Below are positions 1 through 64,000 of a DNA stretch of 64,000 bases, one piece after another. The position numbers and the translations under genes were made by a program. Below the pieces are notes generated by a model. It saw only the letters and a program-made list of their open reading frames with translations, was not told where the DNA came from and searched no databases. Within the stretch, counting starts at the first letter, position 1; each line of letters starts with the position of its first letter. The DNA comes from Malacoraja senta (Eukaryota), in contig JAXLNO010001705.1 in NCBI GenBank assembly GCA_038087875.1, forward strand, positions 248,001-312,000. Reading direction: 5' to 3'.

Positions 1-660
1 TCTATATGAACCGGGATCTTCTAGATTTTTATCTTTTTTCGGTATGAGTGTAATAGTTCATTCCGCTAATGTTTCTGGTAGTGTTTGTTCTTTAAAAGCG
101 TATGTGTACAATTTTTGTAGACTCGGTGAGATTGTCTCGTAGAACCTTTTTATAAAATTCGTTACTAAATCCATCTAGTCCTGGCGTTTTACCGTTCTTT
201 AGTGAGTTTATTGTCTCTATTATTTCTTTAATTGAGACCTGAGCTCCTAATTCCTCTTGTTCCAGCAGATTAAGTTTTGGAAGGTTGCAATTATCCAAGA
301 AATTTATTTCTTTAGTGTTATCTGCTGATGTTTTTGATGTGTACACATTTTGATCAAATTGAGCATATCTTTTATTAATGTCTTTAAGTTATGTTAACTA
401 TTCGCCATTATCTGATTAAATTTTTGAAATCGTATGATCCATTTCACGTTTTTTCAGCTGACGTGTGAGTTTATGTGGTTTTCCGCAGAATTTAAAGTTT
501 TCCTGTTTTGCAATTTGAAATAGTCTTATAACTCTTGCAGATAAGATTATGTTTAATTTACATTTCAATATTGTTATTTTATTGTGTCTATGGTTGGTTC
601 TTTAGCATTATCTAGGTCTAATTGAATAATTTGTTCTTCTAACTGCAATTGTTCTTTCTT
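1..660 (-). mobile_element. L1/Tx1-like LINE ORF2 fragment (linker and start of RT), decayed, truncated by the satellite
   Basis: ORF 92-346(-) contains LPKLNLLEQEELGAQVSIKEIIETINSLKNGKTPGLDGFSNEFYKK, matching the L1-clade pre-RT K(S/T)PGxDGF motif. Flanking frames have stops. Confidence 0.7.
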
Positions 661-3600
661 ATTGAAATGGATTGATTTGAATTGAAATGATTGACTTGAT
701 TTGAAATGAATTGATTGACTTGACTTGACTTGACTTGACTTGAAATGGATTGACTTGTCTTGAAATGGATTAACTTGACGTGACTTGACCTGAAATGAAT
801 TGAATTGACTTGACTTGAAATGGATTGACTTGACTACAAATAGATAGACTTGACTTGACTTGACTTAAAATGGCTTGACTTGAATTGAAATGGATTGACT
901 TGACTTTGGTTGACTTGAAATGAGTTGACTTGACTTGAAATGGATTGAATTGAATTGACAACTTGAAATGGATTGACTGGACTTGAAATGGATTGACTTG
1001 ACTTGACCTGACATGACATGACATGGATTGACTTGACTTGAAATGGATTGCCTTGACATCACTTGAAATGGATTGACTTGACTTGACTGGACTTGAAATT
1101 GATTGACTTGACTTGAAATGGATTGACTTGACGACTTGATATGGATAGACTTGACTTGAACTGGATTGACTTGAATTGAAATGGATTTATTTTATTTTAT
1201 TTTATTTGAAATGGATTGCCTTGACTTGAAATTTATTGACTTGAATTGAAATGGATTCACTTGACTTGAAATAACTTGACTTAAAATGGATTGCCTTGAC
1301 TTGAAATGGATAGACTTGACTGACTTGAAATGGATTGACCTGACATGAAATTGATTGACTTTACTTGAAATGGATTGATTGAATTGAATTGAAATGGATT
1401 GACTTGACTTGACTTGACTTTAAATTAATTGACTTGACTTGAAATGGATTGAATTGACTTGACTTCACTTGACTTGAAATGGATTGACATCTTGAAATGG
1501 ATTGACTTGACTTGACCTGAAATGAATTGAATTGACTTCACTTGAAATGTATTGACGACTTGAAATGGATTGACTTGAATTGAATTGAAATGGATTGACT
1601 TGACTTTACTTGACTTGAAATGAATTGACTTGAATTGAAATGGATTGACTTGACAGCACTTCACTTGACTTGAAATGGCATGGCTTGACTTGACATAACT
1701 AGATTTGAAATGGCTTGACTTGACTTGTAATGGATAGACATGACTTGACTTGAAATGGTTTGACTTGACTTGACATAACTATATTTGAAATGGATTGACT
1801 AGACATAAAATTGATTGACTTGACTTAAAATGGATTGACTTAAATTGAAATGGATTAACTTGACTTTACATGACTTGAAATGGATTGACTTCAATTGAAA
1901 TGGATTGAGTTGACTTGACTTGACATGAAATGGATTGACTTGACTTGAAATTGATTGACTTGACTTCACTTGAAATGGATTGACTTAACTTGACTGGACT
2001 TGAAATTGATTGACTTGACTTGAAATGAATTGACTTGACTTGAAATGGATACTCGACGTGAAATGGATTGACTTGACTTCAAATTGATTGTCTTGACATG
2101 ACGTGATTTGAAATGGATTGGCTTGACTTGAAATGGATTGACATGGAATGGATTGACTTGACTTGAAATGGATTGACTTGACTTGACTTGGCTTGAAATG
2201 GATTGTCTTGACTTGACTTTACTTGAAATGGATTGACTTGACTAGAAATGGATTGACTTGAATTGAAATGGATTTACTTGACTTGAAATGGTTTGACTTG
2301 ACTTGAAATGGACAGATTTGACTTGAAATGGATTGATCTGACTTGACTGAAATGGATTGACTTGACATGCCTTGACTTGACTTGAAATGGATTCAGTTGA
2401 CTGGACTTGACTTGACCTGAAATGGATTGACTTGACTTGAAATGGATTGAAATGGAATGGATTGACTTGACTTGAAATGGATTGACTTGTCTTGACTTGA
2501 CTTGTCTTGAAATGGATTGTCTTGACTTGACATGGATTGACTTGGATTGAAATGGATTGACATGGAATGGATTGACTTGACATGAAATGGATTGACTTGA
2601 CTTGACTTGTCTTGAAATGGATTGACTTGACTTGAAATGGATTGACTTGAATTGAAAAGGATTGACTTGACCTCACTTGAAATGGATTTACTTGACTTGA
2701 CTGGACTTGAAATTGATTGACTTGACTTGAAATGGATTGACTGGACGACTTGAAATGGATAGACTTGACTTGAAATGGATTGACTTGAATTGAAATGGAT
2801 TGACTTGACTTAACTTGACTTGAATTGACTTGACATGAAATTGATTGACTTGAAATGGATTGACTTGACTTGACATAACTTGACTTGAAATATTGACTTG
2901 ACATGAAATGGATAGACTTGACTTGACACGGATTGAAATGAATTGAAATGGATTGACTTGACTTGACTTGACCTGAAATGAATTGAATTGACCTGACTTG
3001 AAATAGATTGACTTCACTTGACATAACTTGATTTGAAATGGATTGCTTTGACTTGAAATGGATAGACTTAACTTGACTTGACTTGAAATGAATTGACTTG
3101 AATAGAAATGGATTGACTGGACTTTTCATGACTTGAAATGGATTAACTTGAATTGAAATGGATTGACTTGACTTAACTTGACTTGAAATGGAATGATTTG
3201 ACATGAAATTAATTGATTTGAATTGAAATGGATTGACTTGACTTGACATAACTTGACTTCAAATGGATTGACTTGACTTGACATAACTTGACTTGGAATG
3301 GATTGATTTGACATGCAATGGATAGACTTGACTTAACTTGAAATGAATTGAATTGACATGAAATTGATTGACTTGACTTGAAATGGATTGACTTGAATTC
3401 GACTGGATTGACTTGACTTTACTTGGCTTGAAATGAATTGACTTGAATTGAAATGGATTGACTTGATTTGACTTGACTTGACTTGAAATGGAATGGCTTG
3501 ACTTGACATTGATTGACTTGACTTGACTTGACGTGAAATGAATTGAGTTGACTTGACTTGAAATTGATTGACTTGACTTGAAATGGTTTGGCTTTGCTTG

Positions 3601-6600
3601 ACCTGACTTGACATGACATGCATTGACTTGACTTGAAATTGATAGACTTCACTTCACTTGAAATGGATTGACTTAACTTGACTGGACTTGAAATTGATTG
3701 ACTTGACTTGAAATGGATTGACTTGACTTGAAATGGATAGACTTGACATGAAATGGATTGACTTGACTTGAAATGGATTGAGTTGACTTGACTTGACTTG
3801 AAATGGATTGACTTGACTTGAAATGGATTGGCTTCACTTGACCTGACTTGACATGACATGGATTAACTTCACTTGAAATGGATTGACTTAACTTGACTGA
3901 ACTTGAAATTGATTGACTTGACTTGAAATGGATTGAATTGACTTGAAATGGATAGACCTGATATGAAATGGATTGACGACTTGAAATGGATTGAGTTGAC
4001 TTGACTTGACTTGACTTGAAATTGATTGACTTGACTTGAAATGGATTGGCTTCACTTGAACTGACTTGACATAACATGGATTGACTTGACTTCAAATTGA
4101 TTGTCTTGACATGACGTGATTTGAAATGGATTGCCTTGACTTGAAATGGATTGACATGGAATGGATTGACTTGACTTGAAATGGATTGACTTGACTTGAA
4201 ATGGATTGACTTGAATTCGACTGGATTGACTTGACTTTACTTGGCTTGAAATGAATTGACTTGAATTGAAATGGATTGACTTGATTTGACTTGACTTGAC
4301 TTGAAATGGAATGGCTTGACTTGACATTGATTGACTTGACTTGACTTGACGTGAAATGAATTGAGTTGACTTGACTTGAAATTGATTGACTTGACTTGAA
4401 ATGGTTTGGCTTTGCTTGACCTGACTTGACATGACATGCATTGACTTGACTTGAAATTGATAGACTTCACTTCACTTGAAATGGATTGACTTAACTTGAC
4501 TGGACTTGAAATTGATTGACTTGACTTGAAATGGATTGACTTGCCTTGAAATGGATAGACTTGACATGAAATGGATTGACTTGACTTGAAATGGATTGAG
4601 TTGACTTGACTTGACTTGAAATGGATTGACTTGACTTGAAATGGATTGGCTTCACTTGACCTGACTTGACATGACATGGATTGACTTCACTTGAAATGGA
4701 TTGACTTAACTTGACTGAACTTGAAATTGATTGACTTGACTTGAAATGGATTGAATTGACTTGAAATGGATAGACCTGATATGAAATGGATTGACGACTT
4801 GAAATGGATTGAGTTGACTTGACTTGACTTGACTTGAAATGGATTGACTTGACTTGAAATGGATTGGCTTCACTTGAACTGACTTGACATAACATGGATT
4901 GACTTGACTTCAAATTGATTGTCTTGACATGATGTGATTTGAAATGGATTGACTTGACTTGAAATGGATTGACATGGAATGGATTGACTTGACTTGAAAT
5001 GGATTGACTTGACTTGACTTGGCTTGAAATGGATTGTCTTGACTTGACTTTACGTGAAATGGGTTGACTTGACTTGAAATGGATTGACTTGAATTGAAAT
5101 GGATTTACTTGACTTGAAATGGTTTGACTTGACTTGAAATGGACAGATTTGACTTGAAATGGATTGACTTGACTTGACTGAAATGGATAGACTTGACATG
5201 CCTTGACTTGACTTGAAATGGATTCAGTTGACTAGACTTGACTTGACCTGAAATGCATTGACTTGACTTGAAATGGATTGACATGGAATGGATTGACTTG
5301 ACTTGAAATGGATTGACATGACCTAACTTGACTTGTTTTGAAATGGATTGACTTGACATGAAATGGATTGACTTGACTTGACTTGTCTTGAAATTGATTG
5401 ACTTGAATTGAAATGGATTGACTTGACTTCACTTGAAATGGATTTACTTGACTTGACTGGACTTGAAATTGATTGACTTGACTTGAAATGGTTTGACTGG
5501 ACGATTTGAAATGGATAGACTTGACATGAAATGGATTGACTTGAATTGAAATGGATTGACTTGACTTAACCTGACTTGAAATGGATTGACTTGACATGAA
5601 ATTGATTGACTTGAAATGGATTGACTTGACTTAACTTGACTTGAAATGGATTGACGACATGAAATTGATTGGCTTGAATTGAAATGGATTGATTGACTTG
5701 ACATAACTTGACTTGAAATGGATTGACTTGACATGAAATGGATAGACTTGACTTGACCTGACTTGACATGACATGGATTGACTTGACTTGAAATGGATTG
5801 ACATGGAATGGATTGACTTGACTTGAAATGGATTGACATGACCTAACTTGACTTGTTTTGAAATGGATTGTCTTGACTTGACATGGATTGACTTGAATTC
5901 AAATGGATTGACATGGAATGGATTGACTTGACATGAAATGGATTGACTTGACTTGACTTGTCTTGAAATGGATTGACTTGAATTGAAATGGATTGACTTG
6001 ACTTCACTTGAAATGGATTTACTTGACTTGACTGGACTTGAAATTGATTGACTTGACTTGAAATGGTTTGACTGGACGACTTGAAATGGATTGACTTGAA
6101 TTGAAATGGATTGACTTGACTTAACCTGACTTGAAATGGATTGACTTGACATGAAATTGATTGACTTGAAATGGATTGACTTGACTTAACTTGACTTGAA
6201 ATGGATTGACGACATGAAATTGATTGGCTTGAATTGAAATGGATTGATTGACTTGACATAACTTGACTTGAAATGGATTGACTTGACATGAAATGGATAG
6301 ACTTGACTTGACCTGACTTGACATGACATGGATTGACTTGACTTGAAATGGATTGCCTTGACTTCACTTGAAATGGATTGACTTGACTTGAAATGGATTG
6401 AGTTGACGACTTGATATGGAGAGACTTGACTTGAAATGGATTGACTTGAATTGAAATTCATTTGATTTGATTTTACTTGACTTGAAAAGGATTGACGACT
6501 TGAAATGGATTGACTTGAATTGAAATGGAATGACTTGACTTGAAATAACTTGACTTGAAATGGATTGCCTTGACTTGAATTGGATAGACTTGACTGACTT

Positions 6601-6999
6601 GAAATGGATTGACCTGACATGCAATTGATTGACTTGACTTGAAAAGGATTGACTTGAATTGAATTGAAATGGATTGACTTGACTTTACTTGACTTGAAAT
6701 GAATTGACTTGACTTGAAATGGATTGACTTGACTTGACTTCACTTGACTTGAAATGGATTGACTTGAATTGAAATGGATTGACTTGAATTGAAATGGATT
6801 GACTTGACTTAACTTGACTTGAAATGGATTGACTTGACATGAACTGGATTGACTTGACTTCACTTGAAATGGATTGTCTAGACTTGATATAACTTGATTT
6901 GAAATGGATTGACGTGACTTGAAATGGATAGACGTGTCTTGACTTGACTTGAAATGGATTGACTTGAATTGAAATGGATTGACATGCCTTTACTTGACT

Positions 7000-9900
7000 T
7001 GAAATGGATTGACTTGATTTGAAATGGATTGACTTGAATTGAAATGGATTGACTTGACTTTAGTTGACTTGAAATGAAATGACTTGAATTGAAATGGATT
7101 GACTTGACTTGACTTCACTTGACTTGAAATGAATTGGCTTGACTTGACATAATTCGATTTGAAATGTATTGACTTGCCTGGAAATGGATAGACTTGACTT
7201 GACTTGAAATGGATTGACTTGACTTGACATAACTAGCTTTCAAATGGATTGACTTGAAATGCATAGACTTGACTTGACTTGACTTGAAATGGATTGACTA
7301 GACATTAAATTAAATGACTTGACTTGGAATGGATTGACTTGAATTGAAATGGATTGACTTGACTTTACATGACTTGAAATGGATTGACTTGAATTGAAAT
7401 AGATTGACTTGACTTTACTTGACTTGAAATGATTTGGCTTGACTTGAAATGGTTTGAGTTGACTTGACTTGACTTGACTTGACGCGACTTGAAATGGATT
7501 GACTTGACTTGAAATGGATTGGCTTGACTTTACTTGAAATGGATTGAGTTGACTGGACTTGACTTGACCTGAAAGGGATTGACTTGACTTCAAATTGATT
7601 GTCTTTACATGACGTGATTTGAAATGGATTGACTTGACTTGAAATGGATTGACATGGAATGGATTGACTTGACTTGAAATGGATTGACTTGACTTGACTT
7701 GGCTTGAAATGGGTTGTCTTGACTTGACTTTAATAGAAATGGATTGACTTGACTTAAATGGATTGACTTGAATTGAAATGGATTGACTTGACTTCACTTA
7801 AAATGGATTTACTTGACTTGACTGGACTTGAAATTGATTGACTTGACTTGAAATGGATTGACTTGATGACTTGAAATTGATAGACTTGACTTGAAATGGA
7901 TTGACTTGAAAATAAATGGATTGACTTGACTTAACTTGACTTGGAATGGATTGACTTGACATGAAATTGATTGACTTGTATTGAAATGGATTGACTTGAC
8001 TTAACATAACTTGACTTGAAATCGATTGACTTGATATGAAGTGGATAGACTTGACTTGAGTTGACTTGAAATGGATTGACTTGAAATGAAATTGATTGAC
8101 TTGACTTGAAACGGATTGACATGAATTGACTTGACTTGAGTTAACTTGAAATGAATTGACTTGATTTGAAATGGATTGACTTGACATTACGTCACTTGAC
8201 TTGAAATTGATTGACTTGACTTGAAATGGATTGACTTGACTTGACTTGACTTGAAATAGATTGACTTGACTTGAAATTGACTTCATTTGACCTGACTTGA
8301 CATGACATGGATTGACTTGACTTGAAATGGATCGACTTGACTTCACTTGAAATGGATTGACTTAACTTGTCTGGACTTGAAATTGATTGACTAGACTTGA
8401 AATGGATTGGGTTGACTTGACCTGACTTGACATGAAATTGATTGACTTGATTTGAAATGGATTGACTTGAATTGAGATGGAATGGCTTGACTTGACTTGA
8501 CTTGGAATGGATTGACTTGACTGGTCTTGACTTGACCTGAAATGTATTGACTGGACTTCAAATTGATTGGCTCGACTTGCCGTGATTTGAAATGGATTGA
8601 CTTGACTTGAAATGGATTGACTTGACTTGGCTTGGCTTGACTTGCTTGACTTGAAATGGATTGACTTGACTTGAAATGTATTGACTTGAATTCCCTTGGC
8701 TTGACTTGCTTGACTTCAAATGGATTGACTTGACTTCAAATGGATTGACTTGACTTGACATGACATGGATTGACTTGAATTGACGACTTCAAATTGATTG
8801 ATTTGACTTGAAATGGATTGTCTTGAATTGAATTGACTTGGAATGGATTGACATGACTAGACTTGACTTGACTTGACATGACTTGGATTGACTTGACTTG
8901 ACATGGATTGACTTGACCTGACTTGACATGACATGGGTTGACTTGACTTGAAATGGATTGACTTGTAATGGATTGACTTGACTGGACTTGAACTGGATAG
9001 ACCTGAACTGGATAGACATGACTTGAAATGGATTGACTAGACTTGACTAGACTTGAAATGGATTGACTTGACTTTTCTTGACTTGAAATGGACTTGACTT
9101 GACCTGACTTGAAATGGATTGACTTGACTTGACAAGGATTGACTTGACTTGACCGGACTTGACATGACATTGATTGATGACTTGAATTGGATTGAATTGA
9201 TTTGACTTGAAATTGATTGACTTGACTTGACTTGAAATTGATTGACTTTACTTGAAATGGATTGACTTGACTTGACTTTAAATGGATTGACTTGACTTGA
9301 CTTTAAATGGATTGACTTGACTTGAAATTGATTGACTTGACTTGACTTGACCTGACTTGACATGACATGGATTGACTTGAAATGGATTGACTTGATTGGA
9401 CGACTTGAAATTGATTGACTTGACTTGAAATGGATTGACTTGACCTGACTTGAAATGGATTGACTTGACTTGACTTGACTTGACTTGACTTGACTTGAAA
9501 TGGAATGGCTTGACTTGACATTGATTGACTTGACTTGACTTGACGTGAAATGAATTGAGTTGACTTGACTTGAAATTGATTGACTTGACTTGAAATGGTT
9601 TGGCTTTGCTTGACCCGACTGGACATGACATGCATTGACTTGACTTGAAATTGATTGACTTGACTTAACTTGAAATGGATTGACTTAACTTGACTGGACT
9701 TGAAATTGATTGACTTCACTTGAAATGGATTGACTTGACTTGAAATGGATTGACTTGACTTTAGTTGACTTGAAATGAAATGACTTGAATTGAAATGGAT
9801 TGACTTGACTTGACTTCACTTGACTTGAAATGAATTGGCTTGACTTGACATAATTAGATTTGATATGTATTGACTTGCCTGGAAATGGATAGACTTGACT

Positions 9901-12900
9901 TGACTTGAAATGGATTGACTTGACTTGACATAACTAGCTTTCAAATGGATTGACTTGAAATGCATAGACTTGACTTGACTTGACTTGAAATGGATTGACT
10001 AGACATTAAATTGATTGACTTGACTTGGAATGGATTGACTTGAATTGAAATGGATTGACTTGACTTTACATGACTTGAAATGGATTGACTTGAATTGAAA
10101 TAGATTGACTTGACTTTACTTGACTTGAAATGATTTGGCTTGACTTGAAATGGTTTGAGTTGACTTGACTTGACTTGATGCGACTTGAAATGGATTGACT
10201 TGACTTGAAATGGATTGGCTTGACTTCACTTGAAATGGATTGAGTTGACTGGACTTGACTTGACCTGAAAGGGATTGACTTGACTTCAAATTGATTGTCT
10301 TTACATGACGTGATTTGAAATGGATTGACTTGACTTGAAATGGATTGACATGGAATGGATTGACTTGACTTGAAATGGATTGACTTGACTTGACTTGGCT
10401 TGAAATGGGTTGTCTTGACTTGACTTTACTAGAAATGGATTGACTTGACTTAAATGGATTGACTTGAATTGAAATGGATTGACTTGACTTCACTTAAAAT
10501 GGATTTACTTGACTTGACTGGACTTGAAATTGATTGACTTGACTTGAAATGGATTGACTTGACGACTTGAAATTGATAGACTTGACTTGAAATGGATTGA
10601 CTTGAAAATAAATGGATTGACTTGACTTAACTTGACTTGGAATGGATTGACTTGACATGAAATTGATTGACTTGTATTGAAATGGATTGACTTGACTTAA
10701 CATAACTTGACTTGAAATCGATTGACTTGATATGAAATGGATAGACTTGACTTGAGTTGACTTGAAATGGATTGACTTGAAATGAAATTGATTGACTTGA
10801 CTTGAAACGGATTGACATGAATTGACTTGACTTGAGTTAACTTGAAATGAATTGACTTGATTTGAAATGGATTGACTTGACATTACGTCACTTGACTTGA
10901 AATTGATTGACTTGACTTGAATTGGATTGACTTGACTTGACTTGACATGAAATGAATTGAATTGACTTGACTTGACTTGAAATGGATTGACTTGACTTGA
11001 CTTGACTTGAAATAGATTGACTTGACTTGAAATTGACTTCACTTGACCTGACTTGACATGACATGGATTGACTTGACTTGAAATGGATTGACTTGACTTC
11101 ACTTGAAATGGATTGACTTAACTTGTCTGGACTTGAAATTGATTGACTAGACTTGAAATGGATTGGGTTGACTTGACCTGACTTGACATGAAATTGATTG
11201 ACTTGATTTGAAATGGATTGACTTGAATTGAGATGGAATGGCTTGACTTGACTAGACTTGGAATGGATTGACTTGACTGGTCTTGACTTGACCTGAAATG
11301 TATTGACTGGACTTCAAATTGATTGGCTCGACTTGCCGTGATTTGAAATGGATTGACTTGACTTGAAATGGATTGACTTGGCTTGGCTTGGCTTGACTTG
11401 CTTGACTTGAAATGGATTGACTTGACTTGAAATGTATTGACTTGAATTCCCTTGGCTTGACTTGCTTGACTTCAAATGGATTGACTTGACTTCAAATGGA
11501 TTGACTTGACTTGACATGACATGGATTGACTTGAATTGACGACTTCAAATTGATTGATTTGACTTGAAATGGATTGTCTTGAATTGAATTGACTTGGAAT
11601 GGATTGACATGACTAGACTTGACTTGACTTGACATGACTTGGATTGACTTGACTTGACATGGATTGACTTGACCTGACTTGACATGACATGGGTTGACTT
11701 GACTTGAAATGGATTGACTTGAAATGGATTGACTTGACTGGACTTGAACTGGATAGACCTGAATTGGATAGACATGACTTGAAATGGATTGACTAGACTT
11801 GACTAGACTTGAAATGGATTAACTTGACTTGTCTTGACTTGAAATGGACTTGACTTGACCTGACTTGAAATGGATTGACTTGACTTGACAAGGATTGACT
11901 TGACTTGACCGGACTTGACATGACATTGATTGATGACTTGAATTGGATTGAATTGATTTGACTTGAAATTGATTGACTTGACTTGACTTGAAATTGATTG
12001 ACTTTACTTGAAATGGATTGACTTGAGTTGACTTTAAATGGATTGACTTGACTTGACTTTAAATGGATTGACTTGACTTGAAATTGATTGACTTGACTTG
12101 ACTTGACCTGACTTGACATGACATGGATTGACTTGAAATGGATTGACTTGATTGGACGACTTGAAATTGATTGACTTGACTTGAAATGGATTGACTTGAC
12201 CTGACTTGAAATGGATTGACTTGACTTGACTTGACTTGACTTGACTTGACTTGAAATGGAATGGCTTGACTTGACATTGATTGACTTGACTTGACTTGAC
12301 GTGAAATGAATTGAGTTGACTTGACTTGAAATTGATTGACTTGACTTGAAATGGTTTGGCTTTGCTTGACCCGACTGGACATGACATGCATTGACTTGAC
12401 TTGAAATTGATTGACTTGACTTAACTTGAAATGGATTGACTTAACTTGACTGGACTTGAAATTGATTGACTTCACTTGAAATGGATTGACTTGACTTGAA
12501 ATGGATTGACTTGACTTTAGTTGACTTGAAATGAAATGACTTGAATTGAAATGGATTGACTTGACTTGACTTCACTTGACTTGAAATGAATTGGCTTGAC
12601 TTGACATAATTAGATTTGATATGTATTGACTTGCCTGGAAATGGATAGACTTGACTTGACTTGAAATGGATTGACTTGACTTGACATAACTAGCTTTCAA
12701 ATGGATTGACTTGAAATGCATAGACTTGACTTGACTTGACTTGAAATGGATTGACTAGACATTAAATTGATTGACTTGACTTGGAATGGATTGACTTGAA
12801 TTGAAATGGATTGACTTGACTTTACATGACTTGAAATGGATTGACTTGAATTGAAATAGATTGACTTGACTTTACTTGACTTGAAATGATTTGGCTTGAC

Positions 12901-15180
12901 TTGAAATGGTTTGAGTTGACTTGACTTGACTTGATGCGACTTGAAATGGATTGACTTGACTTGAAATGGATTGGCTTGACTTCACTTGAAATGGATTGAG
13001 TTGACTGGACTTGACTTGACCTGAAAGGGATTGACTTGACTTCAAATTGATTGTCTTTACATGACGTGATTTGAAATGGATTGACTTGACTTGAAATGGA
13101 TTGACATGGAATGGATTGACTTGACTTGAAATGGATTGACTTGACTTGACTTGGCTTGAAATGGGTTGTCTTGACTTGACTTTACTAGAAATGGATTGAC
13201 TTGACTTAAATGGATTGACTTGAATTGAAATGGATTGACTTGACTTCACTTAAAATGGATTTACTTGACTTGACTGGACTTGAAATTGATTGACTTGACT
13301 TGAAATGGATTGACTTGACGACTTGAAATTGATAGACTTGACTTGAAATGGATTGACTTGAAAATAAATGGATTGACTTGACTTAACTTGACTTGGAATG
13401 GATTGACTTGACATGAAATTGATTGACTTGTATTGAAATGGATTGACTTGACTTAACATAACTTGACTTGAAATCGATTGACTTGATATGAAATGGATAG
13501 ACTTGACTTGAGTTGACTTGAAATGGATTGACTTGAAATGAAATTGATTGACTTGACTTGAAACGGATTGACATGAATTGACTTGACTTGAGTTAACTTG
13601 AAATGAATTGACTTGATTTGAAATGGATTGACTTGACATTACGTCACTTGACTTGAAATTGATTGACTTGACTTGAATTGGATTGACTTGACTTGACTTG
13701 ACATGAAATGAATTGAATTGACTTGACTTGACTTGAAATGGATTGACTTGACTTGACTTGACTTGAAATAGATTGACTTGACTTGAAATTGACTTCACTT
13801 GACCTGACTTGACATGACATGGATTGACTTGACTTGAAATGGATTGACTTGACTTCACTTGAAATGGATTGACTTAACTTGTCTGGACTTGAAATTGATT
13901 GACTAGACTTGAAATGGATTGGGTTGACTTGACCTGACTTGACATGAAATTGATTGACTTGATTTGAAATGGATTGACTTGAATTGAGATGGAATGGCTT
14001 GACTTGACTAGACTTGGAATGGATTGACTTGACTGGTCTTGACTTGACCTGAAATGTATTGACTGGACTTCAAATTGATTGGCTCGACTTGCCGTGATTT
14101 GAAATGGATTGACTTGACTTGAAATGGATTGACTTGGCTTGGCTTGGCTTGACTTGCTTGACTTGAAATGGATTGACTTGACTTGAAATGTATTGACTTG
14201 AATTCCCTTGGCTTGACTTGCTTGACTTCAAATGGATTGACTTGACTTCAAATGGATTGACTTGACTTGACATGACATGGATTGACTTGAATTGACGACT
14301 TCAAATTGATTGATTTGACTTGAAATGGATTGTCTTGAATTGAATTGACTTGGAATGGATTGACATGACTAGACTTGACTTGACTTGACATGACTTGGAT
14401 TGACTTGACTTGACATGGATTGACTTGACCTGACTTGACATGACATGGGTTGACTTGACTTGAAATGGATTGACTTGAAATGGATTGACTTGACTGGACT
14501 TGAACTGGATAGACCTGAACTGGATAGACATGACTTGAAATGGATTGACTAGACTTGACTAGACTTGAAATGGATTAACTTGACTTGTCTTGACTTGAAA
14601 TGGACTTGACTTGACCTGACTTGAAATGGATTGACTTGACTTGACAAGGATTGACTTGACTTGACCGGACTTGACATGACATTGATTGATGACTTGAATT
14701 GGATTGAATTGATTTGACTTGAAATTGATTGACTTGACTTGACTTGAAATTGATTGACTTTACTTGAAATGGATTGACTTGAGTTGACTTTAAATGGATT
14801 GACTTGACTTGACTTTAAATGGATTGACTTGACTTGAAATTGATTGACTTGACTTGACTTGACCTGACTTGACATGACATGGATTGACTTGAAATGGATT
14901 GACTTGATTGGACGACTTGAAATTGATTGACTTGACTTGAAATGGATTGACTTGACCTGACTTGAAATGGATTGACTTGACTTGACTTGACTTGACTTGA
15001 CTTGACTTGAAATGGAATGGCTTGACTTGACATTGATTGACTTGACTTGACTTGACGTGAAATGAATTGAGTTGACTTGACTTGAAATTGATTGACTTGA
15101 CTTGAAATGGTTTGGCTTTGCTTGACCCGACTAGACATGACATGCATTGACTTGACTTGAAATTGATTGACTTGACTTCA
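7000..15180. repeat. Higher-order repeat inside the satellite: about three tandem copies of a ~2.7-2.76 kb unit
   Basis: Rare marker TTCCCTTGGC at 8691, 11447 and 14203 (spacing 2756, 2756). Marker TTACGTCA at 8187, 10883 and 13639 (spacing 2696, 2756). The ORF track repeats at +2756. Confidence 0.9.
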
Positions 15181-18100
15181 CTTGAAATGGATTGACTTAA
15201 CTTGACTGGACTTGAAATTGATTGACTTCACTTGAAATGGATTGACTTGACTTGAAATGGATTGAGTTGACTTGACTTGACTTGAAATGGATTGACTTGA
15301 CTTGAAATGGATTGGCTTCACTGGACCTGACTTGACATGACATGGATTGACTTGACTTGAAATTGATTGACTTTACTTCACTTGAAATGGATTGACTTAA
15401 TTTGACTGAACTTGAAATTGATTGACTTGACTTGAAATGGATTGAATTGACTTGAAATGGATAGACCTGATATGAAATGGATTGACGACTTGAAATGGAT
15501 TGAGTTGACTTGACTTGACTTGACTTGAAATGGATTGACTTGACTTGAAATGGATTGGTTTCACTTGAACTGACTTGACATGACATGGATTGACTTGACT
15601 TCAAATTGATTGTCTTGACATGACATGATTTGAAATGGATTGACTTGACTTGAAATGGATTGACATGGAATGGATTGACTTGACTTGAAATGGATTAACT
15701 TGACTTGACTTGGCTTGAAAAGGATTGTCTTGACTTGACTTTACTTTAAATGGATTGACTTGACTTGAAATTGATTGACTTGACTTGACTTGACCTGACT
15801 TGACATGACATGGATTGACTTGACTTGAAATGAATTGACTTGAAATGGATTGACTTGATTGGACGACTTGAAATTGATTGACTTGACTTGAAATGGATTG
15901 ACTTGACCTGACTTGAAATGGATTGACTTGACTTGACTTGACTTGACTTGACTTGAAATGGAATGGCTTGACTTGACATTGATTGACTTGACTTGACTTG
16001 ACATGAAATGAATTGAGTTGACTTGACTTGAAATTGATTGACTTGACTTGAAATGGTTTGGCTTTGCTTGACCTGACTAGACATGACATGCATTGACTTG
16101 ACTTGCAATTGATTGACTTGACTTCACTTGAAATGGATTGTCTTAACTTGACTGGACTTGGAATTGATTGACTTGACTTGAAATGGATTGACTTGACTTG
16201 AAATGGATAGACATGACATGAAATGGATTGACTTGACTTGAAATGGATTGAGTTGACTTGACTTGACTTGAAATGGATTGACTTGACTTGAAATGGATTG
16301 GCTTCACTGGACCTGACTTGACATGACATGGATTGACTTGACTTGAAATTAATTGACTTTACTTCACTTGAAATGGATTGACTTAACTTGACTGAACTTG
16401 AAATTGATTGACTTGACTTGAAATGGATTGAATTGACTTGAAATGGATAGACCTGATATGAAATGGATTGACGACTTGAAATGGATTGAGTTGACTTGAC
16501 TTGAAATGGTTTGACTTGACTTGAAATGGATTGGCTTCACTTGAACTGACTTGACATGACATGGATTGACTTGACTTCAAATTGATTGTCTTGACATGAC
16601 GTGATTTGAAATGAATTGACTTGACTTGAAATGGATTGAGATGGAATGGATTGACTTGACTTGAAATGGATTGACTTGACTTGACTTGGCTTGAAATGGA
16701 TTGTCTTGACTTGACTTTACTTGAAATGGATTGACTTGACTTGAAATGGATTGACTTGAATTGAAATGGATTTACTTGACTTGAAATGGTTTGACTTGAC
16801 TTGAAATGGACAGATTTGACTTGAAATGGATTGACTTGACTTGACTGAAATGGATAGACTGGACATGCCTTGACTTGACTTGAAATGGATTCAGTTGACT
16901 AGACTTGACTTGACCTGAAATGCATTGACTTGACTTGAAATGGATTGACATGGAATGGATTGACTTGACTTGAAATGGATTGACTTGACCTGACTTGACT
17001 TGTTTTGAAATGGATTGTCTTGACTTGACATGGATTGACTTGAATTGAAATGGATTGACATGGAATGGATTGACTTGACATGAAATGGATTGACTTGACT
17101 TGACTTGACTTGAAATGGATTGACTTGAATTGAAATGGATTGACTTTACTTCACTTGAAATGGATTGACTTAACTTGACTGAACTTGAAATTGATTGACT
17201 TGACTTGAAATGGATTGAATTGACTTGAAATGGATAGACCTGATATGAAATGGATTGACGACTTGAAATGGATTGAGTTGACTTGACTTGACTTGACTTG
17301 AAATGGATTGACTTGACTTGAAATGGATTGGCTTCACTTGAACTGACTTGACATGACATGGATTGACTTGACTTCAAATTGATTGTCTTGACATGATGTG
17401 ATTTGAAATGGATTGACTTGACTTGAAATGGATTGACATGGAATGGATTGACTTGACTTGAAATGGATTGACTTGACTTGACTTGGCTTGAAATGGATTG
17501 TCTTGACTTGACTTTACTTGAAATGGATTGACTTGACTTGAAATGGATTGACTTGAATTGAAATGGATTTACTTGACTTGAAATGGTTTGACTTGACTTG
17601 AAATGGACAGATTTGACTTGAAATGGATTGACTTGACTTGACTGAAATGGATAGACTTGACATGCCTTGACTTGACTTGAAATGGATTCAGTTGACTAGG
17701 CTTGACTTGACCTGAAATGCATTGACTTGACTTGAAATGGATTGACATGGAATGGATTGACTTGACTTGAAATGGATTGACTTGACCTGACTTGACTTGT
17801 TTTGAAATGGATTGTTTTGACTTGACATGGATTGACTTGAATTGAAATGGATTGACATGGAATGGATTGACTTGACATGAAATGGATTGACTTGACTTGA
17901 CTTGTCTTGAAATGGATTGACTTGACTTGAAATGGATTGACTTGAATTGAAATGGATTGACTTGACTTCACTTGAAATGGATTTACTTGACTTGACTGGA
18001 CTTGAAATTGATCGACTTGACTTGAAATGGATTGACTGGACGACTTGAAATGGATAGACTTGACTTGAAATGGATTGACTTGAATTGAAATGGATTGACT

Positions 18101-21100
18101 TGACTTCACTTGAAATGGATTTACTTGACTTGACTGGACTTGAAATTTATTGACTTGACTTGAAATGGATTGACTGGACGACTTGAAATGGATAGACATG
18201 ACTTGAAATGGATTGACTTGAATTGAAATGGATTGACTTGACTTAACCTGGCTTGAAATGGATTGACTTGACATGAAATTGATTGACTTGAAATGGATTG
18301 ACTTGACTTAACTTGACTTGAAATGGATTGACGACATGAAATTGATTGGCTTGAATTGAAATGGATTGATTGACTTGACATAACTTGACTTGAAATGGAT
18401 TGACTTGACATGAAATGGATAGACTTGACTTGACCTGACTTGACATGACATGGATTGACTTGACTTGAAATGGATTGCCTTGACTTCACTTGAAATGGAT
18501 TGACTTGACTTGAAATGGATTGACTTGACGACTTGATATGGAGAGACTTGACTTGAAATGGATTGACTTGAATTGAAATTCGTTTGATTTGATTTTACTT
18601 GACTTGAAAAGGATTGACGACTTGAAATGGATTGACTTGAATTGAAATGGAATGACTTGACTTGAAATAACTTGACTTTAAATGGATCGCCTTGACTTGA
18701 ATTGGATAGATTTGACTGACTTGAAATGGATTGACCTGACATGCAATTGATTGACTTGACTTGAAAAGGATTGACTTGAATTGAATTGAAATGGATTGAC
18801 TTGACTTTACTTGACTTGAAATGAATTGACTTCACTTGAAATGGATTGACTTGACTTGACTTCACTTGACTTGAAATGGATTGACTGGACGACTTGAAAT
18901 GGATAGACTTGACTTGAAATGGATTGACTTGAATTGAAATGGATTGACTTGACTTCACTTGAAATGGATTTACTTGACTTGACTGGACTTGAAATTTATT
19001 GACTTGACTTGAAATGGATTGACTGGACGACTTGAAATGGATAGACATGACTTGAAATGGATTGACTTGAATTGAAATGGATTGACTTGACTTAACCTGG
19101 CTTGAAATGGATTGACTTGACATGAAATTGATTGACTTGAAATGGATTGACTTGACTTAACTTGACTTGAAATGGATTGACGACATGAAATTGATTGGCT
19201 TGAATTGAAATGGATTGATTGACTTGACATAACTTGACTTGAAATGGATTGACTTGACATGAAATGGATAGACTTGACTTGACCTGACTTGACATGACAT
19301 GGATTGACTTGACTTGAAATGGATTGCCTTGACTTCACTTGAAATGGATTGACTTGACTTGAAATGGATTGACTTGACGACTTGATATGGAGAGACTTGA
19401 CTTGAAATGGATTGACTTGAATTGAAATTCGTTTGATTTGATTTTACTTGACTTGAAAAGGATTGACGACTTGAAATGGATTGACTTGAATTGAAATGGA
19501 ATGACTTGACTTGAAATAACTTGACTTTAAATGGATCGCCTTGACTTGAATTGGATAGATTTGACTGACTTGAAATGGATTGACCTGACATGCAATTGAT
19601 TGACTTGACTTGAAAAGGATTGACTTGAATTGAATTGAAATGGATTGACTTGACTTTACTTGACTTGAAATGAATTGACTTGACTTGAAATGGATTGACT
19701 TGACTTGACTTCACTTGACTTGAAATGGATTGACTTGAATTGAAATGGATTGACTTGAATTGAAATGGATTGACTTGACTTAACTTGACTTGAAATGGAT
19801 TGACGACATGAACTGGATTGACTTGACTTGCCCTGACTTGGCATGACATGGATTTACTTGACTTGAAATGGATTGCCTTAACTTCACTTGAAATGGATTG
19901 ACTTGACTTGACTGGACTTGAAATTGATTGACTTGACTTGAAATGGATTGACTTGAATTGAAATGGATTGATTTGATTTTACTTGACTTGAAATGGATTG
20001 ACGACTTGAAATGGATTGACTTGAATTGAAATGGATTGACTTGACTTGAAATAATTTGACTTGAAATGGATTGCCTTGACTTGAAATGGATAGACTTTAC
20101 TGACTTGAAATGGATTGACTTGACATGCAATTGATTGACTTGACTTGAAAAGGATTGACTTGAATTGAATTGAAATGGGTTGACTTGACTTCACTTGACG
20201 TGAAATGGATTGACTTGTATTGAAATGGATTGACTTGACTTAACTTGACTTGAAATGGATTGACTTGAGATGAAATTGATTGGCTTGAATTGAAATGGAT
20301 TGATTGACGACATAACTTGACTTGGAATGGATTGACTTGACATGAAATGGATAGACTTGACTAGACATGACTTGAAATGGATTGTCTTGACTTGAAATGG
20401 ATTGACTTGACTTGACCTGACTTGACATGACATGGATTGACTTGACTTGAACTGGATTGCCTTGACTTAATTTGAAATGGATTGTCTAGACTTGATATAA
20501 CTTGATTTGAAATGGATTGACGTGCCTTGAAATGGATAGACGTGTCTTGACTTGTCTTGAAATGGATTGACTTGATTTGAAATGGATTGACTTGAATTGA
20601 AATGGATTGACTTGACTTTAGTTGACTTGAAATGAAATGACTTGAATTGAAATGGATTGACTTGACTTGACTTCACTTGACTTGAAATGAATAGGCTTGA
20701 CTTGACATAACTAGATTTGAAATGGATTGACTTGACTGGAAATGGATAGACTTGACTTGACTTGAAATGGATTGACTTGACTTGACATAACTAGCTTTGA
20801 AATGGATTGACTTGAAATGCATAGACTTGACTTGACTTGACTTGAAATGGATTGACTAGACATTAAATTGATTGACTTGACTTGAAATGGATTGACTTGA
20901 ATTGAAATGGATTGACTTGACGTTACATGACTTGAAATGGATTGACTTGAATTGAAATAGATTGACTTGACTTTGCTTGACTTGAAATGATTTGGCTTGA
21001 CTTGAAATGGATTGAGTTGACTTGACTTGACTTGACGCGACTTGAAATGGATTGACTTGACTTGAAATGGATTGGCTTCACTTGACCTCACTTGACATGA

Positions 21101-24100
21101 CATGGATTGACTTGACTTGAAATTGATTGACTTGACTTCACTTGAAATGGATTGAGTTGACTGGACTTGACTTGACCTGAAAGCGATTGACTTCAAATTG
21201 ATTGTCTTTACATGACGTGATTTGAAATGGATTGACTTGACTTGAAATGGATTGTCATGGAATGGATTGACTTGACTTGAAATGGATTGACTTGACTTGA
21301 CTTGGCTTGAAATGGGTTGTCTTGACTTGACTTTACTAGAAATGGATTGACTTGAATTGAAATGGATTGACTTGACTTCACTTGAAATGGATTTACTTGA
21401 CTTGACTGGACTTGAAATTGATTGACTTGACTTGAAATGGATTGACTTGACGACTTGAAATTGATAAACTTGACTTGAAACGGATTGACTTGAAAATAAA
21501 TGGATTGACTTGACTTAACTTGACTTGGAATGGATTGACTTGACATGAAATTGATTGACTTGTATTGAAATGGATTGACTTGACTTGACATAACTTGACT
21601 TGAAATCGATTGACTTGACATGAAATGGATAGACTTGACTTGAGTTGACTTGAAATGGATTGACTTGAAATGAAATTGATTGACTTGACTTGAAACGGAT
21701 TGACATGAATTGAAGTGGATTGACTTGACTTGACTTAACTTGAAATGAATTGACTTGAATTGAAATGGATTGACTTGACATTACGTCACTTGACTTGAAA
21801 TTGATTGACTTGACTTGAATTGGATTGACTTGACTTGACTTGACCTGAAATGAATTGAATTGACTTGACTTGACTTGAAATGGATTGACTTGACTTGACT
21901 TGACATGAAATAGATTGACTTGACTTGAAATTGACTTCACTTGACCTGACTTGACATGACATGGATTGACTTGACTTGAAATGGATTGACTTGACTTCAC
22001 TTGAAATGGATTGACTTAACTTGACTGGACTTCAAATTGATTGGCTCGACTTGCCTGATTTGAAATGGATTGACTTGACTTGAAATGGATTGACTTGACT
22101 TGGCTTGACTTGCTTGACTTGAAATGGATTGACTTGACTTGAAATGTATTGACTTGACTTGAATTGCCTTGGCTTGACTTGCTTCACTTCAAATGGATTG
22201 ACTTGATTTGAAATGGATTGACTTGACTTGAAATTGAATGAGTTGACTTGACTTGACTTGAAATGGATTGACTTGACTTGACTTGACTTGAAATGGATTG
22301 ACTTGGCTTGACCTGACTTGACATGACATGGGTTGACTTGACTTGAAATGGATTGACTTGAAATGGATTGACTTGACTGGACTTGAACTGGATAGACGTG
22401 AACTGGATAGACATGACTTGAAATGGATTGACTTGACCTGACTAGACTTGAAATGGATTGACTTGACTTGTCTTGACTTGAAATGGACTTGACTTGACCT
22501 GACTTGTAATGGATTGACTGGACTTGACAAGGATTGACTTGACTTGACCGGACTTGACATGACATTGATTGACGACTTGAATTGGATTGAATTGATTTGA
22601 CTTGAAATTGATTGACTTGACTTGACTTGACTTGAAATTGATTGACTTTACTTGAAATGGATTGACTTGACTTAACTTTAAATGGATTGACTTGACTTGA
22701 CTTTAAATGGATTGACGACTTGAAATTGATTGACTTGACTTGACTTGACCTGAGTTGACATGACATGGATTGACTTGACTTGAAATGAATTGACTTGAAA
22801 TGGATTGACTTGATTGGACGACTTGAAATTGATTGACTTGACTTGAAATGGATTGACTTGACTTGACTTGAAATGGATTGACTTGACTTGACGTGAAATT
22901 GATTGACTTGACTTGACCTGACTTGACATGACATCGGATGACTTGACTTGAAATGGATTGGCTTGTCTTGACTTGAAAAGGATTGACTTGACTTTACTTG
23001 ACTTGAAATTGGTTGACTTGTCTTGAAATTGATTGACTTGACATGAATAGGATTGACTTCACTTGACTCGACTTGCCTTGACTTGAAATGGATTGACCTC
23101 ATTTGAAATGGATTGACTTGACTTGACATAACTTGATTTGAAATGAATTGACTTGACTTGAAATGGATACACTTGACTTGACTTGAATTGAAATGGATTG
23201 ACTTGACATGAAATTGATTGACTTGATTTGAAATGGAATGGATTGACTTGACTTGAAATGGATTGACTTGACTTGACTTGACTTGTCTTGAAATGGATTG
23301 TCTTGACTTGATATGGATAGACTTGACTTAACTTGACTTGAAATGGATTGATGACATGAAATTGATTGACTTGAAATGGATTGACTTGACTTGACATAAC
23401 TTGACTTGAAATATTGACTTGACATGAAATGGATTGACATGAATTGAAATGGATTGACTTGACTTTACTTGACCTGAAATGAATTGAATTGCCTTAACTT
23501 GAAATGTATTGACTTGACTTGACTTGAAATAGATTGGCTTCACTTGACATAACTTGATTTGAAATGGATTGCTGTGAGTTGAAATGGATAGACTTGACTT
23601 GACTTGACTTGAAATGGATTGACTTGAATTGAAATGGATTGACTGGACTTTTCATGACTTGAAATGGATTGATTTGACATGAAATTAATTGACGAATTGA
23701 AATGGATTGACTTGACTTGACATAACTTGACTTGAAATGGATTAACTTGACTTGACATAACTTGACTTGAAATGGATTGATATGACATGCAATGGATAGA
23801 CTTGACTTAACTTGAAATTGATTGACGTGACATGAAATTGATTGAGTTGACTTGAAATGGATTGACTTGAATTGGACTGGATTGACTTGACTTTACTTGA
23901 CTTGAAATGAATTGACTTGAAATGAAATGGATTGACTTGACATGCCTTGACTTGACTTGAAATGGATTCAGTTGACTGGACTTGACTTCACCTGAAATGG
24001 ATTGAATTGACTTGAAATGGAATGACATGGAATGGATTGACTTGACTTGAAATTGATTGACTTGAATTGGACTGGATTGACTTGATTTTACTTGACTTAA

Positions 24101-25006
24101 AATAAATTGACTTGAATTGAAATGGATTGACTTGACATGCCTTGACTTGACTTGACTTGAAATGGATTCAGTTGACTGGACTTGACTTGACCTGAAATGG
24201 ATTGACTTGAGTTGAAATGGAATGACATTGAATGGATTGACTTGACTTGAAATGGATTGACTTGACTTGACCTGACTTGACATGACATGGATTGACTTGA
24301 CTTGAAATGAATTGACTTGAAATGGATTGACTTGACTGGATGCCTTGAAATTGATTGACTTGACTTGAAATGAATTGACTTGACTTGACTTGAACTGGAT
24401 AGACCTGAACTGGATAGACCTGACTTGAAATGGATTGACTTGACTTGACTGAACGTGAAATGGATACACTTGACTTGACTTGAATTGAAATGGATTGACT
24501 TGACATGAAATTGATTGACTTGATTTGAAATGGAATGGATTGACTTGACGTGAAATTGATTGACTTGACTTGACCTGACTTGACATGACATCTGTTGGCT
24601 TGACTTGAAATGGATTGGCTTGTCTTGACTTGAAATGGATTGACTTGAATTTACTTGACTTGAAATTGGTTGACTTGTCTTGAGATGGATTGACTTGACA
24701 TGAATTGGATTGACTTGACTTGACTCGACTTGAGTTGACTTGAAATGGATTGACCTCATTTGAAATGGATTGACTTGACTTGACATAACTTGATTAGAAA
24801 TGAATTGACTTGACTTGAAATGGATACACTTGACTTGACTTGAATTGAAATGGATTGACTTGACATGAAATTGATTGACTTGATTTGAAATGGATTGACA
24901 TGAATTGAAATGGATTGACTTGACTTTACCTGACTTGAAAAGGAATGACTTGAAATGAAATGGATTGACACGACTTTAATTGTCTTGAAATGATTTGACT
25001 TGAATT

Positions 25007-26045
25007 AGCAATGTTACAAAATTTTGAGATTTTGAAAATAAAGTCTGCAATTTATCCCATCAGATAAAGCATAAAAAGAAGTTTAATTTGACACTTAATT
25101 CACTTTCATATCTTCAGTATTAAAAAAGTTATGGCCATTATCATACTCAGAAATTAGCATCTAGTTCCCTATTGGTTTTCCATTGACTTAACACAAAAGC
25201 TGTGATCGAGGACAGTTAAAAGCCCATAACTTTCTTAACAATTATGGTAACTGAAAGAAATTTTCTGGTATTATAGATTGAAGCATTCTGAAACAAATAT
25301 GAAACAATCTTACTTCGAAGACATGAAAGTAAAGCATATAATTAGTTAGTTACCTAATTGTAGCTAATTACAAAATTCAATTACTAGATCTAAACATCTA
25401 TCAATTTCTTAAGAATAGATTAACATTTTTAAATGGCCTAAGTGACCAAATAACATTCACACAATAATTCACAATATAACATAATTTTTAAATCTAATTT
25501 TCATGAATTTACAGGCCAAATGGAAGGAATTGAATGTTTAATACCTGTAAATTAATGGGGATTTAATTCATCTTGCGAGTGAGGATTACTGGAACGCGAT
25601 CTTTTGGAACGTGGATTTGCGGTGAATTTAACCCCGTATTGGCATGAAAAATACTGCCGTTAATTCGGGGAATAAAATCACCGTGTCGCATGACAAAATG
25701 TGAATTAAAGGCTTCTTAAGAAGCACTTTTATACATTTAAAGAAAGCACTTTCGTTTACCTGTCCATTGTGTGAAATCCGTCCCCGTTATCGGCGTTGAC
25801 GCTTCAGGAGCTGCTTTTAAAATGACTGTAGCGCTGACATTGACGATTTAATAAAAATAAAAAATTCACAAAACGCCGGTAGGAACGATTTTGTCAGCCA
25901 AGGTTTGTACTCCAACAAAATATTTCCAGGACAAGGGAGGAGAAACCGCGTTTTAACCCCGCCCCCCCCTTAAAGGCGCCAAAATCGCGCACACGGCCAG
26001 TGGCAGAATTACAGCGCGACTGAAGGTAAGTTTTGTAACATACCT
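25007..26045. mobile_element. Non-autonomous DNA transposon (MITE-like), 1039 bp, inserted in the satellite
   Basis: Imperfect TIRs AGCAATGTTACAAAA and TTTTGTAACATACCT (13/15 match). Flanking 9-bp direct repeat ACTTGAATT at 24998-25006 and 26046-26054. No transposase ORF. Confidence 0.7.
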
Positions 26046-26247
26046 ACTTGAATTGAAATGGATTGACTTGACTTGACTTGACTTGACTTGAATTGGATTG
26101 ACTTGACGTGCCTTGACTTGCCTTGACATGACTTGACTTGACTTGAAATGGATTTAATTGACTGGTCTGGACTTGACCTGAAATGTATAGACTGGATTTC
26201 AAATTGATTGGCTTGACTTGCCGTGATTTGAAATGGATTGACTTGAC

Positions 26248-27246
26248 TTCAGATTCAGATTCAGAAAACTTTATTGTCTGTCGTAACAGAAAATCTTCTT
26301 TGGCGTGGCTCAACATACAAACAGGACAATGTACTGATAAGCAGTCATACAACACAGATTTCTGCGAGCACACACCGTGTGTATAGATCTTAAAAGCAAG
26401 TATAAGGATTAAAAACTGTAAAAATAGACAAGATGAAAGTTGTGGATATGTGTAAAGTGACAGTGCGTCAGGGTTAATTTGTCCATTGTTCATTTTTTAT
26501 TTAAGGTGTTTATGGCAATGGGTATGAATGAGTTTTTGTGGATGTTTTTCTTAGATAGGGGGACTTTATATCGGCGGCCTGATGGCAGAAGTTGGAAGGA
26601 CTTGTGCAGGGGGGTGGGTGGGATCCTGTGTAATGAGGTTGGCTTTCCTTTTAACTGCCTTGGTGTGAAGCACTGATAATTGATTTTGAGTTTTGCCAGT
26701 TATTTTGCTTGCTTGATTGAAGATCCGGGAAAGCTTTGATTTGTCTTTGACAGAGGTGAGGGTGAACCAGGATGTGATGTTAAAGGTGAGTACAGATTCT
26801 ATAAGTGATTTATAGACAGCTGTTAAAATGTCCTGTCTGACATCAAATCTCCTGAGTTTCCTCAGCAGGAACAGGCGTTGCTGTGCCTTCTTGTACACAG
26901 AGTCTGTGTGCTGGGAGAAGGACAGGCGGGTGTCAATCTCTGTGCCCAGGTATCTAAAGGCCTCTACCTACTCAACTGTCTGCCCATTCAGCCTCAGAGG
27001 TTCAAAGAGAGGTTGGGGGGAAGATGTTCGCCTCCCCCCACAACACAGCTCCTTGGTCTTGGAGATGTTAAGCTCCAGATCGCTCTCTTTGATCCACAGC
27101 ATCAGGGTGTTGACCTGCTGATAGTAGGCAGCCAGAGAAGTGTGATCCTTGATGTGGGCCACCAGGGCCATATCGTCTGCATACTTAAAAAGGGAAATGT
27201 CACTGTTATTGTTTGTTATGTTGTTTGTGTAGATGGAAAATAAAAG
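26248..27246 (-). mobile_element. Rex1/Babar-type LINE, 5'-truncated 3' end, inserted in the satellite
   Basis: Minus-strand ORFs LLFSIYTN...FKYADDMALV...LNISKTKEL and KKAQQRLFLLRKLRRF...IESVLTFNITSWF. The 3' tail is (TCTGAA)n. Apparent TSD ATTGACTTGACTT. Confidence 0.85.
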
Positions 27247-30200
27247 ATTGACTTGACTTGACGTGACTTGGCTTGACATGCTTGACTTGAAATGTTTTGA
27301 CTTGACTTGACTTGTCTTGGCTTGACTTGCTTGACTTTAAATGGATTAACTTTACTTGAAATGGATTGACTTGAATTGAAATGGATTGACTTGACATGAC
27401 ATGGATTGACTTGACTTGAAATGGATTGACTTGAACTGACTTGAAATGGATTGACATGAATTGACATGGATTGACGTGACTTCGACTTGAAATGGATTGA
27501 CTTGTCTTGACATGACTTGGCTTGACTTGCTTGACTTGAAATGTATTGACTTGACTTGACTTGTCTTGGTTTGACTTGCTTGACTTGAAATGGATTGACT
27601 TGACACGAAATGGATTGACTTGAATTGAAATGGATTGACTTGACTTGACTTGACATGACATGGATTGACTTGACTTGAAATAGATTGACTTGAACTAACT
27701 TGAAATGAATTGACTTGTATTGACTTGACTTCAAATTGATTGACTTGACTTGAAATGGATTGACTTTACCTGACCTGACTTGACTTGAAATGGATTGACT
27801 TGAATTGCCATGACTTGAATTGAAATGGATTGAGTTGACTGGATTTTACTTGTCCTGAAATGTATTGACTTGACTTCAAATTGATTGGCTTGACTTGACT
27901 TGAAATGCAATGTCTTGGAATGGATTGACTTGACTTGAAATGGATTGACTTCACTGACTTGGCTCGAAATGGATTGTCTTGACTTGACTTGACTTGAAAT
28001 GGGTTGACTTGTCTTGAAATGGATTAACTTGAATTGAAATGGATTGACTTGATATTACTTGACTTGAAATGAATTGACTTGACTTGACTTGAATTGAATT
28101 GGATTGACTTGACTTGACGTGACTTGACTTGACTTGACTTGACTTGACTTGAAATGGATTGACTTGACTTGACATCAAATGGATTGACTTGACTTGAAAT
28201 TGAATGAGTTGACGTGACTTGAGTTGAAATAGATTGACTTGTCTTGAAATTGATTAACTTCACTTGACGACACGGATTGAATTGACTATACTTGACCTGA
28301 AATGAATTGACTTGACTTGACTTGAAATGGATTGACTTGACTTGAAATGGATTGACTTGACTTGACATCAAATGGATTAACTTGACTTGAAATTGAATGA
28401 GTTGACTTGACTTGATTTGAAATGGGTTGACTTGACTTTACTTGACTTGACTTGAAATGGATTGACTTGACTTGAAATTGATTGACTTGACTTGACCTGA
28501 CTTGTCATGACATGGGTTGACTCGACTTGAAATGGATTGACTTGAATTGAAATCGATTGACTTGAACTGACTTGAAATGGATTGACTTGACTTGAAATGG
28601 ATTGACTTGACTTGAAATGGATTGACTTGAACTGACTTGAAATGGATTGACATGAGTTGACATGGATTGACGTGCCTTCGACTTGAAATGGATTGACTTG
28701 ACTTGACATGACTTGCCTTGACTTGCTTGACTTGAAATGTATTGACTTGACTTGAAATGGTTGACGAATTGAAATGGATTGACTTGACTTGACTTGACAT
28801 GACATGGATTGACCTGACTTGAAATGGATTGACTTGAACTGACTTGAAATGAATTGACTTGAATTTAATTGACTTCAAATTGATTGACTTGACTTGAAAT
28901 GGATTGACTTGACTTGAATTGACTTGAAATGGATAGACTTGACTTGACATGGATTGATGTGACTTCGACTTGAAATGGATTGACTTGACTTGACTTGAAA
29001 TGGATTGACTTTACTTAACCTGACTTGACTTGAAATGGATTGACTTGAATTGCCTTGACTTGAATTGAAATGGATTGAGTTGACTGGATTTTACTTGTCC
29101 TGAAATGTATTGACTTGACTTCAAATTGATTGGCTTGACGACTTGAAATGCAATGACTTGGAATGGATTGACTTGACTTGAAATGGATTGACTTCACTGA
29201 CTTGGCTTGAAATGGATTGTCTTGACTTGACTTGACTTGAAATGGATTGACTTGTCTTGAAATGGATTAACTTGAATTGAAATAGATTGACTTGACATTA
29301 CTTGACTTGAAATGAATTTACTTGACTTGACTTGAATTGAATTGGATTGACTTGACTTGACTTGACTTGATTTGACTTGAAATGGATTGACTTGGCTTGA
29401 CATTAAATGGATTGACTTGACATGAAATTGAATGAGGTGACGTGACTTGAGTTGATATAGATTGACTTGTCTTGAAATGGATTAACTTCACTTGACGATA
29501 CGGATTGAATTGACTATACTTGACTTGAAATGAATTGACTTGACTTGCCTTGAATTGGATTGACTTGACTTGACTTGACTTGACTTGACTTGAAATGGAT
29601 TGACTTGACGACATGGATTGACTTGACTTGAATTGACCTGAAATGAGTTGACTTGACTTGACTTGAATTAACTGGACTTGACTTGAAATGTATTGACAGG
29701 ACTTGAGTTGAAATGGATTGACTTGGCTTGAAATGGGTTGACTTGACATCAAATGGATTAACTTGACTTGAAATTGAATGAGTTGACTTTACTTGATTTG
29801 AAATGGATTGACTTGACTTGACTTGAAATGGATTGACTTGACTTGAAATTGATTGACTTGACTTGGCCTGACTTGACATGACATGGGTTGACTCGACTTG
29901 AAATTGATTGACTTGAATTGGATTGACTTGACTGGACTTGAACTGGATAGACCTGAACTGGATAGACCTGACTTGAAATGGATTGACTTGACTTGACAAG
30001 GATTGACTTGACTTGAGCTGACTTGACATGACATGAATTGACGACTTGAATTGGATTGACTTGATTTGACTTGAAATTGATTGACTTGACTTGACTTGAC
30101 ATTGTTTGACTTGACTTGAAATTGATTGACTTGACATGAAATGGATTGACTTGACTTGACTTTAATTGGATTGACTTGACTTGAAATTGATTGACTTGAC

Positions 30201-31350
30201 TTGACCTGACTTGACATGACATGGATTGACTTGACTTGAAATGGATTGACTTGAAATGGATTGACTTGATTGGACTTGACTTGAAATGTATTGACTTGAA
30301 CAGGATAGACCTGACTTGAAATGGATTGACTTGACTAGACGTGAAATTGATTGACTTGACTTGACCTGACTTGACATGACATGGATTGGCTTGACTTGAA
30401 ATTGATTGGCTTGTGTTGAGTTGAAATGGATTGACTTGACATTACTTGACTTGAAATTGGTTGACTTGACCTGAAATGCATTGACTTGACATGAAATGGA
30501 TTGACTTGACTTGACTTGAATTGAAATGGATTAACTTGACATGAAATTGATTGACTTGATTTGAAATGGATTGACATGAATTGAAATGGATTGACTTGAC
30601 TTGACTGAACGTGAAATGGATTGACTTGACTTGTCTTGACTTGAAATGGACTTGACTTGACCTGACTTGAAATGGATTGACTTGACTTGACAAGGATTGA
30701 CTTGACTTGACCTGACTTGACATGACATGGATTGACGACTTGAATTGGATTGACTTGATCTGACTTGAAATTGATTGACTTGACTTGACTTAACATTGTT
30801 TGACTTGACTTAAAATTGATTGACTTGACATGAAATGGATTGACTTGACTTGACTTTAAATGGATTGACTTGACTTGAAATTGATTGACTTGACTTGACC
30901 TGACTTGACATGACATGGATTGACTTGACTTGAAATGGATTGACTTGAAATGGATTGACTTGACTGGACTTGACTTGAAATTGATTGACTTGACTTGAAA
31001 TGGATTGACTTGACTTGACTTGAACTGGATAGACCTGACTTGAAATGGATTGACTTGACTAGACGTGAAATTGATTGACTTGATTTGACCTGACTTGACA
31101 TGACATGGATTCGCTTGACTTGAAATGAATTGGCTTGAAATGGATTGACTTGACATTACTTGACTTGAAATTGGTTGAGTTGACTTGAAATGGATTGACT
31201 TGACATGAAATGGATTGACTTGACTTGACTTGACTTGACTTGAATTGAAATGGATTAACTTGACATGAAATTGATTGACTTGATTTGAAATGGATTGACA
31301 TGAATTGAAATGGATTGACTTGACTTTACTTGACTTGAAATTGATTGACT

Positions 31351-31416
31351 TGTGCGAGATGGGATATACTTATCTTGACTACTGGGGAGGAGGCACCATG
31401 TTAACGGTAACCAACG
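31351..31416 (+). pseudogene. IGHJ: Pre-joined VH-end/D/JH remnant: TGTGCGAGA (CAR) + 11-nt junction TGGGATATACT + JH YLDYWGGGTMLTVTN
   Basis: WGxG J motif followed by the phase-1 donor G|GTAAGA at 31416/31417. No heptamer-spacer-nonamer upstream. The CAR frame and J frame differ, and the CAR frame reaches TAA at 31402-31404. Confidence 0.88.
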
Positions 31417-31957
31417 GTAAGAAACTTCATCATATTCAGTCGCTAGATGTATCCCGTTGTAATTTTATTTTATATTTCCAATAATTGTATTAAATAGTTC
31501 GTCTGCGTCAATTCCCATTCATTGCAATGTTGGATCGATGTTGCTTTAGAATGTTATGTGATTTCGCTGCAGTGAGATTCCTGAAATAAACTTGCTTTGA
31601 CTTTCGATCATTTGACGATGAAACGGATGTGATTTAGTTTCTAATTAGTCGAAAAATGTGCATGAACTTCATTATGCTTTCAAATTGTTTGAGATTTTTG
31701 TTGTCATAGATCAACGATGCATCTAACTGTGTTTTCTGATCAACAGCTGCTACTTTGTCACGGTTTGTTTGATCTCAGCGCATATGAAACAAACGATTGA
31801 AAGGGATAAATCCTGGGTGTAAAATGTTCAAGTTTTGTATTTAAGAAATGTATCTATTAATTGGTGGAATCGCGTTGCCACCTTTAATCCAATTACTAAC
31901 ACAACTTGCATTGAAGAAATAACATTTTCTTGCAGCAAAACACAGATGTGCAAAGTT

Positions 31958-33470
31958 CTTTCAGGGTACTCAAGGCGGTGGCTCTCGAAATCGTGGAAGC
32001 ATTGGTAATCACTTTCCAATGTCCTATAGATTCTGGATCAGTTCCTGTGGATTGGAGGGTGGATAATGTTATCCCACTTTTCAAGAAAGGAAGGAGAGAG
32101 AAAGCATGGAATGACAGACCAGTTGGCCTGACATCGGTATCGGGGAAGATGCTGGAGTCGGTTATAAAATATGTAACAGCGGCGCATTTGGTTAGCAGTA
32201 ATATTATCGGTCCAAGTCAGCATGGATTTACGAAGGTGAAATCATGCATGACAAATCGTCTGGAGGTTTTTGAGGATGTAACAAGTAAAATGTACAAGGG
32301 AGAGCCAGTGGATGTAGTATACCTGAACGTTCAGAAAGCCTTTGACAAGGTCCTACACAGGAGGTTAGTGGGCAAAATTAGAGCACATGGTATCGAGGGT
32401 ATGGTATTGACATGAATAGAAAATTGGTTGGCGGACAGGCAACAAAGAGTAGGGATTAACGGGTCCCTTTCAAAATAGGGTTTCGCCAGGCTCGTTGCTG
32501 AGACTGCAGCTATTTACAATATACATTCATGATTTAGATGAAGGAAGTAAAGGTAACATGAGCAAATTTGCAGATGACACAAAGCAGGTTGGCAGTGTGA
32601 ACTGTGAAGAAGATGCTATGAGGATGCAACGTGATTTGGACAGGTTGGGTGAATGGGCAGATTGGAAGATGCATTATAATGTGGATAAATGTGAGGTTAT
32701 CCAATTTGGAGCAAGAACGGGAAGGCAGATTATTATCTGAATGGTGTCAGGTTAGGAAAAGGGGAAGTACAACGAGACCTGGGTATCCTAGTACATCAGT
32801 AACTGAAATTAAGCATACAGGTACATCAGGCAGTGAAGAAACCTAATGGCATGTTGGCCTACATAAAGAGAGCAGTTGAGTTTCGGAGCAAAGAAGTCCT
32901 CCTGCAGTTGTACAAGCCCATGGTGAGACCACACCTGGAGTATTGTGTGCAGTTTTGCTCTCCTAATTTGAAGCAGGACATTCTTGCTATTGAGGGAGTG
33001 CAGCGTAGGTTCACGAGGTTAATGCCGGGGTGGCGGGACTGACATGGAGAAAGAATGGAGCGCCTCGGCTTGTTTTCACTGGAATTTAGAAGGAAGAGAG
33101 GGAATCTTTAAAAAAAACATATACAATTATTAAGGGATTAGACAGCGTAGATGCAGGAAACATGTTCCCGATGTTGAAGGAGTCCAGAACCAGGGGCCAC
33201 AGTTTAAGAATAAGGGGAGCCCATTTGATACTGAGATGAGGAAAACCATTTTCACTCAGAGTTGTGAATTTGTGGAATTCTCTGCCTCAGAATGCAATGG
33301 AGGCCGATTCACTTGATGCATTCAAAAGAGTTAGATAGAGCTCTTAAGGCTAGCGGAATCAAGGGTATGGGGAGAAGGCAGGAACAGGGTACTGATTGTG
33401 GACGATCAGCCATGATTACATTGAATCCATCGAAGGGCCGAATGGCCTACTCCTGCACCTATTGTCTATG
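31958..33470 (+). mobile_element. CR1 LINE, 5'-truncated, RT region with frameshifts plus 3' UTR
   Basis: ORFs with QHGFTKVKSCMTNRL, VDVVYLNVQKAFDKV, SKFADDTK and VRPHLEYCVQF. The 3' end reads CCTACTCCTGCACCTATTGTCTAT. Confidence 0.92.
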
Positions 33471-33889
33471 TATCAGTGTAATCCATTTGTTATTGTGTTA
33501 TTCATTGTTATTTCAACAATGATTGGCTCGGTGGTCTTTGGACCAACTAATATCGATGGTCTATGGACAGAGATGTGTGGATTTTTGTGAAGAGTTTCAG
33601 TAAATGTGTGTTGTGCGATTCACCCCATCAGCGGTAGCATGCAGCCGTGCGGGAGACGATATCGTTGCGCAATTTGACGTTTTGGTACGTTCAATACGAA
33701 TGGCAACGACCGGATATTGCTCTTGTACGAAGTGTCGGATTAGGTTATTTGAATAAACGCAAAGAAGATATATGTTTAAAAATAAAAATAGGAAGAAATT
33801 TATATAAATTAATAGGACCAATAAATTCTGCAAACACTTATAGGGTCACGCAGCCTGTGGCGAAAGACAAATCGCAGGCAGGGGACCAG

Positions 33890-34170
33890 CAAGACAGCTG
33901 GTAGCGCCAGAGAACCGACTTCGTTCCCGAAATCAGTTGCAGACTGTATAGGAATTTCTGCGTTCTCCCTGTGGTTTCTTACTGGTGCTCTGCTTTACTC
34001 CCACATCGCGAAGACGTGCAGGTTTGCAGGTTAATTGACCTGTGTGAATGTCCCTGGTGTGTCGAGGTGGAAGCGATAGTGCGATAACGTAGAACGTGTG
34101 TGTCGCCGTGGATTCGGTTGGCAGAAAGATCTATTTCTTTGCTACATCTCTAATCTAAACTGAATTTGCC
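33890..34170 (+). mobile_element. Degenerate tRNA-derived V-SINE (HE1-like)
   Basis: Core GTTCTCCCTGTGG...GTGCTCTGCTTTACTCCCACATC...AAGACGTGCAGGTTTGCAGGTTAATTG resembles shark and ray V-SINEs. Confidence 0.55.
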
Positions 34171-34628
34171 ATGAAATGGTCATCCAAGTATCGTTGACCT
34201 GGAAATGTCTTGGTTTTCTCTTTCCACAGTTGCTGCCCAACCCGATGACACATGTCTCTATTTTCTGTTAAAGTAAACGAGTTCACCTATTTGGAAAATA
34301 CGTTAAATGTCAAATGGGAAATTTCGGAACAGCTGTAGTATTTAAATATTTTTTAATCCATGCATTTATTAGAAAGAAAATTTGAATTCATTTTTGTCTA
34401 AGGCTCCCAATGTCATTTAAACATAAAAACTTCCCTCTATTTACTAAATTGCTAATGAAAAATGACAGTTTTACGAATAGTTACGGTAAAAAAGAAATGA
34501 AAATTGGGGAAATGAAGTGAAATGTTGGAAACAAAATTGTCTCTGCTATTTTAATTATAGAATATGGTATCCCACTAATCCTTGAATAGAATCAGAATTT
34601 AAATCGATGGCTCATGGAAGGGTTTGAG

Positions 34629-34652
34629 TGACGTTCAAAATTAAATTTGCAT
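34629..34652 (+). promoter_or_regulatory. Perfect octamer ATTTGCAT (34645-34652) with adjacent TGACGT; candidate intronic enhancer motif
   Basis: Motifs seen directly. Octamer sites are established elements of Ig enhancers, but function here is untested. Confidence 0.3.
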
Positions 34653-35223
34653 TTATTTAATTAAAACATTGATTTAGCAGCATTGTGCAGTTTCACTATT
34701 GAAAGTAGACTTCCTCTATATGAATTAAAGACTTTTGCGGTTAAAGTCACGAAACAAAATTAGATTTTTTTTAAATAGATTGCAGGTTGTAATTTATGAT
34801 GGGATTCTTTTTTATTCGTTTCCTATCGGACAGTGATACAACATTAATCATTCGTTCTTCAGCGCCGATGATATTGTAAACGTAACTCGTTTTAAAGATG
34901 CTGGAAACGGAACTGAGCGTCATTGCAAAAACATTAATTGAATCCATTAAGGGACAGTCCATTGCAATGGTGCGCACAGACAAACATTTGAAATTTGTGC
35001 CAATTGACATGTTCTAACAATTTATATGCTACATTTAGTTTCCAGATGTTGTAGTACATAACGTTTATTAATTTAGACATTATATTGAGAGAGTTATTTA
35101 AAATCTTTACCTATGCAATCTCTTACATGTTTTTAATCTGGTATGAATGTAATGTTCTTATCCAATGTCGGCTGGTTTGCTTTTCAGCATTTACTTGCAA
35201 TTACTGTCGGCATACAAATGATG

Positions 35224-35306
35224 GTTTCGGCCCGAAACGTTGCCTATTTCCTTCGCTCCATAGATGCTGCTGCACCCGCTGAGTTTCTCCAACATTTTTG
35301 TGTACA
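35224..35306 (+). repeat. Short dispersed repeat of the type found at Penelope element termini (other copies about 40728-40808, 41200-41290, 60148-60240, 60400-60490 reversed, 63060-63240 reversed)
   Basis: Shared text CCCGAAACGT(T/C)...CCATAGATGCTGC...GCTGAGTT(T/A)CTCCAGCATTTT. Confidence 0.65.
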
Positions 35307-35599
35307 TACAAATGATCAATATATTTTCGTGCGTGATAGGAGGACAAAATACAGTACAAATTGATATTTTAGGTGTGTTATGTAACAGAGTCGTTAAATA
35401 ACAGAGCTACCAATTCAATCCCATCCACCTCCTTAGTTGGTTTCGTTCGATGGACACATTTTAGGGCAAATTTCACGAACAAGATTGTGATCGTTTATTT
35501 TTGTCTTCTCCCAATTTATGTTCGTGAGCCCGATATGGTAAACCAGATCCTTCCATTTTCTGTGATTTGATCGGATAATCTCTGAACTATTTATAAAAC

Positions 35600-36330
35600 C
35601 AAAATTCTTCCCTCCAAATCAAATGTTTTGCCATGGGCACTCTCATGGGCCCAAGCGAAACCTACCTAAATTGTTTAATTTTAATTAAATTAATGCAAAC
35701 GTAATTTTGAACGTCAGTCAAATCCTCCTTTGAACCATCGATTCCAATTCTCATTCTATTCAAGGATTAGTGGGATACCCGTTCTATAATTAAAATAGCA
35801 GAGACAATTTCGTTTCCAACATTCCACATAATTTCACCAATTTCCATTTGGTTGGGTACATGGAACAACCCCTGACACAGATTGGCCGATTCCCCGAACT
35901 CTTCCTCTTGTACCCATGCAGAACTCACGGACTTCATTAGCTACTAACTGAGACCCGACGATCAAATTTACCGGGTCCATCCCGGACATATACCTCCCCT
36001 TTGTTGATCTCACCGTCTCCATCGCAGGAGATGGACTAACGACTGACGTAAATTGCAAATCTAAGGACTCTCACAGCTATCAGGACCACAGCTTTTCCAA
36101 CCTTGCCTCCTGCAAAGACTCTATGTCCTACTACCAAATTCACCCTTCTCCGCGCAACTGCTCCCAAGATGAGTTGTTCCATACCAGGATATCCACGGTC
36201 CTCATTCTTTAGGGAGCGGGTATTCCCCAATTTTACCATAGATGAGGCCCTCACACTTGTCTACGCTGTATCCCGTAGTTCCGCCCTTACTCCATCATCC
36301 CCAGTCACAACAAGGAGTTTGGTGAGATTG
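35600..36330 (+). mobile_element. Penelope-like element RT fragment, interrupted by the right inverted-repeat arm
   Basis: QIKCFAMGTLMGPS at about 35613-35660 resumes as (F)GYMEQP after 35845, then HSFSNLASCKDSMSY and ELFHTRIS. These are decayed PLE RT motifs. Confidence 0.7.
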
Positions 36331-36680
36331 TAACCCATACGCCAACTTTAGTTATAGCCACTGAAGATTGAGCGTTCCTGAGAAACCCTGGGAATTTTAC
36401 AGTAATTAATACTGGAGGCCAATCGATATATTTCCAACTCGAGATTGTGCGTACATTTGACAGTAACTGCCAGATATTGGCACCCCAAAAAGTTTTCAGC
36501 CAATGTGTTCCAAGGTGGGATCAAGGCGGAATGTTGAACTAATAGCTTATGATAGTTAGGTGAAGTTTCATGAAATAGAATATTGCGCAACGAGTTGCTG
36601 AATAATGATTCGTCGCACTGAATATTTTGCAAAACGAGCAAGAGAGAGAGTTTAACATTCATGTGACCTTTGACTTGCAG

Positions 36681-36968
36681 CGGCTGCATCCGCCCCCAGC
36701 CCCTTCATTCTCTTCACCTGCGAGGATCACGGCTCCAGTGGTTCGTTCACCTACGGTTGTTTGGCGTTGGGCTATTTCCCTGCGGGCGCCAGTGTTTCTT
36801 GGAAGAAAGATGATACAGACCTGATCAATGGAGTGAAGACCTACCCGGCAGTTCAATAAGATGGGAACTTACACCCGGAGCAGCGAGCACCGAGGCGGAG
36901 GCAGGGGGAGGCCACATCTTCTGCGTGGTTCAGCACGACCAAAAAAGCGTATAAAGTGAAATTACCAG
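36681..36968 (+). pseudogene. IGHM: IgM CH1 exon with three frameshifts and a premature stop
   Basis: Acceptor TTGCAG| and donor G|GTTCGT. Reads AASAPSPFILFTCEDHGSSGSFTYGCLALGYFPAGASVSWKKDDTDLINGVKTYPAV then TAA at 36857-36859. NKMGTYTRSSE, TEAEAGGGHIFCVVQHDQK and AYKVKLP lie in successive shifted frames. Confidence 0.9.
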
Positions 36969-37005
36969 GTTCGTGTTGGGGTGCACCGATGCCGAGGGTG
37001 GAGTT

Positions 37006-37545
37006 GAGTCAAGAGTCAAGAGTGTTTTATTGTCATATTTCCCAGATAGAACAATTAAATTCTTGCTTGCTGCAGCGCAACAGAATATGTAAACATAATA
37101 AATAATATGATAAATGAGAGTGAGGAAAAAAATTTCAGTGTGTATATATACACATACTCACATATGTGTGTGTGTATATATATGTGTATACATAAATATA
37201 TATATAGATTAAAAAAACAAGCAATAACAGTGCAATAATAATAGTCTATTGTAGTTCAGAGCTTATAGAGGTTGCAGTGTTTAATAGCCTAGACGTTAAA
37301 TTTCACAGGCTCCTGTACCTTCTTCCCGATGGCAGTGGTGAGATGAGTGTGTGGCCAGCATGGTGTGGGTCTCTGATGATGTTGGCTGCCTTTTTTGAGG
37401 CAGCGACTCCGATACATCCCTTTGATGATGTAGAGGTCAGTGCCGGTTATAGACTGGGCAGTGATTACAACCTTTTGCAGTCTTTTCCGCTCCTGGACTT
37501 TCAAGTTACCAAACCAGTCCATGATGCAATGCATATAATTCGTGG
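37006..37545 (-). mobile_element. Rex1-type LINE 3' fragment
   Basis: Minus-strand ORF with WFGNLKVQERKRLQKVVITAQSITG...RSRCLKK. The 3' tail is (CTTGACT)n, seen as AGTCAAGAGTCAAG on the + strand. Confidence 0.8.
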
Positions 37546-38432
37546 GATTTGACAATTGAAGATAAGTACTTGACTTAATATGCCCTGTTCGGTTTTATTC
37601 TTCATGTCATACTGACGTGTAGAACGCTCACCTGGGCTCCACGTTCCACCTAGTCACAGACAGACAATTCATGTCTATATAGTAATGTGAAAGTGCGGAT
37701 GCATCCAGTGATGCAATGTAACATCTGGAACAATGACACAACTTCATTCTCAACTTATCCACTGATGTCTCAACAGAAAGTGACAATGTGCCTTTCCCGC
37801 CAATTATTCCAGCCCTTTGCTTCTTTTTTAAAAAATCAAACAACATCTGTTTCGATAAAACGGTGAGTCTTGTTTCCTGGCACCGAGGGGCGAGAGCGAT
37901 ATTCATAATACCGTAGCATTGTCGTTCGTTCTTGGGACGGAACGAAAGGCGGTGCTTCAATTATCGAGGCAATTCACCATTTACAAAATCATTAAAAAAT
38001 GACTTGGAAGAGAGCTTGAACAGAGTGATCATGTATTTATTATCATCACGAGCACATTCATATAATTCGTGAGGAACTGATCTATCCATAGACAAGTTAC
38101 ATTTTAACACGCGAACAATCGAAGCGGCTGAGTGCATCATGTTGAGAAAATTATCAAGATTATTAAAAGCACAGACACGGTCATTGAGGACAAAAGCAGA
38201 ACAGTCGACCCATTACAACCCTGTGACAACTACTTACGGAGCTATAATTTTCCCATTTACGAGCACTCGATGTACCATGATAAACAAATAATTTAGCCGC
38301 ATCTCTGCAAGTCCAAGTAAGTGGGCGGCTACGTTTTATCGGAAAAAGTGATTTTTTGTTGGTCAAAATAATGTGTCAATATTAATCGACGATTGTTTAA
38401 GAGCAATTCCAATGAAGTTTATTTTCTTTCAG

Positions 38433-38750
38433 ATCGCGTGGTACATCACCCAACCATCACCATTACCATAACTGCCCTTGATGAAATCAAGCGCAGCAAA
38501 AAAGCGATCGCCGTGTGTTTGGTCAACGATTTCACCCCAGTGAAATTTACTGTGAACTGGCTGACGATTGGAAAGCGATTGGATTCTGGCATCGTCACCT
38601 CTCCCGCCTTCCAGGTGAACGGTAACGGTAACTTCTTGGCGACCAGCCAGTTGACATTCCCAGCTGGAGAGTGGATCGGTGGTCCCGTCTATACCTGCCA
38701 AGTCAACCATGAAAAATATATTAAAAGCCAAAATATCAGTAGGTCGCCAG
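38433..38750 (+). CDS. IGHM: IgM CH2 exon, open and intact
   Basis: TTTCTTTCAG| acceptor and G|GTAAGA donor. DRVVHHPTITITITALDEIKRSKKAIAVCLVNDFTPVKFTVNWL...TSPAFQVNGNGNFLATSQLTFPAGEWIGGPVYTCQVNHEKYIKSQNISRSP carries the C1-set Cys-Trp-Cys and shark Cmu2 motifs. Confidence 0.93.
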
Positions 38751-38829
38751 GTAAGAAATACATCCGGGTATTAGTGTAAACATTAGCGCTCAAGGTGGTA
38801 GAACTTCACTGACATTGTGAAAGCCCATA

Positions 38830-40808
38830 TGTAGGAAAGAAGTGCTGATGCTGGTTTGCACCGAAAGTAGACACAAAGTGCCGGAGTAACAGCGGGTTAG
38901 ACAGCTCTGGAGAAAAGGAACGGGTGACGATTCGGGTCGAGACTCTTCTTCCGGCTAGAATCAGTGGAGAGGGAAACTAGAGGTATGAGAATGTACACAA
39001 AAGAAATTAATGAAAGGTATGAAAAGAACAAATCAAAGGCAGCAACGATGAACAAGGAAAGGTCGAGGCCACATTGGTCCGTTGTTGCTCCGGAAATGAT
39101 GATGACGAGTAGATACAAAGAGTGAAACGAAACAGGACCGCAAAGAAATTAGTAGGATAACGAGGGTGGGAGGTGAACGGAGAGCGATGGAATGCAAGGG
39201 TTACTTGAAATTAGAGAAGTCAATATTGATACCGCTGAGTTTTAGGTTCCCGAAGCGAAATATGAGGTGTTGTTCCTCCAATTTGCGTTTAGCTTCACTC
39301 TCACAGTGGAGGAAGCCCAGGACAGAACGGACAGTGTGGGAATGGGATGGGGTTTTAATGTGTTTGGGAAGATGGTGATCGCCTTGGACAAGGCGGACAG
39401 ACTGAGGTGTTCAGCGAAACGACCGCCACAGTCTGCGCTTTGGTTCACAGATGTACAGGAACCCACATCTAGAACAGCGGAAACAGTGGTTGGTGGAGGT
39501 GCAAGTGAACCTCTGCCTCATCTGAAAGGACTATCGGGGTCCCTGGATGAAGTCGCGTGAGGAGGTACCTGGATAATTGTTGCGTCTCCTGCAGTTGCAA
39601 GGGATGGGATGACTGCTGTAGGAAGGGATGAATTAAACAGGGATTTGTGGAGGGAATGTTCTCTGAGAAAGGCGGAAAGGGGTGGAGATGGTAAGATGTG
39701 ACCGATGGTGGAATCCCATTGGACCTGGCGAAAACGTCGGAGGATTAAGTGCAGAATGCGAAGGTTGATAGGGTGAAACGTGAGGACTATGGGGACTCCG
39801 TTCCCGTTAAGACGGGCGGAATGTGGGGGATGGGAGAAAGAGCGGAGCTGCGGGATATTGAGGAGACATGGGTGAGGGCATCATCTATGATAGTGGAGGG
39901 GAACCCCCGTTCCCCAAAGAATGATGACATCCCGGATGTCTTGGTGTGGTACAGCTCATCTTGGGTGCAGATACGATGGAGATGGTGGATAAGTGACCAA
40001 GGGTTAGAGTCTTTGCAGGAGGCAGGATGAGAAGTGTCACCCAGCAAGCTGTGGTTGTCCGAAGGTTTGTAATAGACGTTTGACGATAGCTTTCTCCTGT
40101 GATGGAGACGGTGAGATCAAGAAAGTGGAGGGAGGTCGGAGATGGTCCAAGTGAATTTGAGCGCAGGGTGGAAATTGGTAATGATAATAATGATGTCCGT
40201 GAGTTCTGCATTGGTGCAGGAAGTAGCCTTTTTGGAGTCGTCAATGTAGCGGAGAAAGAGGCAGCCATAGCTGGGGCCAATACGGGCCCATGCTACGCCT
40301 TTGATTTGGGGGAATTGGGAGGATTCTAATGAGACGTTGATGAGAGTGAGGAGCAGTTCCTTTAAACGGGTTAGAGTGTTAGTAGGGGGGTAATTTGTTG
40401 GTTCAGCGGTCCATGAAGAAACGTAGGGCATTAAGCCCTCCCTGATGGGGGATGGAGGTGTAGAGTGACTGAACCCCACAGTAAAGTTGAGGGCACTGGG
40501 GGCCGGAGAATGGAAGTAATTGAAGAGACGAAGGACGTGAGACGTGTCTTGCACATAGGTCGGCAGGGGTTGGATCAGAGGAGATAGGACGGAGTCGTGT
40601 TGCATGGAAATTATTTCAGGGGGACAGGAGCTGGCAGAAACAATTAATGGATTTTGGAGAGCTGGTGAAACCACACCATGCGGGCCGAGGAACGTTAAGG
40701 TACAGTGGTTTTGGAGGGCAGAAGGGTTTCGGCCCGAAACGTTACCTATTTCCTTCGCTCCATAGATGCTGCTGCACCCGCTGAGTTTCTCCAGCATTTT
40801 TGTGTACC
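38830..40808 (-). mobile_element. Penelope-like retroelement (RT plus GIY-YIG remnant), decayed
   Basis: QIKGVAW...GPSYGCLFLRYIDD...NFHPALKFTWTISD, HPASCKDS and GRFAEHL motifs, with terminal repeat-type ends. Confidence 0.85.
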
Positions 40809-41512
40809 TGTGATGAAATTAATGATGGTCTGCGAGATAATGGCCTGGTCTGTGGAGCCATGGTCCAGGTTTAAGTAGGAGGTGTCCAAGTGTTGGGATC
40901 TGGCCTCAGCCGGTAGAGGGCAGCACGCCAGACGACCAAGGCACCTCCCTTGTCGACGGGTTTGATGCTAATGTCAGAGTGCTGCAGTGTGAGTAAGGCG
41001 ACTGGAACGGTTAGAACGGCCGATGTCACGTTAACATTTAGAAATGGAAATGTTCAGGAGGGTAGAAGGCCATCCGGTAAAGTCCAAGAGGAGGAAGCCG
41101 GTGCAGAATGTATAAGTGGGTCATCAGTGGCAAGGAGGCGGAGATCCTTGTTTTTTTATTTGTACCTATTAATACCTCTACCCCCCCCCCCCCACTCTCA
41201 GTCTAAAGGAGGGTCTCGACCCGAAACGTCACATATTCATTTTCTGCAGAGATGGTGCCTGACCCGCTGAGTTACTCCAGCATTGCGTATCTATCGTGGT
41301 ATAGCCCATGGTGCGATCTCTCATTTAATTCGTTGTGTTGTCTGCACAGAGACAAAAGTCAGTTCAAGACGATTTAGGGTCATAGTTCCTAGAATCACTA
41401 CTCAGAAGCGATCATGTACACATTAAAGTTTTGGGGGCGGATGATTGGTGTAAACCTTGGATCCCGGTTACTCCTGGAAATGCTTATGTTGACATTAATT
41501 ATTGTGCCACAG

Positions 41513-41817
41513 ATGAGATAGTTCCTGCTACGCAACAAAGATTACAATCCTTCCACCGCCTGTTGAACAAGAGTTAATGGAGATGACCGTGACGTTAACT
41601 TGTCTGGTGTCCAATGCACTTTACGGTATCACAGTATCTTGGAACCGCATAAAGGTGCCTTTGGCATCAGAGATGCAGTCGACAGAACATGGGGATATCG
41701 TAGAGAGCAAATTAAACATTTCGACTCATCACGGGCTGAGTGGGGATTATTTCGAATGCGTGGTGAGCCATGATGATATGCCGACTCCAAAAACTGAACG
41801 AATCAACTGGAAGAAAG
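41513..41817 (+). CDS. IGHM: IgM CH3 exon; in frame only from the GAG acceptor at 41517, otherwise frameshifted
   Basis: DSSCYATKITILPPPVEQELMEMTVTLTCLVSNALYGITVSW...FECVVSHDDMPTPKTERINWKK, donor G|GTGAGC at 41817/41818. The CAG acceptor at 41512 gives TAA at 41575-41577. Confidence 0.85.
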
Positions 41818-42946
41818 GTGAGCCGGGGTAGCTGCAGAGTGGTTCTGTGGGTCAGAGGTGACTGGTGCACTTTACTTCTGAGATAAAGCTAAAATTAATG
41901 ATTGAGATCACTCCGTCGGAGAAGAAATATCTATGCAAAATGAAATAGTGCTAAGACTTTACTGAGTCCTTGGTCAGAGCTGGAAAAGAGAGAATACGAG
42001 ATGACTTTGCGATGAATATGAGGTGCGGACGGGTTATTGGAAACATCGATGATAATTTGCAGCGAGTGTCAACGTGCGGATACGTTGTCTCTGGTCCACA
42101 TGTTACAATATGGGTATTTAGAGCAATGCGGCGTTTTTTTTTTAAAGCGCACGGTGTTGTAACTTGCAGAGATATGGGGTTGTCTACCAAATTAACCATG
42201 TGGTGATGGTGGGAGTAAATCGCAGATACTCTCACTTGCAGCAGAAATGCCCGTTTCTGAACTAGGCACATGAAACGAGTTACTTTAAATTAAAAACAAA
42301 TACACTTCAGATGCCGTATGTCGGAAAGACGTCACCTTAATGTAGATCATTAATATTGACTCCAATGGTTTACATCTACACAGACGGTGGGAGGAATGTG
42401 ATTCTGAACGCTTGCCATAGGGCTTAGGTACAACGCCGAGGAAGGCCGCAGACAAAGAGCCTAGGAGTGTTTTGTTTTCCATTTTGCATGTATTGTCCAG
42501 CTCAAAATGCCCATTTCGAAATTCCCTTTCCCCTCTCAACTCCCCCGAACATCATCTCTGTAACTTAGGAACGAGTCATTTTTCCCACTTGTCATAGAAA
42601 AGCATCTCATACTGTCCCTGCGTACACACTGTCTAACGTGCTCATTCTTTCCTGCGATCCCTGAATTTAGTTTGGGACCCGTCATTGTCATCGTTTTCGA
42701 AAATACACTTCTAAAAGCACCACTTTGTATGCTAAACATTCACCGCTGGCATCCCCTGACCACTCCGACGATGGTTTGATAAAGTCTCATTCATTTGCTC
42801 TTGGGAATTGAATGAGACAGATGAACCAAGGTAGATCTGCAGTTAGCAATAAATGACAAAAGGAGCAGGAGACAACCATGGTCATCAGATATAACACGGA
42901 TCAGAGAGGGCGAATGACTTGATCTTGTGTTGTGGTGTTTCAAGTT

Positions 42947-45148
42947 ATTCATAGAAAAAATAGGTACAGGAGGAGGCCATTTGGCCCTTCGAGCCAGCAC
43001 CGCCATTCATTGTGATCATGGCTGATCGTCCCCCAATCAATAAACCGTGCCTGCCTTGTCCCCATATCCCTTGATTCCACTACACCTAATAGCTCTATCT
43101 AATTCTCTCTTAAATCTATCCAGTGATTTGGCCTCCACTGCCCTCTGTGGCAGGGAATTTCACAACTCTCTGGGTGAAAACGTTTTTTCTCAGCTCAAAC
43201 TTAAATGGCCTCCCCTTTATTCTAAGACTGTGGCCCCCTGGTTCTGGACTCGCCCAGCATTGGGAATTTTTTTCCTGCATCTAGCTTGTCCAGTCCTTTT
43301 ATAATTGTATATGTTTCTATAAGATTCCCCCTCATCCTTCTAAACTCCAGTGAATACAAGCCTAGTCTTTTCAATCTTTCCTCATATGGCTGTCCCGCCA
43401 TCCCAGGGATCAATCTCGTGAACCTACTCTGCACTGCCTCAATCACAAGGATGTCTTCCTCAAATTAGGAGACCAAAAATGTACACAATACGCCAGATGT
43501 AGTCTTACCAGAGCCCGATACACCTGCAGAAGAACCTCTTTACTCCTATATTAAAATCCTCTTGTTATGAAGGCCAATTAGCTTTCTTCACTGCCTGCTG
43601 TTCCTGCACGCCAAATTTCAGTGACTGGTGTACAAGGACACCCAGGTCTCTCTGTACCTCCCCCTAACCTAACCCCATTGAGATAATAATCTGCCCTGCT
43701 TGTTTTTGCCGCCAAAGTGGATAACCCCACTTTTAGCTACATTATACTGCATTGGCCACGCACCTGCCCACTCATTCAACCTGTCCAGATAGCCCTGCAA
43801 CCTCCTAACATCCTCTTCACAGTTCACACTGCCACCCAACTTTGTGTCATCCACAAACTTGCTGGTGTTGCTCCTAATTCCCTCTTTCAAATCATTAATA
43901 TATATGGTAAACAGTTGTGGCCCCAACACCGAGCCTTGCGGCACTCCACTCACCATTGTCTGCCATTCTGAATAGGACCGGTTCACTCCTACTCTTTGCT
44001 TCCTGTCTGCCAACCAATTTTCTATCCACGTCAACACCCTACCCCCAATACCACGTGCCCTAATTTTAGTCATCCGTCTCCCGTGCGGTACCTTATCAAA
44101 GGCTTTCTGAAAGTCCAGATACACTACATCCACTGACACCCCTTCATCCATTTTACTTGTCACATTCTCAAAACATTCCAGAAGATTAGTCAGGCATGAT
44201 TTTCCTTTCATAAATCCATGCTTCCTTGGACTAATCTTTTTACTGCTATCCAAATGCCCCATTATTACATCTTTAATAATTGATTCCAGCATCTTTCCCA
44301 CCACCGAAGTCAGGCTAACTGGTCTGTCCCCGTTTTCTCTCTCGCTCCTTTCTTGAAACGTGGGATAACATTAGCTATCCTGCAATCCACAGGAACTGAT
44401 CCTGACTATTGAACATTGGAAAATCATCACCAATTCGTCCATTATTTCTAGAGCCGCCTCCCTGAGGTCCCTGGGATTCAGGCCCAGGGGATTTATCATC
44501 CTTCAGTGCCATTAGCCTACCCAATACTATTTCTCGCCTAATGATAATTTCTTTCAGTTCCTCTACCCCCGTAGATCCCCGGGCCTCCAGTACTTCTGGG
44601 AGATTGTTTGTGTCTTCCTCAGTGGAGACAAATCAACTATTGTTCAACTCATCTGCCATTTCCTTGTTCCCCATAATAATTTCACCCATGTCTGCCTTCA
44701 ACGGACCCACATTTGACTTTGCTATTCATTTTCCCTTAAAATATCTAAAGAAGCTTTTACGTTTCTTCTTTACATTCCTTGCCAGCTTCCCCTCGTACTT
44801 CATCTTTTCAGCCCTTATTGCCCGTTTGGTTTCCTTCTGTTGTCCTATGAAAGTTTCCCAATCATCTGGCTTCCGGCTACTCTTTGCTGTGTTATACATC
44901 TTTTCTTTTAGTTTTATTCTATCTCTAACTTATCTTGTCATCCACAGTTGCCTCCTACTCCCCTAAGAATCTTTCTTCCTTTTTGGAATGAAGTGATCCT
45001 GTGTCTTCCGGATTATGCCCAGAAATTCCTGCCATTGCTGTTCCACCGTCATTCCTGCTAGGATCCCTTTCCAGTCCACCTTGACCAGCTCCTCCCTCAT
45101 GCCTTCATAGTCCCCTTTGTTCAACTGCATCACTGACACTTCCGATTT
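42947..45148 (-). mobile_element. CR1 LINE, 5'-truncated ORF2 plus 3' UTR
   Basis: KHGFMKGKSCLTNLLECFE, VDVVYLDFQKAFDKVPH, GVPQGSVLGPQLFTIYINDL and SKFVDDTKLGG. CR1 3' end near 42950. Confidence 0.93.
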
Positions 45149-45337
45149 CATACAAATCTACTGCCGTCCACAGGAGAGACGCACATTCAGGTGTATTTGT
45201 CTGAACAAAGAGACAAGTCACAAAAGGGGAATGCAAAACCGTAATACTGTCTGTTGGCAGTTTACTCACGTACGAATATTAGCTTTTAATCGCTTTAACC
45301 GTCTTGTATAATAAACGCCATTTGAATTGTTCCCTAG

Positions 45338-45729
45338 GTCAACATCTGCTGACACCGTCCGTCTCAGTCCTTCTGCCGCCGACAGAAGAAATCTCCGCGC
45401 ACAAGACTATCACCCTGACCTGCTTTGTGAGAGGATTCTCCCCTCGCAGGGTCTTCGTCACGTGGACAGTTGATGACAAGCGGGTGCATTGGAGCAAGTA
45501 CCGGAACACCGAGGTGGTGGCGGAGAACGGCAATGACACCTTCTTCACGTACAGCCTGTTATCCGTTGGGGCAGAGCAGTGGGCTAGCGGAGCCTCCTTC
45601 TCCTGTCTGGTGGGGCACGAAGCAATCCCCATGAAGACCATCGTCAGAACGGTCAATAAGTCCAGCGGTAAACCCAGTTTTGTCAACGTTTCCCTTGTAT
45701 TCATGGACACGGTCAATTCCTGTCAATGA
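45338..45729 (+). CDS. IGHM: IgM CH4 exon with secretory tailpiece, intact
   Basis: TCCCTAG| acceptor. [15 protein letters not shown]...[17 protein letters not shown]...[49 protein letters not shown]-stop, with the NVS sequon and penultimate Cys. Confidence 0.95.
45667..45673 (+). other. Internal CH4 splice donor (G|GTAAAC) at the position used for membrane-form IgM
   Basis: TCC AGC G|GT AAA at the SSGK motif, the conserved CH4-to-TM splice position in IgM genes. Confidence 0.75.
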
Positions 45730-45756
45730 CAAGGAATTAGTTTCGATTTTCTCTGA

Positions 45757-45772
45757 AATAAATACTAATAAA
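45757..45772 (+). terminator. Tandem AATAAA poly(A) signals for secreted mu mRNA
   Basis: AATAAA at 45757-45762 and 45767-45772, 28 nt after the stop codon. Confidence 0.8.
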
Positions 45773-47117
45773 TACATTTAACTTCAAATCTTGAGCTGAA
45801 CACATGGCCACCCGATTTATTATATAGAACATTTTGCCGAAACGATGACTATATATTAACATTGATACTTGAAAATCTTGGCGACAATTCACGGAAAACG
45901 GATGCAGACTGCACAGTAACATCGGGGTTTTGGAGATAAGTCACAGCTGCACCATTGCAAGAATCGCGGACACACTTCAACATTATTGCTCTTGCTGGGC
46001 AGATATTGGATCTCCGTTTCCCTCCTTCTCTTGTTTCCAATCCATTCAGACCTGAAGCAGGATCTGAGACGTCGCGCTTTGTAGGGCCTGCCGCTCCGAG
46101 AAAAAAGTAGCAACTCACCCTCCTCCGCCCGCATGAGAACTTATAGCTTGCCGTGCGTCTGTCACGCATATTTCTGCACACATTTCTATTTCCACATATA
46201 GATTGAAATGCGCATGCACTGTCTTATTATGTGAACGCCCATCTGCAAAATCACATGAAATGTTTACATAGCGCCATGTACTCAACATATTGGCACGAGG
46301 ATGAACAATATAAACACACACACACACACGCGTCCAAAAAGAGGGAATGAGAGTGGAACCTCCATATATTAATGAAAATAAAATGTTATCGTTGAAAGTC
46401 TTCAGGAACGTAGAGTCGAAACAGCTGATATCAATGCAATGAAAGCAACGTAATTCGAAGTACAACTAAGAGCAACTTAAAGAACAGGAATAAATTGTCA
46501 CCAGAATAGATTCTTCCCATGAAGAAGTGGGCCATTTAATTTCGGGTGGAGAATACTGTGGCGCTCAGTTAATAAACGGGCATCACCCCTGATAATGTGT
46601 GCAGGCGATTGATGGGAGAACCGCTATGAGTGGCTGGTGAGAACACGAACTTCTAGCCCAATATCAGATGCGGCGAGAGATTTATTAGCGCCCGGCTCGA
46701 GCGTCAGACAAGGGCAAATCCGTTTCCAGCTCTTCCCCAGATGTACACGAAGCACACTAATCACATACATCAGCCAGCGCACGAAAATAAAATAATTTAT
46801 GGGTCGCATAGAAACATACATAAAACGCAATTTACGACATATATACACCATAGCACATGGACATCCAGCTAAACAGACCAGCAATCAAACATTCTGTTAA
46901 ATGCAAAAGAATAGCAACGGTTAACTAAAGCGCGTATTTGCACAAAATAAAACAGTTTAATACCACACAAATACATTTAGGCGCTCACTTTAATACTAAT
47001 GGACTTTCACAGAAAATTTTCCGTGACAATACACGTTAGCAGATATATTGACATATATATTTTACTTCTTCACAAATGCTGATTGATGTTGAAATAGATG
47101 TTCTACAACAACGCATG

Positions 47118-47311
47118 NNNNNNNNNNNNNNNNNNNNNNNNNNNNNNNNNNNNNNNNNNNNNNNNNNNNNNNNNNNNNNNNNNNNNNNNNNNNNNNNNNN
47201 NNNNNNNNNNNNNNNNNNNNNNNNNNNNNNNNNNNNNNNNNNNNNNNNNNNNNNNNNNNNNNNNNNNNNNNNNNNNNNNNNNNNNNNNNNNNNNNNNNNN
47301 NNNNNNNNNNN
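47118..47311. other. Assembly gap (194 N)
   Basis: Run of N seen directly. Confidence 1.
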
Positions 47312-47759
47312 AGTATGTCGGGTTTTAAGCAAACTTACTTATTCATACAAAGTTACAGGCAAACGGAAGGGCAATTCAGGTCATTTAACCAGTAGTTTTC
47401 CACGCGTTCCAAAAGACTAAGTGTAACCGTAGATTAAACATCTCCCATTCTTCAGTGACAGTGCCAGCTGCCACAACAGCAACACTCGTGATTCGTGAGG
47501 GCTGGGGACGAAGCACATTATCTATGCTTGCGTCAGGAAACACGAGTTGAAAAGTATTCTGTCCATTTATTTTTTTCTCCACATAAAATTTAGTAATCTC
47601 TAATTTTTATTTTGTATCCCAGATCTTTTGTTCATAATTTGCGAATACTCTGAGGGCAAAATTCTGTTTCCCAATCTGCTACAAAACGAGGGTCATCTGT
47701 ATGTGGTTCTACTAAGTCCTGGCTGACCCCTACTGTCCATAGGGGCCAGACTCCCTCCT

Positions 47760-48830
47760 ACGTACATCCTTTGTTCCTTGCCCATCCAATAATAACTTGT
47801 CTCCAAGTGTTCTCCAGCTGACAAGCTCTCAACTCATTTCCCTGAACCAGTTCTAGCAGTAGCCCACATTAATCATGGAAGTTCTCTTGAATGACATCTC
47901 AGGAGGTTCTCCACATCTTTGCCTTTCACTCTTGTATTACTCCAACCAATATTGGGCAATTGAAATTCCAACATTACCACTCCTCATTTCTGTGATCCTT
48001 GCAGTGGGAAGATGAAATAGACCCAGTGATGAGATAGTATCCTTTATTCCAGCCCAATCGAGTTTGTGCATGGCCTGACTTAGAGTAGTTGGCATCCGTC
48101 CATTGGTGCGAGGCATTGGTGCAGCTTTGATGCTGTCCTGTTAGGAGAGGGGAATGTTTAATCGATAGTCTATAATACCATTTTCCTCTGCCCCCATCTC
48201 CTGTTTTCCATCCTTGCCTTTTCTGTCTCCTTGAATATCAAGAGGTCAGTTCTGCTGAGAATGAGCCATGTTATCAACACCACATCATAATCTAACGTGG
48301 TTCTTTGTAGCTGCAGCTCGCCAATCTTACTCACCACATTCTGTGTATATTGTGGACACCAGATTGTGTCTCTCAATTTGCTCCTATCCAACAATTCCTT
48401 CTCTGTCATCATCCAACACTCACACCCTCTGTTCACCTTATTTATTTTTGCTGTTACTGCCTGCTATGCCCATACCCTGCTGATCTTGATTGAATCATCC
48501 TGACCTGGGCATTGTCCCAATCCCATTAACTTGTAACCTATCCATCTCATACAGGTTTCATCTGCCTCAAAACTGGTTCTACTACCCCCAGAATCGTATG
48601 TACCATGGATGTAACCACTCTATCGCCACCTTCTCTTCACATTCTGTTCTCCCTGAAGCCTGTCCCTGCCAGCAGCCCAGGGATTGCCATCTGTCTACCT
48701 CTGGCAACATTGACATACCTCCATTGCTGCCTTCTCCACATTGGTATCCATGTGTGCCACTTGCTTTGGGTCCCACTTCCCTTTGCACCCTCTCACTCAT
48801 ATCATGTGAAGCAGAGATCATGTCTTGAGA
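47760..48830 (-). mobile_element. Old CR1 5' region remnant (ORF1 end and ORF2 endonuclease start)
   Basis: Decayed VVSKIGELQ...DYDVVLITWL, resembling the APE N-terminus, and EWLHPWYIRFW, resembling ORF1. Confidence 0.5.
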
Positions 48831-49038
48831 GAAGCAACCAATCCCACAGTCACTTTGACCCATCCACCTGTCGCTTGTCCTCCTCCTTTGTTCACTCACC
48901 CCTCTGTCATTTTGCCAAACCCTCCCATTGCCTGCCCACCCTCTGCCTGTCAATGACCCCAAATGATCTATCCTTTTTTCTTGACCTTGTGTTGATCCAA
49001 TATGTTTCAGTGATGGGTTATCTTTCTTCTCTTTCCAG

Positions 49039-49097
49039 GTGAATTGCTGGACAGCCCCTGGATGTAAATATCCATACTGGACCATCCATGGCTGGTG
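49039..49097 (+). CDS. RNASET2-like: RNase T2-family exon carrying CAS I (VNCWTAPGCKYPYWTIHGW-W)
   Basis: TCTTTCTTCTCTTTCCAG| acceptor and TG|GTAACT donor; 59 nt, phase 0 to 2. YWTIHG matches the RNase T2 CAS I motif YWTIHGLWP. Confidence 0.85.
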
Positions 49098-49640
49098 GTA
49101 ACTGTCTCTTTATTCAGATGGGCTTTGGTGAGAGATGGGAGTTGTCAGGGAGAGCTGACGGGGCTCCAGTGGTAGTGTCGGGCTATGGCGCTGGGCTGTG
49201 GTCTCCACTGAGCCCGGGCACCAGCGCCAGAACAACATCTGGTTCTGCAGCTGGACAGCTGCATCCTGAGCAAAGGTCCTCAGCTTCACCTCAAATCTCC
49301 GCCCCTGAATCTGAAACCATGTCCCCACTTCTGTATTCCCTCATCAAGGGAAACATCCTCTCAGCATAACCCTGTCAGTCCGCCTCACAATTTAGTCTAT
49401 TCAAGAAGATCACCTCTCATTCTAAAATCTCCAGTGAGCCTCGGCCCAACCTGCTCAATCTCTCATACAGCACCCCATCCCAGGAAGCATCCTTTTACCA
49501 TTCACCCAACTGCTTCCATGGCAGCTATGCCTCTCTTTAAATAAAGGGAGCAAGACTCTGTCGCGATGTCACTAAAGGCCTGCAGAGACAAAGCAAGACC
49601 TCAGTCGGAATAATATACACAAGACGTGAGTGACAATTAA

Positions 49641-50520
49641 TCAAGTCAAGTCAAGTCACATTTATTTATATAGCACATTTGAAAAACAACTCTCGTTGAC
49701 CAAAGTGTTTTACATTTGTTATAAGAATAGTATACACAAGCAAACTACATACATATATACAAATAGCCCTCACTCAGAGGACGTCAGGAAAGGCTTGGGA
49801 GAACAGATACGTTTTTAGTCTAGACTTAAAGGAGTCGATGGAGGGGGCAGTTCTGATGGGAAGGGGGATGCTGTTCCACAGTCTAGTTGCTGCAACCGCA
49901 AAGGCGCGATCGCCCCTGAGCTTATGCCTAGACCGCGGGACATTCAGCAACCCCAAGTCAGCCGATCTGAGTGACCTGGAGGTGGTGTAGTGGGTGAGAA
50001 GTCTTTTAATGTAAGTGGGTGCAAGCCCATTGAGGGCTTTGTAGACAAAGAGGAGGGTCTTGAAATTTATTCTGAACCGCACAGGGAGCCAGTGGAGAGA
50101 GGCCAGGATCGGGATGATGTGGTCCCTTTTTCGGGTGCCCGTTAGGAGTCTCGCTGCGGCGTTTTGGACCAGTTGCAGGCGGGACAGGGAAGATTGGCTG
50201 ATGCCAGTGTAAAGGGAGTTGCAGTAATCTAGGCGGGAGGAGATAAATGTATGGATGATCTTTTCGAGGTCATCAAACTGGAGGAATTGTTTTATTTTAG
50301 CTATCATCCGAAGCTGAAATAAGCTAGCTTTTACCACGGCATTGACTTGTTTGTCAAATTTCAGTGCTGAGTCAAATACCACGCCAAGGTTTTTGACGTG
50401 AGGTTTGAGTAGTGGGGTAAGGCTTCCAAGGCTGCCTGCTATCATTTTGATTGAGTCCGAGGGGCCGAGAAGGAATGACCTCAGACTTAATCTCGTTTAG
50501 TTCTTTGTTCATAATAACTT
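49641..50520 (-). mobile_element. L2 LINE 3' end with (TGACT)n tail
   Basis: ORF VKNLGVVFDSAL...SRLDYCNSLYTGI...LQLVQNAAARLL...LHWLPVRFRINFK...RGDRAFAVAATRLWNSIP. The tail appears as TCAAGTCAAGTCAAGTCA at 49641-49658 on the + strand. Confidence 0.92.
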
Positions 50521-50985
50521 GTCAAGCCAGAGACTGTTCTGCAGACTCAAAGCATGCAGCCTTTTAATATCATATTTAATAGCAAGAAATGTGGAGTGGG
50601 TCACGTATATTTGTTAAAACGGTTAACTATTGTGATCCAGTATTTTCCTCTTTCCCTTATCAACCTTATCATTAAAGATCAAGACGTGCAAGGTCAGTGT
50701 GACCAGACATGTTCAACCTATGTTCACTGAAATAAAGTTCAATTTCCACGGTACAAATTGCTCATAAGATGGGAGAACATGTTCAGTTCTTCCCACAATT
50801 CCCACACCTCCCCACTACCATACCCCAAACCCAGGGTATAGTTTGTATCATTCTACTGATTCTACAAGACTGGAGTCTGGCACTGAGACAGAACAGGAAG
50901 TGTTGTCCCTGTGAAGAAGTTGTCGGCAAAGTGCAGGAACACTTCAGCTTGGAGGCAGCAACTCACCCAACCTTTTTTCTTTCAG

Positions 50986-51040
50986 GCACCCCCAGGGTGG
51001 CACGGGGAATACGGATAAGTATGACTACAATAAAATAAAG
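50986..51040 (+). CDS. RNASET2-like: RNase T2-family exon ((W)HPQGGTGNTDKYDYNKIK)
   Basis: CCTTTTTTCTTTCAG| acceptor and AAG|GTCAGT donor; 55 nt, phase 2 to 0. Links the flanking exons in frame and ends in IK like the human exon ending EEIK. Confidence 0.78.
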
Positions 51041-51399
51041 GTCAGTAAGTACTTACGGTTCAAGACAATGGTGGGTTTTGGGTCTGGGGTGACACGCTGC
51101 TACACAGGCCTTTGGTCAATATATCAAGAGGGTGGGTGGGCTTTTCAAATCACACAGCAGCAGGAGGTGTCCAAAGGTCTGTTCTCTGGGCATTTTACAT
51201 CGGTCTCAGCTATCTGAGATTGTGTGCATAAACACACAAACCCATTGAAACCCTTCAGTTTGTGACCCACTCCCAGTATCTGTTATTCTACATGTAAATC
51301 ACCCCCAATCCCTGAATGACTCCCAATCTGTAACTCTGGTATCTGTTATTTCCATATAAAAGCTATCTGAACCCCTGCCTTAGATCAAAGCCTGTTACT

Positions 51400-51625
51400 C
51401 TCTCACAGATATCTGTTATTAGAATCATGCAGCATGGAAAGAAACCTGTCAGCTTATCCATGCCGATCAAAATGTCTACCAAAGCTAGTACATTTTGCCC
51501 GTTTGGCCCATATCCCTCTAAACCCTTCCTATGCATAAACCTGTACACATGTCTTTTAAACGTTACAATTCTACCCACCTCTACCAATTTCTCGGGCAGC
51601 TTCTTTATCCCCAGCACCTTGGATG
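51400..51625 (-). mobile_element. CR1 3' fragment
   Basis: KLPEKLVEVGRIVTFKRHVYRFMHRKGLEGYGPN, a typical CR1 ORF2 C-terminus. Confidence 0.7.
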
Positions 51626-51630
51626 TGAAT

Positions 51631-54600
51631 AAATAGTAAGATTAAATGAGAACTTTGAAGTTTGATCTTTATTTTATGAGGAGTTACGATGAGCGATTAC
51701 GTGAAGAAGGCCGTCAGCCCGCATGCGCGTCAATCTTCAAAGCTGCGGTGTGAAATCACAGATAACAGTAGTTGACCTGAACATAGTAAGATTGGAAAGA
51801 ACTAGAACTACCAGATGACCTTCATAATATGAGGGTTGGGAGCGGTGGGCACGTAATCGCTCATCGTAACTCCTCATAAAATAAAGATCAAACTTCAAAC
51901 TGGTAAGTTCTCATTTGATCTTACTATTTTACTTCGGAGTCACGTGAGTGACTTACGTGAAGACTTCAAAGCTCTGTGATTTCATGCCAGATACGAGTCC
52001 AAACGTCACACACTGCATCAATTGACCATGGATGAGTGAAAAAGATTAATGCATTCAGACATGACATAGTTTGTTAAAAATGCTGATGCTTTAATCATCA
52101 AAGGAAAATAATAGTGACCCCTCCCATCCTGGGGGGAAACTGTGAAACAGAACATAAATGGAATTTGGCAAACACCCCCGGTCTGGCAATGGGTTAATAT
52201 AAAATGTTGGAAAGTTCGTTTCTTTGACCATCCTGCAGCCGCTAGGATGTGGTGTAGTGGAACGTACATAACCCTTGCTGCTGCTGTTGTAGCAGCCCGA
52301 GTGGAGTGAGATTTGAAAATATTAGTTTCTACTCCTTCATAAGCCAAAACCCGTCTTGACCACCTGGAGATGGTCTGGATTGATACCTTTTATGAGGTTT
52401 TTAGTAACTAACAATCATTGCTAGTGCAGAGCCTCTAAGGCTCTTGGTGACCTTGACGTATTGGTGTAAATGTATGACCACACACAACCAAAGGTCCATG
52501 GGGTATGCCATGAGAAATTGTTTGGGACCTGATGCCTCTGGTCTGCTCTGCTTAACTACATCATAAACATAAAATATTATTCATTAGCAGATGTAACCAT
52601 CCTGTCCAGTCGCCATTAAAGTAGTGGCTGGACCCGTTGCGCTGAGACCAGCGCCATGAGCATAACCACTTTGTAAGTGAGTTTGGCCAGGGATAGAGAT
52701 GTAGCTGGGCCCCACTGGCGAAGCAGTTTTAGCACAATGCTAACATCCCATATCTCCGAGTACCTGGACCTGGGAGAATTTGCGTTAAAGATATCCTTTA
52801 TAAATCTGGATATCAGAGGGTGAGACCCGACAGAGTGGGTCCCGATTGCTGCAGAAAATATGATGAGAAGGCACGTTGGCACAGTTAATGGTACTAAAAC
52901 TTAATTAATTGTCAAAGACCCATCTGAAAAATGAACTCCGAGACGTTAGTTATCCGTGCCGTATTATATGTAACATTGGCATTTAAACAAAACAGTTCCC
53001 ATCTCCTGATGAGGTAAATGTACTGCTTTTTCGGTGCTATCCCTGCACTCTGCAGTGAGCACGTACACAGATTGGTCTGGCAACCCGAGCCGCCGGAACG
53101 GTCTTCGCAGAGTCTGCAAGTTCATAAATTGATTTTATCCTGCAGAGGATGGTTTCCCAAGTCACGGGCTTAACCAGCAAATGTTTTGTGTTTAGGATAA
53201 CCATATAAGGTCCTATTATCATTCCCAACGTTAGCAGGGACCATGGCTGCATAGGCCAGTCAGGCAGTACCAAATGCCTGAAGCGAGATCTTGCTGGATT
53301 TTGTGCAAGACCCGACTAATGAGACAAAATGGAGAAAAGACAAAAAGAACATTCCTGCGCAGTGTAGCGAGAATACATCTATTGCCACTGTGCCACATAT
53401 TTTACAATTGATGATTGAGCCTGGATGTAAACATATTGATATTCGGTGTTCCATCGAACCACAATGTCATTAAATACTTTGTGATACAACATCCATTCTG
53501 TGTTGTCATAGATTTTACGTGATGATACACCAGTGCCAAATGAGGTTAGGTAAATTATCACAGGATATTTAATTTAACTGCACCCATGATTAACATATGC
53601 CACCACCATAGTGTATCAACTTGGAGTTGAGCATGCAGATTAGGCATATTCGCACAATAAACTTTTAACCCAAATAATACACCTAGTGTCTATAGGTAGT
53701 TGATACCATAACTGAAGAATTGGTAACTCATGCAAGTCCCATCCGCCTCCGTAACTAGAGATGGTATTCGTAATTTTTCATCTTTGAGCACTAGCATCAG
53801 TTTATAAAATAACTGAAGAGTTACTGAGCAAAAGTTACAGGAGCAATGTTGAATACAGTTCTTCCACCATTCTGACTTTGATAGCTTCAGCTGGTAAAGG
53901 CATAGGTCTGTTAATAATGCCCAAAATGGCACTTAAGAGGTTACTCCTTTGCATGTTTCTGATAATGCAAAGGTCCAAAAGCACAGCTGAAACACAGCCA
54001 CTATATTGCCAATTACACTTGATGAATAGAGGCTGCTTCATAACAACAAAGTTGATACAGGCTTTTATGAATTCCAATCTCTTGCCCCAGGGCAGACTCA
54101 CAGCCAAATTAATAGAGTTAAAGGTAAATCAGAATAATCAATAACTCTAGTTGGTATCAACTTAAATTTAACTGGATGGCTGAGAAACCCCAATTTCTCA
54201 AATATAATGTGCGGCTGAATCAGTTAATTTTAGCAAAATACAGCGTTTAGAATATCATGCAGTTAGGCCATAACAATTGTGTTTGAGCACTGAGCAGCCC
54301 AAGCACCGGTTTTTAATAATTTGATAAATAGCCTGGGACTGAAGTTAGCATATTTTGCAACGCTTTAACTGTTATCATTGCCCCATCCAGCTAAATCTCA
54401 AATATCTCCGGTGATCCCTGTGAAAGAGAACTGAATAGTATCTTTGAGATCAATGCATGCCATAAAGATCCTATGGAAATCAGTTATTAGAGGGTAACGA
54501 AGTTTGCTATGCTGAAATGTCTATACTGCACATGCGAGTTAATCAAGGATGAACCGACATCCTGCACCTTACACAATGATCAGGCCACGCCTGCCATAGT

Positions 54601-56036
54601 TCTGAGCCTGCCTTGAAAAAACACTCTGGTCATATTGCTGAGCCTGTGTCGAAAGGAAATCCTGGCCATAATACTGAGTCTGCCTTGGAAGACAACTCTG
54701 GCCATAATTCTGTGCCTGCCCATATTTCCGAGCCTGTCTCAAAAGGCAATCCTGGCCATAATACTGAGCCTGCTTCGAAAGACAATTCTGGCCACAATTC
54801 CAAGCCTGTGCAGTATAAACTAATCACATGTTCACATTGTCATTTGTACAAAAAATAAGTGTAAATATTACCACCTTGTAAATGGTCCACATACCCCATG
54901 TTTCGGAAAGAACCAGACCCACCTACCTTCATGGTTACCGGTGGTCTTATGGTAAGCCCAAAGTCCCCTGATGCGGGTTCTATTTCCGTCCTTGATTGGA
55001 GAGTAGGGCTGGTAGGGTACGTGGATTCCATATTTTTCCTGAGACCGGCTTGGGCCTTGGCCTGAAAGACGTCTGCCCAGCTTGCACGCTGCCACCAGCT
55101 TCAGTGAACCGTTTACTGCCGATGGAGGCGTGGGGTGTGTTGTCGCCAAAACGATGAAGCTGTACTCGTCGAACCTTGATTAGTTCCACAGCTGTTGCTT
55201 CCTCATGCAGGTCTTACCTGTTGGATAGGCTTACCTGAAGAGAAGATTCGGCGGCTGGTTTCATTTCCTGGGTTTTCATGCCCCTCCAATGTCACCCCTG
55301 ATAGCGCTGTTCACTGCCGGCACTGTCAGGAACCAACTCTTCCTGCAGCGCTCCTTCGTTTGCGAGGATGTCGCAACCCTGGATGCCACGACAGACATTT
55401 CTTGTACCTCACATATATACTCCAGTATGTTCCACGGACATACTTCCGAGTTTGGAGTCAGTTACACACTGACCCCTCGCACTCCTCTCCATTGCGAGGG
55501 CGATAGTAAGCAGCCCTGAAACAGGTGCTGCTGCAGGCCCCCGAGGAGACCTGCGCTGATAAGGCCCCTCCACAGACCATATCCTTCGTACCTCGTGGTA
55601 TGCTCCCCGGCTATACCTCCGAACTCCGAGTCAGACAAAACTGACCCCGAATGCTCTCCTCCTCAGAGACGGAGACACTGTGCAGCCCTGTAACAGGTGC
55701 TGCTGCCGCGGCCCCCCCGAGGAGACCCGCGGTGATATAACTCCCTCCATTGGAGAATACCATTGTGGAGCACCTCTCCATCAGGTGCTCCATGTTGGTT
55801 TAGACGTCCGAAGACGCTACCCATTGAAGGAGGGGATCCTCTCCATTAAGAATCCTCCTGCCCGACTCGTTTGAGTCAACGGGCCGTACAGACTTTCTCT
55901 GTGGCTACCCTTCCAAGCGGGGTTGCCAAGGTGCTACTGGCACCAGTCTGAAGCCGCTGGCTCCACCGCCAGCGACTCGGAAGGCGAATTTGACCGCCTT
56001 CTTCACGTAGTCACTCACGTGACTCTGAAGTAAAAT
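51631..56036 (-). mobile_element. DIRS1-type tyrosine-recombinase retrotransposon, full terminal architecture, decayed ORFs
   Basis: YR motifs FKSHSTRAATT...ILAAAGWS..TF and HPLISRF..IFN..P..RY...WDV..VL. ITR cores at 51698-51716 and 55991-56009 (18/19 match). The ICR at 51850-51962 is complementary to both termini and joins them at TTT. Confidence 0.88.
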
Positions 56037-56459
56037 CTTTCCCCTCTCACGTTAAAGCTGTGCCCTCTAGTTTTAGACTCCCCTATCTTGGATCACAGGT
56101 ATAGGCTGTGATCATGCATCTTATCTAAGCTTTCCATGATTTCATAAACCTCCATAAGATCATCTCTTGGCCTCCTTCACTCCAGGGAAAACTGTCCCAG
56201 TCTATTCAGCCTGATCAATCTGAAGAAGGTTCCCAACCCCAAAGGTCTTCTGTCCATTCCCTCTGCCTGACTCCATCTTACTCCAGCACAGTTTTTGCTA
56301 AAGGTTCCAGCGCCTGCAGTTTCTTGTGTCCCCAGCCGATCCAATGTCACCTAACAACTCAAGCCTTCCAATCTTGTAGTATTTCACTTGTGAATATTAG
56401 GTTTAGCGGGACAGGCAGCATCTCTGGAGAGAAGGAATGGGTGACGTTTCGGGTCAATA

Positions 56460-57245
56460 GACAATAGACTATAGGTGCAGGAGTAGGCCATTCGGCCCTT
56501 CGAGCCAGCACCACCATTCAATGTGATCATGGCTGATCATCCACAATCACTTTGGATCAATCAAAAGGAAACACTTTTTCTCACATAGAGTGGTGTCAGT
56601 GGAATTCTCTGCCTCAGAGGGCGATGGAGGCAGGTTCGCTGGATACTTTCAAGAGTGAGCTAGATAGGGCTCTTAAATAGCGGAGTCAGGGAATATGGGG
56701 AGAAGGCAGGAACGGGGTACTGATTGGGGATGATCAGCCATGATCACTTTGAATGGCGGTGCTGGCTCGAAGGGCCAAATGGCCTACTCCTGCACCTATT
56801 GTCTATTGTCTATTGTCTAATCAGTTCCCCGTTCCTGCCTTCTCTCCATATACCTTAACTCCACTATCCATAAGAGCTCTATCTAACTCTCTCTTGAAAG
56901 CATCCAGAGAGCCAGCCTCCACCGCCATCTGAGGCAGAGAATTCCACACACTCACAACTCTCTGTGGGAAAAGTTGTTTTTCATCTCCGTTCTAAATGGC
57001 TTACCACATATTCTTAAACTATGGCCCCTGGTTCTGGACTCCCCCAACATTGAGAACATGTTTTCTGCCTCTATCGTGTCCAAACCCTTAATAATCTTAT
57101 ATGTTTCAATGAGATTTCCTCTCATCCTTCTAAATTCCAGAGCATACAAGTCCAGCCGCCCCATTCTATCAACATAAGACAGTCCCGCCATCCCTGGAAT
57201 TAACCTGGTGAACCTACGCTGCACTCCCTCAATAGCAAGAATGTC
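56460..57245. mobile_element. CR1 3' fragment (-) with a second CR1 3' end (+, about 56550-56818) nested inside it
   Basis: The minus copy breaks at CACAATCA and resumes at AATCAGTTCCCC. The insert ends in the (ATTGTCT)3 tail. Confidence 0.75.
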
Positions 57246-58151
57246 CTTAACATTGGAGGATTCAATGTTCATACTATTGGGTTGTAAGCTTTGTAAATGT
57301 ATTAAAAAAATTATCTCTAGTGTGTGTAGGATAGTGTTAATCTGTGGGGATCACTGGTCGGCACGGACTCGGTGGGACAAAGGGCCTGTTTCCATGCTGT
57401 ATCTCTTAACTAAATTAAACAAAATGGAGTACAATAAATTAATCTGAATGTTAATCTGAATCCTATGTTTAAAAAGCTTGGAGACAAATGATTAAATAGG
57501 CTTGGCAGAGAGGGATATTCTTAATGTGGGCAAATGGGATTAGTGTAGTTGAGTAAATTGCATGAACCCAGTTTGCCAAAGAGCTCATTTCTGTGATCAT
57601 AGAGATATAGAGTAGTGCTGCACAGAAACTTTTCCTTCAGGGAACCTTGTCTATGCTGACCATGATCCTCATCCGCACGACCCCATTTGACCACATTGGG
57701 ATCTCATCTCTCTACTCCTTTCCTACCCATGTACCTGGACACCCCTACCCTGGAGAAAGGACTCCAACTATCTATGCTGTCTATGCCCCTCATGATCTTA
57801 TTATCCTTTATCACCCTTCTTTCAGGCAACATCCTGGTGAATCTTTTTTGTCCAATTATAAATATACGACAATATTCAAGTGTGGAAATAACGTTTGTGT
57901 TTCTGTTACTTTATGTGGAAATCCTCACTTGGATTCCAGCCTGTAATTCCCGAGTATCTGTTGTTGTAAACCCCCAAATCCCTGGATTAGATCCCACCCT
58001 GTTCCCAGATACCTGTATCTGTTTTCATATCGCTGACCAACTTGCAATCAGCTGCTATCTCTGTGTAGGGTTTGTGATGTTCTATTTCTTATATTTTCAG
58101 TTTTTATTTCACTCTTGCCCTGACACAAACTGTTTATTTGTTTATTTTCAG

Positions 58152-58210
58152 GATTTAGAGAAAGATTTGAAGACCGATTGGCCAGATCTGTCTAACAGGA
58201 ACACTCTTTG
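58152..58210 (+). CDS. RNASET2-like: RNase T2-family exon (DLEKDLKTDWPDLSNRNTL-W)
   Basis: TTTATTTTCAG| acceptor and TG|GTAATG donor; 59 nt, phase 0 to 2. Matches the DL..(E/D)..YWPD...FW segment of RNase T2. Confidence 0.85.
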
Positions 58211-58379
58211 GTAATGGTTTGTGCTGATGGTGAATAAATCCCCAGGGGCTGACCAAATATATACTTGCACCTTGTGAAAAGCTAGAGTAGAAATTATGGA
58301 GCCCCTTGCACAGATATTACCAGAATAGGTAGGAGGAGCCATCTTGAGGAACGGCTGCAAAACAGCAGCCGTCCGTTAA

Positions 58380-59352
58380 TTGTACTTTTTTACCAAGTTT
58401 TTAGTTTTCTTTAAGTCTTTGTTTTTTATTTATTTTGCCTTTTGATGTGGGGGGAACAAGGGGAAATCACTTCCCGGTACCTACCTGGTCGGTGAGGCAG
58501 CCTTCTCTCCGGCTGCCCAGTCGACCCGTCCTCGCGGCCTACCAGCGGGCGTGGAGCGGCGTGGAGCGGCGTTTCCCGACGGGGGCCGCACAGCACCCTC
58601 AGCTTCGGTGGCGGCACGGCGCTGGAGCGCTACTGTGCAGCGGAGCGGGCGATGCCTTGCCTGGGACCGACGCGCTGGAGCTCCGGTGAGCTGGACCGTC
58701 GAGCTCAACACCTCCGGGCTGCGGGACTGTGGAGCGGGCGGCGGCGCCGACTCCAACACCGGGAGCCTTGAGCTCCAAATCGGCACGGCCTTGTCGGCTT
58801 CAGGTGCTGCGGACGCCTGCGGGAAATCGGCCGTTCCAGCCGTAGTTGCGGCCTCCGGTGAGGAATGCGGCCGTTCAGGTGGCCCAGCTGCTGGAGGACT
58901 CTCCCGACGCCGGGGCTACATCACCCGGTGAGAACGGCCAGGATCATCCGGCCTCCGTAGAGGCAATAGCGGGGGCTTCATTTGGCCTGACTGTTTGGGT
59001 GAACTGGGGCTGGGGACTGGACATTGTGCCTTCCCCCACAGTGGAAATCATTGTGGGGGGATGATTTTTGTATGTAATTGTTTGTAATTGTATTTGTTGG
59101 TCTGTGTTCAAGATGGAGGTCGGAGGGGAGAGTGGACGCTGGCGCGGTTTCGTTGCCGCTGCTCTCTCCTCAAATTGTGCTTCTGATTTTCTTTTTTGTG
59201 TTTTTGGAAGGAATTCTGTCCCTGATTTGTGTATTGGTCTTTATAACTTATTTTTTAAAATTCTGATTATATGTTTTCTATAAATCTCTGTAAGGTGTCC
59301 TTGAGACCTCGGTATAAGGCGCCCATAAATAAAATTCATTATTATTATTATT
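58380..59352 (+). mobile_element. GC-rich non-autonomous retroelement with an L2-type 3' end and (ATT)n tail
   Basis: Ends TGTAAGGTGTCCTTGAG...AGGCGCCCATAAATAAAATTCATTATTATTATTA. The body is CpG-rich with no recognisable protein. Confidence 0.5.
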
Positions 59353-61169
59353 AGATTCTTTAGGCACAGGTGAAGTTCTGGGTGGCTAATGTTGTACTGT
59401 TATTTAAGGGCACCAAGGACAAGCCAGGGACACTGGCGAGTGAGCCTGCATCAGTAGTGGGTACGTTACTGTAGGTGATTCTGAGAGACTGCATTTACCA
59501 ACAGTTGATAGATTAAGACTGATGAGGGATAATCATGGGAAATCATATCTCACAAATCAGACAGAGTTTTTTAAAGAGGTGACCAAGAGGATTGATTGAG
59601 GTCAAAGATCGTTGTCTATGTGGACATTTGTTAGGCCATGACAAGTTCATAAGTGATAGGAGCAAAATTAGGCCATTCAGTCATTCCACAATAGTGACCC
59701 AGCATCGATCCCTGTGGCACACCACTGGTCACAGATCTCCAATCTGAAAAGCAAGTCTTACACCCTCTTGCTCTTGCCATCAAATCAATTTTCTCACCAA
59801 TTGGCTAGTTTGCCCTGGATCTCATGTGATCTAACCTTCCAGATAACTTGCAAAGCGATACCTTGTCAAAGGCCTTGCTGAAATCCACAGGCCACACTGC
59901 CCTCATCAATCCTCTTCATCACCTCTTCAAAAAACTATCGTTCATGAGGCACGATTTCCCACACATTGCCATGCTAATCAATCCTTGCATGTCTAAATGC
60001 AGCTATACCATGTCTCTTGTGTCATCTCCAATATCTATCATACCATTGATCTTAAACTCACCAGTCTGCAGTTCCCTTCTGTCATCGGGCCACCTACATT
60101 GTCCTCGGACTAATTTGAAACATACTACAGCACAGGAATAGGCTCCGGTTTGAAGAAGGGTCTCGACCCGAAACCTCTCCCATTCCTACTCTCCAGAGAT
60201 GCTGCCTGTCCTGCTGAGTTACTCCAGCATTTTGTGTCTATCTATGCGAATAGGCTCAACAGCCCACCATGTCTGTGCGAACCATATTTTCAATTTAAAC
60301 CAATCCCATCTGCCTGCACAAGATCCATGTCCCTCCATTCCCTGCCTGGTCACATGTCTGTCTAAATACCTCTTAAATGTATTGTATCTACTTCCACGGA
60401 AGGCACAAAATGCTGGAGTAACTCAGCTGGACAGGCAGCATCTATGAAGAGAAGGAATAGGTGACGGTTCTGGGTGGAGACCATTCTTCACCATCTACCT
60501 CCACCATCTCCAGGCCACATGTTCCCTACTATTCTGTGTAATAAAACTTCCCTCATAAATCTATTTTACGCTCTCCCATCTGACCTTAAAGCTATACTGC
60601 CTAATATATGACATTTCCATCCTGGCTATCTACCCTATCTAATTCTCTGATAATTTTATTAAAAGTTCCTACCATGATCCTTAAGGTACAAACTAGTTCC
60701 CAACATCCTGTCTGAAACGCAGTCCTTGACCATTACACTGTGCTTCTTCCACTGCATCGGGCAATGTGTTTCAGATTCCAAATACTCTCTGTTGAAAATG
60801 TTATTTGTCAGATCTCCAAATCATTTACCGCTTCTCCTAAATCTGTGCCATCTAGTTTCCTCCTGTCCACTGCCTCTTACTCTCATAACTTTGTGTAAAT
60901 CCATCAGGCCCCCTTCAGCCTCCTCAATTCACGCGAAAACTCTAACGCTGTCTGTCCAGTCGCTCCTCATAACTCAGATGCTCAATCCTAGATCAGAATT
61001 ATACAGGACTCCAGGAGTGGCCTGACCAATATTTAAAGTTGTAACACCGTTCTTATTGAGTGCCTGACAAATGAAGGCAAATATTGTGCACACCTGTGCT
61101 GGCAACCTTGTGTACTGCACACCTGCAATCCTTGGTTTTAAACACCAAAGTTTGGCTGTTCAATGGTTG

Positions 61170-61450
61170 AGGGTGGCACAGTGGCACAACTAGTAGAGCT
61201 AATACCACACGGCTCCAGCAACCCCTGGTTCAATCCTGGTATCTGCTGCTGTCTGTGTTTGTACATTCTCCCCGTTATTCTGTGGGCTTCCTCAGGGTGC
61301 TCTGGATTCTTCCCACATCCAAAAGATGTGTGAGGGCCACATTAATTGGCTGCTGTAAATTGAGGGGGAGAATCTATGGGGCAATTGATCATAAAATGGG
61401 TGCTTGGTAGTCAGTGCAGACTCAGGAAGCCAAATAACTGACTGTCCTGT
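61170..61450 (+). mobile_element. Degenerate V-SINE (HE1-like)
   Basis: GGCACAGTGGCACA...GGTTCAATCCTG (A/B-box-like) followed by the ATTCTCCCCG...GGTGCTCTGGATTCTTCCCACATCC core. Confidence 0.6.
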
Positions 61451-61494
61451 GTTGTATCTTCATACTGTATGAGTCAAATCTCCAACCCACTGGA

Positions 61495-61695
61495 TCCCCT
61501 CCCACAGACACTCTCCCCACCATTCTCCACCCCTTCAACAGACCCTCCCCCCCATCACCCACTCTCCCCCACGCTTTCAACGGACACCCTCCCCTCTCCC
61601 ACGAACACTCTCCCCCATCACCCACTCTCCCCACCCCTCCCCTCCCACAGCCACTCTCCCCCATCACCCACCCTCCCCACTCACTACTCCCCTGC
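61495..61695. repeat. C-rich low-complexity tandem repeat (ACTCTCCCCC/ACCCTCCCC units)
   Basis: Seen directly. Confidence 0.8.
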
Positions 61696-61794
61696 CTCAG
61701 CCCGTTGCACCCAGTGCCAGGCAGGTAGGGCCGTCATGTGCACACCACATGCACACCCTGTCCTTGTGTACACACTGTGTTGTATACACCACAT

Positions 61795-62200
61795 ACATAG
61801 ATACATAGATACATGGAAATTAGGTGCAGGAGTAGGCCATTCGGCCCTTCGAGCCTGCACCGCCATTCAATATGATCATGGCTGATCATCCAACTCAGTA
61901 TCCCGTACCTGCCTTCTCTCCATACCCCCTGATCCCTTTAGCCACAAGGGCCACATCTAACTCCCTCTTAAATATAGCCAATGAACTGGCCTCAACTACC
62001 CTCTGTGGCAGAGAGTTCCAGAGATTCACCACTCTCTGTGTGAAAAGGTTTTTCCTCATCTCGGTCTTAAAGGATTTCCCCCTTATCCTTAAGCTGTGAC
62101 CCCTTGTCCTGGACTTCCCCAACATCTGGAACAATCTTCCTGCATCTAGCCTGTCCAACCCCATAAGAATTTTGTACGTTTCTATAAGATCCCCTCAATC
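61795..62200 (-). mobile_element. CR1 3' end
   Basis: GLDRLDAGRLFQMLGKSRTRGHSLRIRGKSFKTEMRKNLFTQRVVNLWNSLPQ plus 3' UTR. Confidence 0.88.
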
Positions 62201-62634
62201 TCCGAAGGACATGCCGAAGGACACCCAATATCAGGAATGTTTCATCCTGCATGATGGGTCTCCTACTTTTCCTTGAGGCAGCTTCCCTATTCCCTACTCG
62301 CCAGCCTCCGTTGTCCCACTTGTGTCACTTAGGGGAGAAGTCCAAATGTCGTTTAAATCTATCTCTACATGACCTCTGTCAGCTTGTTCCATAAATGTAG
62401 CACCCTCTGCTCCCCATCTCTCTCAGGAAGCCTTTCCTGCTTTTCTGAGCAATGTCCATTGCCCTGAGCCCTTCCTCTGCTTCACCATGTGATGTTAATC
62501 CATTCGTATTGGATGTCCTGCTGATGTAGTTCCTGAAACCACATACGCCATTCAGCCCATTAAACCTGTCCTAGCCCCATAGTTGAGTGGGTTCAATCAA
62601 TCCCTAGTTTCTGCACGTCAGTTCCAGATTGCTG

Positions 62635-62900
62635 GCTGCACAGTGGCACAGCGGGTAGAATCACTGTCTTGGAGATCCAGTGACCCAGGTTCGATCCTGA
62701 TCTCGGGTACTGTCTGTCTGGAGTTTGCACATTCCCTGTGGCTGATGGATTTCACCCAGGTGATCCAGTTTCCTCCCAATTTCTAAAGTCACCTTGATGG
62801 TGCCATTGAGTTGTGTAAGCATCGCTGCAGTAATAGAAGAATGAGATTGTAGAGGTTGCGCTGAGAACTAGTATAGACTGAATAGGCCCAATGGCCATCT
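62635..62900 (+). mobile_element. Degenerate V-SINE (HE1-like)
   Basis: GCACAGTGGCACAGCGGGTAGA...GGTTCGATCCTG...GGAGTTTGCACATTCCC. Confidence 0.65.
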
Positions 62901-63772
62901 ATTCAGAAATTTATAGAGACTGGTAGAGTTATACAGTACAGAGACAGGCCTTTCAACCCACTTAGCCCATGTTGCCAAAGTGCCAAACTAAGCCAGTCCC
63001 ATTTGCCCATATTTGATCCATATCTAGAACTTAGAGTCAAAAGAGACTTCAGTGCTTGACTAAAAATCACTGCTGGATAAACTCAGCGTGCCAGATAGCT
63101 TCTGTGGAGGGAAATGGACAAATAATGTTTCGGTTCCTGATCTTTCTTCAGACTGGAGAAGGGTCCTGATCCGAAAAGTCATCTGTCTACTTTCCCCATT
63201 CAGATACTGTCTGGTCTGCTGAGTTCCTCCACCAACTTGTTTTTAACTTCCTCTAAACATTTTCTATCCTAATGCCTGTCCAAATGTCGTTTAAATCTAT
63301 CTCTACATGACCTCTGTCAGCTTGTTCCATAAATGTAGCACCCTCTGTGTGGAAAAAGTTGCCCCTTAGGTCCCCTTTAAATCTTGCCCTCTCACCTTAA
63401 ACCTATGCCCTCAAGTTTTAGATAACTGGGAAAACAGTGACTTTATTTCCTTCTTCGCTCCAGTGAAAACAGTCCCAGCCTATCCAGTCTCTCCATATCA
63501 TTCAAACCCTCCCAGTTACATCCTCATGAATCTCTTCTGTACACATTCCAACTTAATTACAGCGTTCCTATAGTTGAAATTGTTCCTATATATTTAGTTG
63601 GAATTATTCTTATAGTTGGGTTACTAGAGCTGTGCACAAGAGTCCAAGTGTGGTCTCACCAACAATGTCTTTGAAAGAGAATTTCTGTTTCTCCTTCAAT
63701 TCATCTTTCAGCTCTGCAACTCTTGAGAACTCTGCATATTGAAACATTGCTGATCCTAATCTCTTTCCACAG

Positions 63773-63859
63773 GGCCCATGAGTGGGATACACACGGTCAG
63801 CCTGCTGCTCAGAAATTAACAGTGCATGAGTACTTCAAGAAAGGTCTGGACTACTACAG
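63773..63859 (+). CDS. RNASET2-like: RNase T2-family exon carrying CAS II ((W)AHEWDTHGQPAAQKLTVHEYFKKGLDYY-R)
   Basis: CTCTTTCCACAG| acceptor and AG|GTGAGG donor; 87 nt with only one open frame. WxHEWxxHG matches the CAS II motif FWxHEWxKHGTC, and YF..GLDYY matches YF..SLELY. Confidence 0.87.
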
Positions 63860-64000
63860 GTGAGGACCTGATGTGTGTATCTCACTGACATGCAGCCCCA
63901 CCACCACCACCCACGGGGGGAGAGAGAGACAAGTGAGGGAGGGTGGCAAAGAGACAAATATATGGAAGGAGGGAGAGAGACAGAGGCAGGGAGATGGAGA

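Follow-up and report, generated by a model that had tools for sequence, protein, structure and literature searches.

The window analysed here, a 64,000-nucleotide stretch of a Malacoraja senta contig, holds a decayed IgM cluster, a run of Ns and, downstream of it, four short exons on the forward strand (Table 1). These exons lie at the positions proposed in the initial annotation, and the splice sites and open frame it had described were confirmed as well: each of the four has a polypyrimidine tract and AG on its 5' side and GT on its 3' side, and when joined (59 + 55 + 59 + 87 nt) they form 260 nt, or 86 codons, with zero stops. Taken as a whole, our findings are best explained if the four represent coding exons 3-6 in a single member of a family of short RNase T2-like genes specific to skates and rays, an assignment from sequence comparison that we consider probable.

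Table 1 Features of the window, with positions counted from its first nucleotide
Feature	Position	Strand	Evidence or remark
IgM cluster constant region, four C1-set exons	36758-45729	+	Upstream context of the T2-like gene; exons at 36758-36868 (in-frame stop), 38393-38776, 41541-41825 and 45304-45729 (secretory tail)
N run, 194 letters	47118-47311		Assembly gap or deliberate mask
Intron 2, 3' part	47429-49038	+	77-91% identity to intron 2 of skate paralogs
Family coding exon 3	49039-49097	+	59 nt; AG/GT, open frame; tblastn; boundary equal to that of pigeon RNASET2 exon 3
Interspersed repeats in introns 3 and 4	49520-52119 (49520-50519, 51320-52119)		
Family coding exon 4	50986-51040	+	55 nt; AG/GT; tblastn; comparison with pigeon exon
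Family coding exon 5	58152-58210	+	59 nt; AG/GT; tblastn E=4e-5; comparison with pigeon exon
Family coding exon 6	63773-63859	+	87 nt; AG/GT; PF00445; PDB; tblastn E=4.5e-13

Assignment to the RNase T2 family

Searched alone, exon 6 matched Pfam PF00445 (E=0.0067, 17 bits, under the gathering score of 26) and, in the PDB, tomato RNase LE (E=0.0047), and exons 3, 4 and 5 gave no match when searched singly, each being too short alone. When compared with an HMM made from 15 bird RNASET2 proteins only, the spliced 86-aa product reached 47.4 bits (E about 2e-12 at Z=20000), with 11.8 bits as the best score among 1000 shuffled controls. Using annotated skate homologues as tblastn queries, we found all four exons in order (E 1e-13 to 1e-2), exon 3 with E values down to 1e-8 for P0004 and P0001. 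In addition, phmmer with exon 6 returned skate proteins with 68-82% identity across this exon, and full-length paralogs match PF00445 at 41.5-83 bits (E 5.5e-12 to 3.7e-23). The window product is 56-70% identical to its nearest skate and ray relatives over 86 aa, and its intron 2 and the intron DNA flanking its exons are 86-91% identical to Leucoraja erinacea and Rhinoraja longicauda loci. The earlier proposal of an RNase T2-family gene was thus borne out, as was that of CAS I and CAS II motifs, both of which are recognisable in the window exons.

Exon 3 starts in phase 0, ends 2 nt into a Trp codon and contains CAS I (...YWTIHGWW), including the first catalytic His; the canonical Leu of this motif is Trp throughout the skate and ray family. 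Exon 4 encodes a variable loop without the Cys found there in canonical RNase T2 and ends in phase 0 after ...NKIK, and exon 5 carries the conserved WPDL motif and a split Trp codon at its end. In exon 6, CAS II reads HEWDTHGQP, with His, Glu and the second catalytic His all present. Relative to the canonical His-Glu-x-x-Lys-His-Gly-Thr-Cys, Lys is replaced by Thr, Thr by Gln and Cys by Pro. The family-invariant residue after His-Gly is Lys, and it is Gln in the window copy alone (C at 63798). Across exons 3-6, 23 of the 25 family-invariant residues are retained, both changes being unique to the window copy.

A short, multi-copy family in skates and rays

The nearest relatives of the window copy are found in RefSeq as "ribonuclease T2-like" proteins, 154-190 aa long, from skates, a sawfish and a manta, annotated by NCBI in L. 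erinacea, R. longicauda, Pristis pectinata, Mobula and others. The initial label "hidden" is therefore not supported, although we found no paper describing this short family. The number of annotated copies is at least 3 for L. erinacea and at least 9 for R. longicauda. The ten further loci surveyed lie in tandem or inverted T2-like arrays, and several skate copies are assembled on contigs that are small and unplaced. Full members have 10 coding exons (53, 67, 59, 55, 59, 87, 34, 45, 33 and 30 nt; phases 2,0,2,0,2,2,0,0,0) and a length of about 170 aa, with a signal peptide in exon 1 and a mature protein of about 150 aa.

Nearly all family copies keep both catalytic His residues. Catalytic residues are lost in some paralogs (P0005, P0011), and the family may therefore act without catalysis. 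The CAS II Lys varies across the family (K/R/E/T/A), the C-terminal third is shortened, and the disulfide linking CAS II to the loop that follows CAS I is gone family-wide, the exception being a lone Cys in P0012; in alignments to human 3T0O and bird RNASET2, both of its Cys residues are replaced. An AlphaFold model of a paralog, P0009 (not of the window fragment), had a pLDDT of 88.5 and a pTM of 0.80. Each of its top 19 Foldseek matches in the PDB was a T2 RNase, and for 15 of these E was <= 0.001; TM scores were 0.66-0.69 to RNase MC1 and 0.63 to human RNase T2. As judged from this model, the family keeps the alpha+beta RNase T2 fold.

Vertebrate RNASET2 (human 3T0O; pigeon gene structure) resembles the family in its T2 fold, in CAS I (...WTIHG.W) and CAS II (His-Glu...His), in the signal peptide of full-length members and in its first eight introns, which lie at the same residues and in the same phases (2,0,2,0,2,2,0,0 in pigeon). 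The phases 0, 2, 0, 2 that had been likened to human RNASET2 exons 3-6 thus hold residue for residue on the pigeon gene. This gene structure, together with human RNase T2 being the top PDB match of the family by sequence (3T0O, 8e-15), would be expected if the window gene were the syntenic RNASET2 orthologue of M. senta. However, the common intron positions and phases are an ancestral feature and orthology is not shown by them, and the copy numbers given above, the length of members (about 170 aa versus about 255 aa), their identity of only 25-40% to bird RNASET2, depending on alignment, and the tree all contradict orthology, to which we assign a negligible probability. In the tree the family is monophyletic with respect to bird RNASET2 on a long branch (support 100/100) and its copies group into species-specific clades. 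The family also lacks the set of traits that marks canonical RNASET2, which is one conserved gene, about 250 aa long, grouping with other vertebrate RNASET2: it is multi-copy and fast-diverging, with exons 6-9 shortened, the last exon split in two, neither side of the CAS I loop-CAS II disulfide present and the CAS II Lys variable. The initial view of a divergent, lineage-specific paralog therefore stands. Such a paralog could instead be part of something already described, namely the skate and ray branch, by expansion, of the fish-specific RNase Dre1 (rnaset2l) clade, in which the little-skate EST RNase Ler1 has been placed (Hillwig et al. 2009, PMC2720953). Yet Ler1, compared at the His104 position of CAS II only, has Asn where the window copy and most family members have His. 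Moreover, one gene for each clade in a genome is reported, and no short forms in several copies (Hillwig et al. 2009, PMC2720953), and the Dre1 clade gene is of ordinary length, in contrast to the short, multi-copy skate and ray family. We regard a Dre1 origin as possible but somewhat doubtful.

Divergence of exons and introns

The coding exons of the family diverge far faster than its introns, an unexpected result that holds at the level of the family. In a tandem pair 20 kb apart (L002 and L005), the exons are 18.1% divergent and the flanking introns 3.4% (p=2e-25). A second pair, L003 and L004, both of them unplaced contigs and possibly two haplotypes of the same locus, showed 22.6% exon and 2.0% intron divergence (p=2e-59). 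Between compared copies the signal-peptide exon differs at 0-1 of its 53 nt, and the mature-protein exons of recent duplicates are 5-11 times more different than the introns. For the window copy and L002, divergence is 21.8% in exons and 11.7% in introns. In the mature region of recent pairs pN is 0.205-0.24 and pS 0.16-0.17, at a whole-gene DNA divergence of 2.5-3.4%, and synonymous differences within amino-acid-identical codons amount to 0.13-0.17 per site. Because pN/pS (1.26-1.39) is only modestly above 1 and synonymous sites are elevated too, homogenisation of introns by gene conversion with old exon diversity retained accounts for the pattern no less well than rapid adaptive change.

The family proteins would most probably act as secreted T2-type acid endoribonucleases, cleaving by His/His general acid-base catalysis via a 2',3'-cyclic phosphate. 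RNase activity of the window copy and of the family is predicted from sequence, with the CAS II Lys to Thr change and, in the window copy, the change of the invariant Lys to Gln as signs to the contrary. The protein surface may be under diversification, like that of defence or recognition proteins, since the mature exons outpace the introns while the signal-peptide exon is nearly identical between copies.

Similar patterns are known elsewhere. Plant S-RNases, two of which (1iqq, 1ioo) are among the structural matches of the P0009 model, are likewise T2-fold proteins with coding sequence kept highly diverse, but in them the diversity is among alleles of one locus and functions in pollen rejection, whereas that of skates and rays lies between tandem paralogs in an animal. 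Snake venom PLA2 and conotoxins are secreted gene families with accelerated evolution, and they too have mature exons more divergent than introns, a conserved signal-peptide exon and raised synonymous sites. Their fold is different, and we saw no evidence for a venom role of the skate proteins. Skates and rays might possess an undescribed hypervariable family of small secreted T2-type RNases, its mature exons kept diverse and its introns and signal-peptide exon homogenised, as a counterpart to S-RNase or toxin-like evolution. Such a family might serve host defence or self/partner recognition, perhaps standing in for the RNase A superfamily, whose later appearance in the chordate lineage has been discussed (Hillwig et al. 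2009, PMC2720953), and its copies might tend to share repeat-rich regions with IgH clusters. Taken jointly, these proposals are speculative and we think them rather unlikely to hold in full.

Genomic context and integrity of the window copy

The upstream IgM unit is a decayed pseudo-cluster: it has a stop in Cmu1, its V segment is cut off by satellite DNA, its constant region is interrupted by reverse-transcriptase ORFs, and no membrane exon is visible downstream of that region. Homology to intron 2 of the paralogs begins at 47429, 118 nt past the end of the N run, and the border between Ig-cluster DNA and the T2-like gene lies inside the N run or adjoins it. Exons 1-2 were not found in a search of the whole window, and exons 7-10 are expected past its end. 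As assembled, then, the copy begins inside intron 2, lacking the signal-peptide exon and exon 2. We saw no RNA reads on exons 3-5. Within 47320-53300, RNA and DNA reads of other runs cover only the interspersed repeats, and at 63798 all 11 RNA reads carry the A of the paralogs and none the C of the window copy.

The initial annotation had read the locus as a paralog directly adjoining an IgM cluster, and had suggested duplication together with IgH clusters or shared regulation in B cells as possibilities. The two units do share a strand, exon 3 lies 3.3 kb downstream of the Cmu4 exon, and small unplaced contigs, on which several family copies sit, are often where Ig clusters are found. But the ten other family loci with their 10-kb flanks, about 600 kb in all, had zero matches to Ig C-domains and held T2-like arrays instead; the junction is an N run at which both units are incomplete, with exons 1-2 missing from the T2-like gene and no membrane exons visible in the IgM unit; the IgM unit is itself decayed; and B-cell co-regulation is unsupported because no transcript of the window copy was seen. 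We therefore find an Ig-linked paralog very improbable, and the position beside the decayed cluster looks incidental, or an effect of the N run, rather than a conserved linkage. If the N run is a contig break or scaffold join, the IgM cluster would not be an immediate neighbour, and the window copy could be a complete working gene with exons 1-2 and its promoter in the missing DNA. The units on either side both break off precisely at the N run, as a join of two contigs would give, and the splice sites are intact, most family-invariant residues are retained, and, with neutral decay at the rate of the introns, all four exons would have a chance of about 5% of staying open and spliceable, which counts against a truncated and dead copy. 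On the other side stand the length of the N run, 194 letters where, judging by the paralogs, the remainder of intron 2 would take up 3-13 kb and intron 1 another 4.5-18 kb, the unique changes at two family-invariant residues and the missing window base among the reads at 63798. We place a complete gene at somewhat below an even chance, and a truncated and silent copy at about even.

Implications for the T2 family in skates and rays

Animals usually have one RNase T2, a slowly evolving enzyme with housekeeping and immune roles that is lysosomal and makes TLR7/8 ligands. Skates and rays have a multi-copy, shortened, secreted version, in which the mature exons differ several times more than the introns around them. 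The striking adjacency to Ig genes calls for caution, as it depends on a decayed Ig cluster and an N run and was not seen at ten other loci. We know of no earlier animal case in which the T2 scaffold is used as a diversifying defence or recognition molecule, as plants use S-RNases; if our interpretation is true, skates and rays would provide one. The family is also a clean natural system for how exon diversity persists while introns homogenise.

The window copy belongs to a skate and ray family of RNase T2-like genes

The four exons described in the initial annotation stood up to re-examination: their coordinates are exact, their splice sites intact and their frame open, with 260 nt of spliced sequence (86 codons) that contain no stops, and their homology to RNase T2 is far above chance. 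The spliced 86-aa product, assembled from coordinates and scored against a local HMM built from bird RNASET2 proteins only, reached 47.4 bits, compared to a best score of 11.8 among 1000 shuffles. This places the exons in the RNase T2 group, as had been claimed. When the exons were searched singly against Pfam and PDB, exon 6 matched tomato RNase LE (E=0.0047) and the T2 domain PF00445 (E=0.0067), whereas exons 3, 4 and 5, each too short, gave no match. The PF00445 match of exon 6, at 17 bits, lies below the gathering score of 26.

Among 1.84 billion representative proteins, phmmer found seven matches to a 30-aa query from the exon 6 region, four of them proteins of 91-168 aa with 68-82% identity across the exon. 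Word-indexed searches from these matches led to a closed set of proteins named "ribonuclease T2-like", "T2-A-like" or "uncharacterized protein" by NCBI. Of these, the little skate Leucoraja erinacea has three, Rhinoraja longicauda eight and the sawfish Pristis pectinata one; others come from Mobula, Hypanus and Hemitrygon. PF00445 is present in all of them (E 2e-10 to 4e-23). Apart from members of this family, three large protein searches found only bird RNASET2 and a few unnamed T2 proteins of metagenomic origin. The window product shares 56-70% amino-acid identity with the family proteins, and at the DNA level the sequence around its exons, intron sequence included, matches the L. erinacea and R. 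longicauda loci at 86-91% identity. In a tree with bird RNASET2, the family forms a single clade (100/100 support) on a long branch, skate copies group by species, and the window copy falls among the skate copies. The closed set of relatives, the intron-level DNA identity and this monophyly on a long branch together show that we are dealing with a lineage-specific paralog family, as initially suggested. The gene is not hidden, since the NCBI pipeline already annotates the family as "ribonuclease T2-like"; the window fragment is an ordinary member of it. Orthology of the window copy to canonical RNASET2 was considered and rejected: the family is multi-copy, its proteins are ~170 aa rather than ~255 aa, and a long branch separates it from bird RNASET2.

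A literature search for RNase T2 together with shark, skate, stingray or immunoglobulin found no description of the family and a single relevant paper (Hillwig et al. 2009, PMC2720953), and a Protein Atlas search returned generic plant T2 clusters only. The fish-specific RNase Dre1 clade of that paper includes a little-skate EST, Ler1, and the family may be an expansion of this clade. Ler1 differs in having Asn (PMC2720953) at a position where most of the family carries His.

Gene structure and protein features

Mapping annotated proteins exactly to their own loci revealed 10 coding exons (53, 67, 59, 55, 59, 87, 34, 45, 33 and 30 nt) with intron phases 2,0,2,0,2,2,0,0,0. Pigeon RNASET2 has 9 exons (89, 67, 56, 58, 71, 114, 46, 75 and 189 nt) with phases 2,0,2,0,2,2,0,0, and its boundaries fall at identical residues (...VCK, ...HG.W, ...IK, ...W). 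Therefore, the window holds exons 3-6, and the original argument from intron phases was right, tested here against pigeon rather than human RNASET2. Exons 7-10 of the window copy would fall 1-13 kb past the window end.

Several gene models in the family have unusual features. A last exon unlike that of other copies, ending in ...AQLMVLCCKVFV(F/L), is common to P0001 of L. erinacea (L001:47599-47680) and P0011 of R. longicauda, and represents a conserved alternative 3' end or else one annotation artefact shared by the two models. Unannotated inverted T2-like copies lie beside or inside annotated genes at L006:8016-8099 (-) and L010:30809-42299 (-), and the 77-kb model of P0014 probably covers more than one copy. 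Manta and stingray isoforms of the family, P0017 (Mobula birostris, 320 aa) and P0018 (Hypanus sabinus, 310 aa), contain an Arg/Ser/Lys-rich repeat insert of ~130 aa that follows the T2 core and precedes the last beta-strand. Such a strongly basic tail is unusual for a secreted RNase-like protein; one of the two is named "serine/arginine-rich splicing factor 6-like" by NCBI.

P0009, a full-length paralog, gave a confident AlphaFold model (pLDDT 88.5), whose strong structural matches are T2 RNases only (RNase MC1, TM 0.66-0.69; human RNase T2, 0.63). The best PDB match to the family by sequence is human 3T0O (8e-15). The family thus belongs to RNase T2 and is predicted to work likewise. It differs from canonical T2 enzymes in the CAS I motif (WTIHGWW rather than (F/Y)TIHGLW) and in lacking both cysteines of the disulfide that links CAS II to the post-CAS I loop. 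Its CAS II pattern is H-E-W-x-[K/R/E/T/A]-H-G-K-P, and both catalytic histidines are present in all copies but P0005. In the R. longicauda proteins P0005 and P0011, CAS II has QQW for HEW (Gln-Gln for His-Glu), and in P0005 the second catalytic His is replaced by Tyr. Because of these replacements, some family members are probably not enzymes. In the window copy CAS II reads HEWDTHGQP. Its Thr in place of the canonical Lys is also seen in several paralogs, and two family-invariant residues are changed: Lys after His-Gly to Gln, through a C at 63798 unique to this copy, and Pro after WW to His.

The immunoglobulin neighbour is probably incidental

Features of the window surrounding and including the RNase T2-like exons
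Feature	Position	Strand	Remarks
TTGAC-based satellite	662-25003 and 27248-31352		20-nt unit TTGAAATGGATTGACTTGAC; occupies the first ~31.3 kb
IgM unit	31340-45729
Germline-joined VDJ remnant	right after the satellite		J-like end ...YLDYWGGGTMLTVTNG; in the IgM unit
Reverse-transcriptase ORFs	31930-32415 and 43669-44304		interrupt the IgM unit
IgM C-domain exons (four)	36.8-45.7 kb		first (Cmu1) with in-frame stop
Run of 194 N	47118-47311
Exon 3	49039-49097	+	polypyrimidine tract and AG before, GT after
Exon 4	50986-51040	+	polypyrimidine tract and AG before, GT after
Exon 5	58152-58210	+	polypyrimidine tract and AG before, GT after
Intronic repeats	59990-60586 and 61781-62377
Exon 6	63773-63859	+	polypyrimidine tract and AG before, GT after

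The satellite yields many spurious minus-strand ORFs, some of which repeat every 2,756 nt, suggesting a higher-order repeat.

The gene had been described as lying directly downstream of an IgM cluster and perhaps linked to IgH clusters. The VDJ remnant, the stop in Cmu1 and the reverse-transcriptase interruptions show that the IgM unit is a pseudo-cluster. Neither motif nor hydrophobicity searches found an IgM membrane exon between the Cmu4 exon and exon 3. On the T2-like side, exons 1-2 (searched by tblastn) and their well-conserved intron flanks are absent from the whole window, and there is no in-frame start upstream of the window exons; in the paralogs exon 2 lies 3-13 kb upstream, and exon 1 another 4.5-18 kb beyond it. 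For every skate locus compared, homology to the paralogs' intron 2 starts at 47429, and the sequence preceding the N run has no match in the skate paralog loci. Since exons 1-2 and the membrane exon are missing and homology stops there, both units are cut at the N run, and direct adjacency is not upheld. The junction fits a contig join that conceals DNA and, should the N run be a short mask, also a genuine rearrangement. None of ten other family loci (L001-L008, L010 and L011; ~600 kb) has an Ig C-domain within 10 kb; their neighbours are tandem or inverted T2-like copies. This 0/10 count speaks against a general linkage, and the Ig neighbour of the window copy is probably incidental.

Is the window copy a functional gene?

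Expression was assessed from 5-25% samples of each of five RNA runs, so that absence of reads is weak evidence. No reads fell on window exons 3, 4 or 5, no joint from exon 5 to exon 6 (58210 to 63773) was listed in these sampled runs, and coverage from exon 3 to exon 5 came from intronic repeats only. Position 63798 was covered by 11 reads (10 from run X15 and one from X18), all carrying A, as every paralog does, and none the window copy's C; the exon 6 reads are thus paralog-derived only. For this reason, we conclude that the family is expressed at a low level in the sampled runs, and that the window copy has no detectable expression in them. The two tabulated intronic repeats had hundreds- to thousands-fold RNA coverage on both strands with many strand-switch joints, in all four runs with the same species label. 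They are highly expressed interspersed elements and do not belong to the gene.

Whether this copy is alive is finely balanced. We put at about even the chance that it is recently truncated and silent, given its missing 5' exons, its unique changes at two family-invariant residues, its lack of any reads of its own and its decayed neighbourhood. A complete gene whose 5' end lies outside the assembled sequence is a tentative but serious possibility: 23 of 25 family-invariant residues are retained, and four open exons with intact splice sites have a probability of ~0.05 under neutral decay at a rate of half the window-L002 intron divergence.

Mature-protein exons diverge more than their introns

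We compared divergence in exons with that in 250 nt of flanking introns (Fisher p). For L002 and L005, a tandem pair on L. erinacea chromosome CM054009.1 with 20 kb between them, exons differed by 18.1% and introns by 3.4% (p 2e-25). The R. longicauda loci L003 and L004, unplaced contigs that could be haplotypes of a single locus, differed by 22.6% and 2.0%, respectively (p 2e-59), and the window copy and L002 by 21.8% and 11.7% (p 2e-5). Whole-gene DNA divergence of the paired copies is 2.5-3.4%, and their signal-peptide exon (53 nt) differs at 0-1 positions. Their mature region has a pN of 0.205-0.24 and a pS of 0.16-0.17 (pN/pS 1.26-1.39), with 0.13-0.17 differences per synonymous site in codons with an unchanged amino acid. 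The window's four exons gave dN/dS of 1.3-1.55 against other copies. Because neutral pseudogene decay cannot push exon divergence above that of introns, and because positions with an invariant Trp, Cys or His are retained, the mature-protein exons are being kept diverse.

Two mechanisms fit this pattern. The mature protein may undergo fast adaptive change, like the products of toxin or defence genes. Alternatively, selection may preserve old exon diversity while gene conversion homogenises introns, as has been argued for MHC introns. Around window exon 6 similarity is mosaic, the exon being nearest L001 (6/87 differences) and its flanking introns nearest L002, which suggests exchange among paralogs.

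With exon divergence exceeding intron divergence and a conserved signal peptide, the family resembles secreted families under accelerated evolution, and it has its T2 scaffold in common with plant S-RNases. It is this exon-restricted hyperdivergence of the family that is worth following up.
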